A stretch of 63,904 bases of DNA, counting the filler, from Folioceros fuciformis (Eukaryota), in assembly GCA_049999805.1 (NCBI GenBank). It is 6 parts of 6 records of this genome, joined end to end, with 100 filler letters (N's around TTAATTAATTAA, not from the genome) between each part and the next. Parts side by side here need not be neighbours in the genome. Positions count along the whole stretch, not along the records: positions 18,892 to 33,552 come from JBNGIO010004056.1; 5 more parts are not named here. The stretch is one strand, 5' to 3'. The number at the start of each line of letters is the position of its first letter. Position 1 is the stretch's first letter. Positions 1 through 63,904 of the stretch are shown in pieces. The position numbers and the translations under genes were made by a program. Under the pieces are notes generated by a model. That model had not been told where the DNA came from and ran no database searches. It saw only the letters and a list, made by a program, of their open reading frames with translations.

Positions 1-488
1 GTGAAGTGCTGAAGTGAAGGACTGAAGTGCTGAAGTGAAGGACTGAAATACTGGAGTGAAGTGCTGAAGTGGTGGAATGAAGTGTTGAAGCTGGAGTGAG
101 GAGCTAGCTGAAGTTGAGGTTCTCGTTCAACTGCGGAGGTAGCTAGCACTAGGTGCTGAGAATTGGAGGCCAGACTTGGGGCGGGAGCCTCCTCTCAGCA
201 CTGAAGTGATTGATACTTGGAGCTAGAAACGAGGGCTAAAGACATTGCTAGAGTTCTCATTTTGTTGAGGCTGGGGTTGGTGTTGTGGTAGGAGCCGAAG
301 ACAGGACCAAGAATTCTGATCTATTGCTGTAGCACTTGGTATATGCTGATAGATAGGGTGAGATTAGAAGGATGTAGGTAACCTTGACATTAGTTCACTC
401 CCTTGGGAGCGAATCATAAGACTGCAACGATAATAAGGGGAAGTGTGGCCCCTTGGTGGTTCTTGGGTGTGCAAGAAATCACTCCACA
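1..488 (+). mobile_element. 3' part of a 5' LTR of an Athila-like Ty3/gypsy element
   Basis: Ends ...CACTCCACA at 488, directly followed by TTT-TGGCGCCGTT. Its reverse complement resembles the termini at 12152, 57401 and 61626 (TGTGG...CCACA...CCAAGGGA-like blocks). Confidence 0.7.
2..110. repeat. Degenerate ~21-bp tandem repeat (TGAAGTGCTGAAGTGAAGGAC) within the LTR
   Basis: Two near-perfect units at the window start, then decaying TGAAGTG-rich copies. Confidence 0.75.
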
Positions 489-491
489 TTT

Positions 492-501
492 TGGCGCCGT
501 T
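492..501 (+). promoter_or_regulatory. Truncated primer-binding site, tRNA-Asp type (TGGCGCCGTT)
   Basis: Matches the start of the Athila PBS (TGGCGCCGTTGCC...), 3 nt after the LTR-terminal CA. Confidence 0.7.
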
Positions 502-3469
502 TTGTTAGGAGGTCAACTACGTTTTTATCCGTATTGACATACTGAACTTTCATTAGACCTCGCTCTGCAAGATCACGAATGTAATGATGGTAAAGTTCTA
601 TGTGTTTTATTCTAGCATGGAACCTTGGATTGGCAACTAATGCTATAGCTAACATGTTATCACAGAGAAGTGGAGTAGCACTAGACTGTGATTGATGGAA
701 TCAAGGTACTGCCTTTCCCATTCAGCTTCTTTACATGCATCGGTTAATGCTTTATACTCTACCTCCATGGATGATAGACCCATAGGGGCCTATTTCTTAA
801 AGGACTAATTGAAAGACCTAGCAACCAAAAGGAAAACATAAGTTGATGGGCTCCTCCTAGAATTAGCATTCGTAGCCCAGTCGACATTAGCAAAGGCACT
901 AAGTACAAATTCATTTCTCCCACTAGAGGTGTAATGAAGACCATAAGACAAGGTACCTTTGAGATACTGATATATGTGTTTGACAACATGCCAATGTGCC
1001 TTGCTTGGATTTTTAAGAAATTGCACGACAATACTAACAACATAAGAGATGTCTGGCTTGGTCCAATTAGTACAAAAGGTGAGATAGTCAACCAGTTCCA
1101 CATAGGGGACCATAGCCATATCATCCTTATTAGCTATAGATTGCAAGGATTGATCTATGGTCCACATTTCTCCCACTGTGGATGGGGTGGTAGCAAGACA
1201 TGCAACTTCAAGGAAAACCCTCGTCAAATCTCTTTTACATATTTGGTTTGGTGAAGATAAATGGTGCTTTGCTGCCTATCCCTGAAAATTTGAACTCCTA
1301 AACAAAACTGCAAGGGACCTTGGTCAGTCATCTCAAATTCTAATAGTAGGATGGGCTTTAACTTTGTGAAGCTATTGAAGACTGTTGCTCAAAAGGATGG
1401 CATGATCAATGTACAACGCCAGAATAACGAACGAACCATGCTTTGAAAGGTAAAACATATTTAAGTCTGCCGAGGACTCGTATGAACCAAAGTTTTTAAG
1501 AAACTTCATAATTTGTTTGAATTGGGCTCGTGGACTTTGCTTCAAACCGTAAATGGTCTTGAGAAGCTTACAGACCTTGTTAGGATACTTTTCACTAACA
1601 AACCCTTCTCGTTGGGTCATGTACAACACTTCTTCCAACTCTCTGTGAAAGAAGGCTATACAAACATTCATTTGGTGGAGCTCCAAATTAAACTCTGCCA
1701 CCATGGCCAAAAGAATTTGAATAGATGGTGGCTTCACCATTGGACCAAAGGTATCCCCATAATTTATGCCTAGAACTTGATTAAAGCTATGGGCAACCAA
1801 TCTAGATTTATAACAAGCAATGGTTCCATCAGCTTTCAACTTTGTTTTGAAAACCCACTTACACGTGATAGGTTTTTTGCTAGGTGGCAAATCTACAATT
1901 TCCCACGTATGATTCTTGATCAAAGAATTGTATTCACCAACGATGGAGATCCTCCAGTGCTCCCTATCAAGACCTCCCAAGGCTTCAATAATAAGACTAC
2001 AGATCTAGCTTGACTTCGGGTATGGAGATATCTGCAACATTTGCTGAAGCTTTCCTGAAATCAATGGATTGGTAGGGTTTCTCTTGCCATTGATCACGTG
2101 GTCATCTTTCTCTCATAAGGTAGTGCAAGGAAGAATCGGAAGGCACAACTATTTCTTCATCACGGCCAAGAGCATCCATAGGAGGTTCTCCAACAAGATC
2201 CTCATCTACAGAGGTGTTAGAAGCGAGGGACTAATTATCATTTGGAAACAGCTGCTCGTGCACATAAGGTACATATGTCCCTTGAGTATCCACTGGTTCT
2301 GTATATTTGTGCACACTAGAAGAAGGCTGCACACCATCATCATGAGCAGTTGCTGTATCAGAATAAACAAAACCTGCAAGCAATTCACCATCTGACGGTG
2401 GGAAAGATAAAGGCATGACTTGAATGAGATCAGCCAAAGACACTTCAACTTCATTATCTAAAGGAATAGCATCATCCACAGCAACTAAATCAGAAGGACC
2501 CGACAGAGGATGGGTGATCTCTTGAAAAGTAACACTATGCGCAAGTGTGAGTGTGTAAATATGAGGGTCAAACAACATGTAGGCTTTGGATTCTTCTGAG
2601 TAGCCAGGAAAAATAAGAGGCTTAGACCGATGATCTAACTTCCCCCTCTTGGCTTCAAGAATGAATGCAAAGGCTGATGACCCAAACACCCTTAGATGTA
2701 GAAGACTTGACCAGTGGCCCCAAAAAGCCTCGTAAGGTGTCCAACCAGGGAGAGCAGAAGTAACCATCTTTTTAAGAATGTAGGTAGCTACAACCACTGC
2801 TTCTGCCCAAAAGGACTTTGGAAGACCTGCCCAAGCCAACGTGCTTTTGGTCATGCCCATCAAGGTTTGGTTCTTTCTCTCAGCCACACCATTTTGTTGC
2901 TGTGTATAAGGAATAGAGAGTTGTCGAATGATGCCATATTGCTAGAACATGTCATTAAATCTGTAACCCGTGAACTCACCAACGTTATCTATGCAAAAAC
3001 ACTTAACCAACTTTCTTATGTGTCTGTAAACCATAGGAATCCAAATTGAAATATGATCGAAAACATCACTCTTTAGCTGCAAAGGAAATGCCTAGGTATA
3101 CCGAGAACAATCATCTGTGAGGGAGAGGGAATACTCCGACCCACCAAGAGATCTAATTGGAAGTTTTTCTGCAAGATTTGCATGTATCAACTCAAGGACT
3201 TCTTTAGCTCAAGTAGCCATTTGATTTTTGAAAGGAAGCTCCTTCTGCTTTGACAGGATACACTCACAGTAGGAAGCAAGGTGTTTAAAGCTCGAAGGCA
3301 ACTTCTCGCCATAGCAACGAGAGTGAGACATCATATTAAGCTTTGACTTGTCAACATGACCTAACTGAGCATGCCACAAACTAGCCTGAAGAGGATAAGA
3401 AGCTACCAAAGCTCAAGCACCAAAGGTAGAAACAATATCAATCTGATACATATCATTCTCTAAGGTAGC
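501..3469 (-). mobile_element. Decayed Ty1/Copia pol (GAG-pre-integrase, integrase, RT, RNase H), no LTRs visible
   Basis: LWHAQLGH, AERKNQTL, KPITCKWVFKTK, LYIDH (YxDD site), and RNase H read by hand at 501-760 (EYKALTDACKEAEWE, KHIELYHHYIRD). Many stops and frameshifts. Same family as 24017-30975. Confidence 0.9.
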
Positions 3470-3703
3470 TGTGGGCAAGCGGGTGTGGTATCCCTACCAG
3501 GCACCCGCTCACATGTATCGTGGCCACATCAATCCCATGGTCCCCGGAATCCACATCTTCCCCGGAATTGCTCCCCTCTAAGCCTAGTTAGCTACGTATA
3601 TCGTTCCCCTACAATAGTCAACCCTCCCAATCACATACCTACCAATCATGCAACACGTCTAGTCAATAGGTAGGCACCATTCCTTCACTTCGAAGGGCTC
3701 CAA
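3470..3703 (-). mobile_element. Terminal fragment of an Athila-like LTR interrupting the Copia pol
   Basis: Begins TGTGG exactly where Copia homology stops; shares CCAGGCACC and GGCCACA with the terminus at 61626. Confidence 0.5.
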
Positions 3704-6700
3704 TGAAGATCGACAGGATCAAGAACGCTGAGATCAGGTGACCGAGAGGAAAGAAAAAGAATGAATATTTTGTAGGGTCATGTGTCAGTTTATAAAGGCG
3801 CGGGAGCACCCGTTGGTGGTGTCCCGTGGCCTAAGACCATTGGACGTTGGGACACGACCCTAAGTCATGTTGATACGAATCTGTCTATTCGTATCTAGCT
3901 AATTAGTTCAGTTTATTTAATTAGGGCCTGGCTATGTATAATTGCCAAACCTCCTTTTACTCCCACTTAGCCGGAAATAATTAACATTCACTACGGCCAG
4001 TAACTTCACTGAAGAGGGCAGGCTGATCATAAAGTATGGTATGTCCTTTAGAACTACTCCCACTCCAGGTGATGTCTCTTACCCGCATTCCTGAACCTGA
4101 TCTTCTGTGATGCAGAACCCTGGTATCTATGTTCTTCAACAATGCTGACTCGAAGGTTCCAGGCTGGAAGATTCCCTGCAGCTCAGTAGCTCCTGCAGCT
4201 TGACTAAGTGGGTTGTGCAGCTACGTATCTGGATTTACTGCTAGCCCTAAGGCTCTACAGAATTTTTCGTGCTTGTCACGAGGCAATGCTTTGCTTAAGA
4301 CATCTGCTGTATTTTCTTTTGTAGACACATATTGGAGACTAACATGACCTTCTGCCACCACTTGCCTTATGAAATGATGCTTGATCTCGATATGTTTGGT
4401 TCTAGCATGCATCACAGGATTTTGTGCTAATGCAATGGCTGACTGATTATCGTTGAGAAGCAAAGTTGGTCCCTCTTGTCTTTCTCCTAGCGAGTTCAGC
4501 AGCTCTCTTGCATGAATTATATCTTCGGCAGCAGTGGTAGTAGAGATGTACTCTGCTTCCGTCGAGGAGAGAGCCACCACTTGCTGCTTTTTATTGTGCC
4601 ATGCTATTACTGTAGACTGGAATTGGTCTTTTCCTAGCATAAGGCAATGAGCTGAGATGGACTTGCGGCTGTCTGAGTCAGCTGCCCAATCTGCATCGCA
4701 GAAACAGGTGAGCAGAAGGTTGCTTGGTCGTTTACTGTACAACAGCCCTAGATTTGGTGTGCTTCCCAGGTACCGCATAATTCTTTGCACTGCACTCCAG
4801 TGTGGCCTGCCATAGTTGGATAGAAACTGGGAAGTGACTCCCACTGAGTATGAGAGCTCAGGTTTGGTCCAATTGTGGAAATATATGGGAACACCAACAG
4901 CAGGTCTATACGGAATCAGCTCCATCTATTGTCGTTCTTCCTTTGTTTTGGGACACTAATCTAATGACAATTTTTCCCCGGCTGCCATGGGTGTAGGTGC
5001 AGGCTTTGCATTCTGAAGCCTGAACCTGGCAAGGACCTATTGTACAAATTGGCCCTGGTGAATAAATATGGTGTGCCTAGAGAGATTTTGATGAATTTGT
5101 ATTCCTAAGAAGAATGTTAGCTGTCCTAAGTCAGTCATAGAGAATTCTGAGGTCAGGATAGCTTTCACTCGATTTATTAGTTCAGGGCAGCTAGCTATAA
5201 TTACAGCATCATCGACGTATAGTGCAAGATATGCAACACCTTTACTGTCATGCAGTTTATAGACGTTTCAATCAGCTTCACTATGGATGAAGCTACTGCT
5301 TTTAAGGTATGCGTCAATCCTCTTAAACCACTCTCTAAGCGACTACTCAAGTCTGTAAATGGTTTTGATTAGCCTACATACCTTGTGAGAGTTTTGCAGA
5401 TCAACAAAGCCCTCAGGCTATCTCATATAAATTGTTTCTTCTAAATTGCCATTTAGAAACGCAGTCTTCACGTCCATGTGTTGTAGGCAGTAATCATGTT
5501 GGGCTACTATAGCCAGGAGAGCTCGAATGGATGATGCACGTACAACTGGCGAAAAAGTTTCCGTGTAATCAAGACCTGCAACCTGGTTGTAGCCTCTTGC
5601 TTCCAGCCGAGCTTTATATCTAGCAATGGCTCTGTTGGCATCAAGCTTGGTCTTGAAGACCCATTTACATGTAACTGCCTTTCTCTCACGTGGAAGATCC
5701 TCCAGCACCCAAGTTTTATTGTCCACCAAGGACTGGTATTCTGACTGAATAGCCTCCATCCATTTTTGTCCATCCTTAGAATTTAGGGCTTCTTGATAGG
5801 ACTGCGGATCACCAGTGTCGAGTGGTGTGTTGTCATCTTGGACTAAGAATGATTGATAGGTTAACGGAGGTTGCAGCCATTCTGAAGGCGAGGTGGTGTG
5901 ACGTCTAGTGCCCAAGTCTGTCCCTCTCCTGACTGGAACAGTGTCTGGTTGTACAGCAGGTTCAGCAACAGGCCCCTCCTCTTCTGAGTAAGCATCCCGC
6001 TGATCCTCCTGCTGTTCATCATCAGAAATGTTGTCCTGGCTGACCACATCATTTGCATTATTTCCATATTCGTGTGTGTGCAAGTCAGGTTCTACATCAC
6101 TGTCACCGTCAGGAAAATCAGAAGGCTCTTCATCTGTGTCATTGTTAGGATTTATATGACTAGGATGTGCTGTACTAGATTCTGAGGTTGGTGCAGATGT
6201 ATGGGACTCAGTGCTGCTGATCTTGACAAAGGGCTGACTGAAGAAACTTCTCCTACCACTGTGCGACTAGGAGATGGGTTCAACAGCAACTGCTCATTAA
6301 AGACAACGTTACGAGCATGGGTTATGGTTTGAGACGTAGGGTCATACAGCTTGTAGCCCTTGATGCCCTCTGTATAACCTATAAACACATACTTGCATGC
6401 CTTGTAGTCTAACTTAGCTTTGCGTTGTTTCTCAGAGAGGTGGGCATAGGCTGGAGACCCGAAGATACGCAAGTGATTTATCCGGGGCTATAACCTATCC
6501 ACCTATGGTAAGGTGTTGCTCCATCAAATGCTTTTATCGGGAGACGGTTTTTGATGTAAGCAGCTGTAGCCACTGCCTCCGCCCAATAGGTTCATGGTAA
6601 CCCAGCTAGCTTGAGCATTGACTTAGCTTGTTCTTGCAGGTGCTTATTGTTGAGTTCGGCAAGAGGATTTTGTGAGGACGTGTAAGGCACGGTTAGTTGC

Positions 6701-9334
6701 CTGCCTATCCCATGCGCCTCGCAATAATCCTTGAACGCGTTAGAGTAGAACTCACCTCCATTATCACCCCGCAAGATTTTTACAAGCTCACCTGTCTGCC
6801 ATTGGGCAAAAGTAACAAAGTCTTGGAAGCAGCCAAGAGCCTTGCTCTTGTGCTTGATCAGGTAAACCATAACATACCGACTCCAGCCATCCAGGAAAGA
6901 TAAGATGTACAGTGCTCCTCCCATGGATATTGTAGACATAGGTCCACAGAGATCCGTATGCACCAGTTACAGCAACTTGAAGGCTCTAGTGGGATTTTTG
7001 TCATTGTACGGAAGCCTATGGTGTTTCCCAAACACACAGGCTTCACAAAATTGCTTGTCAGTAAATTGCAGCATAAACTTCTCCCTGTAGAGGGTATTAC
7101 TAGCCACCATGATTTTTAGTTTCTCGAAGTTGACGTGCCCGAGCCTGCAATGCCACAGCATGGCCTGGTCTTTTTGTTTTGACGCTTGGGTGACGTTGAC
7201 ATGTGCGCCCTATTTGAAGACTCTCCCCTGTGGGAGGTACCCCTGCTTGCTTTGCGGGTTGACTCTTCCTTGAGAAGAGCACCAATAACATCTGAAAGTG
7301 TAACAGTTGGTTGGCTTCCTGGTTGAGCTACTTGTGCAACTTGGGCTGCTTGCCGGAGTGCTGAACTCTGATTGCTGACGAATGTGCAAAAGCTTTCAAG
7401 AAGAGAGAGAAGCAGAGCCACCGCAAGCTGCATCTCCGTGGTCTTGGTTCCACTTGAGGCAAGGTTGGACCTCAAGGTCCTGAATTTAATAATATGCTGC
7501 TCTACAGAGTCATGCACCCTCATTTTACAATTATAGAAGTCACGTGTTGCACTAACGAGTGAGGATCCATTGACAACTTGGTAGACTTGTGAAAGTGCAT
7601 CCCAAACAGCCTTTGTGGATTCTGCATCTCGAGTATGGTGCATCATTGTACCGTCCAATGCTGATTGTATGACTCCTAGGGCACAGAGATCTAGTTTGGC
7701 CCATGCCTCTCTATCAGGAAGTAGAGTAGTAGCAGCAGGTTTAGGGACAGTCCCGGAAACAACACCCCAAAGATCATTTTCCTTCAGGATAGTCTGAACC
7801 CTAAGTGCCCATATGTCAAATTGAGTGCCTGAAAATCGGTCACGTTCTTTGAAATCTATCTTGAGATTGTGAGCAGTAGTGTTGTTGGTAACTGTGCTAC
7901 CGTGCTGTTGACCAGCCATTGTGCCCACTACTTGTGCCGCTAATGCAGCCCTTGTGGCTTGTGCAAGACGTGCAGCTTCTATGTTTTGAGCTATTGCTAC
8001 AGCGTGTGCAACGTGCTGAACCTGTGCAGTGTGCAAATTTGCAGTGTTACTTGATTGGGACGAGGTTGGTTGGCTCTAGGTATGATAAAGGGAGAGAGGG
8101 TCTATAGGCAAGGAAGGACCACTACCGTACTAAGTTCCTCTCCCAGAACCTCTGCCCCTACCTCGGCCACAAGCTCTATGTGAAGGATTTGGATTTCCTC
8201 GAGCTCTTCCACTGCCTGACATATGCCGCTTACTCAAAGTGGTCTCCTAGCCTCTTCCTCCAGTGCAGCCAGGTGTTCACAGTCCTTAGCAAATGCCTCC
8301 TGCATGACTTTGATCATTTTCTCTAAATTTGACTATGGTTTTTGTTCTTCGGGTGAGATATGAATAGGTACAGTTGTCTTTCCTTGAAGAGACGCAGGTT
8401 TGTCAAGGGAGAGATTATAGATCTGATGAGACAGGCAGGTGATGTGTCTATTTTGTGCTTGAACCTTGTGGGTCAACTCTGAGATGTGCTGCCTAACCTT
8501 GACAGTTTGAGATTTTACAAGATCATAAATGTCAATGAGCAAGTTGTTTGACGGGCATGGAAAAGAATTAAGGTCTCTAGTACAAGTGTAACAAATACTA
8601 GAACGTACCTGCAGTTGATATTCAGCTTGTGCAGAAATGTCACGAGCGTGTGCAATTTGCTGTCTAACTTGACGACATAAATTGTGCAAGGGGTCGGGCT
8701 AAGAATGTTGCCTAATCATACCTACGTTGTGTGCGTGTGTAGGGCGTGCAGGGACTCGACAGTGATTCGTGAAGAAATGGTTCAGTCTCCTATGCTGTGA
8801 TTCAATTGTTTCATCCAGTCTGCCTGCAAAGGGGTCTGATGGCCGGTGGTTTCTCTGGCCCCTAGCTCTCGGCATAGAGCTGAGATCACGAGTAGTAGTG
8901 ATCAACAGCGCTAGCAAGGAAGACATCTGCCATACTTCCAAATCTTGTGAGTGCAACCTTCAATGCAGCAATTACAGCGCGAAATTGTTGATGTGGCAAG
9001 TTCTCGACACAATTTGCGCTGTTGCAGGTTGCGCAGATGATTGGAAGCCCGGCAGAGTCCATCATGACTCTGATACCATGAAGATCGACAGGATCGAGAA
9101 CGCTGAGATCAGGTGATCGAGAGGAAAGAAAAAGAATGAATATTTTGTAGGGCCGTGTGTCAATTTATAAAGGCCCGGGAGCACCCGTTGGTGGTGTCCC
9201 GTGGCCTGTGACCGTTGGACGTTGGGACACGACCCTTAGTCGTGTTGATACGAATCTGTCTATTCGTATCTAGCTAATTAGTTTAGTTTATTTAATTAGG
9301 GCCTGGCTCTATATAATTGCCAAACCTCCTTTTA
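3704..9334 (-). mobile_element. Ty1/Copia element with both LTRs, internally deleted and pseudogenised
   Basis: 256-bp direct repeats at 3704-3959 and 9079-9334 (about 14 mismatches by eye); PBS TGGTATCAGAGT at 9067-9078; PPT GGCTAAGTGGGAG at 3960-3972; gag 7116-8036, then integrase (HTDLCGP, DNGGEF), RT and RNase H (DADWA, KHIEIKHHFIR) in Copia order. Confidence 0.95.
8105..8875 (-). pseudogene. Extra ORF upstream of gag (ORF0), disrupted by in-frame stops
   Basis: ORFs 8699-8956 and 8333-8689 are in one frame, which continues through TAG/TGA stops to about 8105; ATG at 8875 gives MPRARGQRNHRP. Confidence 0.55.
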
Positions 9335-11359
9335 CCACCATATGTTGTCCAAGTTTTGAGTGTGTCCACCGATCTTCACATGCATTCTTGGCATCCTACA
9401 ATTCTTGAAGGGTTGCTTGCTCAAGGGCCACTACAGCAAGGTACATGTCTTGCATCTTCGATCAACACCACGCAGAACACCATACATTTTCTATAGTTGG
9501 TTGATTGAGTGGCCATGGTATTATGATGACTAGTAGTAACATGACCTCCTCCTTTGTAGGTTGTCACTCCATGCCTACTAGTATATCTTGCTTTATCATG
9601 GTTATGTTTGGTATTTTAGACAATGATAAGTGATCACACCAAGATTGTCACTAGCCATGCATGCCCACCTACGCCTTAGCCCCCCTAAATTTCTTGCTCG
9701 ACAATGCTCCCTATTTGTTGCGATGCACTTGTGGCTAATAGCTCATTACAACTTGTCTACATGCTAGGTGTTATGCTGGTGCACAAATGAGTAGCCATCT
9801 CAAAGCCTAGATAGGCCATTCAAATGGATGTATAGGCGAAGCCTACATCTTTGGTTTTTGTAGGTACCTACATGGAGTGTGCAAGCCTAGACGCAAAACT
9901 ATCCACCACTAGGGAACCTAATATTGAAAACACAATTGTAAGAGATTTTGGTAGCACATCCCACACTCATTATGGACCACATAGTAGCAAGGTTCAAGCA
10001 TTTGTTGGGTAGTGTTAGGAGCTAGCGGTGATGCTTACACCTAGGGTTTTTTTCTTGTGCCCAACCTTGCCATCCAATTTTTTTGCAAGCAATGCCATAA
10101 TACCCCTCCTCCTTCCAACACATGCATGTCTCCAATCCTCAAACATCCAATACCTCACCCCTCTGATCCTAGCGGGAGGTTTAAGAAAATCCCTATTGCG
10201 CTTCTCCTAGTGGTCCATTGTAAGTGTCTACTCTCCATGACTACAATGGAAATGTGAAGAAGTGAAGGGTAGGGATATTAGGCCTTCCAACTAGCAATGA
10301 GGATCCAACAAAAACTCGTGGCAGGCCATCCACAAGGTTGTAGAGGCACTAAGCCTATCAATCACCCACCCTCTAGGCCTAGCTCATTTGGAGTAAGTGT
10401 AAGGGATGCACTCCATTGTGCTAGGAAAAAGTATGAGGTAAGTCTGATATCCCTTCGGAGTAGAGATTGGTACTCATGGGATTAGATCTAGGAATTGTTT
10501 CACTCCAGCAACCACAAACTTGTGTGGCCACGAACCATTAAACCGATAGGCCCTAGGGGGTAGTTCAACAAATACATCTAGAGTGGACAAAAATTTACTA
10601 TATTCATGTAATAAAATATATAAAAATATATAGTTCAAATAGAGTATATGCTTGTTTAGTGCAATTTCCATATTGCTAAAGAAAAATATTTTCTCAATTC
10701 AGGAGTAGTGTAACAATGGGTGGAGCGTCTTCGCCCAACACTTGGCGAACTCTTCAAAGAAGCCCTACAAGAAAATCTCATTCTTACGAAGACACGTATC
10801 CAGCATTGGAACCACAGGTTTCTAGGAAGAACATACTGTATATATATACGCCCACATAACATATACATATATTATAAATAATTACTCACCCAATAAATAG
10901 TCTTCTACTATGTAATGCACTTACTATGCAGCATGTAGCTCTTGAGATTTGTAACTCGATGATAGCAACTATTAGAATTTTCCTTCCTTATACCCACAAC
11001 AATTGAGGAGCCCTCCACACTCATCCCACTTAGTAGCTAATCTACGCTTCTTCATTTCTCGGTATTTTCTTAGGTTTTAGCTTGGCTCTCAATGTTACAT
11101 TCGTGTTCTTGGGAATATTGCAACTTGTTGGCCTACATGGCTCTTCTAAACCACTAAATTTTGGGTTAATGGTTACTTTTGGTTTGGAAAGGGCTAAATG
11201 TGGCTTAGTCAGGTTTTCCTTTTTTTTCCTTTCCTTCGTCTTTATCTTATTTTTATTTTCTCTCTAACTTTTTCATTTTGTTCACCATCAATTAAGCTAG
11301 CTAACAAAGTGATAATTAAGCTTACTGACTAGGTTGTGACACCCATCCTTTACTTGCCT

Positions 11360-12151
11360 AATGTGTTCCTTGCCTAACTCCTTGCCTAATGTGTTCTGGG
11401 ATTAAGGGGTTGAAAGGCCATATTAGTCATAAGCATAAGGACTTCAACATGACCACTTGGGTGGCACAAGAGCGACTTGCTTCTTATTTCGAACCAGATG
11501 TCAATCCCCTTCTAATAGATCCCTTGGGGCCACCCCCATATGCTTGGTTGTGGTTCTTGTTGGCTCTTTTCCATGCTCGTTTCCCATGTTCTCGTCTCTT
11601 CTGACGTCTCCTTGGGCACCTACATGATGATATTCACCTTGCTCGGGACCCAAGGGATGAGGATGCTTGGATTTTGTTCCTTTTCCTCCCCATATGGTAC
11701 CTTTGGCGCTTTAGGGGTGGTCCTTCAGTTCACAGGGAGGTGGATAGCTCTTTAGGAGAAGGATCTACTAGCAACAAAATCTCATTTGGAGTTAGCTAAG
11801 GTTGACAAGGTTTTCCATGACCCATTTAAAGCGCGTCTCAAGCGATGTCTCATGTTGGGCAGGGATGGTGAATATGCTCGGTTTGCTAGGGCATTGTGCC
11901 CAGAGTTGGCAGCATCTACAACTAAAGACTCCATGCCGCAGTTTGTGCTCTTTACCTAGAACCTCATAACACTATACTACAAGATCTTCTTGACCACACA
12001 ATTGAGGATTCTTTTTGCGTTGATAGGGTTGTTTTGGGCATGCACTCTCTTTTGCGCCGTGGTTTTCTTCAAGGGGTTTTTCTAGCATAGTTTATGACCA
12101 TTTTCAAGATTATTTTTCTCCTGAGGATCCCTTATGTGGTTTTTCAGAGCA
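11360..12151 (+). mobile_element. CRE-clade-like non-LTR retrotransposon 5' fragment
   Basis: C2H2-finger-like CSGIKGLKGHISHKH, then DAWILFLFLPIWYLWRFRGG and ARLKRCLMLGRDGEYARFARAL, resembling pre-RT motifs of CRE/RLE elements. Cut off by the LTR at 12152. Confidence 0.55.
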
Positions 12152-13672
12152 TGTGGGAAAAAATATTGTACCTGGGGGTACCGTGAGGTCCACACAAGCT
12201 CTCTATGTGGTTATAGCACTGGGATTCGATCCCAAGGGAATGATTTGTGTCAAATAACACAGGTTTCTTCTAAAAGTCAGCTACTACCTAGGTCGGACTT
12301 CAACTACCCTAGCTCCACTACCTACAGGTTCAACTACCTCTACCACCGTTGTGAGTCACCTACCACAAGCTCTACGCCACAGCCTGACCTCACTCGACTA
12401 CCAGAAGGGCCCTACAACTACCAACTTTCCGGCTACTCGGGGGGGGACTTCTACTACCTCAACTCCTCGGCCACCCTGGTCCCTACTCCACGACGTCGGT
12501 AAAAGATCTCTTCAATGGTAGCGGGCTTAACTACCTCGGTGGGTCCCACCTTTAGCCTCTCTCTAACTCTAGGTTTACCTTACCCCTTCCGGTTTCTCTC
12601 AGAACCTAAATAGCGGTTCGAGGTCTCGCACTATCCCAGGCATTCCTGACCAACCAGCCATACACTCCAATTGTCACTTTTTACTTCCAACTCACGACGC
12701 GCTGCACTCAAGGACTACCATGCCAACTTCCCACTTCCACGGCCGCGATTTGGTACGAATAGCCCCACACTTGTTTCCACTCTTACCTTGGACAGCTCGC
12801 ACTCGGTGCGCACAACGATCTCTCAGTCAAACCCTTTCCAATGTAAGTCACGTCACGCACCATCTTTCCGGTCACTCACCATTCGCAACTCACTTACCCC
12901 CCGATTGCACACAGCAACTCCCAATCCCAGCGGCGTCACAGCGCCCCTCCCCCACAACTTCGTACATAAGAACAGTTCAAGCCAGGGCTCTTTCTCTTAG
13001 CCCATTCGCATCTCACCTCGCAGCTTATTAGTCATGCATACAATTGGTCAGACACCGCCTCTGACACTCAGCCTCGGTGACTCCTCGGTCACTTAGATTT
13101 TCCAGCACCCCAGACACTTCTCCGTCGCCTATGCCCGCGACTTCACCTCTCAACACACTTAGACTCCGGAACGGCAGCCACTCAACCTCGCCTTCACGTT
13201 TCACACACTCACTAACACTCCTCCTTCTCGACACACATGCTTCTCTCGATTTTGTCTTACACACTCGACCCTCAGTCGATTCACTTCTCTCAACTCTTCT
13301 TCCACCCGCCCTTCTCCAAGCCTTCTTCTCCCCCTCAGTATTTAAGGGGGTGGCAAGAACACTAGGGGATAAGGGAAGCGATCCCCACTTCCACTCTGCA
13401 ACTGGCGTATTCGTCCCCTTTTGCTACCACCACCCTACGCGACGGAAAATAACGGGAATAGCAGAGAAGTTTGGCTTCCACTCAGCGAGGCTATCCCTCC
13501 CGATTCGTCCCCGAAACCACTGTTGCGGAGCAGTCGCAACCTGCACGCCGCCACCCAGGAACACTACGTGCGTTCTCCTGCTTGGATCTCCCTATCCAGC
13601 AGCGGCCATTGCTAGGCTTCCTCAAGTTTGAAATGTCGGGCTTGTTTTTGCTGCTTTCGAAGGCACCAAACA
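12152..13672 (-). mobile_element. Athila-like 3' LTR (about 1.5 kb)
   Basis: Plus-strand TGTGG...ACA boundaries; both ends are homologous to 57401-58407 (GAGGTCCACA, CCAAGGGAATGATTTGT, GGCACCAA(A)CAAGCCTCTT). Confidence 0.65.
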
Positions 13673-13802
13673 AGCCTCTTGTACACGCTGGTGGCGGGTC
13701 CTCTTCCACCATTAAGTCTGGTCAGGGTCAGTCGGAGCTCTTAATTATGAGCGGCATAGGTCCAAGCAAAAACAACCTAAAAAAAACTACTCCAGGATGC
13801 AT

Positions 13803-14225
13803 TTATTGTCGCCTCTCTCCTCGCCGCGTTCGCCTCCCTCCTGGCCATCGCGCTCCTCCTCTCGCTGGCCGGCCTCTGGCCCTCCTTCCCCACCGTTGGT
13901 CGGGTAGATCCTCCCAGAGGATCTCCACCTCGCTCCTGCTACTGCTGGGCACTATTGGCAGTGGCGCAGGTGGGTCCTATCGCAGGGAACTCCTCTCCTC
14001 CTCCCGTTACCGATTGTTGAGGATGAGGACAGGTTCCTGCTCAACTCACTGCTGCGCCTCATCTGTCAGCTCCACCAGGAATGCCTCGGAATAGCAGTGA
14101 GGCAGTCCCCACACCCGCCAACAGTAGTAGTAGGACCCCTTGTGGGTCCTCAGCTGCAGGCCGTAGCCCCGCGTCCCTTCTAAGCCCACACGCACATGTA
14201 AACACACTTTCAGAACTCGGGCTCC
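13803..14225 (-). pseudogene. C-terminal part of the Athila-like extra ORF, copy 1
   Basis: HVRVGLEGTRGYGLQLRT...VEQEPVLIL...SEVEILWEDLPDQR plus an Arg-rich tail; aligns with the copies at 55474 and 58542. Confidence 0.7.
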
Positions 14226-14527
14226 TGTAGGGTTATTAAAGCCCAATGTGCTTAGACTAATGTGTTTAGTCTCATATTAGTATCTAGTTAAGTATCATTA
14301 GTTTAGATTAGCTTAAACTAATATGTAAGAAGCTTCTTGCACAGCTTCCTATGCGCTTCTTTTGAAGCTTCCTAGGGAGCTTTTCTAGAGGGTTTAAATA
14401 GCTCCTTGAGCTCCCTTGCAATGTGAGACACTGAGAGTGTGACCTCTCTTTCTCCTCTCCTCCTTGCCTCCTCCTCTCCTCCTTCACCATGCAGCTCCTC
14501 TAGCGATCCTTCAAGTGGTATCAAAGC
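14226..14527 (+). mobile_element. Copia 5' LTR (14226-14513) with iMet PBS (14516-14527)
   Basis: TGTAGG...TTCA then TGGTATCAAAGC; homologous in inverted orientation to the LTR at 16790-17116. Confidence 0.85.
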
Positions 14528-15043
14528 TTGGGTGTGGAGCAATGGTGATGTCTATAGGTGCTGCGGACAAGGTGCACAAGGTAGCTTCGGAGTGAGACAG
14601 CAACCAGGAGGAGTGTACAACCCGCTCCTAGGGTGCAAGGGTCTCCAACCCCGCCGTGCAAGGCAACGCGGAGCGAGAGCAGGAGCCGGAGCGGGAGACC
14701 TGGCTGTGGGCGCAAGAGGGCGCTGGGCACCACGGGCATAGACGATGTAGGGCGCCGCCAAACCCAGGGGCGTAGTGCGCCCAGGTACCTGCCATCCCGC
14801 GGGGGATGCCGAGGCCGTGGGGCACCAAGGCCCCCGGCCAACCCGCAGGCGCCAGGCTTTTCAAGGGACATGACTCTTGTATTGTATTCAGTAGTGTGTC
14901 ACATTTGTATCTCAGCACTTAGGCTATTCGTGTGAAGGCTTGTGCCTGTTGGAGTTCAAGGGACATGACTCTTCAACAAGGTGCGTTTATTCCTTACAAT
15001 CTAATGGAATGCCTAATAGGTGATGTCTATCAGAATTCCTATA

Positions 15044-15600
15044 CTCCCCTCAGACATAGCATGTTAGGCTGAGGGGAAAACTACCATATGAACGTCAAGT
15101 AGACTCATGCAGGCTAAGTGCTTATCCCTTGGAAAACTCTTGGTAAGGATATTGGCTGCTATATGTTCAGTTGGGCAATATTTGAGCTTGATCTATCTTG
15201 CTGTACGTTTCTCGCGAACAAAATGATATTGCAAATCGATGTGCTTTGATCGTGAGCTGAACTTTGGGTTCCTAGCCAAAGCCAGAGCGGATTGATTGTC
15301 GATCTTAATTATCACGGGCTTCACTTGTGTTATACCAAGCTCCTCTAGTAAACGAGCTCGATCAACCACACGCTTGGTGGCCTGAGTAGCTGCCATGTAT
15401 TTGGATTCCGTAGAAGCAAGGGCTATGGCGGTTTGCCTCTTAGAGCCCCAATCGATGGCAGCATTGCACAACATTAGCGCAAATCTAGAGGTCGATTTCT
15501 TCGAGTCCACATCTCCCCCCCCCCCAATGGGCATCCGTGTAAGCAAATAACTGAGGGTAGTGAGGAACTTTGTCCACATGCCCACTGTACAAGAGCCCAT
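15044..15600 (-). mobile_element. Copia RNase H fragment with PPT
   Basis: WGSKRQTAIALASTESKY, KHIDLQYHFVRE; PPT CTGAGGGGAG near 15044-15053 inside a CCCCTCAG...CTGAGGGG inverted repeat. Confidence 0.85.
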
Positions 15601-16000
15601 GGGTCATGGGCTTACTTTAAGAGATTCAACATTGCAGAGGATCCATTTTGTCAAAAATGTAGGTCTTCAGAAGAAACTCGTCACCACATCCTTGGCCAGT
15701 GTATGGCCACTCGCAACGCTTGGATCCAGGTGTTTCAACTCTCTTACTACGATATCCGCCAACTTCTTAGTGTTCCCAAACTCAAGGAAAAACTTCTCTC
15801 TTACTTCAAGGCGATTGGCGATTACTTAACTTAGGCTTATTGACATAGCTATCTAGATTTGCTATTTTGTTTGCTCTAATCCTCTTTCTTGTGCGCTTTC
15901 CCAAAGTGTCCATTCAATCATGTTTTTGATTCACGTTCCGGCGTCATAGCCTCACGACTACATACGCCTAATGATAAATAAATAAATAAATAAATAAAAA
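15600..16000 (+). mobile_element. 5'-truncated LINE 3' end with CCHC knuckle and (TAAA)n tail
   Basis: Frame starting 15601 reads YFKRFNIAEDPFCQKCRSSEETRHHILGQC...DYLT*, followed by a short 3' UTR and a (TAAA)n run at about 15974-16000. Confidence 0.7.
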
Positions 16001-16589
16001 GAGATGGAGATTCCAACTACCCAAGAAATGGGGAGAAATAACTAGAAGCAGGCTAAAGATGGAAAGGGCCATTCAAACCGAACTCCATGCCTACCTACCC
16101 CTCGGGCTCTACAAGTTATGGTGTAATGTATTGATCCAAAGTGCTTATCTAATGTCTGCCCTAATGCAAGTGATGGAAAGTTTTCGATCAAATTTATTCC
16201 ATCTCTCATCAATTCAAAGTGAGGAAATCATGTTAACATCTATGATTTTGATTTACTTTGATAAGCGAGTACATACCTTTAACTCGTAGTCTTATTGGAT
16301 TGACACTGTGTAGAATGCATAGTACTTATAATGTAGCTTGCAGAAAAAGCATTGATAGAGTTGTTCAAGTAGAACAAACTTGTACCCAATCCAAGAGACC
16401 AAGTCTTTATACTTGTGTACCATTGTATGCAGTCAAAGAGACCAAGTCTTCATACTTGTGTACCATTTGCAAAACTTTCAGTCAAACAGACAGACTTGTG
16501 CGATGTCCAAAAGGCCAAGTACCACATTCAAGGCACTGACACACTAAGCAAGTGTTTGAAGTGTTTCATACAACCCTAGGTCCCACAGT

Positions 16590-16760
16590 GGAGTGGAGGA
16601 AGCTCCATTGTAGGAGGGTTCAAGTACAACATTGATGGTCCTGTTCTTGTACTTCATCCACTCTTAAAGACTAAGTGGAGGTAGCTCCACAGTCGGTGGG
16701 TTCTAGTACACCATTGATGGTCCGGTTCTAGTACTTCGATCATCCCCTCTTAAACACTAG
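16590..16760. repeat. Two imperfect ~85-bp tandem units
   Basis: AGTGGAGG(A/T)AGCTCCA...CATTGATGGTCC...CTCTTAAA occurs twice. Confidence 0.6.
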
Positions 16761-16789
16761 GCAACACTAGGCTTCTGGGATGCAACGCG

Positions 16790-18791
16790 TGAAAGGGTCA
16801 ATAGAGGAGCATGGTGAAGGAGAGGAGAGAAGAAGAGAGGAGGAGAGGAGAAAGAGAGGTGTCACAGTGTCTCTCACAGCTCTATTGCAAAGGGAGCTCA
16901 AGAGGGTATTTATACCCTCTAGAAAAGCTCCCAAGGAAACTTCACAAGAAGCTTCACAAGAAGCTCATAGGAAGCTATGCAGGAAGCTTCCTAAAGATTA
17001 GCTTAAGCTAATCTAAACTAATGTTATTTAATTAGACACTAATCTTAGACTAATTACATTAGTCTAATTAGATTAATCACATTAGTTTAAGCACATTGGG
17101 CTTTAATAAGCCTACAACCGCCCCCTTAAAGGCCAATTTACCTTCATAGGGGAGTGGTCTACCTCATGCCCATGAGTGTCCGAGCTTGTGCGAATTGCTC
17201 CGAAGAGAGCCCCTTGGTAAGAACATCTGCAAGGTTCTAACTGGTGTGAACTTTAACAAGTTGTACCCTCTTGTCTTCCAACACCTCTCGAATGAAGTGA
17301 TACTTCACTTCCACATGTTTGGTCTTCACATGAAACACTGGATTCTTTGCCAATTGAATAGCACTCTGGCTATCACAATGCAACACTGGCAGCTCAACCT
17401 TGATCCCTAAATCGCCCACTAGACGAGCAAGCCACATGGCTTCCTTGTATGCCTCAGTTGCTACAACATACTCGGCCTCTGTAGTAGATAGCATTATGCA
17501 AGATTGCAAACGAGATCACCATGAGACTGCCCCTCCTGTGCACATGAAGACGTAACCTGATGTGGACCTCCTTTTGTCCATATCCCCTGCATAATCAGCA
17601 TCCGTAAATCCCACGACAGATGCATCTTCACTACCAAAACATAAGCACAAAGCTTTCATACCATTCAAGTACCTCATAACTCCTTTCACTGCCTCCCAAT
17701 GCTTCCTGCCAGGGTTTGACATAAACCTGCTAACCACTCCCACTGCAAAGGCAATGTCAGGACGTGTAGCAATCATTGCATACATCAAACTCCCTACAGC
17801 TGATGAGTATGGAACCTTCTCCATTTCAGCTTTGTCCTCTGCAGAGCTTGGGCAATCCTTGCTCGACAGTTTCACATATGGAGGCAACGGAGTACTTAAT
17901 ACCTTCCCCTTCTCCATATTGAAACGTTGAAGCACCTTGTTAATGTATTCAGTCTGAGATAAGTACAGCAAACGCTTATCTGTCTCGACGAATACGCATG
18001 CCAAGAATATGGCTTGCCTCTCCCAAGTCTGTCATGTCAAAGCGACCATTCAACTTTGACTTCAACGTTGAAATCTTATCACTGTTAGTCCCAACAATTA
18101 GCATATCATCCACATAGAGGACCAGAATGAGCAAGCTTCTATCCTTAGCTTGCTTTGTATAGAGGCAATGATCCTCATCGCTATGCTTGTAGCCTTGAGA
18201 AAGCATCAATGAATGGAACTTGAAATACCACTCCATGGGTGCCTGCTTCAAACCATAAAGGCTTTCTTTAACCTGCACACTAGATTCTCTTTGCCCTTCT
18301 CAATGAAACCCTCTTATTGCTGCATGTATACCTCTTCCTGGAGATCACCATGCAAAAATGCCGAATTCACATCCATCTGGACAAGTTCCATGTTGAGCCT
18401 CGCAACTAGACCAAGAACACATCGCAAGGTGGTCATTTTGACAACCGGTGAGAAAATCTCATCAAAGTCAATACCTTGCTGTTGCTTAAAACCCTTCGCA
18501 ACCAATCGTGCCTTGTACTTAGGTTTGCCATAATGCGGTATGTCCTTCATTTTATACACCCATTTGCATGGCAATGCCTTCTTGCCCTTAGGCAACCAAA
18601 CCAACTCCCAAGTTTGGTTCTTGTGGAGCGAATCCATCTGCGACTGCATCGCTTTCTCCCACTTGTCCTTGTCAGTCACTGACATGGCCTCTAGGTAACA
18701 AGAGGGCTCCCCACAATCCATCAGCATGACATAATGAAGAGATGCAACATACCTGTCAGGAGGACGTGAGATCCTTCCTGACCTACGAAGC
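16790..18791 (-). mobile_element. Copia 3' half: RT, RNase H, PPT and 3' LTR (16790-17116)
   Basis: KALPCKWVYK, LYVDDML, FTDADYAG, KHVEVKYHFIRE; PPT TTTAAGGGGGCGGT at 17117-17130; truncated by the linker. Confidence 0.92.
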
Positions 18792-18891
18792 NNNNNNNNN
18801 NNNNNNNNNNNNNNNNNNNNNNNNNNNNNNNNNNNTTAATTAATTAANNNNNNNNNNNNNNNNNNNNNNNNNNNNNNNNNNNNNNNNNNNN
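18792..18891. other. Artificial contig linker N44-TTAATTAATTAA-N44 (also 33553-33652, 45789-45888, 55190-55289, 62671-62770)
   Basis: Identical 100-bp structure five times; the 12-mer has stop codons in all six frames. Confidence 0.98.
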
Positions 18892-18956
18892 ATCTCCTCC
18901 GGTGCTTGCCCTAATTATCTCCTCCGGTGCTTGCCCTAATGATCTCCTCCCTTGCC
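18892..18956. repeat. 25-bp tandem repeat, about 2.5 copies
   Basis: ATCTCCTCCGGTGCTTGCCCTAAT(T/G) repeated. Confidence 0.8.
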
Positions 18957-19295
18957 TTTGCATGTAACTTGTGGTTCACCCCATCCCCCTATCACCCTGG
19001 TTCGTCCATCTCCCGAAGGAACGTGGTTTGGCCCACCCTCCCCTTCAGAGGGGAGTGTTATTTCACTTGTACTCTCTTTCGGCGTTTGGAGGTGAAGAAA
19101 AGTCTCCATGCCAATGCCAGCAACCTCATGAAATCTCTGTTGACACCTCCATCACAGGTGAAGGACTTTCTTCAGAGTCATCAAATGAGGAATCTACTCG
19201 TAAAATAGATCAACCTCCTTAAATCTGTTGGCGAAAGGTTTTGCGTTTCTTCTACTACTTCTTGATCAGAAGATACCAACTATACGCATGAATTG

Positions 19296-21198
19296 TTAAG
19301 CTAGTAACTTGACAAGTTGGTCATGAAGGACTCCTCCATTAGAAGCCAGAACTGAGCCACCGAGAAGTGGTAATGGCTCACCATCCATCGCTGTTACTCG
19401 TCCTCCCGCTTCCTGTGACTTAAGTATTTACGGGATAGAAATGCACAACAGGTAGGACTAAGATCTGAGCAGGGGAAAATAAGATGCACTCAAACCGACA
19501 AGAATTGATGGATACACATACCTCCACGATCAACCTTGCTGCTGCAATATCCCATGGCTGCAAAAACAATTGGCCACACTGGGGTCATGATTAGTCTGGG
19601 AAGAGGCGAAATCGTAGTACCACAAAGTAATCCTGAACTAAACACAAGCATTCCTCATGGATTGATATATCATCAGCCATGCAGAGCCACCCAGAAAGGC
19701 ATTTCAACTCGAGGATCCACTTGGTGGGCACAAACCTTTAAGCCATGCTCAAAGAAACAACCCAGTCGACCAGCACCTACGTAGCTCATATGAAGAGCCT
19801 AACCCCGGGCAACCGTTGTTAGAATCTCGACAACAGTAAGATGGAAGGCTCACTCTCAACTGCTACAGCACCCTCTAGGAGCAACATAAGATGATAAGAC
19901 CACAACTTTTCAGGATGTACTTCAACTCACAGCAGTGCCTAAAGCCCGGACTGACCGAACTTTAAGAGCAACCTTAGATATGGCATCCACCATTCGCAAC
20001 CGAAGTTCTGGCTGCAAACAGAGATTAGCAGTATTAGCTGATGAAACCAAAGACCAAAGATCTTCCCATGCGTGGAGCTACCTTTCAAAGCCCAAAACCA
20101 CCTTAGAGGGGAAGCCCAATGATATAGTAGCATCTTCCAGTGGCGTCTCACGTGTTAATACGGATATGGGTTTTCCATTGAGGTAAGCACCTATACACGG
20201 TCGGACAGCATGAGGAGATCAACACTTCCCTGCCCCATCACAGTGGATTTCGAACTAAACACAATGTCCTAGTGCCAAGCGAGGTTGAGGAAGATAGAAC
20301 AGAACGGGGGACGTTACCACAGCCTCTTCGAGCAACGAAGAGTTCATTTTGAAAAGAGTTGTACACAACTCCAAGCTCGATCTTTCCACGATGTGCCACT
20401 CCAATGGACACTACGGACAAGGGTACTCCCCCAACCTCTAGGCACAAATGGAGGGCAACCCACAAGAAGGAGCTGTCAAATTAGGAGTGAGGAAAGAGTG
20501 TTCATTCCAAGCCGCCCAGCTTTCGTGAGCACTCACAAAATTCAGAGTTCCATCGATAGGATCAACAATCCATATCCAATCAGAGCTATCCGTGGTACCG
20601 AGAAGCCTCTCCATCTCGACGCGTGTAGCAGTTTCCTCCCCCACGCAAAAGTGAGTGGGGAATCGGGCCTGCGACAGTCCTCGTCTTAGAAGCCCTTGCA
20701 CGGTGATGAACCCTTTGCCACCCAGACTGTACCTGTATCTCAGCTTGTATGACGCGCTCAATGCTGCGGTCCACCTCAGTAACCAAGTCGTATCTCACGT
20801 CCTTGACATCAATCTGAAAGCGTAAGGCTCTGATAGGAGTCAGCGTCAGTTAAACCTCTGTGTCAAGAAAGCAGCTGCTGCTACCGCTGGATGAGATTCT
20901 CATGGGTGCCCAAAAGTAAGACTAACATGCCGGGCTCGACCCGACTTGGATCGGATTTGCTCTCCAGCCTGCGCAACCCGTGACTAGAATCAGCTTAGCG
21001 CCTTGCAGTAGCAAAGCTTGTGGCAACGAGAGCATGCCGTACCTGAAGTGCTAATCGGAGGGCAAGATCCTCGATCTCTGCTGAACCTTGCTTTGAGCTG
21101 GCAGCCGCAGCACGGGTCTTGACAAGAATCCGCTCACAACGTGAAACGGGCCAAACAGGAGATCCCCTTGCTCCCACAATCGCCGTTGCCAAAGCCAT
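19296..21198 (-). CDS. Inositol monophosphatase family protein with putative plastid transit peptide, 10 exons
   Basis: Hand-spliced GT-AG exons give DLVTEVD, GEE, WIVDPIDGTLNF, GAYLNG, RALGTAALHMSYV, PWDIAAARLIVEEAGG; ATG 21196-21198, TAA 19296-19298. Confidence 0.92.
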
Positions 21199-21276
21199 TT
21201 CTGCTCGGCCCTGTAACCTGTCTCCGGTCACGTCCACTGGCCCCAACGTCAGTCTCAGTGAAAGACCCATATACAC

Positions 21277-21354
21277 CTACGGACACATACATTATATCTC
21301 CACGTGGGCTGAGCGCTACGGACACATACATTATATCTCCACGTGGGATGAGCG
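21277..21354. promoter_or_regulatory. 39-bp tandem duplication, each unit containing a G-box CCACGTGG, in a divergent promoter
   Basis: Units 21277-21315 and 21316-21354 differ by 1 nt; CCACGTGG at 21300-21307 and 21339-21346. Confidence 0.8.
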
Positions 21355-21519
21355 CAGTTGAGATGCTGAGATTCTGGATAACCGGAGCGAAGCTAACAAA
21401 AGCTATGTAGAGTGCGTTTAGTCTGTGAGCATGCAATTGTGCTCACAGTCTCTCCCGCTGCTTGCGACACAGCGAGAGCCAATTCTCTAGCGCTGGTCAG
21501 CTGGACCCAAGATCGAGGC

Positions 21520-22442
21520 ATGGCTCCGGCTGTTGCATCTCTGCAGCTAATGAGACAGCCAGGCCCAGTTTCCTCATCATCCAGCCAGCCATGTTCAGTA
21601 ACCTCGTCAGCTAGCCAGGCTCAGTTCCGTCACCAGGCTGCAGAAAGCTCGCAAGTGCCTGTGCCTCTCGGACTGAGAGCATGTCTATGTCTCTCTTTCT
21701 ACTCCCACTGCTCCTACTCCTACACCTCCTTTCCTTCCCTGGCAAGCCAGCGCAGGCGTCGAGGCCGAGTGGTGGCTCAGGTTGAATCCGATGCCCCCGG
21801 TAGCAGCAGTGCCAGCATTCTTAGCACCACCCCGAATTCCGGCACGGGAAACAGCAGCTGCTGCGGAGGCAGCGGGAAGGCGGGCGCGGGAGGATGCAGC
21901 AGCAAGGAGGTAGATGTGTCGGGAGTGGGCAAGGAGTTTGAGGCCATGATGGCTGCGTCCACCATCGCCGAGTTCGAAAAGGGCTACCTCACGGGGGAGG
22001 TAACACTGACTCTGGCTCTTCGCCCCGTTGGCTCTCTGGCCCACACCACACTCTGATCGAATGGTGGGCTCCTGTGCAGCTGAAGGGGATGATCACCAGG
22101 GATGTTGTGCTAGAAGTGATGACCATCCCAGAAGCTACGGTATGTCGCAAGCCTGCCTGCCTGCTTATCTCGTACCGTGATCCATTGCTCCTGCTGTTGA
22201 AATTGGCTCACATACAGTGGCTTCCANNNNNNNNNNGGGGATCGTGTAGTTCAGTGTCGTTGAAGACGACTGATTAGCTTACGGGAAAAAGCCTCTGAAA
22301 TGACTCGGGCTTGCATGTAAGACACCGGCTTCTCCTCCAGAATTTGCCTGATCCAGAGTCGTTCATCCGCATACTTTCATTTATGTGACCACGTTCACAA
22401 GTGTTGCAGGGGGCGAACTTCATGAAACTGAACATTTTGTGA
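21520..22442 (+). CDS. Hypothetical protein (about 190 aa) with a putative plastid transit peptide, 3 visible exons
   Basis: Exons 21520-21999, 22080-22139 and 22410-22442 join in phase with GT-AG ends; Ser/Ala-rich N-terminus ending RRRRGRVVAQ. A 10-N gap in intron 2 could hide exons. Confidence 0.7.
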
Positions 22443-22573
22443 ATCTAAAGCTTGTTTGCACCCACTGACGGGCTAAGAAGAGAAACAGCGTACGCCCCCT
22501 CGAAGTTGTGACGTTCTCTCTGAACTTGTGCCCCCTGCGCAAGTATTGCAGACCATAACCAGCTTCCTGCAAG

Positions 22574-23564
22574 CTAAAGCTGTGGAGTATAGGGAGCTCG
22601 ATCCACAACTAGATAGTCCCCTCTAATGTCCCTGGCTACTCGGATTTTCTCATCCAGGTACACGGACTCGAACCTGCGTAGATGCGAGGACAATTTGAGG
22701 ATGCAATAACCTGTGAGCAGGGCCGAAGCCTCGTAGTGGATGAACCTTAGCACTTACCAGCCCTGTCCCACCGGAGGAATCGGAATGCTCCAGTTCCGAG
22801 TTCGAAGTTCCGCACTAGTGAATCTGTTAAGAGCACATGCAAGCCCCCACACACTTAGGCACTGACATAGCCCACATCCAGAGTCTGAGCTCGTCGCCCC
22901 GGCACTCACCTGAAGTCCACTCTCTGCGCGGAAACCACTTTAATCGTGGCCTTTACCACAAAAGTGCCAGTAGGTGGGAATGTGATGACATTGTTGAGTG
23001 TCCCCCCCACGACATCAATCACCTGCGTCCAGGTCCAAGTGACATGACTTCCCAGGCACATGCGAAATCGTAGTGCCCGGTGGGGCTACCCCCTATGCAC
23101 CTATGCACTACGCACAATACGCATAGCACATTGCACGGCCTCAACCATGTCGCACGGACCTGGAGGATGTCCCCCGCTTCAGTTCCAAACAGCGGCGCTT
23201 TCTCCACAATGAAGAGCTGCTCCTTTTCAGAGGTCCACAACATCCTCCATGCTGCTGTCAGCGAATCATCTGTGGTAATAGTGTGAGCTCCCCACGCTGC
23301 CAGAGCATCGGCGGCCTTGACTATCTGTGCCCGCTTCTGCGTATCCTTCTGCGTCTTCAATCCCCTCTCTTCTCCTGCGATCAGGTCCAGCAGATCATCC
23401 CTGACCAGCTGCGCCCCGCAAGGCTGTGAGTTGCTGCACACCCTTGCCGCCAAGCTTCCCTTTCTGGAGCTCACAATCTTTGCCCAAGCAACTCGGCCCC
23501 TCCAGCCATGCGCTGCAATCTGCGAAGAAATCCCTGAGCTCACAACACAATTTGTGGCTGCCAT
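22574..23564 (-). CDS. FBN9: Plastid lipid-associated protein / fibrillin, FBN9-like, 4 exons
   Basis: Exons 23160-23564, 22910-23022, 22758-22823, 22574-22673 give WRMLWTSEKEQLFI, LNNVITFPP, GQGWFESVYLD, IRVARDIRGDYLVVDRAPY. Confidence 0.9.
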
Positions 23565-23769
23565 GCTACAGATTTCCCGCTGCTGCAAAGTGGATGGATA
23601 CTTGGTTTGCAAAGACTCACCAAAGCCAGTTGCGTTGCTCATCTCACGCAAAATTGCAGTTACATTCTCTTGTATGGGCCAATACATGCGTCTACATTAT
23701 GGTTCGATGACGCCAAAAAGGGCCACTTGCTCTGTGATGCGATGTTTGCGTCTGGGGAAAGGCCTTGTA

Positions 23770-24016
23770 GTCATAGCTTAATCTCCTGCCATAGGGCTCG
23801 AGCATAGTCACAACGAAAGAAGATGTGTTGATTTTTTGTGAGCCACATCCGCAGTACATAATCGGTTGAACTCTTCTCCGATTGCCACCACCAAGCCTGA
23901 AAGAAACACCATACCATGATATCGACCTTGGGGGTATGCCTTTCGAACCCTAGAGACCCTTGAGCAACGCCTATTGTGGATGCCAAGCAATGCCAATCTC
24001 CGTGCTTGTCAGTTTG
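23770..24016 (-). mobile_element. 3' end of an L1/Tx1-like LINE ORF2 (zf-RVT remnant)
   Basis: HIFFRCDYARALWQEI; continues at 30976-32370 on the other side of the Copia insertion. Confidence 0.65.
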
Positions 24017-24355
24017 TGATAATAAGCGGAAGCTTGTTGTAAACATTGAATGAATTAATCAGATACAAAATCGTGTATGTTTGAATACTTACTAAAGTAT
24101 CTACTCACTTTAACCTAACTAGCAGTAGGTTATAATTGGTTAATCTATGTTAGGATATCTTTTATTACCCTTAACACTCCCACTTAGCCGTATACACAGA
24201 TTAATGATTAACAACCATTAAAACTCGTTACGCTTGGGCTACACGGGTTTCTCCACGACTGAAGGGATCGGGCAGTTATTACTCCCACTCTTCAAAAGTT
24301 ACACCTACTCTTGTGATTGTCATTCGTGACTCGTGCGGCTTCAAGGCTGTGAGCT

Positions 24356-25080
24356 ATGGAGCCGTTTCTGGCTGTCTTTATATGCGTGCTCACCACACTT
24401 CTAACATGCAGAGTTGAAGCAGTGCAGATCAGCAAGATGGCGCCAACCAAGAATCGCGTTATGCCTCGCCAAGAGCAACCTCTTGTGCACCAACCTGGAA
24501 TAGGTCATCCAAGCTCAAGTCTAATGAAGACTGAAGACACTGAAGAACCCTCACTTCCAGATTCTCAGCGACGACCAACTATGGCTGACGGGAACATGTT
24601 CTGTCACCTACACGCTGTTCTGAAGAAGTGCGACAAGTTGAAAGAGGCTCTAAAGGAGTCAAGCTGCAGACTGTATGAGTTGCAGGAGTTGCTAACTCCC
24701 ATGCCTGATCCTAAGGATCTTAACCATCCTTTGACAGAGATAGAGTGTCAGCACTTGGTGTAGGAGCTAATCCTGATGGGTTACGTTGAAGAGGTTGACG
24801 GTGGAAAACCTTACAGTCCCACTCACGTTTACTGGTAAGCGACTGAGACTGCTACCATATAGTTTCCTGCAGATAGTTTATGCTTCGTACTCTAACTTGT
24901 TGGCTTCATCCACTAAACTGTTGCTACCTGAATTTGCCTGTATCATGAAGGACAACAACGGGAAGATATTTGAGCAGAGAGGCTGGGAGTCTGGACCTCC
25001 TTAACCATTCGACAATAAACACATCAAGTCCTTGGGTTTCTTCATCCTTCCCGTAGGGCAAGTAATGGCCTCAAGTTGTA
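24356..25080 (+). pseudogene. Antisense ORF between RNase H and the 3' LTR
   Basis: 135-aa ORF with hydrophobic N-terminus (MEPFLAVFICVLTTLLTCRVEA); apparently continues past a TAG and a frameshift into 24786-25004 and beyond. Confidence 0.5.
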
Positions 25081-28000
25081 GAAGAGGGAGTAGGCATAAC
25101 AAAATCCTTCAGCCCAAGAGCTGCCACATGTCTGTAGTGCTTTGTCTCAACAAGCCCCTTAGTCAAAACATCGGCAGTGTTGCTGTTTGTATGTATGTAC
25201 TCAACTTTTACAACTCCTCTTTCTGCTGCATCACGTATAAAATGATGATACAACTCTATGTGTTTTGTACATGCATGAAATCTTGGATTCGAGACCAAGG
25301 CAATGGCACTCATATTATCGCAAAAGAGTTGGGTTGGTTCCTTCTGAGGTAAGTGAATACCATCCAGGAATTGCCTCTCCCACTCCGCTTCCTTACAAGC
25401 ATCTGTTAAGGCTTTATACTCAGCTTCACTACTTGACAGCGCTAACGATGCTTGCTTTTTATAGGACCAATTTATAGATCCTGACGCTAGTTGAAACACA
25501 TAGCTAAAAGGCTCCATTTGGTATCGGCATCTGAAGCCCAGTCGGCATCAGCCCAAGAGGTAAGTACCATCTATTTATGTCCACTGGCTGTATAATGCAA
25601 GCCAAGATGAATTGTTCCCTAAACATATCGATAAATCCTCTTGACAACAGCCTGGGCATTTGAGAAATTGACTAACAATACTCAGTGCATAGGAGATATC
25701 GGGACGAGTCCAGTTGGCAATGAAGATAAGACAACCCACAGCCACAGCATAAAGGTACAGCTTGCATGTCAGCAAGATCTGTAGCAGTTGTTGGGGATAT
25801 GTCTGCTATTAGCTTTACTCCCACTACTGACGGAGTGGATACAGGACAAGTAGCATCAAGACCAAAATGTTTCAAAATCTCCTTGAGATATTTAGTTTGA
25901 TGTAGTATAATTGCTCCAGCAGGCCTATCCCGTAGGATCTGAATTCCAAGGCAAAATTGTAATTCTCCTTGGTCTGTCATCTCAAACTTTGCTCAAAGCA
26001 AGGCCTTTGCCTTATCTAACATTGAGGTACTGTTACTCAAAAGGATGGCATCGTCGACATAAAGGGCAAGAATAACAAAGACGGCCTCTTTTGAGAAATA
26101 AAACACATTGGAGTCTGCCCCACACTGCACAAAGCCCTTCTGCTTTAGGTACTTCATAATTTGTTTATATGAAGCCTGAGGGCTCTGTTTCAATCCGTAG
26201 AGTGTTTTCAGGAGCTTACATACTCGCTGAGGCCACTGGGTACTAACAAAGCCCTCTGTCTGCTCCATGTACAGGACCTCATCCAGCTCACCATGGAGAA
26301 ACGCTGTACAAACATCCATCTAATGAACCTCAAGGTCAAACTCTGCAACCATAGCAAGTAAAATCCAAATAGATGGTGGTTTAACAACAGGAGAAAACGT
26401 CTCCCCATAATCCACTCCAGGCATTTGGCTAAACCCTCTTGCAACTAGTCGAGACTTATAGCGAGCAATTGTGCCATCAGACTTTAGCTTTGTTTTAAAC
26501 GCCCACTTACAAGTGATGGGTTTACGTCCAGAAGGTAAGTCCACCAATTCCCACGTATTGTTCTTAATTAAGCTATTATACTCCTCATTTATACTAACCC
26601 TCCAATGATCACCATTAGGGCCATTGAGGACTTCACTGTACGAGGATCAGGCCTCACTTCTGGGACATAAAAGTTTGCCATATATGCTGATTTTCGAAAA
26701 TCAACAGACTCATATGGTACTTCTGTCCATTCTGACCTTGGCCTCCGTTCTCTAACTGGATAACGTGGAGAAGGAGGTTCAGCAGGAAAGTCAACTCCCA
26801 CTGAATCTATTGGGTCTGATATATCATCTTCACCACCATCAGAACTATCAGACTGTGAGCCATCGCCAGTCATAATATTTGAGTCAAGGCCTTCATCAGG
26901 GCCGACAGGTGGATGAGAACCAGTATCCTCATCAACCTGAACATCTAAAGCTGCCTCTTCACCATCCGAATTAGGATACTCATCTGGTAAAGGTGGTTGA
27001 ACAACAAGCAATACAGTACTAGATGAAGCAGATATTAGAGCATCACCAAAATAGTCAAGGGTTACCTCATTATCTGAATCATCCTGTTCAACAAAGGTAA
27101 CATCTCCCTCAAGTTCTTCATGTGAAGAATCTGATCTAGGAGAGGTAAGTTCACAAAACGTGACACTTCTTGCAAGCACTACCTTATGAGTTTGAGGATT
27201 AATCAACTATTAAGCCTTACTCTCCTCATAGTAACCTAAGAAAAGGTAAGGAATTGCCCTGTCGTCTAACTTCTTCCTTCTTTCTGCAGGAACATATACA
27301 AAGGCAGAGGATCCAAACTCTCTTAAGTGATTTATACTGAGCTTACGTCCCCAGAACACTTCATAAGGGGTCCATCCTCGAACAGTAGATGTAAGTAGCC
27401 TATTCAGTATATATATTGCAGTAGTAATGGCTTCAGCCCAATACTTTTTAGGTAATCCCGCATAAGATAGCATACTCCGAGTCATGCCCATAAGTGTCTG
27501 GTTCTTACGTTCAGCAACACCGTTTTGCTGTTGTGTGTAAGGTACAGCCAGTTGGCGAATGATGCCACACTTTTTAAACAGCTCATCATATTTGTAGCCA
27601 ACAAACTCACCTCCATTGTCTGTTTTTAAGCATTTTACCTGGCAGCCGGTTTGGCGTTGAACCATGACAATCCAAGATGAAATCTGATCAAAAGCATCAC
27701 TTTTGTGTCGCAATGGGTAAGTCCAAGTGTATCTTGAATAATCATCAGTGATTGTTAGATAGTACTCAGCACCTCCGAATGACTTAATTTGTAGTTTTCT
27801 AGCTATGTCAGCATGTACCAACTCTAACAAGGATGTTAACAGCCCTTGTGGCATTCCTATTTTTTAAGGGTAGTTTTTTTCTGTTTGGACAGGACACAGG
27901 AATTGCAAACAGGAAGTGATTTGAAGCATGATGACAACTTCTCTTTATAACAATCTAACGCTGATATAAGGTCAAGTTTGGTTTTATTTACATGACCTAA

Positions 28001-29904
28001 TCTAGCATGCCACAAACTTAGCCCGATTAATCAAAGTGACTGCATAAGCTCGTTCTAACCTCTTGGATGTAGTGAACAGCTGGTACAAGTCGCTAACTAC
28101 TGCAGCTTCTGCTACATGATGGTCTAAATCATCTAAATTGTAAATGTAACAGTGGTTAGCTTCAAAACAGAAACCATACAACTGACTACTTGTAATTGCT
28201 CAGATGGAGAATAGGTTCTTCGACATGGAGGGCACATAGAGGACATCTTCCAACTGAAGTGTTCCTCCACTCATTAAAGGTATGACTACCCATCCAATAC
28301 CTTTAACTACAACTCCTCGAGCATCTCCCACTTAAACTAACTGTGGTGAGGTTGTGTTCCAAAAAGTCGTGAACAATTGCCGGTTGTTGCAAACATGTGC
28401 AGAGGCACCTGATCAATAAACCACACCGATGAAAGCTCACGTGTAGCAGTGAAGCACACAGGCAAGGATGTTGCAGCACTCTTGTGTGAAGGTAACTTTG
28501 AGTTCTTCACAGCAACATGAACTTGTGATACTTTCACATCCTTCTTAGGATTACCAGCTTGCTTCTTACGACAGTCGCGCTCCCAATATCCAGGGATGCC
28601 ACACCAGTGGCAAGTGCCAACTCGTTTAGCAGTTGAGGACGAAATGGAGGTAGGTTTCTTTCCTCCTTTATATGTCCCCTTCCCAAACATTTTGCCCTTG
28701 GCTGCTAACAGCACTTTTTCACCTCGATTTCTGGAACGGGATTTAGACTTGTGATGGCTTTGCTCCTCTTGCAGGAGTGCGCCAATCACATTGTTGAGGT
28801 TGATAGTCGCCGGTCGACCAGCAGCAATAGCAATATATGAAGACTAAAGAGCAACATTCTATTCAGAAATGAAGGTTTGATAGGTGGGAGGCAAATTGCC
28901 AAGCAATTGAGCAACAACATCCACTTCGGACATTATGTTGCCAAGCGTAGCAAGCTATGCCCTTAGGTACCAAAACTTGGTTATATGTGCTCCCAAACTA
29001 TCCCCTTCCTTCAAACGCAAGCGATAGAATTGATTACGAACAGAGACCAGCGTCAATATATTTTGAACCTGGTAAGTGTTTTTAAGTTGCTCCCACACAG
29101 CAGCAGCTATAGGCACGCTTTCAACTTCTGTAACTGTAGTTTCTCCAAGGCTTGAAAGTATGATAGCAAAGGCCACCTTGTTCCCTTTGACAAACTTGTC
29201 TTTAACATCTTGGGGATTGATCGGTGCAGGAACAAGAATCGAGCCATTGGCATACTCCCACACATCACGAGCATCTAGGAATGCCTTCATCCTAGCTCGC
29301 CAGCTTTCATACTTGGTATGAGTACCATCAAAACGGTCTTTTTCCTTGAATTCGCCTTCGAAAGATGCAGTTTGCATTGTTGTCATTTGTGCAATAACAA
29401 TAGGGAGAACAGGTGTAGGAGGAGCAATGATGGAGGAAATTTGAGAAGTTAGAGATTGCAAAAATGACGCCTCTATTTCTGGGTCTGTGTCAGGATCACT
29501 ATCAGTTTCTTCAAAGAGAAGTGAGAGACCTAACATACAGAAAATGTTTATGCATTCATGCAGAGAATACGTAGACGCATCAAATGTTTGCAGGGTATTA
29601 ACTAATAAAAAAACAAATTAATAACAAATCAGAATCGAAACACCACTCCGAAACGACATGGAGATTCGAAACGGTAAGCAAGTGAGCCATAGAAACACCA
29701 AACGTGCCCTAACTTACAAGTTTAAGGATATGACAAGTTGTATGCTCATGACAGGTGTACATAATCTAGGAGCAATGTGCCTACGTGTACATGAAACCAA
29801 CCGTCAGTCATGCACAAGGCGCCTGTTGGTGGCTGGCTGCAAACAGTGCCTGGAGTGGTGAGCTCTGTCCACCTCCAGCTGCAGCACGCCTCTCACCAAT
29901 CCAA

Positions 29905-30495
29905 TCAGGCCGCCTCTGAAGCATCGTACTCGCAAATCGGAGGCGACAGCGTTGGTAAGTACAAGGTAGCTTGAGAATCCATCAGCGAGAGTCCTGGGTC
30001 TGAAACTCTAAGAAAACACGCAATTCTCTGAATAGTCACAGTTTGCACTTGAGAAGTCTCAGAATGCAGGCGTAGATCCTTCGTGAGAGCGGCAATCATT
30101 CGAATTGCTGAATCAATCTGAAAGGTGAGATCTGATCTTGTTCTAAACAGCAGAAGCCAAGTGTCTCGAATGCAACCATCAATTGCTAAACGAGTCACTT
30201 TCAGAATTGAATCTTCATCTTCACAGGGTGACAACACTCTTGATGGTCGTGTTGCTAATCCTCATCTTGAGCTTGGACACAGATTTGCACAACAGATACA
30301 GGAACGCTGATTCCTTTGTTCACCACGTGATATCTCCAATTTTTGAGATACTCTGGGGATGAATGCCTTGCATGAGATTTGTTTAGAGATTCTCCTTGAA
30401 GAATCCTCAAGGTATCTATTTGTGGTAGAAGTCAATTCAGTTTTAAATTCACCTACGCATGGAACATGATGCCTATTTCTAGACCTACGTGTCAT
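29905..30495 (-). pseudogene. Extra ORF upstream of gag (ORF0), one in-frame stop
   Basis: ORFs 30262-30495 and 29905-30237 share a frame (about 196 codons); starts MTRRSRNRHHVPCVGE. Confidence 0.6.
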
Positions 30496-30719
30496 CCCTG
30501 CTGCTCAAATGGGACCAACATAGTTTAATATGTATAATGAACCCATCATAGCTAGACTCATCAAATGCTGTCTAGTGGACATTCCAACATTGCTCAGCGT
30601 GCATAAATGAATGCACACTAAGCTATGTTAAAAGACACCTTGTCTCATCTAGAGCACAGCATCTGCTCTATTTTATAGAGTAGCCTAAATCTATGTACAA
30701 TTGAGCAGCATGGATCAGA

Positions 30720-30871
30720 GAGCCAAAGCTCTGATACCATGATAATAAATGGAAGCTTGTTGTAAACATTGAATGAATTAATTAAATACAAAATCGAGCC
30801 AAAGCTCTGATACCATGATAATAAATGGAAGCTTGTTGTAAACATTGAATGAATTAATTAAATACAAAATC
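30720..30871. repeat. Exact 76-bp tandem duplication spanning the LTR end and PBS
   Basis: 30720-30795 equals 30796-30871; PBS copies end at 30739 and 30815. Confidence 0.92.
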
Positions 30872-30975
30872 GTGTATATTTAAATACTTACTAAAGTGTT
30901 TATTCACTTTAACCTAACTAGCAGTAGGTTATGACTGGTTAATCTATGTCATGATATCTTTTATTACCCTAAACG

Positions 30976-32370
30976 GTTTACGCTCTTTATGCCTCTGGGA
31001 GCAAACCAGGCAATAATACACATGAGAAGTATGGAAGTTAAAGAAAGTCCTGGAATCGGCTTTACCATTCTTCTTCCTTGTAGGCCACCTAAAGAGGTCA
31101 GGACGAAGTGTCAAAGCCCAATTCTCCAACAGATGGAACCAGCATAGTGTCAGAGCCTTGAAGAAGGGGTTGCGCTATTCTGCCACCTCCTGAGGGGTGC
31201 GCCATCTTCCTGCTCTCAAAGTTGGCAAGAGAACAGTAATTGGGCACAACTCCTGAATGTCAACCTCTCTATCTTCATGACCCCCCTTCTCGAGAGCGCC
31301 TGAGGGAGAGAGCACTTTAAAGGATTTAGCCAATCAACGCTTGCCATTGAGCAAGACCTAAACTACTCTATCAAGCTCCGTGTGGTTATGCCCAAACTCG
31401 AAATCAAACCCCTCCTCTACAGCCTCCCAGGCAAACGCCCCCCACGCACCATTGGCCACGACCCCTTGAGTCTCGAGCACTTGGTGGGCTTCCACCTTCA
31501 ATCCTATTTGAATCCACAGGAATTTTGCCTAAATATGCTTCAATGGAACTGTGAACTCCTCCCTAATCACTTCCCATTCTTTCCAACACGCTTCTAACCT
31601 GTTCTAGAGATGACTGACCAGGTACAAACCTTTGCGGCTCGCTGCCCCTAGGATTTGGCAGCAATAGGCGTGAGGTCTGATCTCCGATTCCCACAGCCCT
31701 TGAAAGCTCTATAAGGGAAGACCCAAGATATTGTCTACACCCCCAGGTGGAGCTTGGATTATAAATCTTTTGACCTCAAGGTAGCTGGCCAAAATAGACT
31801 TGAAGAGAGAGGAGCACTCTCACACATCCAATAAGGAGTGATCTGTAAGGATGTTCTCCACTGCTTTCCTACCTTTGGGCACAACACGAGTACAATCAAG
31901 GTGGTGCAAGAGGAAACTCTTCCAAGGGTAGGGAGACAGGTCCGCCGCCTTGACAATCCATTGAGCATGTAGGGCCTTCGTCTTGCATTCCGGGTCAACG
32001 AGACCCAGTCCCCCTATTCTTTTGGGTTGGATCATATGGTGCTAGGCCACTCTGTGGTTATTCCTGAAAAAATCCCCCGTCTTGCTTCAAAGGAAGTTTG
32101 AGATCACTTGGCACAACTTTTTCAAATCCTACTTTGATGGAGCCCACAAGAATAAACAGTACCACAGTGAGGTAGTAAGGATATGGTTGATCACCACAAT
32201 CCGGCCCACCAAATTCATGTCAAGGAGCTGTAGACTTGTTGCTTTCTGAATAAAATAGAGGCATAAATTTCCTCATTCTCGTCTGACTCTTGAAAGGGCA
32301 ACCCCATATATTTGTGTGAAGCCCTTGCTTGAATCCTTGAGATGTGCTTAATGCACTCTAGAAGATCCCT
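30976..32370 (-). mobile_element. L1/Tx1-like LINE ORF2 fragment
   Basis: HKYMGLPF, IGGLGLVDP, KALHAQWIVK; homologous to 46563-47320. Confidence 0.85.
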
Positions 32371-33671
32371 CCTATTGTCGCCCCTGAAGGCGGAGCGTAC
32401 GGCAACGAACAAGGCGACAAGGAAGCGAGCTAAGAGGAGTAAGGGAACTCAGCTTCACCGGAGTGGCGAGCGGACCAATGAGTCTGACCGGGCGACTCAC
32501 CATGACGGTGAGTGTGTGGCACCAATAGGCGACTCCGTCAAGGGGAATGGGTGTCATGAGAGAGGGATGAGAAGAGGGAAGTGGAGCAGGCAGCGGTGTA
32601 GAATGGGTACGAGAGTGTGGGACATAGGCTGTCCACTCACTAAATCAAAGTTCCAAAAGAACACACCAGATTGGAAGCTTACCTTAGGGATTTGTTCCCA
32701 ATCAGTCGTTGAAGTGAGGTCTGTCGGGTTTAGGGTTTAGGGTCATTCTACAGTTCCTGCAAGCGGCCTCCAGGCTCTACCAGCTGGAGGGGAATAGCAT
32801 TGTGGGATTGCTCTTACAATCCGGAAGATTGCTCCTCCAATCGCAATCGGTAGGTTAGCAAAGCCTGTCTAGGACGACCGGACTAGTAGTTGGATCCAAT
32901 GAGCCAAGTCTTATGGTGGGATGGTTGGGGCTACTAGGTGTTGTTCGTTCATCCATAGGAGTTGGCTCCGCCAGCAAAGTTTCCACCGTCTCAATTAAGA
33001 CTCAGAGTAACTTCCCATGGAAGAAGGCATGGCTGTCATCCAATTGTTGGATGGCATCGACTACCATTCTCAGAAGGGTTCTGTACTTTGGTCGCCATCT
33101 CACTTTCGGGAGATTAGCATGCTGGGCAGTGACAGTGTTGACGTACCGACAGAGCTCTTCCAAAGCAGCGAAGGTGATCGTCACCGACTCCCAAAGAGGT
33201 AGAGCGGATACAGCTTTTACATGAGCTTGGAGCAAGGCGACCTCACGTTGGTCCTCCAGGTCTCGAAGTCGGCTAGTTGCGCCTGCAGCTCTTCCAACTT
33301 GGTCCAAAACCCAATCACTCAATCCACGAGCTGCTTTCTCTCCTCCTCCCAGACTTGTCCATCACTTTGCATGGTGTCGAGGGTCTGGGAGAGTTCGGCC
33401 TTCAGTGCTCGAACCTCATGGTGGGCGGCCTTTTCCACCATCTGCAAGGTCCGTAATTTGTGTTGAAATAGCACCACAGGCTTAGAAGGACTCCACTGTT
33501 CCTTTTTTATGGTGCACAGGATGCTACATATATAGCCTTCAGGCGGGGCAACNNNNNNNNNNNNNNNNNNNNNNNNNNNNNNNNNNNNNNNNNNNNTTAA
33601 TTAATTAANNNNNNNNNNNNNNNNNNNNNNNNNNNNNNNNNNNNNNNNNNNNCTTATGTGATGGTTGGCAG

Positions 33672-34581
33672 TGATACTGTTCCTGGGTGCCTGTACAAAA
33701 CCACCTCATCTGTCCATGGTTACGGAGTACATGCACATGGGTTCTCTGTATCGATTAATACACACCACTGGGCAAGGCAAGAAACTGAGTTGGCGGCGAA
33801 GGTTGAAGATGTTGCGCGATATTTGTAGGTCTGTCACTAGTGTATGGCTGTGCATTGTGCGTTGGCCTTCACAGGGTTGAGGGCAGGTTATCCTGTGCTG
33901 TGCTGACTACGGAATTGGTTTGGTGCAGAGGAATGATGTGTATTCACCGAATGAATATTGTGCATCGTGATCTTAAAAGTGCAAATTGTTTAGTGGATAA
34001 GCATTGGGCGGTTAAAATATGTGACTTTGGCCTATCTCGAATAGCTAAAGACGGGCCAGTTCGGGACGCTGCTGCCGCTGGAACACCTGAATGGATGGCA
34101 CCTGAGCTTCTCCGGAACGAACCAGTCTCGGAAAAGTGTGACATATTCAGTCTAGGTGTGATAATGTGGGAGCTTTGTACCCTGAAAAAACCCTGGGATG
34201 GCGTGAAACCCATGCAGGTATGGTTGCGTTCTGCACGTCCTGCTGTGTTTCTCGTGCAACCCAACTGGTTTGATGTGTCCTTTTCTTTGCAGGTTGTCTA
34301 CGCAGTTTCCCAGAAAAAAGCACGGCTGGATTTGCCTGAGGGATTCCTCGGCAAGTTGATTTCGGGTATGCTACATGTACTTTGTCAGACTTTTGTCTGG
34401 ATACTGCCGGTCGTAGTCGAGAATGCTGTTTGAGCTGACGATGCGTTGTGCAGATTGCTGGGAAGAGGNNNNNNNNNNNNNNNNNNNNNNNNNNNNNNNN
34501 NNNNNNNNNNNNNNNNNNNNNNNNNNNNNNNNNNNNNNNNNNNNNNNNNNNNNNNNNNNNNNNNNNNNAGAACTGTCGTGA
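33672..34581 (+). CDS. Raf-like MAPKKK Ser/Thr kinase, C-terminal exons (partial, gapped)
   Basis: [49 protein letters not shown] with GT-AG introns. 5' part lies beyond the linker; the stop at 34579-34581 is tentative because of the N gap. Confidence 0.9.
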
Positions 34582-34867
34582 CCAGTGACAAGTTTTGCAA
34601 AAGCTTGACGTCTTGTCTCGAAAGCATGCCTTTTGTATATGTAGGAACATTTCCGCCAAAAAAGAGTCCTGCACGTACTGCACAATTGTACCATAGATAA
34701 ACGAGATGAATGAGGATTTGTACACTTTCATCGCTGCTTTCACCTTATAGAAAGTCTCGAATCTGTTACATCTCAAGTCTCTTCAGATTTCAAAAAGCTA
34801 CCATTCTCGATATCCGTTTCCTCGAAAGGTGTGTTCGCTGTGTCACTGACAAGGTTTGGCACGGGAA

Positions 34868-35301
34868 TCATATTGAAAGGTTCCTAGGTCCATTCCCCTT
34901 CGACCACTCCACTCCACGGCTCTTCACCAAAATCCATCTCAGCAAACGCTCCTCCTTGTTCAAGTAAGACAACTCTTCAACGATGCTTGGACTCACCATC
35001 ATGGTCATCTGCATCATTTGCGCCTGCACCCAGCAAACGGGGGGCACTGTAAGACAATTGAATGGTGTGAGCGGGTGGCAAGGTACAGTGCACAATAGCT
35101 GGGCTGAGCTAAGATCACCTCACGGTAGCGGCCATCACGCTTCTTAATACCATAGGCCAGTCCTACGCGGCCGAACGACTTCACGTTGGTGATGACTCCT
35201 TGCTTGGAGTAAACGCGCTTGCCAAGACGAGCCAGAAGCTCCACCATGCTGCGCCGCTCCAGCTGCGGCTTCGCCAGCATCACAAAGTCATACAGCGGCA
35301 T
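34868..35301 (-). CDS. RPS6: Bacterial-type ribosomal protein S6 (bS6, probably mitochondrial), 2 exons
   Basis: Exons 35119-35301 and 34868-35023: MPLYDFVML...GLAYGIKK...LNKEERLLRWILVK. Confidence 0.88.
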
Positions 35302-35462
35302 GTTTCCTTCCCTCGGATCGCTAGTCCTGATCTGCCCCGCCAGACCTGCCCTGCCCTGAGCGACTATATCTCGCTCGCTGGTAGGTCACAAGTGTCGTCC
35401 GCGATAAGAAGAGGTAGAAATAGGGTTGGGGGACCGCCCGACTGACCCACATAGAGACCTCG

Positions 35463-37634
35463 TCATTGCCAGTTCCTTCGCCCAAAATTGTCATTCATTG
35501 GCGGACGTTGAGAGTCGAAAGGCGGAGGTGCAGGATTCTGATGAAGGTACACCATACTGCCTGGGTGGGAGTGCGGGATGTGCGGATTGTAACCGCCCTG
35601 ACCTGGGTTGTTCGGAGCCGACTGCTGCCTATTGTCAAAATACACCAGGTTGCCTTGGTGCTGAATGTACGGGTTGTAGGGATTGCCGGCATTCTCCATG
35701 AAAACTAGGTTGCCTGGGGGAAAGCCGGCGTGACCTACGTTACCGGCATGGGATGCGAAACCTACGGGACTCTGATTAACGAAACTGGGGTGCTGCGGGA
35801 AGTGCATCGGACCATACCCTCCGGCTCCTGGATAGAATCCACCTGGCCCGGCGTGAAGGGGCGCACCCACGCTGAAGCCGGGATCCTGGACACCTCCGTT
35901 GTATGAAGGACGAGGTACAAAGCTCGAAGGACCCAAGCGAATAGCCTGCTGTAGAGGAGGTGGCGGGGGCAAGCTGCCATGCACTGCGTGTTGATAAGCA
36001 CCTTGTACAGGCTGCATCCCTGCATTAAAGATCCCGCCTGGCGCCGGCCCTGCCCCTTGCGCCCAGTGCACGGTAGAAGGCATGTTCTGAGGGACAGGGA
36101 ACTGAACTCCAAAACCATGAGTCGCTGACCCTGATTCTCCTGGGTAAGGTGCCACATTGCTGGAAGCCGGGTCTGCGCGATCGTGCGAGGGCCCATCCCT
36201 CGGTATCTGCAAAAGCATCCCAGAACCGATTAGTTAGAGACGCCAAGGCCAGCCTGGTACCCGCAACAGATGAGGAGGAAGTGGGCGTCGCGTACCGTCT
36301 GCTGTTCGCCAGATTTATTTCTCGGCCTGGGCTGATTCCTGGCTTTCCTTCCCTTCGCTCTGTCGTGCTGGAACGGCCCAGACTCCAGCTCATCTCTTGC
36401 CGCCGCCTCCTTCTTCCTCCTTGCTAGTAGTCCCTTCTTATAGCTTGCTTCCTTCTCGTCATCAGAGAATTCCACCTCCACATCTACAAGCTCCTCGTCG
36501 TTCGACCCCGATGCGTCATAACCCTTCTTCCTTAACTCAGGATCCTTGTCCAAGACGAAGCGCGCAAACTCTGGGACGTAGGACACGTCTGCCGATTCCA
36601 CCGCACCGTGGGGAACGTCCGACTCCTCATTGTACCGCACAATGTAAAACGGAGTTCTCACTGGGCCAAACACTTCATCCACATACCCCAAAGGCACACG
36701 CTCCTTTGAAAGCCAGAGAATAGAACCCTCGTTCAGAACCTGTGCCACTTGCGAAACCATTCCCGCCGTCTGAACGATCAGGCGGGTTCCTAACACCTGT
36801 ACGCAACAGACCATAACCATCAAAATAACCATCCGGCCAACAACACAATAAGGAACCACTGAACAACGAGGATGGAGAAATGCAACCACTGATTGAAATA
36901 CTCACACCGCTGATTGAACCAATCGATCGCAATTGATGGTCGTCTTCTAGCACAGCCTCCATTTTCGGCACCGGGGGCAACGCCTGCACATACGACGCGA
37001 ATAAGCATGAGGGGCCGCCACCGATGCAATTCTGGAACAAGCTTGCGCGACGATAGGAGGAAATGCGTACAGATAACTCATTCTTCGTGCGAGGAGGTTC
37101 CACAATTTCGTCATCGCTGCTCTCGGCGTCCGCCTTCTCCTTAGCGCCCAAATCGTTCTCCGGCTTCACCTGCGACTGGCCTTTTTCAAAATATCCCCCG
37201 AATCGTATTCGCTCCTCCTCTGATGACGATGACAAGGACGAGGAAACATCATCTCCCTCCTGCTCCTCTTCGTCCTCTTCTTCTTCTTCCTCCTCGTCCT
37301 CGTCCTCGTCCTCCCCCTCGTCCTCCTCCTCCTCCCCAGCTACCGCAGCCCTACCAGCTCCTTCGGATTGCGGCCCCGTGCAGTCCATGGACCGAGCCAC
37401 TCCTCCAGACGCTGGCGTTGCATCTTCCTTCTTCCCCGGACTCGCCGGACACACGTGTTCAGGAATGGGAGCTGCATCCTCCAGCTTCATGCCAGTGGGC
37501 GCGGACTCCTCTAAAGTCGAGGGGGCCGAGCCCTCCAGCTTCGTACGAGCCACCACAGTCTCCTCCTCAGCAGGAGGAGCTGCATCCTCCATGTCCGATG
37601 GAGACGCCCCGTCTGTGTGAGGCACATGTTCCAT
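35463..37634 (-). CDS. NAF1: H/ACA ribonucleoprotein assembly factor NAF1, 4 exons
   Basis: Exons 37071-37634, 36906-36983, 36296-36796, 35463-36206; acidic N-terminus, Gar1/Naf1 domain (EGSILW...DEVFGPV..P.Y.VRY), KGYDASG.NDEE, EFSDDEKE, Pro/Gly-rich C-terminus. Confidence 0.92.
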
Positions 37635-37683
37635 AGAACGCGCTCCCACTGTGCTCCCAAAGAACAGGGTTTAAGCTCGTCAC

Positions 37684-37692
37684 AAACCCTAA
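37684..37692. promoter_or_regulatory. Telo-box AAACCCTAA upstream of NAF1
   Basis: Exact motif about 50 bp upstream of the ATG; telo-boxes are typical of plant ribosome-biogenesis genes. Confidence 0.55.
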
Positions 37693-38626
37693 TATCTAAA
37701 ACCCCAAAAGAATTTGATCGGAGGGTACTGCGCCAAAGTTCATATTTTTCAGACAGATTTCCGTCCAAGATGATGTTCCACCAACCTTAATGAGACTCTT
37801 TCAATCTAGTCATCCCAACCTTGCGACAATTTTGGTAACATGTATACCTACAATGCTTTCTTTCCTCTATCATAAATCATCTCCATCGCGGAGCTCAAGT
37901 TTCGTATTGAGATACACGAAACGTAGCCCCGTAGCCATCCTCCAAAGTGCACAAAAACTGAAACCCTTGGGCAATGTCTACTCTACAAAAATGGTGGCCA
38001 CTTCCGCCCGGGCAGACGAGCGCTTGTCATGCCGCCGTCGCCCGCGCCTCCTCCGGTGAGGATTCATGCCACCTGCCTTTCTCATCGACGTCAGGGGCCG
38101 TGTTGGCGGTGTCCCTGATGGAGCTCCCGTGAGCTTCTATGTTTACACATTCTTGTTGTGCGTCATAGTCGCTGGAACCTGGTCTTTCCTCTTGGAACCT
38201 CTCGCGCCATTCCTCGCTGGGACGTGTTTCTCTTGCTTGGCCACCATCTCCTTGTGTCAGTTTTGCTGGTAAGGTTACTAGTTTCCCGTAATGCGAGAAA
38301 CAGGATGAGCTGTGTTCAACCGACGACAAGGAGCTTCCTTGTTGCCCGTCTTGAGAACGTTCCAGGTCTGGTTTGAGCAGGTTGATTTTCCAACCGTCGT
38401 CCGGACACGTCCAAGCTCATCACTGGCAGCAGAGTTCTCCTCTCGTGCTCTCATGTGTGGTTCTGACGGGTGTGGCTTTGGGTGGTGAGCTAGCGGGGCA
38501 CTAGGTGTTTGCCTGGTCTTGAAGCACAATCCGCCCCCTGTCGCTGACTGACTGTTCTCACTGTCCTTGAGTTCTGTCATTCGGGACCAACACTTTTTGG
38601 CCCACTTTTGGGGCAAATGATCTGCC

Positions 38627-41600
38627 TTACCAATAATCTCTGCAAGAGCACTCCCCGTCCTTGAAGTGATGAAAGCGACTGACGTCCCTTGTTACAATCG
38701 TCCTCCCAGTAACCTTAGATATGTACTTGGCAGCGTTATGGCAGTCTCCACACATTCGTAGGTTCTTCAAGATGAGAAGAGGTGTTCCTGGGGCAGTGTT
38801 GATGAGGGCAAAAGCGATAGCCAGCTTCTCACTGTGATAGCGTAGGCACCTTTCCTTTTCCTCTTCGTCAACATCATGGAGCACAAAGCTCGTGTTCGGC
38901 ACATAGCCTGCCTCTATGATTGTGCTGATCAGCTTGTCTAGTGTGTCGTAGATGATGTCAGTCTGTGGATGTCTCTTGTCTTCTGCAAAGAAAAGATGAA
39001 TTTCGTTTCCGATCTCCGTCCAACTGCATCCTGGATTCTTCTTCAACCCTTTGTCCTTCAACAGTCTTCTCACTGCAACCTTCTCCCTCCACATCCCTGC
39101 GGCAGCATAGGTGTTGGCCAGCAACACATGCGCTGCGTCATGACTGGGGTCCAGCTGCAGGACCTTCTCTGCAGCATACTCCGCTATTCCAACATTGCCG
39201 TGAAGTCTACAGGCACCAAGCAGCGCCATCCAAACTGCGATACCCGGTTGCGCTGGCAGGTGGGTGATAAACTCCTCAGCCTCGTCCAGCCTCCCAGCTC
39301 GGCCAAGCAGATCAACCATGCACACATGGTGACCTTCTGTAGGGCTGATGCCGTGATCTAGGATCATGGACGTGTAGTAGCTGCAGCCTTCCTTCACCAA
39401 TCCAGCATGGCTGCAGGCTGCGAGGACAGTCACAAATGTAATGTAATCCATTTCAACTTCCATCTGCCGCAAGTGTTCGAAGATCAATAGAGCCTCCTTG
39501 CTCCGACCATGCTGCGTATATGCTGCCATCAATGCATTCCACGATATGATATCCCGCCGAGACATGTTATCAAAAACCGTTCGTGCCATATCCAGCCGAC
39601 CACACTTGGCATACATGTCCACCAGAGCATTGTTCACAAAAATGCGTGACCTGTGGCCACTCCTGTCGATCATAGCGTGGATTCGCCTGCCCTCTCCAAG
39701 AACTGCGAGATTAGCACATGCGTTCAGGACGCAAACGAAGGTAACGTCAGTGGGCTGGACACCCTTCTGTAGCATTTCTTTGAACAGCTGAAGGGCATCT
39801 CTCTCTCGTCTGTTGTGAATGTAAGCTGTTACCATAGCAGTCCATGCAACAGCATCTTTATCCGCTATGCCATTGAAGACCTGGAGTGCATCCTCCATGC
39901 TCTCACACTTGCCATACATGGTAATCAAGGCAGTACAGACGCAGAGGTCAGATGCAAACCCACAGCTGGAAGCATGACTATGCATCTCTCTGCCCTCCGC
40001 CAGCGATGCTGCATTGCCACAAGCGTTCAGAACCGAGACTATGGTGCCTGAATTTGGCTTCACCTCTTCCTGCTGCATCTCCTCAAACAGACAAAGCGCC
40101 TCCTTCGCAAGACCATGATCAGCATAGCCTGAGAACATGGATGTCCAAGAAATAACATCCCGCTTCGGCATTCTATCAAATACTGCACGTGCACCTGCAA
40201 TGAAGCCGCATTTGGAATACATGTTCACCAGGGCCGACCCAACAAAGATCTGCGATTCAAATCCGCGACTTCGAACATAGGCGTGAAGCTGCTCTCCATC
40301 TTCTAGAGCCCCCAAGCTTGCACATGCGTTCAGGATACCAACGAAGGTAATGGAGCTCGGTTTCACTCCCTTGTACAGCATTTGCCTGAAAAGCTGAAGG
40401 ACCTCCTCGTTGTATCCATGACGGGAATATCCTCCGATCATAGCATTCCATGACACAACGTCTCGTGTCCGCAAATTATCAAACACGGTTCTTGCAGCCT
40501 GCAGGTTCCCACTTTTCGAATACATGTCCACCAATGCATTGCACACATACAGGTCAGACTCCCATCTACTCCTTGCAACCTGGGCATGTACCTGCTTGCC
40601 AAATCCGCCATCTGCCATAGAGGCACATGCATTCAGTACAGCAACGAAAGTCGACCCGTCAGCATTCACTTTTGCTTCCTGCATCTGTCTGTAAAGTCTG
40701 AGAGCCTTGGAGCCCTCCCCGGATCGTGTATATCCAGCAATCATTGTATTCCAAGATACTACATCACGTTCGTGCATTTTATCAAACACTGATGATGCCT
40801 CCACCATGCTCCCACCTTTTGCATACAAATCTAGCAGGCAGTTGTCCACAACAACATCCGTCTCTGACCAAACTTTATTGATCTCTGCATGCGTCTGCCG
40901 GCCCTCTTGGATGTCCCCGAGAATTGCACACGCATTCAGAACAACAGTGAACACAAACTTGTCTGGCTTAACGCCTTCACCCTTCATGTTCTTGTAGAGG
41001 TCCAGAACCTTGTCTGCTTGACCACAATTAAGATAACCCTTCATTAAGGCAGTGAATGTGAACACGTCATGCCTGGACATTTGATCAAATAAACGGCGCG
41101 CAGCCAAGACCTTTCCCCAGCTGGCATACATTCTCACCAGACTGCACGCCAGCAAAGAGTTCATCTCTAGGCCACTCTTTCTGATGTGAGCATGGACTTG
41201 CATGCCATCCTGCCAGGCCCTCCTCTTTATGCATTGTTGCAACAGACGGTAATATATATCAGGATGGGCCTGCATGCCCTGATGCTCCAAAGCATTCAAT
41301 GCCCGGACACATTCACTCAAACGTCCTCCATCGCACAGGATGCTTACATCTGCAGGTGTCATCCACAAGCCTGACCTATCGACCCCCTTGCTTGAACTGC
41401 CAGAATGGTAATCAGCAGCATAGTTTCAGCGGGACGGTCTGCATCACCTGACCACAAAGTGAACGCTTGCATAAAGACAGCCCAGACAACGAGCAAATAG
41501 AAAAGGCACCTTAAGCAAACTATCATGCGCACCACCCACCAATCGAACAGTTCTATTCAGGATACTGAAGACTCACATGCCCATCAAGCTGCCTTCGACG

Positions 41601-42019
41601 TACACATTGGCTTCTGACTCCGTCCCAGAGGTTGCAACCTGAGGATGGTTGCCCTCTTTCATAGCCTTCACCCTGCTACGAATGCAGAATGAAAATGTTG
41701 ACATTCCAGAACTCATCGATTATGCATAAAAAGTTGCTGCTGAGGTGGCTAAGCAATACCTGCCAGAACTCTCCAGCTCACCTCCGTAATGGACGGAATG
41801 CAAGCTAAAAGCCCTTTCCCTGTTAACCCACAAACCATCCCTTCTGGACATTTCCACAGAGCCCGAATAATTCTTGTCTCCCTGTGACGGGAACCAAAGG
41901 TCAGCCCCACGCAAGGCCACATAAGTGCCTGCTGAATTCAGTTGATAGAGCGACACTTTGTACCTTCCTCGACCTAGAATGGCCCAAGAAAGCTTCCTGT
42001 CGGGAAAGCTCATCTGCAT
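38627..42019 (-). CDS. PLS-class PPR protein with E1-E2-DYW deaminase domain (C-to-U RNA editing factor)
   Basis: Main exon 38627-41396 with about six PLS triplets, PG box KKNPGCSW, HSEKLA, CGDCH and terminal DYW. Phase-compatible upstream exons 41577-41672 and 41760-(42019 or further). Start codon uncertain. Confidence 0.93.
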
Positions 42020-43060
42020 TTCAGATTCAAGGTGTTCATCCTTCAAAGACGTGCAGGAAACGTGGAAGTGGAATGAAGCTTGCTATTGTCACCTTCTTCT
42101 CCCTTTGTATTGCTCCGTAAAGTGGACAGACGCCTGAACCATTCCTCAATGATGATGTGAGGACTGAGCTTGGACTCCGTCAAAATGCGCACCTTCACCT
42201 TCATACGGCTCTCCATTGCTCTAATCCTGGACATGACCTACGAGATAGATGTGAAAGACCTGCACGCGCTTCGTTTTCAGCCGACTGAACCGACTCTTTG
42301 CGACACTTAGTCAGCATTGGGGAACTTGAGTGTTCGTGGGGGTAGTGGTGGAAACCAGACAGGCTCTGGTGGTTGATGGCTGGGCCAAGTGTCTGCTTGC
42401 CGCCGATGGGGAACAGACGCACAAAGTGCGGCGGGCTACACCTCGTCCCTGGAAGATGCACCACCTACGTGGGCCATACAGAATTTCATCATTTCCTTAT
42501 AGATACGTTCATGGGCAGGATGCACGGGTTTTCAGCCACATCAAAGCCATTGCTTTGATGGTTGTCAGACTGAAAGTCGATGCTCGGATGTCAATCTCAT
42601 AAGGCTACATGCCAGGAAGCTTTTAAGCCTTGTCGGTCAGACGACGCGAGGCCGCTCCAATTTTTGATTGAGAGTGCATTCACCAGGTTTTCACAGCTGA
42701 TACATATTTTGCGCCGATCGAATCCAATGACATCCTTGGAAGAGGAAGAAATCACGGACACAGCCTGCGGGCCAAACATGAGTTGTCCACGGGGAATCAC
42801 GGCACTAACGCCAGACAGTCGATTTCCGGTTCCAACGATTCCGCTTCGGATGGCATCCAATGCACTCCACCCGGGATAGTACCTATGTATGAGACTCTCG
42901 TGCATTTGACACTGAAGGAGAGGGACGAAGGGCATGGATCCGATCCGTAAAGTACGAAGAAAAAAAAACGATTGTGTGCCTTCCTTCCAATGAACAGAGG
43001 GAAGGCAGTGGAGGAAGGTAGTTAAGGCATTGGTCGTTCGGCTGCGACTGGAGCTGAAAC

Positions 43061-45509
43061 ATGGATAGTCTGAGCGCGACCGATGCCAGCTTGTCTGCAG
43101 AGGAAAGGGCGACCTACTGGCAGATGGCGTTCCCGGCGGAGGATGTTTTGTTTGTGGAATTTGCAGAATCTCCCGAGTTCAATCGCTTGATCGCAGACTT
43201 GGAGGATGCCAGTATCGTGGGGATGGATGCCGAGTGGAAGCCGGTTCGAAGTACCCTAGCCTCGCCTCGCGTGGCCGTGCTGCAGCTCTCGATCCGTATC
43301 CTGAATAGTTGCGGAGAAGATGGGAGCTGTGAAGGAAATCAGCAGCTGCACAGCCAAGTCCAAGGAAGCGGGGAGTTGCAACCAGCTCTTGATACTGGAC
43401 AGGCACACGAAAGATGCAACATATATCTGCTGGATATGCTGGCTCTCCCGGCAGCTGCCTTCAGCGGACCCTTGAAGCGGATGTTGTGCAGCCGGAACGT
43501 ACTGAAGTTAGGTTTTGGGTTCAAGCAAGATCTGCTGCACCTGGCTGCATCCTTCCCAGGACCGGATGCTCGAGGTTGCTTTGATAAGGTTTGTCACTCT
43601 GCGTACTGCCTGCTGAGTGCGTCTTAGCTGTGCAGGAGATTTGGTGGCTCATCTTAGAATTGGAAGCTGGTGCTGTGTGAAGAGTAGCGGCATGAGAGTG
43701 TAAACCACTGATGACGTCTGGGCAGGTCGAGCCGTATGTGGACATTAGAACACTGTGTCGGCAACTTCGAGGGCGTAATTCACTGGGCCTCGCCAAGCCT
43801 GTGTGTAGATTATCCACTGGGAAGGAGTGTAGTTTGTCCGCGATCTGTGAAGCAGTTTTAGGGTTGCCTCTCTGCAAGGTATGTAAGAACATGGGACATT
43901 AAGCTGACTATTGTGAGTGTTTTCTCTGTCATGGTTTGACTCATCAGCTTTTGTTTATGCAGGATGTACAATGTAGCAACTGGGAGATGAGACCATTGAG
44001 TCCAGAGCAAGTGGCGTATGCAGCCACCGATGTCCATTGTCTTCATTTCATTTTTGACTCTCTACAATTGGAGAGCCAAGCGTTCATAGAGGAAGGTCTG
44101 TGTCATGGTCTCGGTTTCTTTTAGTTGGCTTGTAGGATGGGAGGGGCATAACGTGTCAACTGGCCCTCCTTTTCATTCCAGAAAGAAGAAGAATGGCGCT
44201 TGTCTCATCTTCCGCCAGCAGTGTAGTTGGACTAGCAATGCTGCTCGAGGACGCAAATGACTACGTGGCTGGAAACATCTTCAGGGCCAGACGGGGGTTG
44301 GCACAGGAGATGGTAGAGGAGGCACTGAATGCGTTTCTGTCTGGAGGTTATGAAGCTATCAGAAAACAATTTTCCCTGCCTAAGCATCTTGTGAGGATAG
44401 CTCAGAGGTTTGGAGAGCGGCTGCTGGTGTCTGAAGATGGCTGTAAACGGAAGCTGGGGCCTAGGAAACCAAGGAGCCGGCAAGCGCGAGATGCTTCAAG
44501 CAGATCGCCAGAAGATGAAATGAGGCACTGGACCGGACCTCCACCTTGGGATGTGTCAGTAGGTGGCGATGGTGTGCCTAAATTTCTGTGTGATGTCATG
44601 GTGAGTATTCAAGAGATTACTGTGTGGTTAGTATAAGACGTAAGAACTGGCGGGCAGCTTCGTTATCCGTGCTCCATTGTTTTCGTACAATGTCATGTCC
44701 TGAATGTGAAGAGCTTTGGTGCAGGTAGAAGGTTTGGCGCGGCATCTTCGATGTGTGGGCATAGACACGGCTTGTCCTCGTACCAAAAAGAGCGACGCTA
44801 GGTATGCTACAATTTTGTGTGGTCATTTCTGTTGTTCTTAGTATGTCCCTGACTCTTAGACGAACAGGCAGCTCGTGGAACAAGCTGAACAGGAGGGTCG
44901 AGTGTTGCTGACGAGAGATGTGAAGCTACTGAGGCGGCGTCTTATTCCTGACAACCTGACCTACAGGGTGACGAACTCTGTGAAACAAGACCAGCTAGTG
45001 GAGGTACATGCATGAAGAAGGCACTGGCCATTCACCAATTTTGTAGAAAGGCGAGCAAACTTTGCTGACTACACTGTTGGTGATGCAGATATTGACTTTC
45101 TTCAACATCTCTGTAACCACTGACCAGATTCTGTCAAGGTGCATCAAGTGCAATGGCACGTTTTCGCCTCGTCCCCTAAATGCCATTGAAGCTGCGGCTG
45201 CAGCCCCTGATCAACAGCAGCCCCTTCCTAAATGCGTCTTGGAGGCAGATCTCGAGTTTTGGCAGTGCTCCAATTGTCGGCATGTCTTTTGGCAGGTAGA
45301 AAAACACGCTAAACCTTGTTCCTTTTCATATGAACTTTATCCGAGGTAAACTTCCTGTCTGCTGTGTGTTGCAACAGGGATGTCAATTTGCTAGAGCCTT
45401 GGTGCAGTTCACCAGAGTTGTCTGCCAAATTTCTTCTCGAACGCCTGGAGATCATTTTCAAGAGCCTCAGGCCCGATCCGGTGAGAAATATCTCTGCCTG
45501 GACATCTAG
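43061..45509 (+). CDS. MUT-7/EXD3-like 3'-5' exonuclease with C-terminal Mut7-C RNase domain, 8 exons
   Basis: ExoI VGMDAEWKP, FKQDL, ExoIII QCSNWEMRPLSPEQVAYAATD; Mut7-C KFLCDVMVEGLARHLRCVGID, RVLLTRD, SRCIKCNG, FWQCSNCRHVFWQG; TAG at 45507-45509. Confidence 0.93.
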
Positions 45510-45888
45510 ATGGTGAAATGACACATTTTGTACTATAGGGGTCGGATGACAGATGGAATTTAGACGAACCTAACACATTGTTCTTAATACCAGAAAATAG
45601 AAGCTGTCATGTGGATGGTACTACCTAACAGGATCTGAACGTAGATTTATTCAGCACTGGACCACCTCATACACAAACCCTAGGTCGCTGCTGGTTGCAC
45701 GGAGAAGCAATCACCCACATTGTTTTCCCAATGAGCAGCTTCAGAGGCACATGAGATCAACTCAGGGCAGCAGAAGTGAAGTATCTCGNNNNNNNNNNNN
45801 NNNNNNNNNNNNNNNNNNNNNNNNNNNNNNNNTTAATTAATTAANNNNNNNNNNNNNNNNNNNNNNNNNNNNNNNNNNNNNNNNNNNN

Positions 45889-46562
45889 CCTATGTTGGAA
45901 GAGACTCGCTGCAAAAGAGCCTCAGTCTCCTTCTGTCTGTCATTGAATTTCCTGTCAAAATCGATGCTTGACTTCTTGTTAAAATACTGACATCCTGAGC
46001 GGTGGTCACAGGTATTACTTTTTCTACTCAACTCACTGCTACTCGAAGACTGTCTTAAAGAAGAGGAAGGGCTACGACATGACAAACCTTGTAGCCTAGA
46101 AAAATCTAGAGAGGGGATGTTTTCCCTAACATTGGGTACATAGTACATGTTTCTATTTTTCCGAGGCATTTCAGAGTAGTGGAAAATTGAGGAATAGGCT
46201 GCTCATATCCATTATAAACACTAAAAGTGCTCTGCGCAGGCTGGCGAAGAAGAATTTTCAGCCAATCTCTACCTTCATATTTCGTGAAGGTGGAGGTAGG
46301 CTGAAAACCCTTCCTTCACTCGCTGTGCCTAGCACATTGTGTCTAAAGTGGATAGATTACAGCGAAAGACTCAGAGCATCAAACTCTGCTCTGATACCAT
46401 GATACTAAACCTTTTGACATAGAACACAAAAAGAATGTTGTATATCAAAAAGTAAAAGTGTTCAATAAACAATAGTCTTATATAGTCTTAAGTAAACCCT
46501 AGGTTAAACTAACTAGCCTAACCTGTGAGGTTAACTAACCAAGGGTTAACCAAACCCTAATA
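45889..46562 (-). mobile_element. 5' end of a Copia-type element: LTR (46400 to about 46562), iMet PBS (46388-46399) and ORF0 start (ATG 46169)
   Basis: TGGTATCAGAGC abuts a short AT-rich LTR that interrupts the LINE ORF2; downstream ORF starts MPRKNRNMYYVPNVRE. Confidence 0.8.
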
Positions 46563-49500
46563 AGGAACACCCAGAACATCATCGACATGCAAAGGGCTAC
46601 TAGGGATAATGCACCGCTTGACCTCTAAGTAGCTACTCGAGATTGACTTGAAAAGTGGGGAGCACTCTATCGTATCAAGAAGAGGATTATCAACAAGGAT
46701 GTTGTCGATAGATCTCCTTCCCCTAGGGACAGCTTGAGTGCACTCCAGATGTTGTGTCAGCAGGCTCTTCCAGGGGTAGTAGGTAGGATCCGCCATCCTG
46801 ACAACCCACTGAGTGTGCAGGACTTTCATCTTGGCAACCGGATCAACCACCCCAAGCTCCCCCATACTATGCGCCTAAATAATGTGCTGCCAAGCCACCT
46901 TAGAGCACCCAGTTGAGCTATCCCCCGCACATTTCCACAGGAAGGAAGTCAACACCTGTTGCAACCTTTTCACCTTTGTCTTGGAAGGGGCCCACAAGAA
47001 CAAATAATACCATAGAGAGGCTGTTAGGATATGGTTAATCACCACCAGCCTTCCTACAAGGGTAAGCTCCAACAGCTACAAGCTCGCCGCTTTACGAATG
47101 AATTTGAGGCACGCATACTTACCTATCTCACCGTTCTCGTCTCCCTTATGGAAGGGAAGCCCCAGATATTTGTGAGAGAGCCCCTTCGTCACCCTCTGAA
47201 TGTGTCGAATGCATGGAGGTAGCTCCCCGTCCATGTGTAGACACAACATGCAAGTCTTATTCCAATTAACCTTGCAGCCCGACAACTCCCCAAAGACCTT
47301 AACTTGCTGAAGCAAAGCAGACAAAGATGCCTCCTTTGCCGAGGAAAAAAGGAGGGTATTGTCTGCAAACGCAGAGACCCTTAACTGCTATCCGTCTAGG
47401 TTGCGAATACCCTCAACTGCCTGGTCTTGCTTAACTGCTCGGAGGAAGAAGTCAGTAACAATAGTAAATAAGAACGGAGCAAGGGGGCAACCCTAACGTA
47501 CCGACCGATGAATGCCAAAGTGCTCCGTAAAGGATCCATTGACGGCCACCTTGGCCCCTGCATCTTCACACAAAATGGCAATCCATCTACATAAGTTATT
47601 CCTGAACTCAAAGCTTTGCAAGCACTGCCAGAAGAAGGCCACTCAATGGAATCATAAGCCTTGTAAAAATCTAGGGAAATGAAAACTGCAGCTTTCTTCT
47701 GCACCTGCGTATTATACTTAGCTTCCCGTAAGAGTAGAAGGTTGTCCAAGATACACCTATTTTGGATGAACCCCCGCTACTCTTTCTCAATCCAATCATC
47801 TAGAAAAGGCTTGATGCGGTTGGCTAGAACCTTAACTATGACCTTATACGTAGTTGTTAGCAAGGTGATTGGGCGCCAATTGGAAATAGATAGACCGGCG
47901 TCTTGCTTAGGGAGCAAGACGAAGACCCCCATGTTAAACCAACTCCCCATGCTACCTTCCTCCTAGATCATGTCCACCGCCTCCATGAACAAAGGCTCCA
48001 TAGACTCCCACCCCCCATAACAGAAACTCGGGTGGGATACCGTCGTGACCAAGGGATTTATTCCTCGGCATCCCCTTCAGAGCCTGGAGCACTTCCTCTG
48101 TAGTAATCGGCTTATCTAGCGCTCTCCGCTGGACTTCAGACACTTTAGTCGAGAGTGACCCGTAGGCAAATGACCAGAGCTACTCCCACCCTGCCACCTT
48201 CTCAACGCTGGAAAAAATTCCCACAAAGAAAAGGGTGATTAGCTTTTTCAAACCTTCAAGCGACTCCTGTACNNNNNNNNNNNNNNNNNNNNNNNNNNNN
48301 NNNNNNNNNNNNNNNNNNNNNNNNNNNNNNNNNNNNNNNNNNNNNNNNNNNNNNNNNNNNNNNNNNNNNNNNCACCCCTTGTGCATCCGGGAGAGCAGGA
48401 ATGCGCGACCTGTGCCGGTTAGCAGCCACCTTGTCGAAATTCTTCTTCGACGAACCGTCCCCTTCCTTCACCCAATTAACCTTCGCCTGCTTGAACCAAC
48501 CTCTGGCCTTGTCTTCTTCCAATTTTGCCAAAGCCCATTGCACCTCTGTTTTCTGGGCTTCTTCTTTGATTGTGAAGTCCCTCTCCTCACCACGCCTTTG
48601 GAGCCAGCTTAATTTCTCTCTCCAAAAACATTCTTTCTGGCGCAGTTCCTTCGCACGTTGGACCCCCCATTTCCTCAAAAACCTAGTCGCAGCATTGTTA
48701 GCACATATCAATCTAGACACAGGAGGCTCTTCCCCCTGCTCTATTCCCTGCCAAATGCTTTTGACCTCCTCGAACACACCTTTTTCCTTGAGTAAGGACG
48801 TGTTCATTCAAAAATTTTGCATAAACCTCCTCTGCCGCCCCGCGATAGGGGCAAGCCTCGAGTGCAAGCTAATTGGGTGATGGTCCGACAGGATCGTACC
48901 AGCTAGAATACTGTACGACTGCACCAGGGGTAACCAACCAGACAGAACATAGAACCTATCCAGTCTGCGCGCAGCCAAATTCTGTTGTTGTTGGTTAGCC
49001 AGTTGAAATTCAAGGATTGCGGCTGACGATGCACTAGTAGGGCCAGCCACGGATCCTTTACAGCCAAGACAGTGTCTCTTAGTTCCTGCCAAGACATGGG
49101 CACCGACCGAAAATCTACCGAGCTCTCCCCTCGGATATCTTCCCGTCTTTCGACAAAGTTGAAATCCCCGGCCAACATCCACGGGATCTGCTCATCCAAT
49201 TGTTCCCCTAGTTTACACCACAAACTACTCATGTCAGAGGCAGCATTGGGGGCATAAATATTACAGATGCTGAGGGGGCCTTGAGGTGTTTGCAACACCA
49301 ACCACACAAACCTACCACCCTCATCTTCACCCGACTCCAAGATATTGTGAGTGTGATCTAGGTGAATAGTTATGGATACACCCCCCCTGGTTGCTGATAA
49401 TCGCTGAGTCGGATAATCCCCACCGCTTGCTTCATCTACTCAGGCTGTCCTACCTGGAAGTAAGAGCTTCTTCACCTTTTGGATATGCTCCAAAGAAAGC

Positions 49501-52500
49501 TTGTGCTCTTGCAGGCAAACAATATCCCAGGTGACCTCCTCTTCTAACAAGTGCTTCAACCTCCTATATTTTGAAGCCGTCTTTGTCCATCCCCCCAAGC
49601 CCCTAACATTCCATGAAATGATTCGCAAATGTGTCCCCCTCTCATAATTTTTTAAGGTGTCCAAACGCATTTATTAGGCTTTGCTTGGGAGCTTCCGGAC
49701 CGTTGCAGGTTTAGGCATCCTAGCCCTAGACATGAGTCTAGACCGAGATAGCTGATTATTAGCTTTGAGTTCAAGGGACAAGCATTGAATCCGTTCAGAT
49801 TTACGAACGGCAGGTGCACACCTTCTGCCCTCAACGCTTGAGAGCCTCTCAGACTCTCCTACTGTCATGCCCGGAGTCCAGGACTTGTCATTCGCCCACG
49901 GCACTTCTAAGGTCCACCTCCATTCAGAAGTAAGTGGCAAAAGTGGTCCCCATGCCTGTTTGAGATGGATGTCAACAAAATATCTGTCATCCATTTGGTA
50001 AACACTGCTAAAAAACTCCACCTCCTTGCCTTCCTTACTCGCAAGAACCCCTTCGGATGACAAGGCGGCAAAAAAAATTTCCTGCCTTGAGTGCAACTGT
50101 TGCACTGAAATGATTATAGGAAGCAACTCTCCCTCGTCTCCTAACTTAGCCAGGTATGAGCAAGTGTTCTGAACCTTCCTCGTAACTGTAAGGTTGACTG
50201 CGAATTGCTTGCCCTTCCGCCGGGTGAGTTTTTCCAACGCCTGGCTACCCTGACCACTATTCACAGTAGGATTCTCCAGCCCTTGCTGGCAAAAACCTTG
50301 TTGCGCCATCTTGGCCTGGTCCCAGCTTCTTTCCCAGAAGCCTAGCAGAGAGGAGCAGCCTTCATCCCCAAAAAAGACAGCTCGGACTTCATGCCACACT
50401 GGTTCTCCGTCCTCATCATCCTCTGCACCAAGGGTGGAGAACAAGTCGTCGTCGGAAGCATACATAGCATTTTCACGCATGATGGGGCTACTTCCATCAA
50501 GAAAAAAACCTTTCCGGGCTCATTGAACTTTTTCCATCCGCCCTGGATCCCAGGCTCTCTGCAGTACTGCGGTTTCCACATTTGCTTAAGATCTCCATCG
50601 ACTCCCAAGTTGAGCCCTATCCGTGCATCCGCTTCCCACCCCTCAGCCCTTCTACCACTTTGATCTTCTTTCCATCCGGGGAAGTTATGTCCAGGGCCAT
50701 CTGTTGAACCACTCTGTTCAATGCTTTCCTGGCCTTGGCCACAGCGATCTGGTCCTACCCCTTAAGCCTTGATGTCGGATCCTTCGAGATACGGTTTCTC
50801 TTCCCCACAGACACCTCCGCGTTTGTGCTTGCCTGGTACCTGAGCAGATTCTATCGCTGTTGGCTCGGTAGTGGAAGCCTGGACCGAACTCTTATCCGGA
50901 ACCAGCCCAACAGCGGAACTAGACTCCCGTTCTTGCACCAAATCTCTAGGAGCCATTGCCAGCTCACGGTCAAGTGATGACGTCGGCGCGGAAGAGCCAA
51001 GTGAGTGTTGCCTGTGGAGAACCGAGAATAGCTTCCTCCCCACGCCCTCGCCGACCGCCCTTGATAGAACCCCAGGCCCTGGCCCCCGGCTCGAACCCGG
51101 TGGCGTCAACACCTCTGAAGCCTGCAGACAAATCCGCTGAGGAGTGTCCTCTGATGCTACTCCAATCCTGTTGTCCATTATGAAAGCAGCGCCAGTATTC
51201 GGCTCCTCCTCTTCCATGCTCCTATAAGCAGGTGATTGTTTGGACCCTCCCCCGCCGGCGTCTGTACACACTGCTTTAGTGTCTTCCTCCGTGGATGTGG
51301 TAGGGGGGTATCTGTCCTCAAAGTCCTCCCCTCCCTGGGAGGCTCCAGCCAGGATCCCCCTACCCTTGCAAAACTGTTGACATCCCTCCTCTGGACACCA
51401 TCCCAAGCCCTCCCCCACCGCCCTTTGAAGATCTCCAGACTCCAGCCCCTGGCGGAAAAACGAAGAAGGCAACACCCCCGCACCTTGAGGCCTGAGCTTC
51501 TGGGAAAAAGGTCCCCGTGGTGCACCAGTGGTGGTGCCAGCCTCTGCCTTACCTCTCATGACTGCCCACTGCTCCACCCTGATCCCAACGTCAAGGGAGC
51601 GTTTTGCCTCTCTAGCCACTCTTGTGTAGCACGCTCTGCACCTCCTAGGTTGTCACCTCCTCTCGACTCGTTGCCTCCCCTTGACCACCCACCGTGGTGA
51701 CTCTAATAACCAAAACTAGAGCAATTTTTGTGAGGCCGCCCAACTTGACGACCTCAATAACCGGATCTGGATCAGTTGTTGTGATCCTGGCTAGGAGGCC
51801 TCCAGTCACCGCTACCACCCCACCCTGACCAATCCCCTCTTGGGATGCTCTGTCCCTGAAGAACTATTTCGCACCCGGCACACCCTTCATCCCCAAGGCT
51901 TCACCACCTTCTACGCGAGAATCCTCCTGCTCTGGCTCCCAGCACGAGGGCGAAGGCGGCGCAACCTCCTTGCCTTGTATGCAAACACCGTGGGAGGGTA
52001 GCCCCGGCTTGGCTCCAGAAACATTTATAGTTCCTGAAACAACGCTCGAGCTCGCCCACACCTCCTTCTCCATGCCAAAAACCAGGAATCTTTTAATCCC
52101 TTTTACCATCGCTCCACCTACTAGCGACACGTCCTTCACCTCAAAACATGCCCTTTGCTCGCAAGCAGAGTCCACCGCTTGATCTCCCCCCATGGCGTCC
52201 CTGCAGACAGCTTCAGTAAGCTCATTCTGGAGCTTAGCGAAGAGATTGCCAGCCGAAGAGACCGCCTCTCCCTGCCAGCAACTTATCTGGAGTCCTTCGT
52301 CGATGGATACTAGCTGATCTGCCAACTCACCATGGCCAGAAAGATCACACCCTACAACACTCCCTACACAAATTTGTGTTTCTGACCTGGCTTGAACCTC
52401 CAGTGCAAATTCTCCTTGAGCTCTTACACTGTGATGTCCACAAGATACCGGATGCACTCCACCCTGATCCCAACCCGCCTTCAGAGCCCTGGAGGACGTG

Positions 52501-54300
52501 GCTTGCAGGCATTCCTTTACACTATCCACTGCGTCATCCTGTCCTTGCAGCAAGACCACAATCGTGCATGCATCAACACAGTTAGGAAGCGATGAGAGGC
52601 TCTCGGCCTCAGCGTTCGGACACACGGGCGGTTGCAGAGACTGCCTAGGTTGCTCTGGAGCCCTGGACCCAACTTCTAGCTAGACCGCCACCGTGGCCCA
52701 GTCTTTCCCTTGCTTTGCCCACCCGTCTCGTTCGGTGCCATAGGGAAGGCTTGGAGCCCGTGCCTGAACAGCTCTTTCCCAGTTTGGGGAGAAAAAACAC
52801 TGGAGAATTCCCCGGCTTGACACTCTCTAGAGACCTCTTGAGAGCCCCTTTGTAACCGCCAAGGCTGAAAGGTCTCCTACCTAACCACCCCTTCCTCACG
52901 GTTGGATCCACCTCCTGCATCTCTCAAGAAGCCAACCCATCCTCCTCCATTGCCGAAGGAAAACTAATACCTAGTCCCATCACCGTGGAGCCAGTTTGTC
53001 GAGTTTCCACAAGCTAGGCGATGGAACTCTCCAGGACAGAATTCCCTACACTACCCCCCACCTCCGTCGACCTCCCGGTGACTCCTTCCTGAGTCCCCTT
53101 TCCTTTTGCTAGCACACCGGCCAGTTGAAGGCTTTGCCCAACCTTGCTAGGCCAGGGGAGCAACACTACCCCCTAGACCTTCAGACTGATTAGGTTCTCC
53201 TTCGACTCCTAACCCTTGCTGACCGCCTGGGAAACTCCTGCCATTCAACGCATCCCCCTGGTGTGACCCCGAGATGCGCTTCTCCAGCCTAGCAGAGAAA
53301 CTTGTGAGCTTCCTTGCCTTGAGATTCTAGAAATCCCGTTTTAGCTCCCCCTGGAAGGCCGACCAAGTTGTCTGCCCCAGTCCTTGGCTCCCCGATGTGT
53401 GAGATTGTTTCAACGTACCCTGGAAGGCCACCTTATCAATTGCCTTAAGTATCCCATCCTTCTGTTGATCCCCTGAGGGTATAGCTCGGGATTCAGTCCC
53501 TGTCAGATTTGCTTCCTAGGGGACGGTTAAGGAATCCTGCTATGCTGCGGGGTTGTCCAATTGATGAGCACCTCCCCTTTGTTGAGACTCCCAGAGGGTA
53601 TCCCTGCCCTCTGATGGTCTGGCATCAAAGGGCAGGGACCTAAGTCTGGCCCACACTACCTAAGTCCACTATTAAAGTCCTCCTCCATAGGCACAGTATC
53701 CTCAACCACCATATCTTCTTCCCATCTAAGCTCCCAACTGCCTGGGAGTTTGATCGATATCGGGGCATTGAGCAACCCGAGAAAACCAAGATGCACCTTG
53801 AAGACCACTCTAGACACGAGCGTAACTCTACCTTTGTCAAATTTTGCATCCTTGATATAAGCTAGCAGCTAAGACTCTCCCATCCACTGCGAAACCTTGG
53901 AGTCTCGGATTCGGCATTCTTCCTTCAGCTCAATCAAGGTGTTGACAAAAACAACAGGGAGCTATCCTCCAGTTTGTGACACACCATACTATGCCGTGCT
54001 TCTTGTAAGACCATTCTCACAGCTTGCTCATCAAACCCCAGACCCGCCTGCAACATGCCCTTGACTTTTAGCTTGATTGTAGACCAGAGCACAGGGGGCT
54101 GAACCCCATTCGATCCCCCTACCTGGAATGAGCGCGTAAGTAAGGCTCTAAGTTCTCCCCCCTTCGGCATCCAGTAGAAGTATGTGTTATCCACTTTCCT
54201 CCTCAGAAGAACACAAAGCTTAGCCTGTGTACTGTGTATGCCCTCGCTCCCCGAGAAGAACTCTTCCTCAACTTTTTTCGCCCACAACTACGTTCCAGGG
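46563..54300 (-). mobile_element. Near full-length decayed L1/Tx1-like LINE (long ORF1 region plus APE-RT ORF2)
   Basis: ORF2 from 49670: IISWNVRGL, VCLQEHKL, AGDFN, SDHHPI, GHDGIPPEF, LDFYKAYD, HKYLGLPF. Upstream minus-strand ORF fragments run to about 54290; 5' boundary uncertain. Confidence 0.85.
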
Positions 54301-54350
54301 TTAGTCCTCGAGGACTTCGTCAAGGCACCTTTGAATCCAGGTAGGGGTCC

Positions 54351-55189
54351 TGAGAACAATGAGATTAGGGAGCGTAGCAACTCCCAGAGCGATTCTCGTG
54401 TGTATTTGCAATTGAATAAATAGAAGGTGTCTTTCTACATTAGCGTCCAGACTTAAATATTAATTATCTTGTCTACCTGACTTACTCTATAGGGTCGCAC
54501 CGTTTCGTCTGGGTTTACCCCATATATTAGCCTAAATATAATTAAGGGTGCTATATATGCTTTAACACCCCCTCTTAAACCATACACTAACGGCTCTAGA
54601 TTTAGGGCAAGTGCCGTCGTACTCAGAGTGACCTGGGCGCAGGGGAGGTGTCGCCTCATTCTGTGAACGCGGGGCTGAGCGTGCTCAGCAATGGATGGGA
54701 GCACTTGTGTGCCGTCTTGGATGATCCGGCCTGCGGGCGACTGTAGAGGAGGTTGTGGCTGGGGACTTGCGGCCATGTGGCGCCTGTGGTGTGCAGCTGG
54801 TACTGTAGAATGGCGCCAAGGCAGTGTGGTCTCTGTGCAGCTAGGGTTGTCTTGTAGGCATCTGGCTTTCGGAGCTTGTGGGTCGCGATCGTGAGGGCCG
54901 ACTTGAGGCGCGCAGCATTGTAGTGCCTGCGTGGGTGTGCTCAGGCTGTGAAGTAGTTCCTTCCCTCGTAGGCTTGTGGGCTACGGCTTGAGAGACCTTG
55001 TTGATGTATACTCGAGCTGACTGTGTCAGCGCTACGGCTTCGTCCAACTGGTAGGTGGGTGGTTGTGCTGGTGCTTTGCTTGTCCCCTGGCTTCTCATGA
55101 CCTGATGATGTTATTGTTTTGCAGCTAGCAGGTGCTAGGGTTGCGTTGCCTTGGCCGGTGAGAGGGCGGCGTGTGTGTTCAGTACGGGA
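54351..55189 (-). mobile_element. 3' LTR (about 54351-54567), PPT and 3' internal region of an LTR element
   Basis: TTTAAGAGGGGG-TGTTAAAG junction on the minus strand at 54560-54579; AT-rich LTR; left boundary approximate. Confidence 0.6.
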
Positions 55190-55473
55190 NNNNNNNNNNN
55201 NNNNNNNNNNNNNNNNNNNNNNNNNNNNNNNNNTTAATTAATTAANNNNNNNNNNNNNNNNNNNNNNNNNNNNNNNNNNNNNNNNNNNNCCCTTGTACAG
55301 CCGGCCTTGGAGCGCCATTACTGCTGCAGCCTTTCAAAGTCTTAGGAAATAATTAAAGGTTCCTAGCACGTATCCACAATCAATACTACTTGGTTCAGAC
55401 TTTATGAATTGTTATCCTACAATAGAAATCTGACCTACTGCCTCCTAGATTACCATGCCCATCTTCGTTGTGG

Positions 55474-57060
55474 TCATCTTGGCCTATGCTCCCTTGGAAT
55501 CCCTCTATCTCTTTGGCCCCGTCGCTGATCCGGGAGATCTTCCCATAATACCTCTACTTCGCTCCCACCGTCCACCACTCTTTCCTCTCTCATGGGGCTT
55601 CTCCTTGGCTCCTCATCACTAGACAACCACACTGTGTGGCCTTCCACCCAAGTCCGCACCTCCTCCTTGGTCATCTCTTGCAGTCTCACCTATGAAGGGT
55701 ACGCCCCAGCACCCATTCGCAAGAACCAGTGGTAACAGCCCGTGGCTGTTAAAAAGTGCAGTAAGTAGTCCCTGCCCCCTCCTATTCCAACCACCACATA
55801 CACATTTAGAGTGAGCACCCACTCACCATGCAATCGGAAGCCAGGGACATGGGTATCTTCATCCCTACGTCGCAGCACAATGGGGCCCCCTATTGGAGAG
55901 GTCTTTACCCACTCCTCCCATTGACAGTCCTGGGTGGCTGCCTCCTGCATTCCAAGGGTGTTGCCTGCTCCTCTGCCATAGGTTTGTCGATAGCCGATTC
56001 CACTACCCCTGTTCCTCCTTCTGCCATGATTGCTAGTTCAGCCACTCTGGTTCCATGTTCGGCAACCGTGGTTGGCTCCACCATGGTTGCGGCTTCAACC
56101 ACTACGATAGTGGAACCTTTCCCTTTCTTTGACTTCCCTACCTCACTCCTGACCTTGGCTCTTGCCTCATTCCGTTCCCTCTTGTACCTCTCGACTAACC
56201 TTTTGAATTTCTCCACGGTTGCCATTGGCTCCTGAGTCCGGGAGATTTTGTTCTGGAGCTCTTCAATTGTGGCATGGGCCGTTTGCACTTGATTTACCAG
56301 GGCTTCCTGTTGATTCGTCAGTACCTTCAATTCCTCATGTGCCTTGCCCAACAGCTCGTCACTCGCCTGCCCTCAATCCTTCGCTACCTTATTCCTTCCC
56401 TCGACCTCCTCCAACTTTTCCTTCACCACCTGCTCCTGCTGTCCCTGCATGCTAAGCCATGTGAGCGCCACGACAACCTAATTGAGCAGATCCACCTAGG
56501 TCTAGGCCATGGCTGAGGCCAGCCCTTGCAAATCACCGATTGGCATTGCTCCTGTCACCATTCTTCTCCAAAGCCACTCGTTCACTTGGGCCACGTCCTC
56601 CGCTTCCACCCCTATTGGTTGATTCAAGGGAGTGGCCCCAAAGATGGCCTCCCACCCCTCAGAATTCCCCTCCACCTGCTCTAACCCTCATACCCCAGCT
56701 ATGGTCTCCTTAATCCCCCGCCCATCATCTTTCAGGGCCGTGGCGGGGGTAGCCTGCCCTTTCCCCTTTTCTAGCCCCTCTTGCGATTTTGTGGCGAACA
56801 TAGACCTGGTGATATGGGTCGGGGTCGCCGCCTCCTGTTCGCCAGTTAGGATCTTCCCTTTCTTAGCCACCTCTCGCTTTATCACCTAGATGTTCCGCTT
56901 CAAGACTTTCGTGGTTTCCTCCTCCGAGTCTCCGGGGGACTCAGGCTCCCAGCTACTGGAGTCTTCCCCTAAGGTTTCCTTTGCCTCTTCCTCCTCCACC
57001 TAAACTTTTCTAACTGGTTTCCAGTTGTGAAGGGAGGACACAATTTCTAGCTCGATTAAA
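55474..57060 (-). pseudogene. Athila-like extra ORF, copy 2 (coiled coil plus conserved C-terminal domain)
   Basis: ALTWLSM, heptad-rich 55905-56351, VVVGIGGGRDYLLHFLT, SEVEVLWEDLPDQRR. Confidence 0.7.
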
Positions 57061-57400
57061 CACTTGGAGTGCATAAAAACGTGGATCAGAAAAGGTGAGA
57101 TGAGGGAGGGGTGCGAGGAGATAGCCAGCAAATTTTCTCTCTCCTCATAGGCTCAATCAAAACTGATTCTACTCCAGTCCACCTGTCTTCCCCTCGGACT
57201 ACCTCATGGAGAACAACCATGAAGTGATCTGCCATATGATCTAGCTGTTTGCTCCAGAGAAAGCACAGGATCCACTTAGCTAGCCCAACCAATTGCGCCA
57301 AGACCAACTGCCTAACCACCCACCCATTGTTAACCCTCACCTCCTCAGGCTTCATGAGTGCTGTTGTTGCCTCCCCTAGGCCATTTTTCCTCTTGAGGTC

Positions 57401-58407
57401 TATGGAGTGAAATCTTGTGTCCGGAGACACTATGAGGTCCACATTCACCCTTTATGTGGTTGTAGTCATATGATTTGCTGCCAAGGGAATGATTTGTACG
57501 AAGGAACGCTAACTTCTATCTCTACTGACCCTTACCTAAGTCAAGGCTCACCTACTACCGTCCCTACTACCTACCAACTCAACTACTACTACCCCCAGTT
57601 AGCTCAACTACCACGGACCCTACTCTACAACTCCGATTCGCACTCCACGACTACGGTCACTATTTCCACAACCATGGTGGGACCCACCCAAAACCCTAAC
57701 TAATATTTTCCCGGCACACATGCCGCCACGGGTTTCTACCACAGGTTTTTGCCTAGGGGCTTCTAGTCTCACAAATCTGGTCTTATTGGATGCACAAACG
57801 CTTATAAATCTCTCAGAAATCTTCCATAAATCATCTCTAATCTCCAACAATCTTTCACAATCTTTCAGCAATCCTCTTCAGTTAGTTGTAGTTAGTTCTT
57901 CTCCTTCACTCTCAATCTTCTGCCTCTCACCTCGCATCGCGTTCAGTGATCAACCACACTTCTCCTCTCTTGCCTCACATCTCGGATCACGTTCATTTCT
58001 TGGCCACTCTTCTCTCCCTCTCTTCTCAGCTCACTCACACCTTCTCTTCACACACATCTCCAATCTTCGTCTTCACACACACTTCCACACTCAGAATTTC
58101 AAAACACAGCCAGCAATTCAGGGAATAAGGGAAGGGGAAGCTTTTGGACGACACAGCAGCATTACGAGCAAGCTCCAGACCCGCCTTGCGCCAATCCTTC
58201 AGCTCTTCTCCTGTTGTCAGCAAAACTTGCTCATTCGTCCCCCTCACCACCAGCCGCAGAGCAACGCTCTCGACCACCCCTAGNNNNNNNNNNACCAGCC
58301 GCAGAGCAACGCTCTCGACCACCCCTAGGAGCTTCTCGCACACACTACCCACCCAAGCAACATGGGGATCTCAACTGGGAAGTTGTCTAATTAGAGAGGC
58401 ACCAACA
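57401..58407 (-). mobile_element. Athila-like 3' LTR (about 1 kb, contains a gap)
   Basis: TATGGAGTGA (mutated TGTGG) matches the reverse complement of 479-488; the other end GGCACCAACA-AGCCTCTT matches 13662-13680. Confidence 0.65.
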
Positions 58408-58541
58408 AGCCTCTTTATACAAACTTTGCAGAGCGAGTGTCACAGCCCGCCATAAAGTCTGGTTCTAAAAACAGTCAACTTGAAAGGTGCCCTTAATTAC
58501 GGGCGGCATCAGGTCTAGGATAGCATCTTGCCAAATCTTAT

Positions 58542-60150
58542 CTAAATTTTATTTTTAAGATGCAATAACTCATGGCCTACCTTAGCTCCGCGCCCTCCTC
58601 CTATCTGTTCTTCTGGCCCTCCTTCCTCTGCTACCAAATTCTCGTGCTCTCCTTCCACTGCTACCAAATCCCCGGGCTCTCCTTCCACTGCTACCAAATC
58701 CCCGGGCTCTCCTTCCACTGCTACCAAATCCCCGGGCTCTCCTTCCACACTATTGATCAAGCAAATCCTCCCATAAAATCTCCACCTCACTCCCGCTACT
58801 AGCTGACCTATCCTAGCATGGGCATAGGTGGAGCCCGGCAAGAAGATCTCTCCTCTTCCATTGGCCTCTTGTTGCTAAGGACCAGCACAGGTTCTTCCTC
58901 CACCCAAGCCTGTGCCTCCTCTTCCTTGAGCTCCTTCAATATTTCCTCCGCATAACAGGGGGTTAATCCCCATACCCAGAGACAATCGAAGAAACATTCA
59001 TTCCGGGTCCTCACTTGCAAACGGTAGGCCCTGGTCTCTCCTATTCCCACACGCACATGGACAATAAGGTTACGTACATGATCTCCATTTACATATAGAC
59101 TAGGAATATAAGACTCTTCATCCATGTGCCTTAATATAATCTGGCCCCCTGTTGCAAATGAGGTGCTTACCCCCTCCTCCCATGGGCTACCCCTAATTAT
59201 TACTCTCTGCCCACCAAGGATGCTAGAGTGCCTCCCGTCGCTTTGTCTGCACTTGTCTCTAGTCCAGTCCTCTTCGTGCGGGTAGGGGTTTCAGCAACCC
59301 TGGTTGCTTGTTCCACGATTATCACTACTCCCCCAACCACGGTAGGACTTCCCACTACTAGCGTCATCTCTCCCCTACCGGTAGGCTTTCGCTACCTCGG
59401 TCGTGGACCTGCTGCTCCGTTTGACCTTGCCCTTTCCCTTGACTCAGCTCCAGGCCTCATCCTGTTCTCGTTTGTAACAGTTTGCTAACTTCTGGACCTT
59501 CTCCACAGCGGCCACTTCATGCTCCTATGCCCACAACAACTCCCGTTGCATTTCCTGATTTGCTTCATGCACCTCCTTGACTTGGGTCAGGAGCAGTTCC
59601 TGCTAATTCTTCATGGCTTGCACCTCTTCCCGTGCCTTGCGCAATTCTTCCTGCACTTGAGATGCCACTTCCCCAAGGGCCTATTGGGCTTCTTCCAGTT
59701 GTTTCCGTCTTGCTTCCTCTTTAGCCAGTTTGGCCTGTGCCACCTCATCTCGTTGTCTGTGCATACTCAACCAAGTGAGGGCCAGTGCGGCCTGATCCAG
59801 CATGTCCACCTGTGCCCAGACCATGGCCGCTGCCAACCCTGGAAGATCCACTTGCTGAGGAAGGGCTCCATCGCTAGCCATCCCTCTGTCCAGTATTCCC
59901 TTCCCTAGCAAGGTGCGCACTCTAGCTAGCTCTTTCGCCTCCAAGTTCTCCGCCAAGGAAGTGCCCTTAAAGACTTCTTCCCATCCAGGGAAGAAGTCCA
60001 CCGTCGGGGTCAACCCTAATTTTTCCGAAACTCTTGCAACCACATCAACGGGCTTCTCTTCCACCGACGGTGCCTCTTCAACTGATTCTGCGAATGGGGT
60101 GCCCTATTGCTTGGTCCCCATCTTCTTGGCCGTCTCCTACAACGCAAGAT
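58542..60150 (-). pseudogene. Athila-like extra ORF, copy 3
   Basis: AALALTWLSM, coiled coil, HVRVGIGETRAYRLQVRT, WVEEEPVLVLSN, SEVEILWEDLLDQ. Confidence 0.7.
58621..58748. repeat. 30-bp minisatellite, about 4.3 copies
   Basis: CCTTCCACTGCTACCAAATCCCCGGGCTCT: three identical units, one variant and a partial unit. Confidence 0.92.
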
Positions 60151-61625
60151 TCATTTGAAAAAGACCAAGGCACTTTGGTGTTCACTAAGATAATTGAGCC
60201 AATTTGCATGGAAGTGTACACAACCCAACTTTGACAACAACATCATAATAATGTTGAGTGTTACCATTGTCACAAAAAGGGTCACATCAAAAGGGACTGC
60301 GAGAAGTTCAAGAAGGACAAAGGAAAGGAGAAGAAGCAGAGCGACAACAAGGCAAGTCCGAGTATCAAGCCTGAAAAGGTGAATTCTGTCGATGATGGAG
60401 ATGTGTTATCTCTTCTTCCTTCGATTCTGCACAATTGACAGCCGTGGATAGTCACTTATTCTTTAATTGGATAATTAACTTTGGAGCATCTTTCCATGTT
60501 ACTCCGCATAGGGAGTGGTTTAGCACCTATGATGGTACTAGGAAAGGATGTGTTCGGCTTGGAAATAACTACGCATGCGAGATTACAGGCGTTGGTATGT
60601 GCAGTTGAAGTTCGACAACAGATCTTCATTATACTGAAGGATGTTCGACATGTTCCGAAGTTGACAAAAAGCATGATTGGCGCAAGGCAGTTGGATGACG
60701 CTGGCTACCACTGTTGGTTTGGGGATAATTCTTGGAAGATCTCCAAAGGTTCTCTTGTGCTAGCTCGTGGATCAAAGTGTGGCACTTTGTACTCACTTCA
60801 GGTAACGACTGTTAAGGATCATGTGATTTGTGTAATGGAACAACCAAGTGTTTCCTTGTAGCATTGTCGCTTAGGACATATGTCTCAAAAAAGAATGAAA
60901 ATCTTATCTCGTTTTGGTTACGTCCCTGGTTTTGACTTCTCCGATTTCTCTGTGTGTGAGCACTGTTTGTATAGGAAACAGACGAATTCACCACATGGAG
61001 CAAGAGGTAAACACAAAAGTAAACCTCTTGAATTGGTTCACAGTGACGTTTGTGGACCTATGCCCACTGTATCATTAGGCGGTGCATCCTATTGTGTCAC
61101 TTTCATAAATGATTTCTCACGCAAGGTGTGGGTTTATCCTTTAAGGATAAAGGATGATGTTCTGACAGTGTTTTAGAAAATTGTCATCCTTATGGAGAAT
61201 CAGTCCGGCCTCCGATTCAAGTATTGAGGACAAACAATGGGGGAGAGTACATTTCGAAGGCTTTCCAATCATTCTATGATTCCAAGGGAATCAAGAGAGA
61301 ATTGAGTGCCCCAGAATTGACTACTCCTCTCCAGAATGGTGTGGCTGAACGGATGAATAGAACCATCCAGGAGAGGATGCATAGTTTGTTGTCAAACTCT
61401 GGATTGCCTAACGGATTTTGGGCGAAAGTAGTGTCTATTGCGGTGCATCTTATTAACAGATTTCCTAATAAGGCTATGGATGAGCAAGTTCCATAGGAGA
61501 TGTGGTCTGGAAAGAAGCCATCATACAAGCATCTACGAGTGTTTGGCTGCGAGGCATATTGCCATGTTCCAAAGGAGTTTCGGGACAAGTTGGCACCCAA
61601 GTCCAAGAAATGTATTTTTTCTTGG
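60150..61625 (+). mobile_element. Copia gag-protease-integrase fragment
   Basis: CYHCHKKGHIKRDC knuckle, WIINFGASFH (decayed protease site), HCRLGHMS, LVHSDVCGP, NGVAERMNRT. Confidence 0.9.
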
Positions 61626-62670
61626 TGTGGCAACAAACCCCAGGCACCGATTGCCAACGGGTTCCACCTTTAGGGGCCACACTTATCCCACTGTCGTTGA
61701 GACATTGGGTTTCGTTCCCACGAAGGAGCGATGGGGTTCCTCGCTACTATGGATGGAGGGTTGGACTCAATCGACTTGATGACGAATTTGAGGGCTTCCC
61801 TCCAGCTCCAATCAGGCGTGGGACACGCCTCGCTGTCTAGCGGTCAACTGCACCTCTCTTGGTGCCCACAAACTCACTCCAGTCACTACAACGACCCTAG
61901 CTTCTCAGGTCTGCGACCTCCCTCACTCACTTCACTCACTCTCTCGCTCCAGCACCAACACCAGCAACCAATAACGACACCACTACCTTTTACACTTCCC
62001 TACTAACTCCCCCTACCCGGCAAGAGTCACTAGCCTAACCCCAAAGAAGAGAAAGAGGGAAACACACTCCCCTCTTGGATACCTCCTCCCCACAACATTA
62101 CCAGACGCCATGAAGCATGGTCGGCCTACAGCACTTGTCCAATCAGGGAACAAGAGTGAACAGGTCGAGAGAAAGACACATCCTTTACAATCAAGAGCTA
62201 GGGGCAAGCCCCTTCACCCTAGTCATTAAACCTCATGATCCTACTGACATTGTACTAAGCCTTCCTCTACAACTATTCCCCCTTGGTGGTTGAACCGGCT
62301 TCTAGGAGAGGAGTATGAGCAGTAGGAAAGGTAGAGAAGAGGTGGGAAGGGCTGGGATCAGCAACTGGAACCTAGCCTGAAAATGGCAGGTTATTCAGTA
62401 GAATCAGCTTCCAGTCAAAGTGGTTCCTTGGCCATGGAAGACTGACCCCGGGGTGTTGGAATAGGCCCCGAACTAGGAGGAAAAGAAAGCAGGTGAAACA
62501 GAGTTGAGTTGGAATTTCTGGAATTAAATCAAGAAAAATAGGGGTGAAAATAGAAAAGGGAAAATTAAGAAAATAAAAAGAAAGAAATATGGGAATACAT
62601 ATACGGTATACATATTAATACGTATCTAACCTGTATAAAATACAAGGAGTGGGGGCGTGTGTACGTATAC
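61626..62670 (-). mobile_element. Athila-like LTR terminus and adjacent sequence inserted into the Copia integrase
   Basis: TGTGG at the exact break in integrase; GGGGCCACACTT shared with the reverse complement of 441-452. Right boundary unknown. Confidence 0.55.
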
Positions 62671-62770
62671 NNNNNNNNNNNNNNNNNNNNNNNNNNNNNN
62701 NNNNNNNNNNNNNNTTAATTAATTAANNNNNNNNNNNNNNNNNNNNNNNNNNNNNNNNNNNNNNNNNNNN

Positions 62771-63904
62771 TTGGACCTTGGCACTGGGTGTAGGGCCGAG
62801 CTAAGTAGTCCTTGGCCTTTGGCGGGCTAGAATAACCAAGTTATCTATATAAGGGGCAAGGATGATTTCATTCAGCCACCGTTGCTTGTTCAAGTGGGAA
62901 GGTGGTTCAATTGCCCACGGGGGTGGGAACATGGAACGTATTGATTGGACCCAACGGAAATAACAACCCTAGTGGTGGAGCTTAGACAGAGAGCGAATAG
63001 GGGTCACCATCGGACGCGGAGCGCAATAGGGGAAGGCGTACCCTTCGGCACCTCATTCCTATGTGTTTCCAAAAGCAGGATAGACTGGCGGAAGAGCGGC
63101 AAAGGGGAGGTACAGCACTGTGGTGAGGTCGGCTGCAAGGAGAAGATTGAGAGAGCAAAGCGGGGGCTGGAAGGGCCCACGGCAGTAGTAAGAGGACGGA
63201 GTAGAGGGGGGTGCCCGCGAGCCGAGAGACTAAACAGGCGGGACACGAACTATGAGGGAAGGGAATCAGGAGAAGAATTGGGGATGGCTCCTTAGGCCGT
63301 GGCAACGATCGCAACTACCCAGTGGCCCAACANNNNNNNNNNTTGGACCTTGGCACTGGGTGTAGGGCCGAGCTAAGTAGTCCTTGGCCTTTGGCGGGCT
63401 AGAATAACCAAGTTATCTATATAAGGGGCAAGGATGATTTCATTCAGCCACCGTTGCTTGTTCAAGTGGGAAGGTGGTTCAATTGCCCACGGGGGTGGGA
63501 ACATGGAACGTATTGATTGGACCCAACGGAAATAACAACCCTAGTGGTGGAGCTTAGACAGAGAGCGAATAGGGGTCACCATCGGACGCGGAGCGCAATA
63601 GGGGAAGGCGTACCCTTCGGCACCTCATTCCTATGTGTTTCCAAAAGCAGGATAGACTGGCGGAAGAGCGGCAAAGGGGAGGTACAGCACTGTGGTGAGG
63701 TCGGCTGCAAGGAGAAGATTGAGAGAGCAAAGCGGGGGCTGGAAGGGCCCACGGCAGTAGTAAGAGGACGGAGTAGAGGGGGGTGCCCGCGAGCCGAGAG
63801 ACTAAACAGGCGGGACACGAACTATGAGGGAAGGGAATCAGGAGAAGAATTGGGGATGGCTCCTTAGGCCGTGGCAACGATCGCAACTACCCAGTGGCCC
63901 AACA
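62771..63904. repeat. Exact 562-bp direct duplication either side of a 10-N gap (probable assembly artefact)
   Basis: 62771-63332 equals 63343-63904. Confidence 0.9.

Follow-up and report, generated by a model that had tools for sequence, protein, structure and literature searches.

Extra reading frames in the leaders of LTR retrotransposons

The extra genes of LTR retrotransposons are the nearest thing that plants have to retroviral accessory genes and their functions are almost wholly obscure. Leader splicing is known from retroviruses and from RTBV and CaMV, with the major donor of the retroviral and pararetroviral leader located shortly past the PBS, and Ogre elements need the splicing of an element-borne intron. 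Additional ORFs at the 5' end have been described in Tekay chromoviruses (Ty3/gypsy), e.g. sunflower Tekay 13-2 and rice RIRE3, RIRE8 and Retrosat-2; according to the available portion of that study the Tekay ORF is ~400 aa long, is intact in 500 of 523 elements, has no amino-acid similarity between species and combines basic NLS-like motifs and few helices with otherwise disordered sequence (PMC11728184). In Ogre elements, which form part of the Tat lineage of Ty3/gypsy, ORF1 is upstream of gag and in 57% of cases contains a plant mobile domain, as given in the accessible text of the REXdb paper (PMC6317226). The same survey, by Neumann et al. 2019, identified extra ORFs in 582 Ty1/copia elements, which formed 45 highly heterogeneous similarity groups, and the only lineage-typical Copia extra ORF reported in the text available from it is located 3' of pol, namely the SIRE eORF-3'F found in 74% of elements (PMC6317226).

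The window analysed here, a 63.9-kb stretch of DNA from Folioceros fuciformis, contains three minus-strand Ty1/copia 5' ends (E1, E2 and E3), in which a reading frame termed ORF0 is situated between the PBS and gag. The original prediction treated 5' extra ORFs as a hallmark of Ogre elements and knew of none as a feature of a Copia lineage; the Ogre part stands, but as an Ogre-only premise it was incomplete, given the Tekay ORFs (PMC11728184) and the extra ORFs of Ty1/copia (PMC6317226), as far as the accessible parts of these papers go. Like the Tekay ORF in the available text (PMC11728184), ORF0 would be a sense-strand frame located past the 5' LTR/PBS and before gag, with no recognisable domain, no relatives among known proteins, and basic NLS-like stretches and a few predicted helices in otherwise disordered sequence. 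However, Tekay is Ty3/gypsy, whereas E1 and E3 are Ty1/copia with integrase before RT, and the frames here are of ~180-200 codons with no intact copy in the window. The likeness to Ogre is in the position of ORF1 upstream of gag (PMC6317226, available part), but Ogre is a gypsy element of at least 20 kb and its intron is within pol, whereas the intron predicted here would be in the leader. The leaders also resemble those of retroviruses and pararetroviruses in their length, in their many short ORFs and in a donor-like site ~100 nt past the PBS, although retroviruses read gag from unspliced RNA and here splicing would bring gag near the cap. The REXdb survey, as described in its accessible text, set a threshold of at least 250 codons for extra ORFs (PMC6317226) and would thus have missed the frames of E1 and E3, which are only 196 and 180 codons long even when stops are read through. 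No SIRE-like 3' ORF was detected, there being no minus-strand frame of at least 90 codons in 24176-25070 (E1) or 3966-4220 (E3).

It is an even call whether ORF0 is what remains of a 5' extra ORF, a putative accessory gene, specific to a lineage of Ty1/copia. A conserved 5' ORF in Copia, if true, would mean an origin of this architecture separate from that in the gypsy elements Ogre and Tekay. The copies in the window are all decayed and their value is as a specific, cheaply testable lead.

Element class and layout of the three loci

The features on which the comparison is based are as follows.

E1
30816..30975, minus strand: 5' LTR of 160 bp, 91% identity to 24017-24175 over 159 nt
30804..30815, minus strand: distal copy of the PBS, TGGTATCAGAGC, exact match
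30728..30739, minus strand: proximal copy of the PBS, exact match
30637..30641, minus strand: AAG/GT donor-like site, exon would end at 30639 and intron begin at 30638
29905..30495, minus strand: ORF0, 196 codons with one in-frame TGA, terminal stop 29905-29907
29620..29904, minus strand: stop-rich spacer separating ORF0 from the gag frame, no frame having fewer than 3 stops
29602..29620, minus strand: pyrimidine-rich acceptor-like AG (29603-29602), exon would begin at 29601
28955..29536, minus strand: N-terminal part of gag, a 193-aa ORF and then broken, PF14223 (E=1.8e-15) and PF13961
25071..28843, minus strand: pol remnants (integrase then reverse transcriptase) with many stops
24017..24176, minus strand: 3' LTR, preceded by the polypurine tract GGCTAAGTGGGAG

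E2
46388..46399, minus strand: PBS, exact match, with the LTR end TAGTATCA just upstream
46271..46275, minus strand: AAG/GT donor-like site, 113 nt past the PBS and upstream of the ORF0 ATG
45889..46169, minus strand: start of ORF0, 94 open codons, cut by the contig end
45789..45888, no strand: contig-join linker N44-TTAATTAATTAA-N44, one of five such in the window

E3
9079..9340, minus strand: 5' LTR, 94-95% identity to 3703-3965 (94.6% over 258 nt)
9067..9078, minus strand: PBS, TGGTATCAGAGT, 1 mismatch
8956..8960, minus strand: AAG/GT donor-like site, exon end 8958, 107 nt past the PBS
8336..8875, minus strand: ORF0, 180 codons with one in-frame TAG, a further in-frame ATG at 8926
8076..8095, minus strand: pyrimidine-rich acceptor-like AG (8077-8076), exon would begin at 8075
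7116..7919, minus strand: gag, an intact 267-aa ORF (ATG 7919), PF14223 (E=1e-25)
3703..3965, minus strand: 3' LTR, preceded by the polypurine tract GGCTAAGTGGGAG

The three loci are Ty1/copia elements from at least two families, the pol of E1 and that of E3 sharing ~45% amino-acid identity. Their assignment to Copia was borne out by the paired LTRs, the PBS and the location of integrase upstream of RT in E1 and E3. On the minus strand both have the domain order gag (PF14223), rve with SH3_retrovirus, then RVT_2 (PF07727), which is the Copia-type order, and the Ty3/gypsy order, with RT before integrase and an RT of the RVT_1 type, was absent from both. The E1 domains are found at 27213-27863 (rve and SH3) and, as pieces of RVT_2, at 25675-26646. 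E1 and E3 have the polypurine tract in common, whereas the only LTR-element signals of E2 are the 5' LTR end and the PBS; the sequence beyond its linker is another contig, with host genes. The 5' LTR of E1 ends in TTATCA and is flanked, with its partner, by a 5-nt repeat (TAAAC/CAAAC) matching at 4 of 5 positions. In each element the 12-nt PBS adjoins the LTR, and sites of this type occur 5 times in the window at no more than one mismatch, against 0.45 expected (none of 100 shuffles reached 5); the match is exact in E1 and E2 and has one mismatch in E3. We take it to be a match to the complete initiator tRNA-Met at its 3' end. The PBS of Bryco, Osser and part of Gymco-II is described, in the available text of the REXdb paper, as complementary to a half-molecule of tRNA-Met (PMC6317226).

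The leader from PBS to gag is unusually long, at about 1.15-1.2 kb. An ATG had been placed 190-235 nt past the PBS in each element and was measured at 232 (E1), 218 (E2) and 191 nt (E3), with the peptides beginning as originally quoted: MTRRSRNRHHVPCVGE (30495), MPRKNRNMYYVPNVRE (46169) and MPRARGQRNHRP (8875). It is preceded, after the PBS, by 10, 5 and 4 further ATGs in E1, E2 and E3 respectively. That gag starts later and in another frame was likewise found, with 959 nt (E1) and 956 nt (E3) separating the ORF0 ATG from the gag ATG; the relative frame is identical in the two (+2), ORF0 ends ~370-420 nt before gag and a stop-rich spacer precedes gag in both. What did not hold was the description of each ATG as opening a non-gag ORF, for all three copies are interrupted or cut and there is no intact ORF0 in the window. 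The frame at 29905-30495 has an in-frame TGA at codon 78 (30262-30264), that from the E3 ATG at 8875 stops after 58 codons (TAG 8699-8701) before continuing for 121 more codons in the same frame, and E2 has 94 codons before it runs into the linker. Breakage extends beyond ORF0 to gag and pol in E1 and to pol in E3. With one break per 180-196 codons the decay of ORF0 is no worse than that of the E1 RT, where there is an in-frame stop about every 108 codons.

Conservation, coding signal and relatives of ORF0

The N-terminal alignment of E1 and E2 in the original prediction proved to be far beyond chance. The two 16-residue starts have a BLOSUM62 score of 41 and are mutual best matches among all six-frame 16-mers of the window, the next-best scores being 29 and 27 (BLASTP E=0.003 for the start pair). 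This likeness begins exactly at the ATG in both elements and defines a basic motif, M-P/T-R-K/R-x-R-N...V-P-x-V-x-E, at ~190-230 nt past the PBS. Otherwise the E1 and E2 leaders share only the 22-nt stretch at the PBS and a weak 21-nt match on the opposite strand (blastn E=0.005), and tblastx found no match between them outside the start. Whether the start is conserved as DNA only has a divided answer: identity at codon positions 1, 2 and 3 is 10, 12 and 6 of 16, the third being lowest as in coding sequence, but among 584,888 leader pairs compared as nucleotides the 48-nt start ranks first as well (28/48), so it may instead be conserved as DNA or RNA. The E3 start is not significantly like the other two, against which it scores 14 and 10, and the whole-ORF0 proteins of E1 and E3 are not significantly similar (BLASTP E=13), so a single ORF0 gene common to the two families is unsupported. 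The Cys cluster and helical region ascribed to each frame are shared loosely and statistical support is absent.

The ORF0 frame has a single stop over the 196 codons of E1, where the other frames have 17 and 10, none over the 94 of E2 (4 and 13) and a single one over the 180 of E3 (5 and 17). Near-open spans of this kind were matched by 11 of 2000 shuffles for E1 and 36 of 2000 for E3, and an open frame as long as that of E2 by 114 of 5000. Among real windows of the same length that are not obviously genic, 64/332 for E1 and 58/368 for E3 have a frame of that length interrupted by no more than one stop, so that openness is a weak statistic by itself. Of 500 shuffles for each element, 7 for E1, 3 for E3 and 31 for E2 had a period-3 signal as strong as that of ORF0; the E1 spacer had none (179 of 500 shuffles reached it). 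Codon usage was scored with a measure trained on the Copia genes of the window, which ranked the true frame first in all 18 leave-one-out tests. By this measure the frame of ORF0 came out best of three in the C-terminal halves of E1 (+0.114) and E3 (+0.018), and coding-like codon usage was absent from the N-terminal halves and from E2. Conservation of the start at the ATG, near-open frames, period-3 and the equal spacing and frame of E1 and E3 together favour a once-intact ORF, and the evidence leans towards such a sense ORF upstream of gag and past the PBS, in the E1/E2 lineage at any rate.

Searches for relatives began from a library of 5.8 billion proteins, in which none of 48 candidates passed for E1 ORF0 (with X at the stop, at near lengths) and there was no candidate for E2 ORF0. 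With phmmer against 1.84 billion representatives one match (E=1.1e-4) was obtained, to a tandem-repeat protein, and was rejected as spurious. A control search with E1 gag gave one match only (P0002, 62% identity), from which it appears that the protein libraries are without this species' copies; the negatives for ORF0 are consequently silent on conservation within the family. Pfam gave no family for the ORF0 of E1 or E2 at E up to 10; a Tup_N assignment for E3 (E=0.042, with a score of 14.6 bits where the cut-off is 28.7) was discarded as coiled-coil noise. Single-sequence AlphaFold2 predictions had a mean pLDDT of 30.0 for E1 and 49.4 for E3, neither usable for a fold search, the E3 model consisting of three long low-confidence helices. 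The C-terminal half of E3 ORF0 had a low recognition value (1504) and no meaningful neighbour in the ESM Atlas. Scans of metagenome and viral sequences based on gag found no relative, and Rfam gave 0 matches on the whole window.

Hundreds of contig pieces from DNA runs, at least 80% alike, cover the ORF0 region as deeply as gag, so the leader belongs to a multi-copy family. The pieces carry 2598 differences and 136 indels in total; no difference was found at the E1 TGA among the 40 listed, and with only these listed the TGA may not be private to this copy. One 613-nt piece over ORF0 has 97 mismatches and 0 gaps and pieces over the spacer have 14-17 gaps. A 488-nt piece from beyond the last pol ORF to be recognised, in sequence that is possibly coding, is likewise gap-free, for which reason the gap-free piece over ORF0 carries no weight.

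Leader splicing and alternative explanations

The first AG/GT past the PBS is in every case an AAG/GT, at +87 (E1), +107 (E3) and +113 (E2). In E1 it is the sole AAGGT in 1401 nt of leader and is upstream of the ORF0 ATG. Of 20,000 shuffle sets, 0.66% had the motif in all three segments and 0.05% had it there at positions no more than 27 nt apart. DNA alignment around the three sites revealed no wider conservation. At the other end pyrimidine-rich AG sites are located where the gag frame opens. The E1 site at 29602 has 11 pyrimidines in 15, is 5 codons into the open stretch of the gag frame (from 29617) and is 65 nt before the gag ATG at 29536; that of E3 has 12 in 15 and its AG is within the TAG that bounds the open stretch of the gag frame (7116-8075). 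The splicing idea put forward originally gains a measure of support from this donor-like AAG/GT, which is conserved in position across the three leaders. For an in-frame or 5'-UTR intron the E1 acceptor at 29602 is better placed than the one proposed at 29530, although the latter is in the same phase. The composition profile showed no clear intron-like AT shift, with the exception of a U-rich tract before the 29602 acceptor, and the presumed-RNA run X4 placed only one 35-nt piece, with 5 mismatches, on the window. Together the donor-like and acceptor-like sites suggest a predicted leader intron whose removal would take out ORF0.

The main competing explanation, which is on balance unlikely but deserves weight, is that the leader is non-coding, either as a 5'-UTR intron or as a structured region, with near-open frames due to chance and the 48 nt either acting in cis as RNA or DNA or opening a short regulatory uORF. 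Long untranslated leaders are found in some Copia elements, e.g. BARE-1/Angela, and the many upstream ATGs, the lack of homologues of ORF0 in the protein libraries and Pfam, the N-terminal halves devoid of a codon-usage signal and the bracketing of the whole region by donor-like and acceptor-like sites would all fit, as would the counts of equally long frames with at most one stop in real windows and the top rank of the start as a nucleotide match. It accounts less readily for a conserved stretch that begins at the ATG in E1 and E2 with third codon positions least conserved, for frames that, once fixed by the motif, contain 1, 0 and 1 stops against 4-17 in the others, for a period-3 signal in the ORF0 of E1 and E3 that is missing from the E1 spacer, and for the ORF0-to-gag distance and relative frame that E1 and E3 share. 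That ORF0 is a piece captured from a host gene or from a different mobile element, by transduction or nested insertion, is far less credible. Capture is documented for LTR retrotransposons (PMC7264820), but ORF0 has no similarity to any protein or family in the libraries searched, is as multi-copy as gag and occupies the same place, equally spaced and in the same frame relative to gag, in two families whose pol is 45% identical.

Splicing might also act differently, the start peptide being the first coding exon of Gag, joined to the gag frame, and the rest of ORF0 an intron read through. The phases permit this at several points: in E1 the acceptors 29602 and 29530 share their phase with an AG/GT at 30455/30454, 14 codons and 1 nt into ORF0, and with the AG/GT at 30639/30638, and in E3 an ATG at 9065, the donor 8958/8957 and the acceptor 8076/8075 are all phase 0 and in the gag frame. 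The gag frame is moreover open for 27 (E1) and 52 (E3) codons before its first ATG, and the E1 gag stretch from ATG 29536 to the inner ATG at 29386 is conserved with P0002. However, an in-frame junction has a 1-in-3 chance each time, the MPRARG exon of E3 (phase 1) would be out of the gag frame via either acceptor, and the AG/GT inside ORF0 is at a non-conserved position across E1, E2 and E3. Both E1 (29536) and P0002 have an ATG just upstream of the conserved gag stretch, which is thereby explained without splicing, and 100-120 further open codons are left unexplained. We regard a Gag exon as very doubtful.

On the reading of ORF0 as an extra gene, active elements would have carried a sense ORF0 of ~180-200 codons in a long leader. 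Its product may have been a fast-evolving, arginine-rich, partly helical accessory protein, nucleic-acid-binding or nuclear, and perhaps comparable with the proteins that Tekay and Ogre encode in their 5' extra ORFs. Gag-pol would be translated from RNA lacking a leader intron that holds ORF0, with its putative donor at the AAG/GT ~100 nt past the PBS and its acceptor just before gag. The case would be more interesting if ORF0 were inside such an intron with the donor just past the PBS, and the protein, if real, would offer a candidate RNA-binding or anti-silencing factor that is small and tractable. A bolder version, which is improbable as a whole, envisages a land-plant Copia clade with a retrovirus-like split leader: a donor ~100 nt past the PBS, a ~0.9-1.0 kb intron holding ORF0, an arginine-rich, cysteine-containing, helical ORF0 protein made from unspliced genomic RNA, and gag-pol from spliced RNA, the protein acting on RNA, e.g. 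by helping to export from the nucleus or to package the genomic RNA that retains the intron, or by suppressing silencing. As a minor point on the E1 leader, the distal PBS copy is inside a perfect 76/77-bp tandem duplication at 30720-30872.

Three Copia elements and their leaders

E1, the element under study, is a Ty1/copia element on the minus strand, as are E2 and E3. Its domains run gag, integrase and RT from 5' to 3', all with many stops. A target-site repeat matching at 4/5 positions and the polypurine tract GGCTAAGTGGGAG were found, and the PBS is present in two copies, derived from a perfect tandem repeat that takes in the final ~52 nt of the 5' LTR, the PBS and the 12 nt past it. E3 belongs to a second Copia family with the same polypurine tract, an intact gag of 267 aa and a broken pol; its pol has ~45% amino-acid identity to that of E1, and the two leaders have no nucleotide similarity. 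Of E2 the window has just the end of an LTR, the PBS and 499 nt of leader, the contig ending at 45889.

30975-30816 and 24176-24017, minus strand: LTRs of E1, 160 bp, 91% identical
30720-30872, minus strand: perfect 76/77-bp tandem duplication in E1, spanning LTR end and PBS
9340-9079 and 3965-3703, minus strand: LTRs of E3, 94.6% identical
46388-46399, minus strand: PBS of E2

An ATG-initiated ORF of 135 aa lies antisense to E1 on the plus strand (24353-24763), between the pol end and the 3' LTR; it had no Pfam match, and its position recalls the extra ORFs that some gypsy elements carry in antisense on the 3' side. A partial minus-strand Copia copy (540-3389), with ~65% nucleotide identity to the E1 pol, stops ~300 nt short of the E3 3' LTR, and no gag or leader of that copy was found beyond E3.

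Reading frames between the PBS and gag

The original prediction was of an extra reading frame, ORF0, opening between the PBS and gag in each element. The three ATGs and their peptides were as described, lying 232 (E1), 218 (E2) and 191 (E3) nt past the PBS, and gag does start in another frame (+2 relative to ORF0 in both cases) 959 nt (E1, 29536) and 956 nt (E3, 7919) past the ORF0 ATG. The claim of open frames fared less well. E1 has an in-frame TGA at codon 78 of 196, E3 has a stop after 58 codons with the same frame running on for 121 more (180 codons with one TAG), and the ORF of E2 amounts to 94 open codons before it is cut, the text translated past that point being another contig with host genes. 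The ORF0 start is preceded by 10 (E1), 5 (E2) and 4 (E3) upstream ATGs, and the spacer before gag holds several stops in every frame in both E1 and E3. A start of the E1 gag at ATG 29536, not at the inner ATG 29386, is supported by P0002, a gag from another data set that is 62% identical to the E1 gag: the E1 residues encoded ahead of 29386 can be aligned to its N-terminus.

The frame set by the start motif contains 1 (E1), 0 (E2) and 1 (E3) stops, and other frames contain 4-17. Shuffled sequences reached the observed near-open span in 11/2000 (E1), 36/2000 (E3) and 114/5000 (E2) cases. With a harsher null, made up of same-length windows of real sequence lying clear of recognised genes, the span was reached in 64/332 and 58/368, so openness is weak by itself and the weight for ORF0 rests on its coincidence with a conserved start. 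A period-3 signal, a measure partly tied to the scarcity of stops, was reached by few shuffles for ORF0 of E1 (7/500) and E3 (3/500), was borderline in E2 (31/500) and was absent from the E1 spacer in the shuffle test. A codon-usage score computed without stop codons chose the true frame in 18/18 known Copia segments; in E1 and E3 it favoured the ORF0 frame over the C-terminal half of ORF0, and it gave no signal in the N-terminal halves or in E2. ORF0 has one break per 180-196 codons against roughly one stop per 108 codons in the E1 RT, and breaks no denser than those would be the look of a frame open at insertion.

The predicted N-terminal likeness of E1 and E2 was upheld: when every 16-mer from six-frame translation of the window is considered, the two are mutual best matches, scoring 41, with the next best at 29 and 27. 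When ATG-initiated 16-mers were compared all-against-all (2,536,878 pairs), 52 pairs scored at least 41, the best 40 of which (score at least 47) came without exception from repeat copies, Copia pol homologues or PPR repeats. By BLASTP the E-value was 0.003, and the likeness is beyond chance. It starts exactly at the ATG, and elsewhere the two leaders share nothing besides the PBS and one weak 21-nt match on opposite strands. Identity at codon positions 1, 2 and 3 is 10/16, 12/16 and 6/16, a pattern of the kind expected of translated sequence. The conserved 48 nt may nonetheless be a cis-element, since at the nucleotide level, too, they rank first among 584,888 leader pairs. The E3 start shares just 'MPR' and basic residues with the other two, and ORF0 of E1 and E3 have no detectable similarity (E=13).

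Searches for ORF0 found no protein, family or fold in protein libraries which, as a gag control indicated, lack this species' elements, so that these negatives exclude only a widely conserved protein. In DNA sequencing runs mapped on the window the ORF0 region was multi-copy to the same degree as gag, and none of the 40 differences listed, from 2598, fell inside ORF0. Run X3 showed mostly C>T (414) and G>A (508) differences on 23900-31200, unlike X1 and X2 from the same sample, and looks like a bisulfite-type library.

A possible leader intron and known extra ORFs

The first AG/GT past the PBS is AAG/GT in all three leaders, at +87, +107 and +113, in each case upstream of the ORF0 ATG. Of 20,000 sets of shuffled segments, 0.66% had AAGGT in all three, and in 0.05% the sites were no more than 27 nt apart, although these are not clean P-values, the pattern having been sought after the splicing idea was formed. 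At the opening of the gag frame E1 and E3 each have a pyrimidine-rich AG site, and E3 has no ATG in the 156 nt ahead of its gag ATG.

29603-29602, minus strand: acceptor-like AG of E1, five codons into the open stretch, 65 nt before the gag ATG
8077-8076, minus strand: acceptor-like AG of E3, within the TAG bounding the open stretch

A leader intron between the donor-like and acceptor-like sites would be ~1.04 kb (E1) or ~0.88 kb (E3), and its removal would take out ORF0 with most upstream ATGs and bring gag near the cap. Through splicing, gag might instead begin at an exon-1 ATG, as the intron would set such an ATG in the gag frame in both E1 and E3 (a 1-in-3 chance each); this reading is rated low because in both E1 and P0002 the conserved gag N-terminus already has an ATG at its start.

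The analysis establishes the Copia identity of the elements, their architecture, the conserved start and, in each of the three diverged leaders, a near-open frame. Active progenitors would have encoded a ~20 kDa protein with an arginine-rich N-terminus, some cysteines and helices in its C-terminal half, which probably evolved fast, like other extra-ORF proteins as described, and gag-pol expression would have needed splicing-out of the ORF0-bearing leader segment. By analogy only, the protein might have bound RNA, acted in nuclear targeting or suppressed silencing.

Extra ORFs are reported to sit upstream or downstream of gag-pol, most commonly between pol and the 3' LTR (2020 review, PMC7264820). 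In Ty1/copia, Neumann et al. (2019) recorded 582 elements with extra ORFs of 250 codons or longer, which fall into 45 similarity groups, the SIRE 3' ORF being the only Copia one named there as lineage-typical (PMC6317226). 5' extra ORFs are known in Ogre and in the Tekay chromoviruses, those of Tekay being described as encoding proteins with NLS motifs, a few helices and no between-species similarity (PMC11728184). The literature searched held no account of a 5' ORF typical of a Copia lineage, which does not prove absence. ORF0 is a possible further case of the known 5' extra ORFs, not a new category, its support being decayed copies only.

Host genes and repeats

The DNA is that of a land plant, in separate contigs joined by five six-frame-stop linkers (N44-TTAATTAATTAA-N44); features spanning the linker points are artefacts. 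When 120 open frames, ~100 codons or longer, were scanned with Pfam, several host gene fragments were identified beside a PPR-E-DYW gene, amid Copia and LINE remnants.

18792-18891, 33553-33652, 45789-45888, 55190-55289 and 62671-62770: linkers
38627-41362, minus strand (38630-41425 in the Pfam scan): PPR-E-DYW gene, intron-less, intact, 911 aa, of organelle RNA-editing factor type

The plus strand has a PBS-like TGGTATCAAAGC at 14516-14527, with 1 mismatch; no Copia gag was detected downstream in the scanned open frames, and a zf-RVT (LINE-type) fragment follows (15478-15831). A minus-strand repeat unit is present in two copies ~3.2 kb apart (55690-56372 and 58808-60103) with similar open frames, one coiled-coil-like, that matched no Pfam family above threshold. 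Beside N runs lies a direct repeat of 300 nt (62761-63060 and 63333-63632, spacing 572 nt) whose copies are 100% identical; it looks like an assembly duplication.
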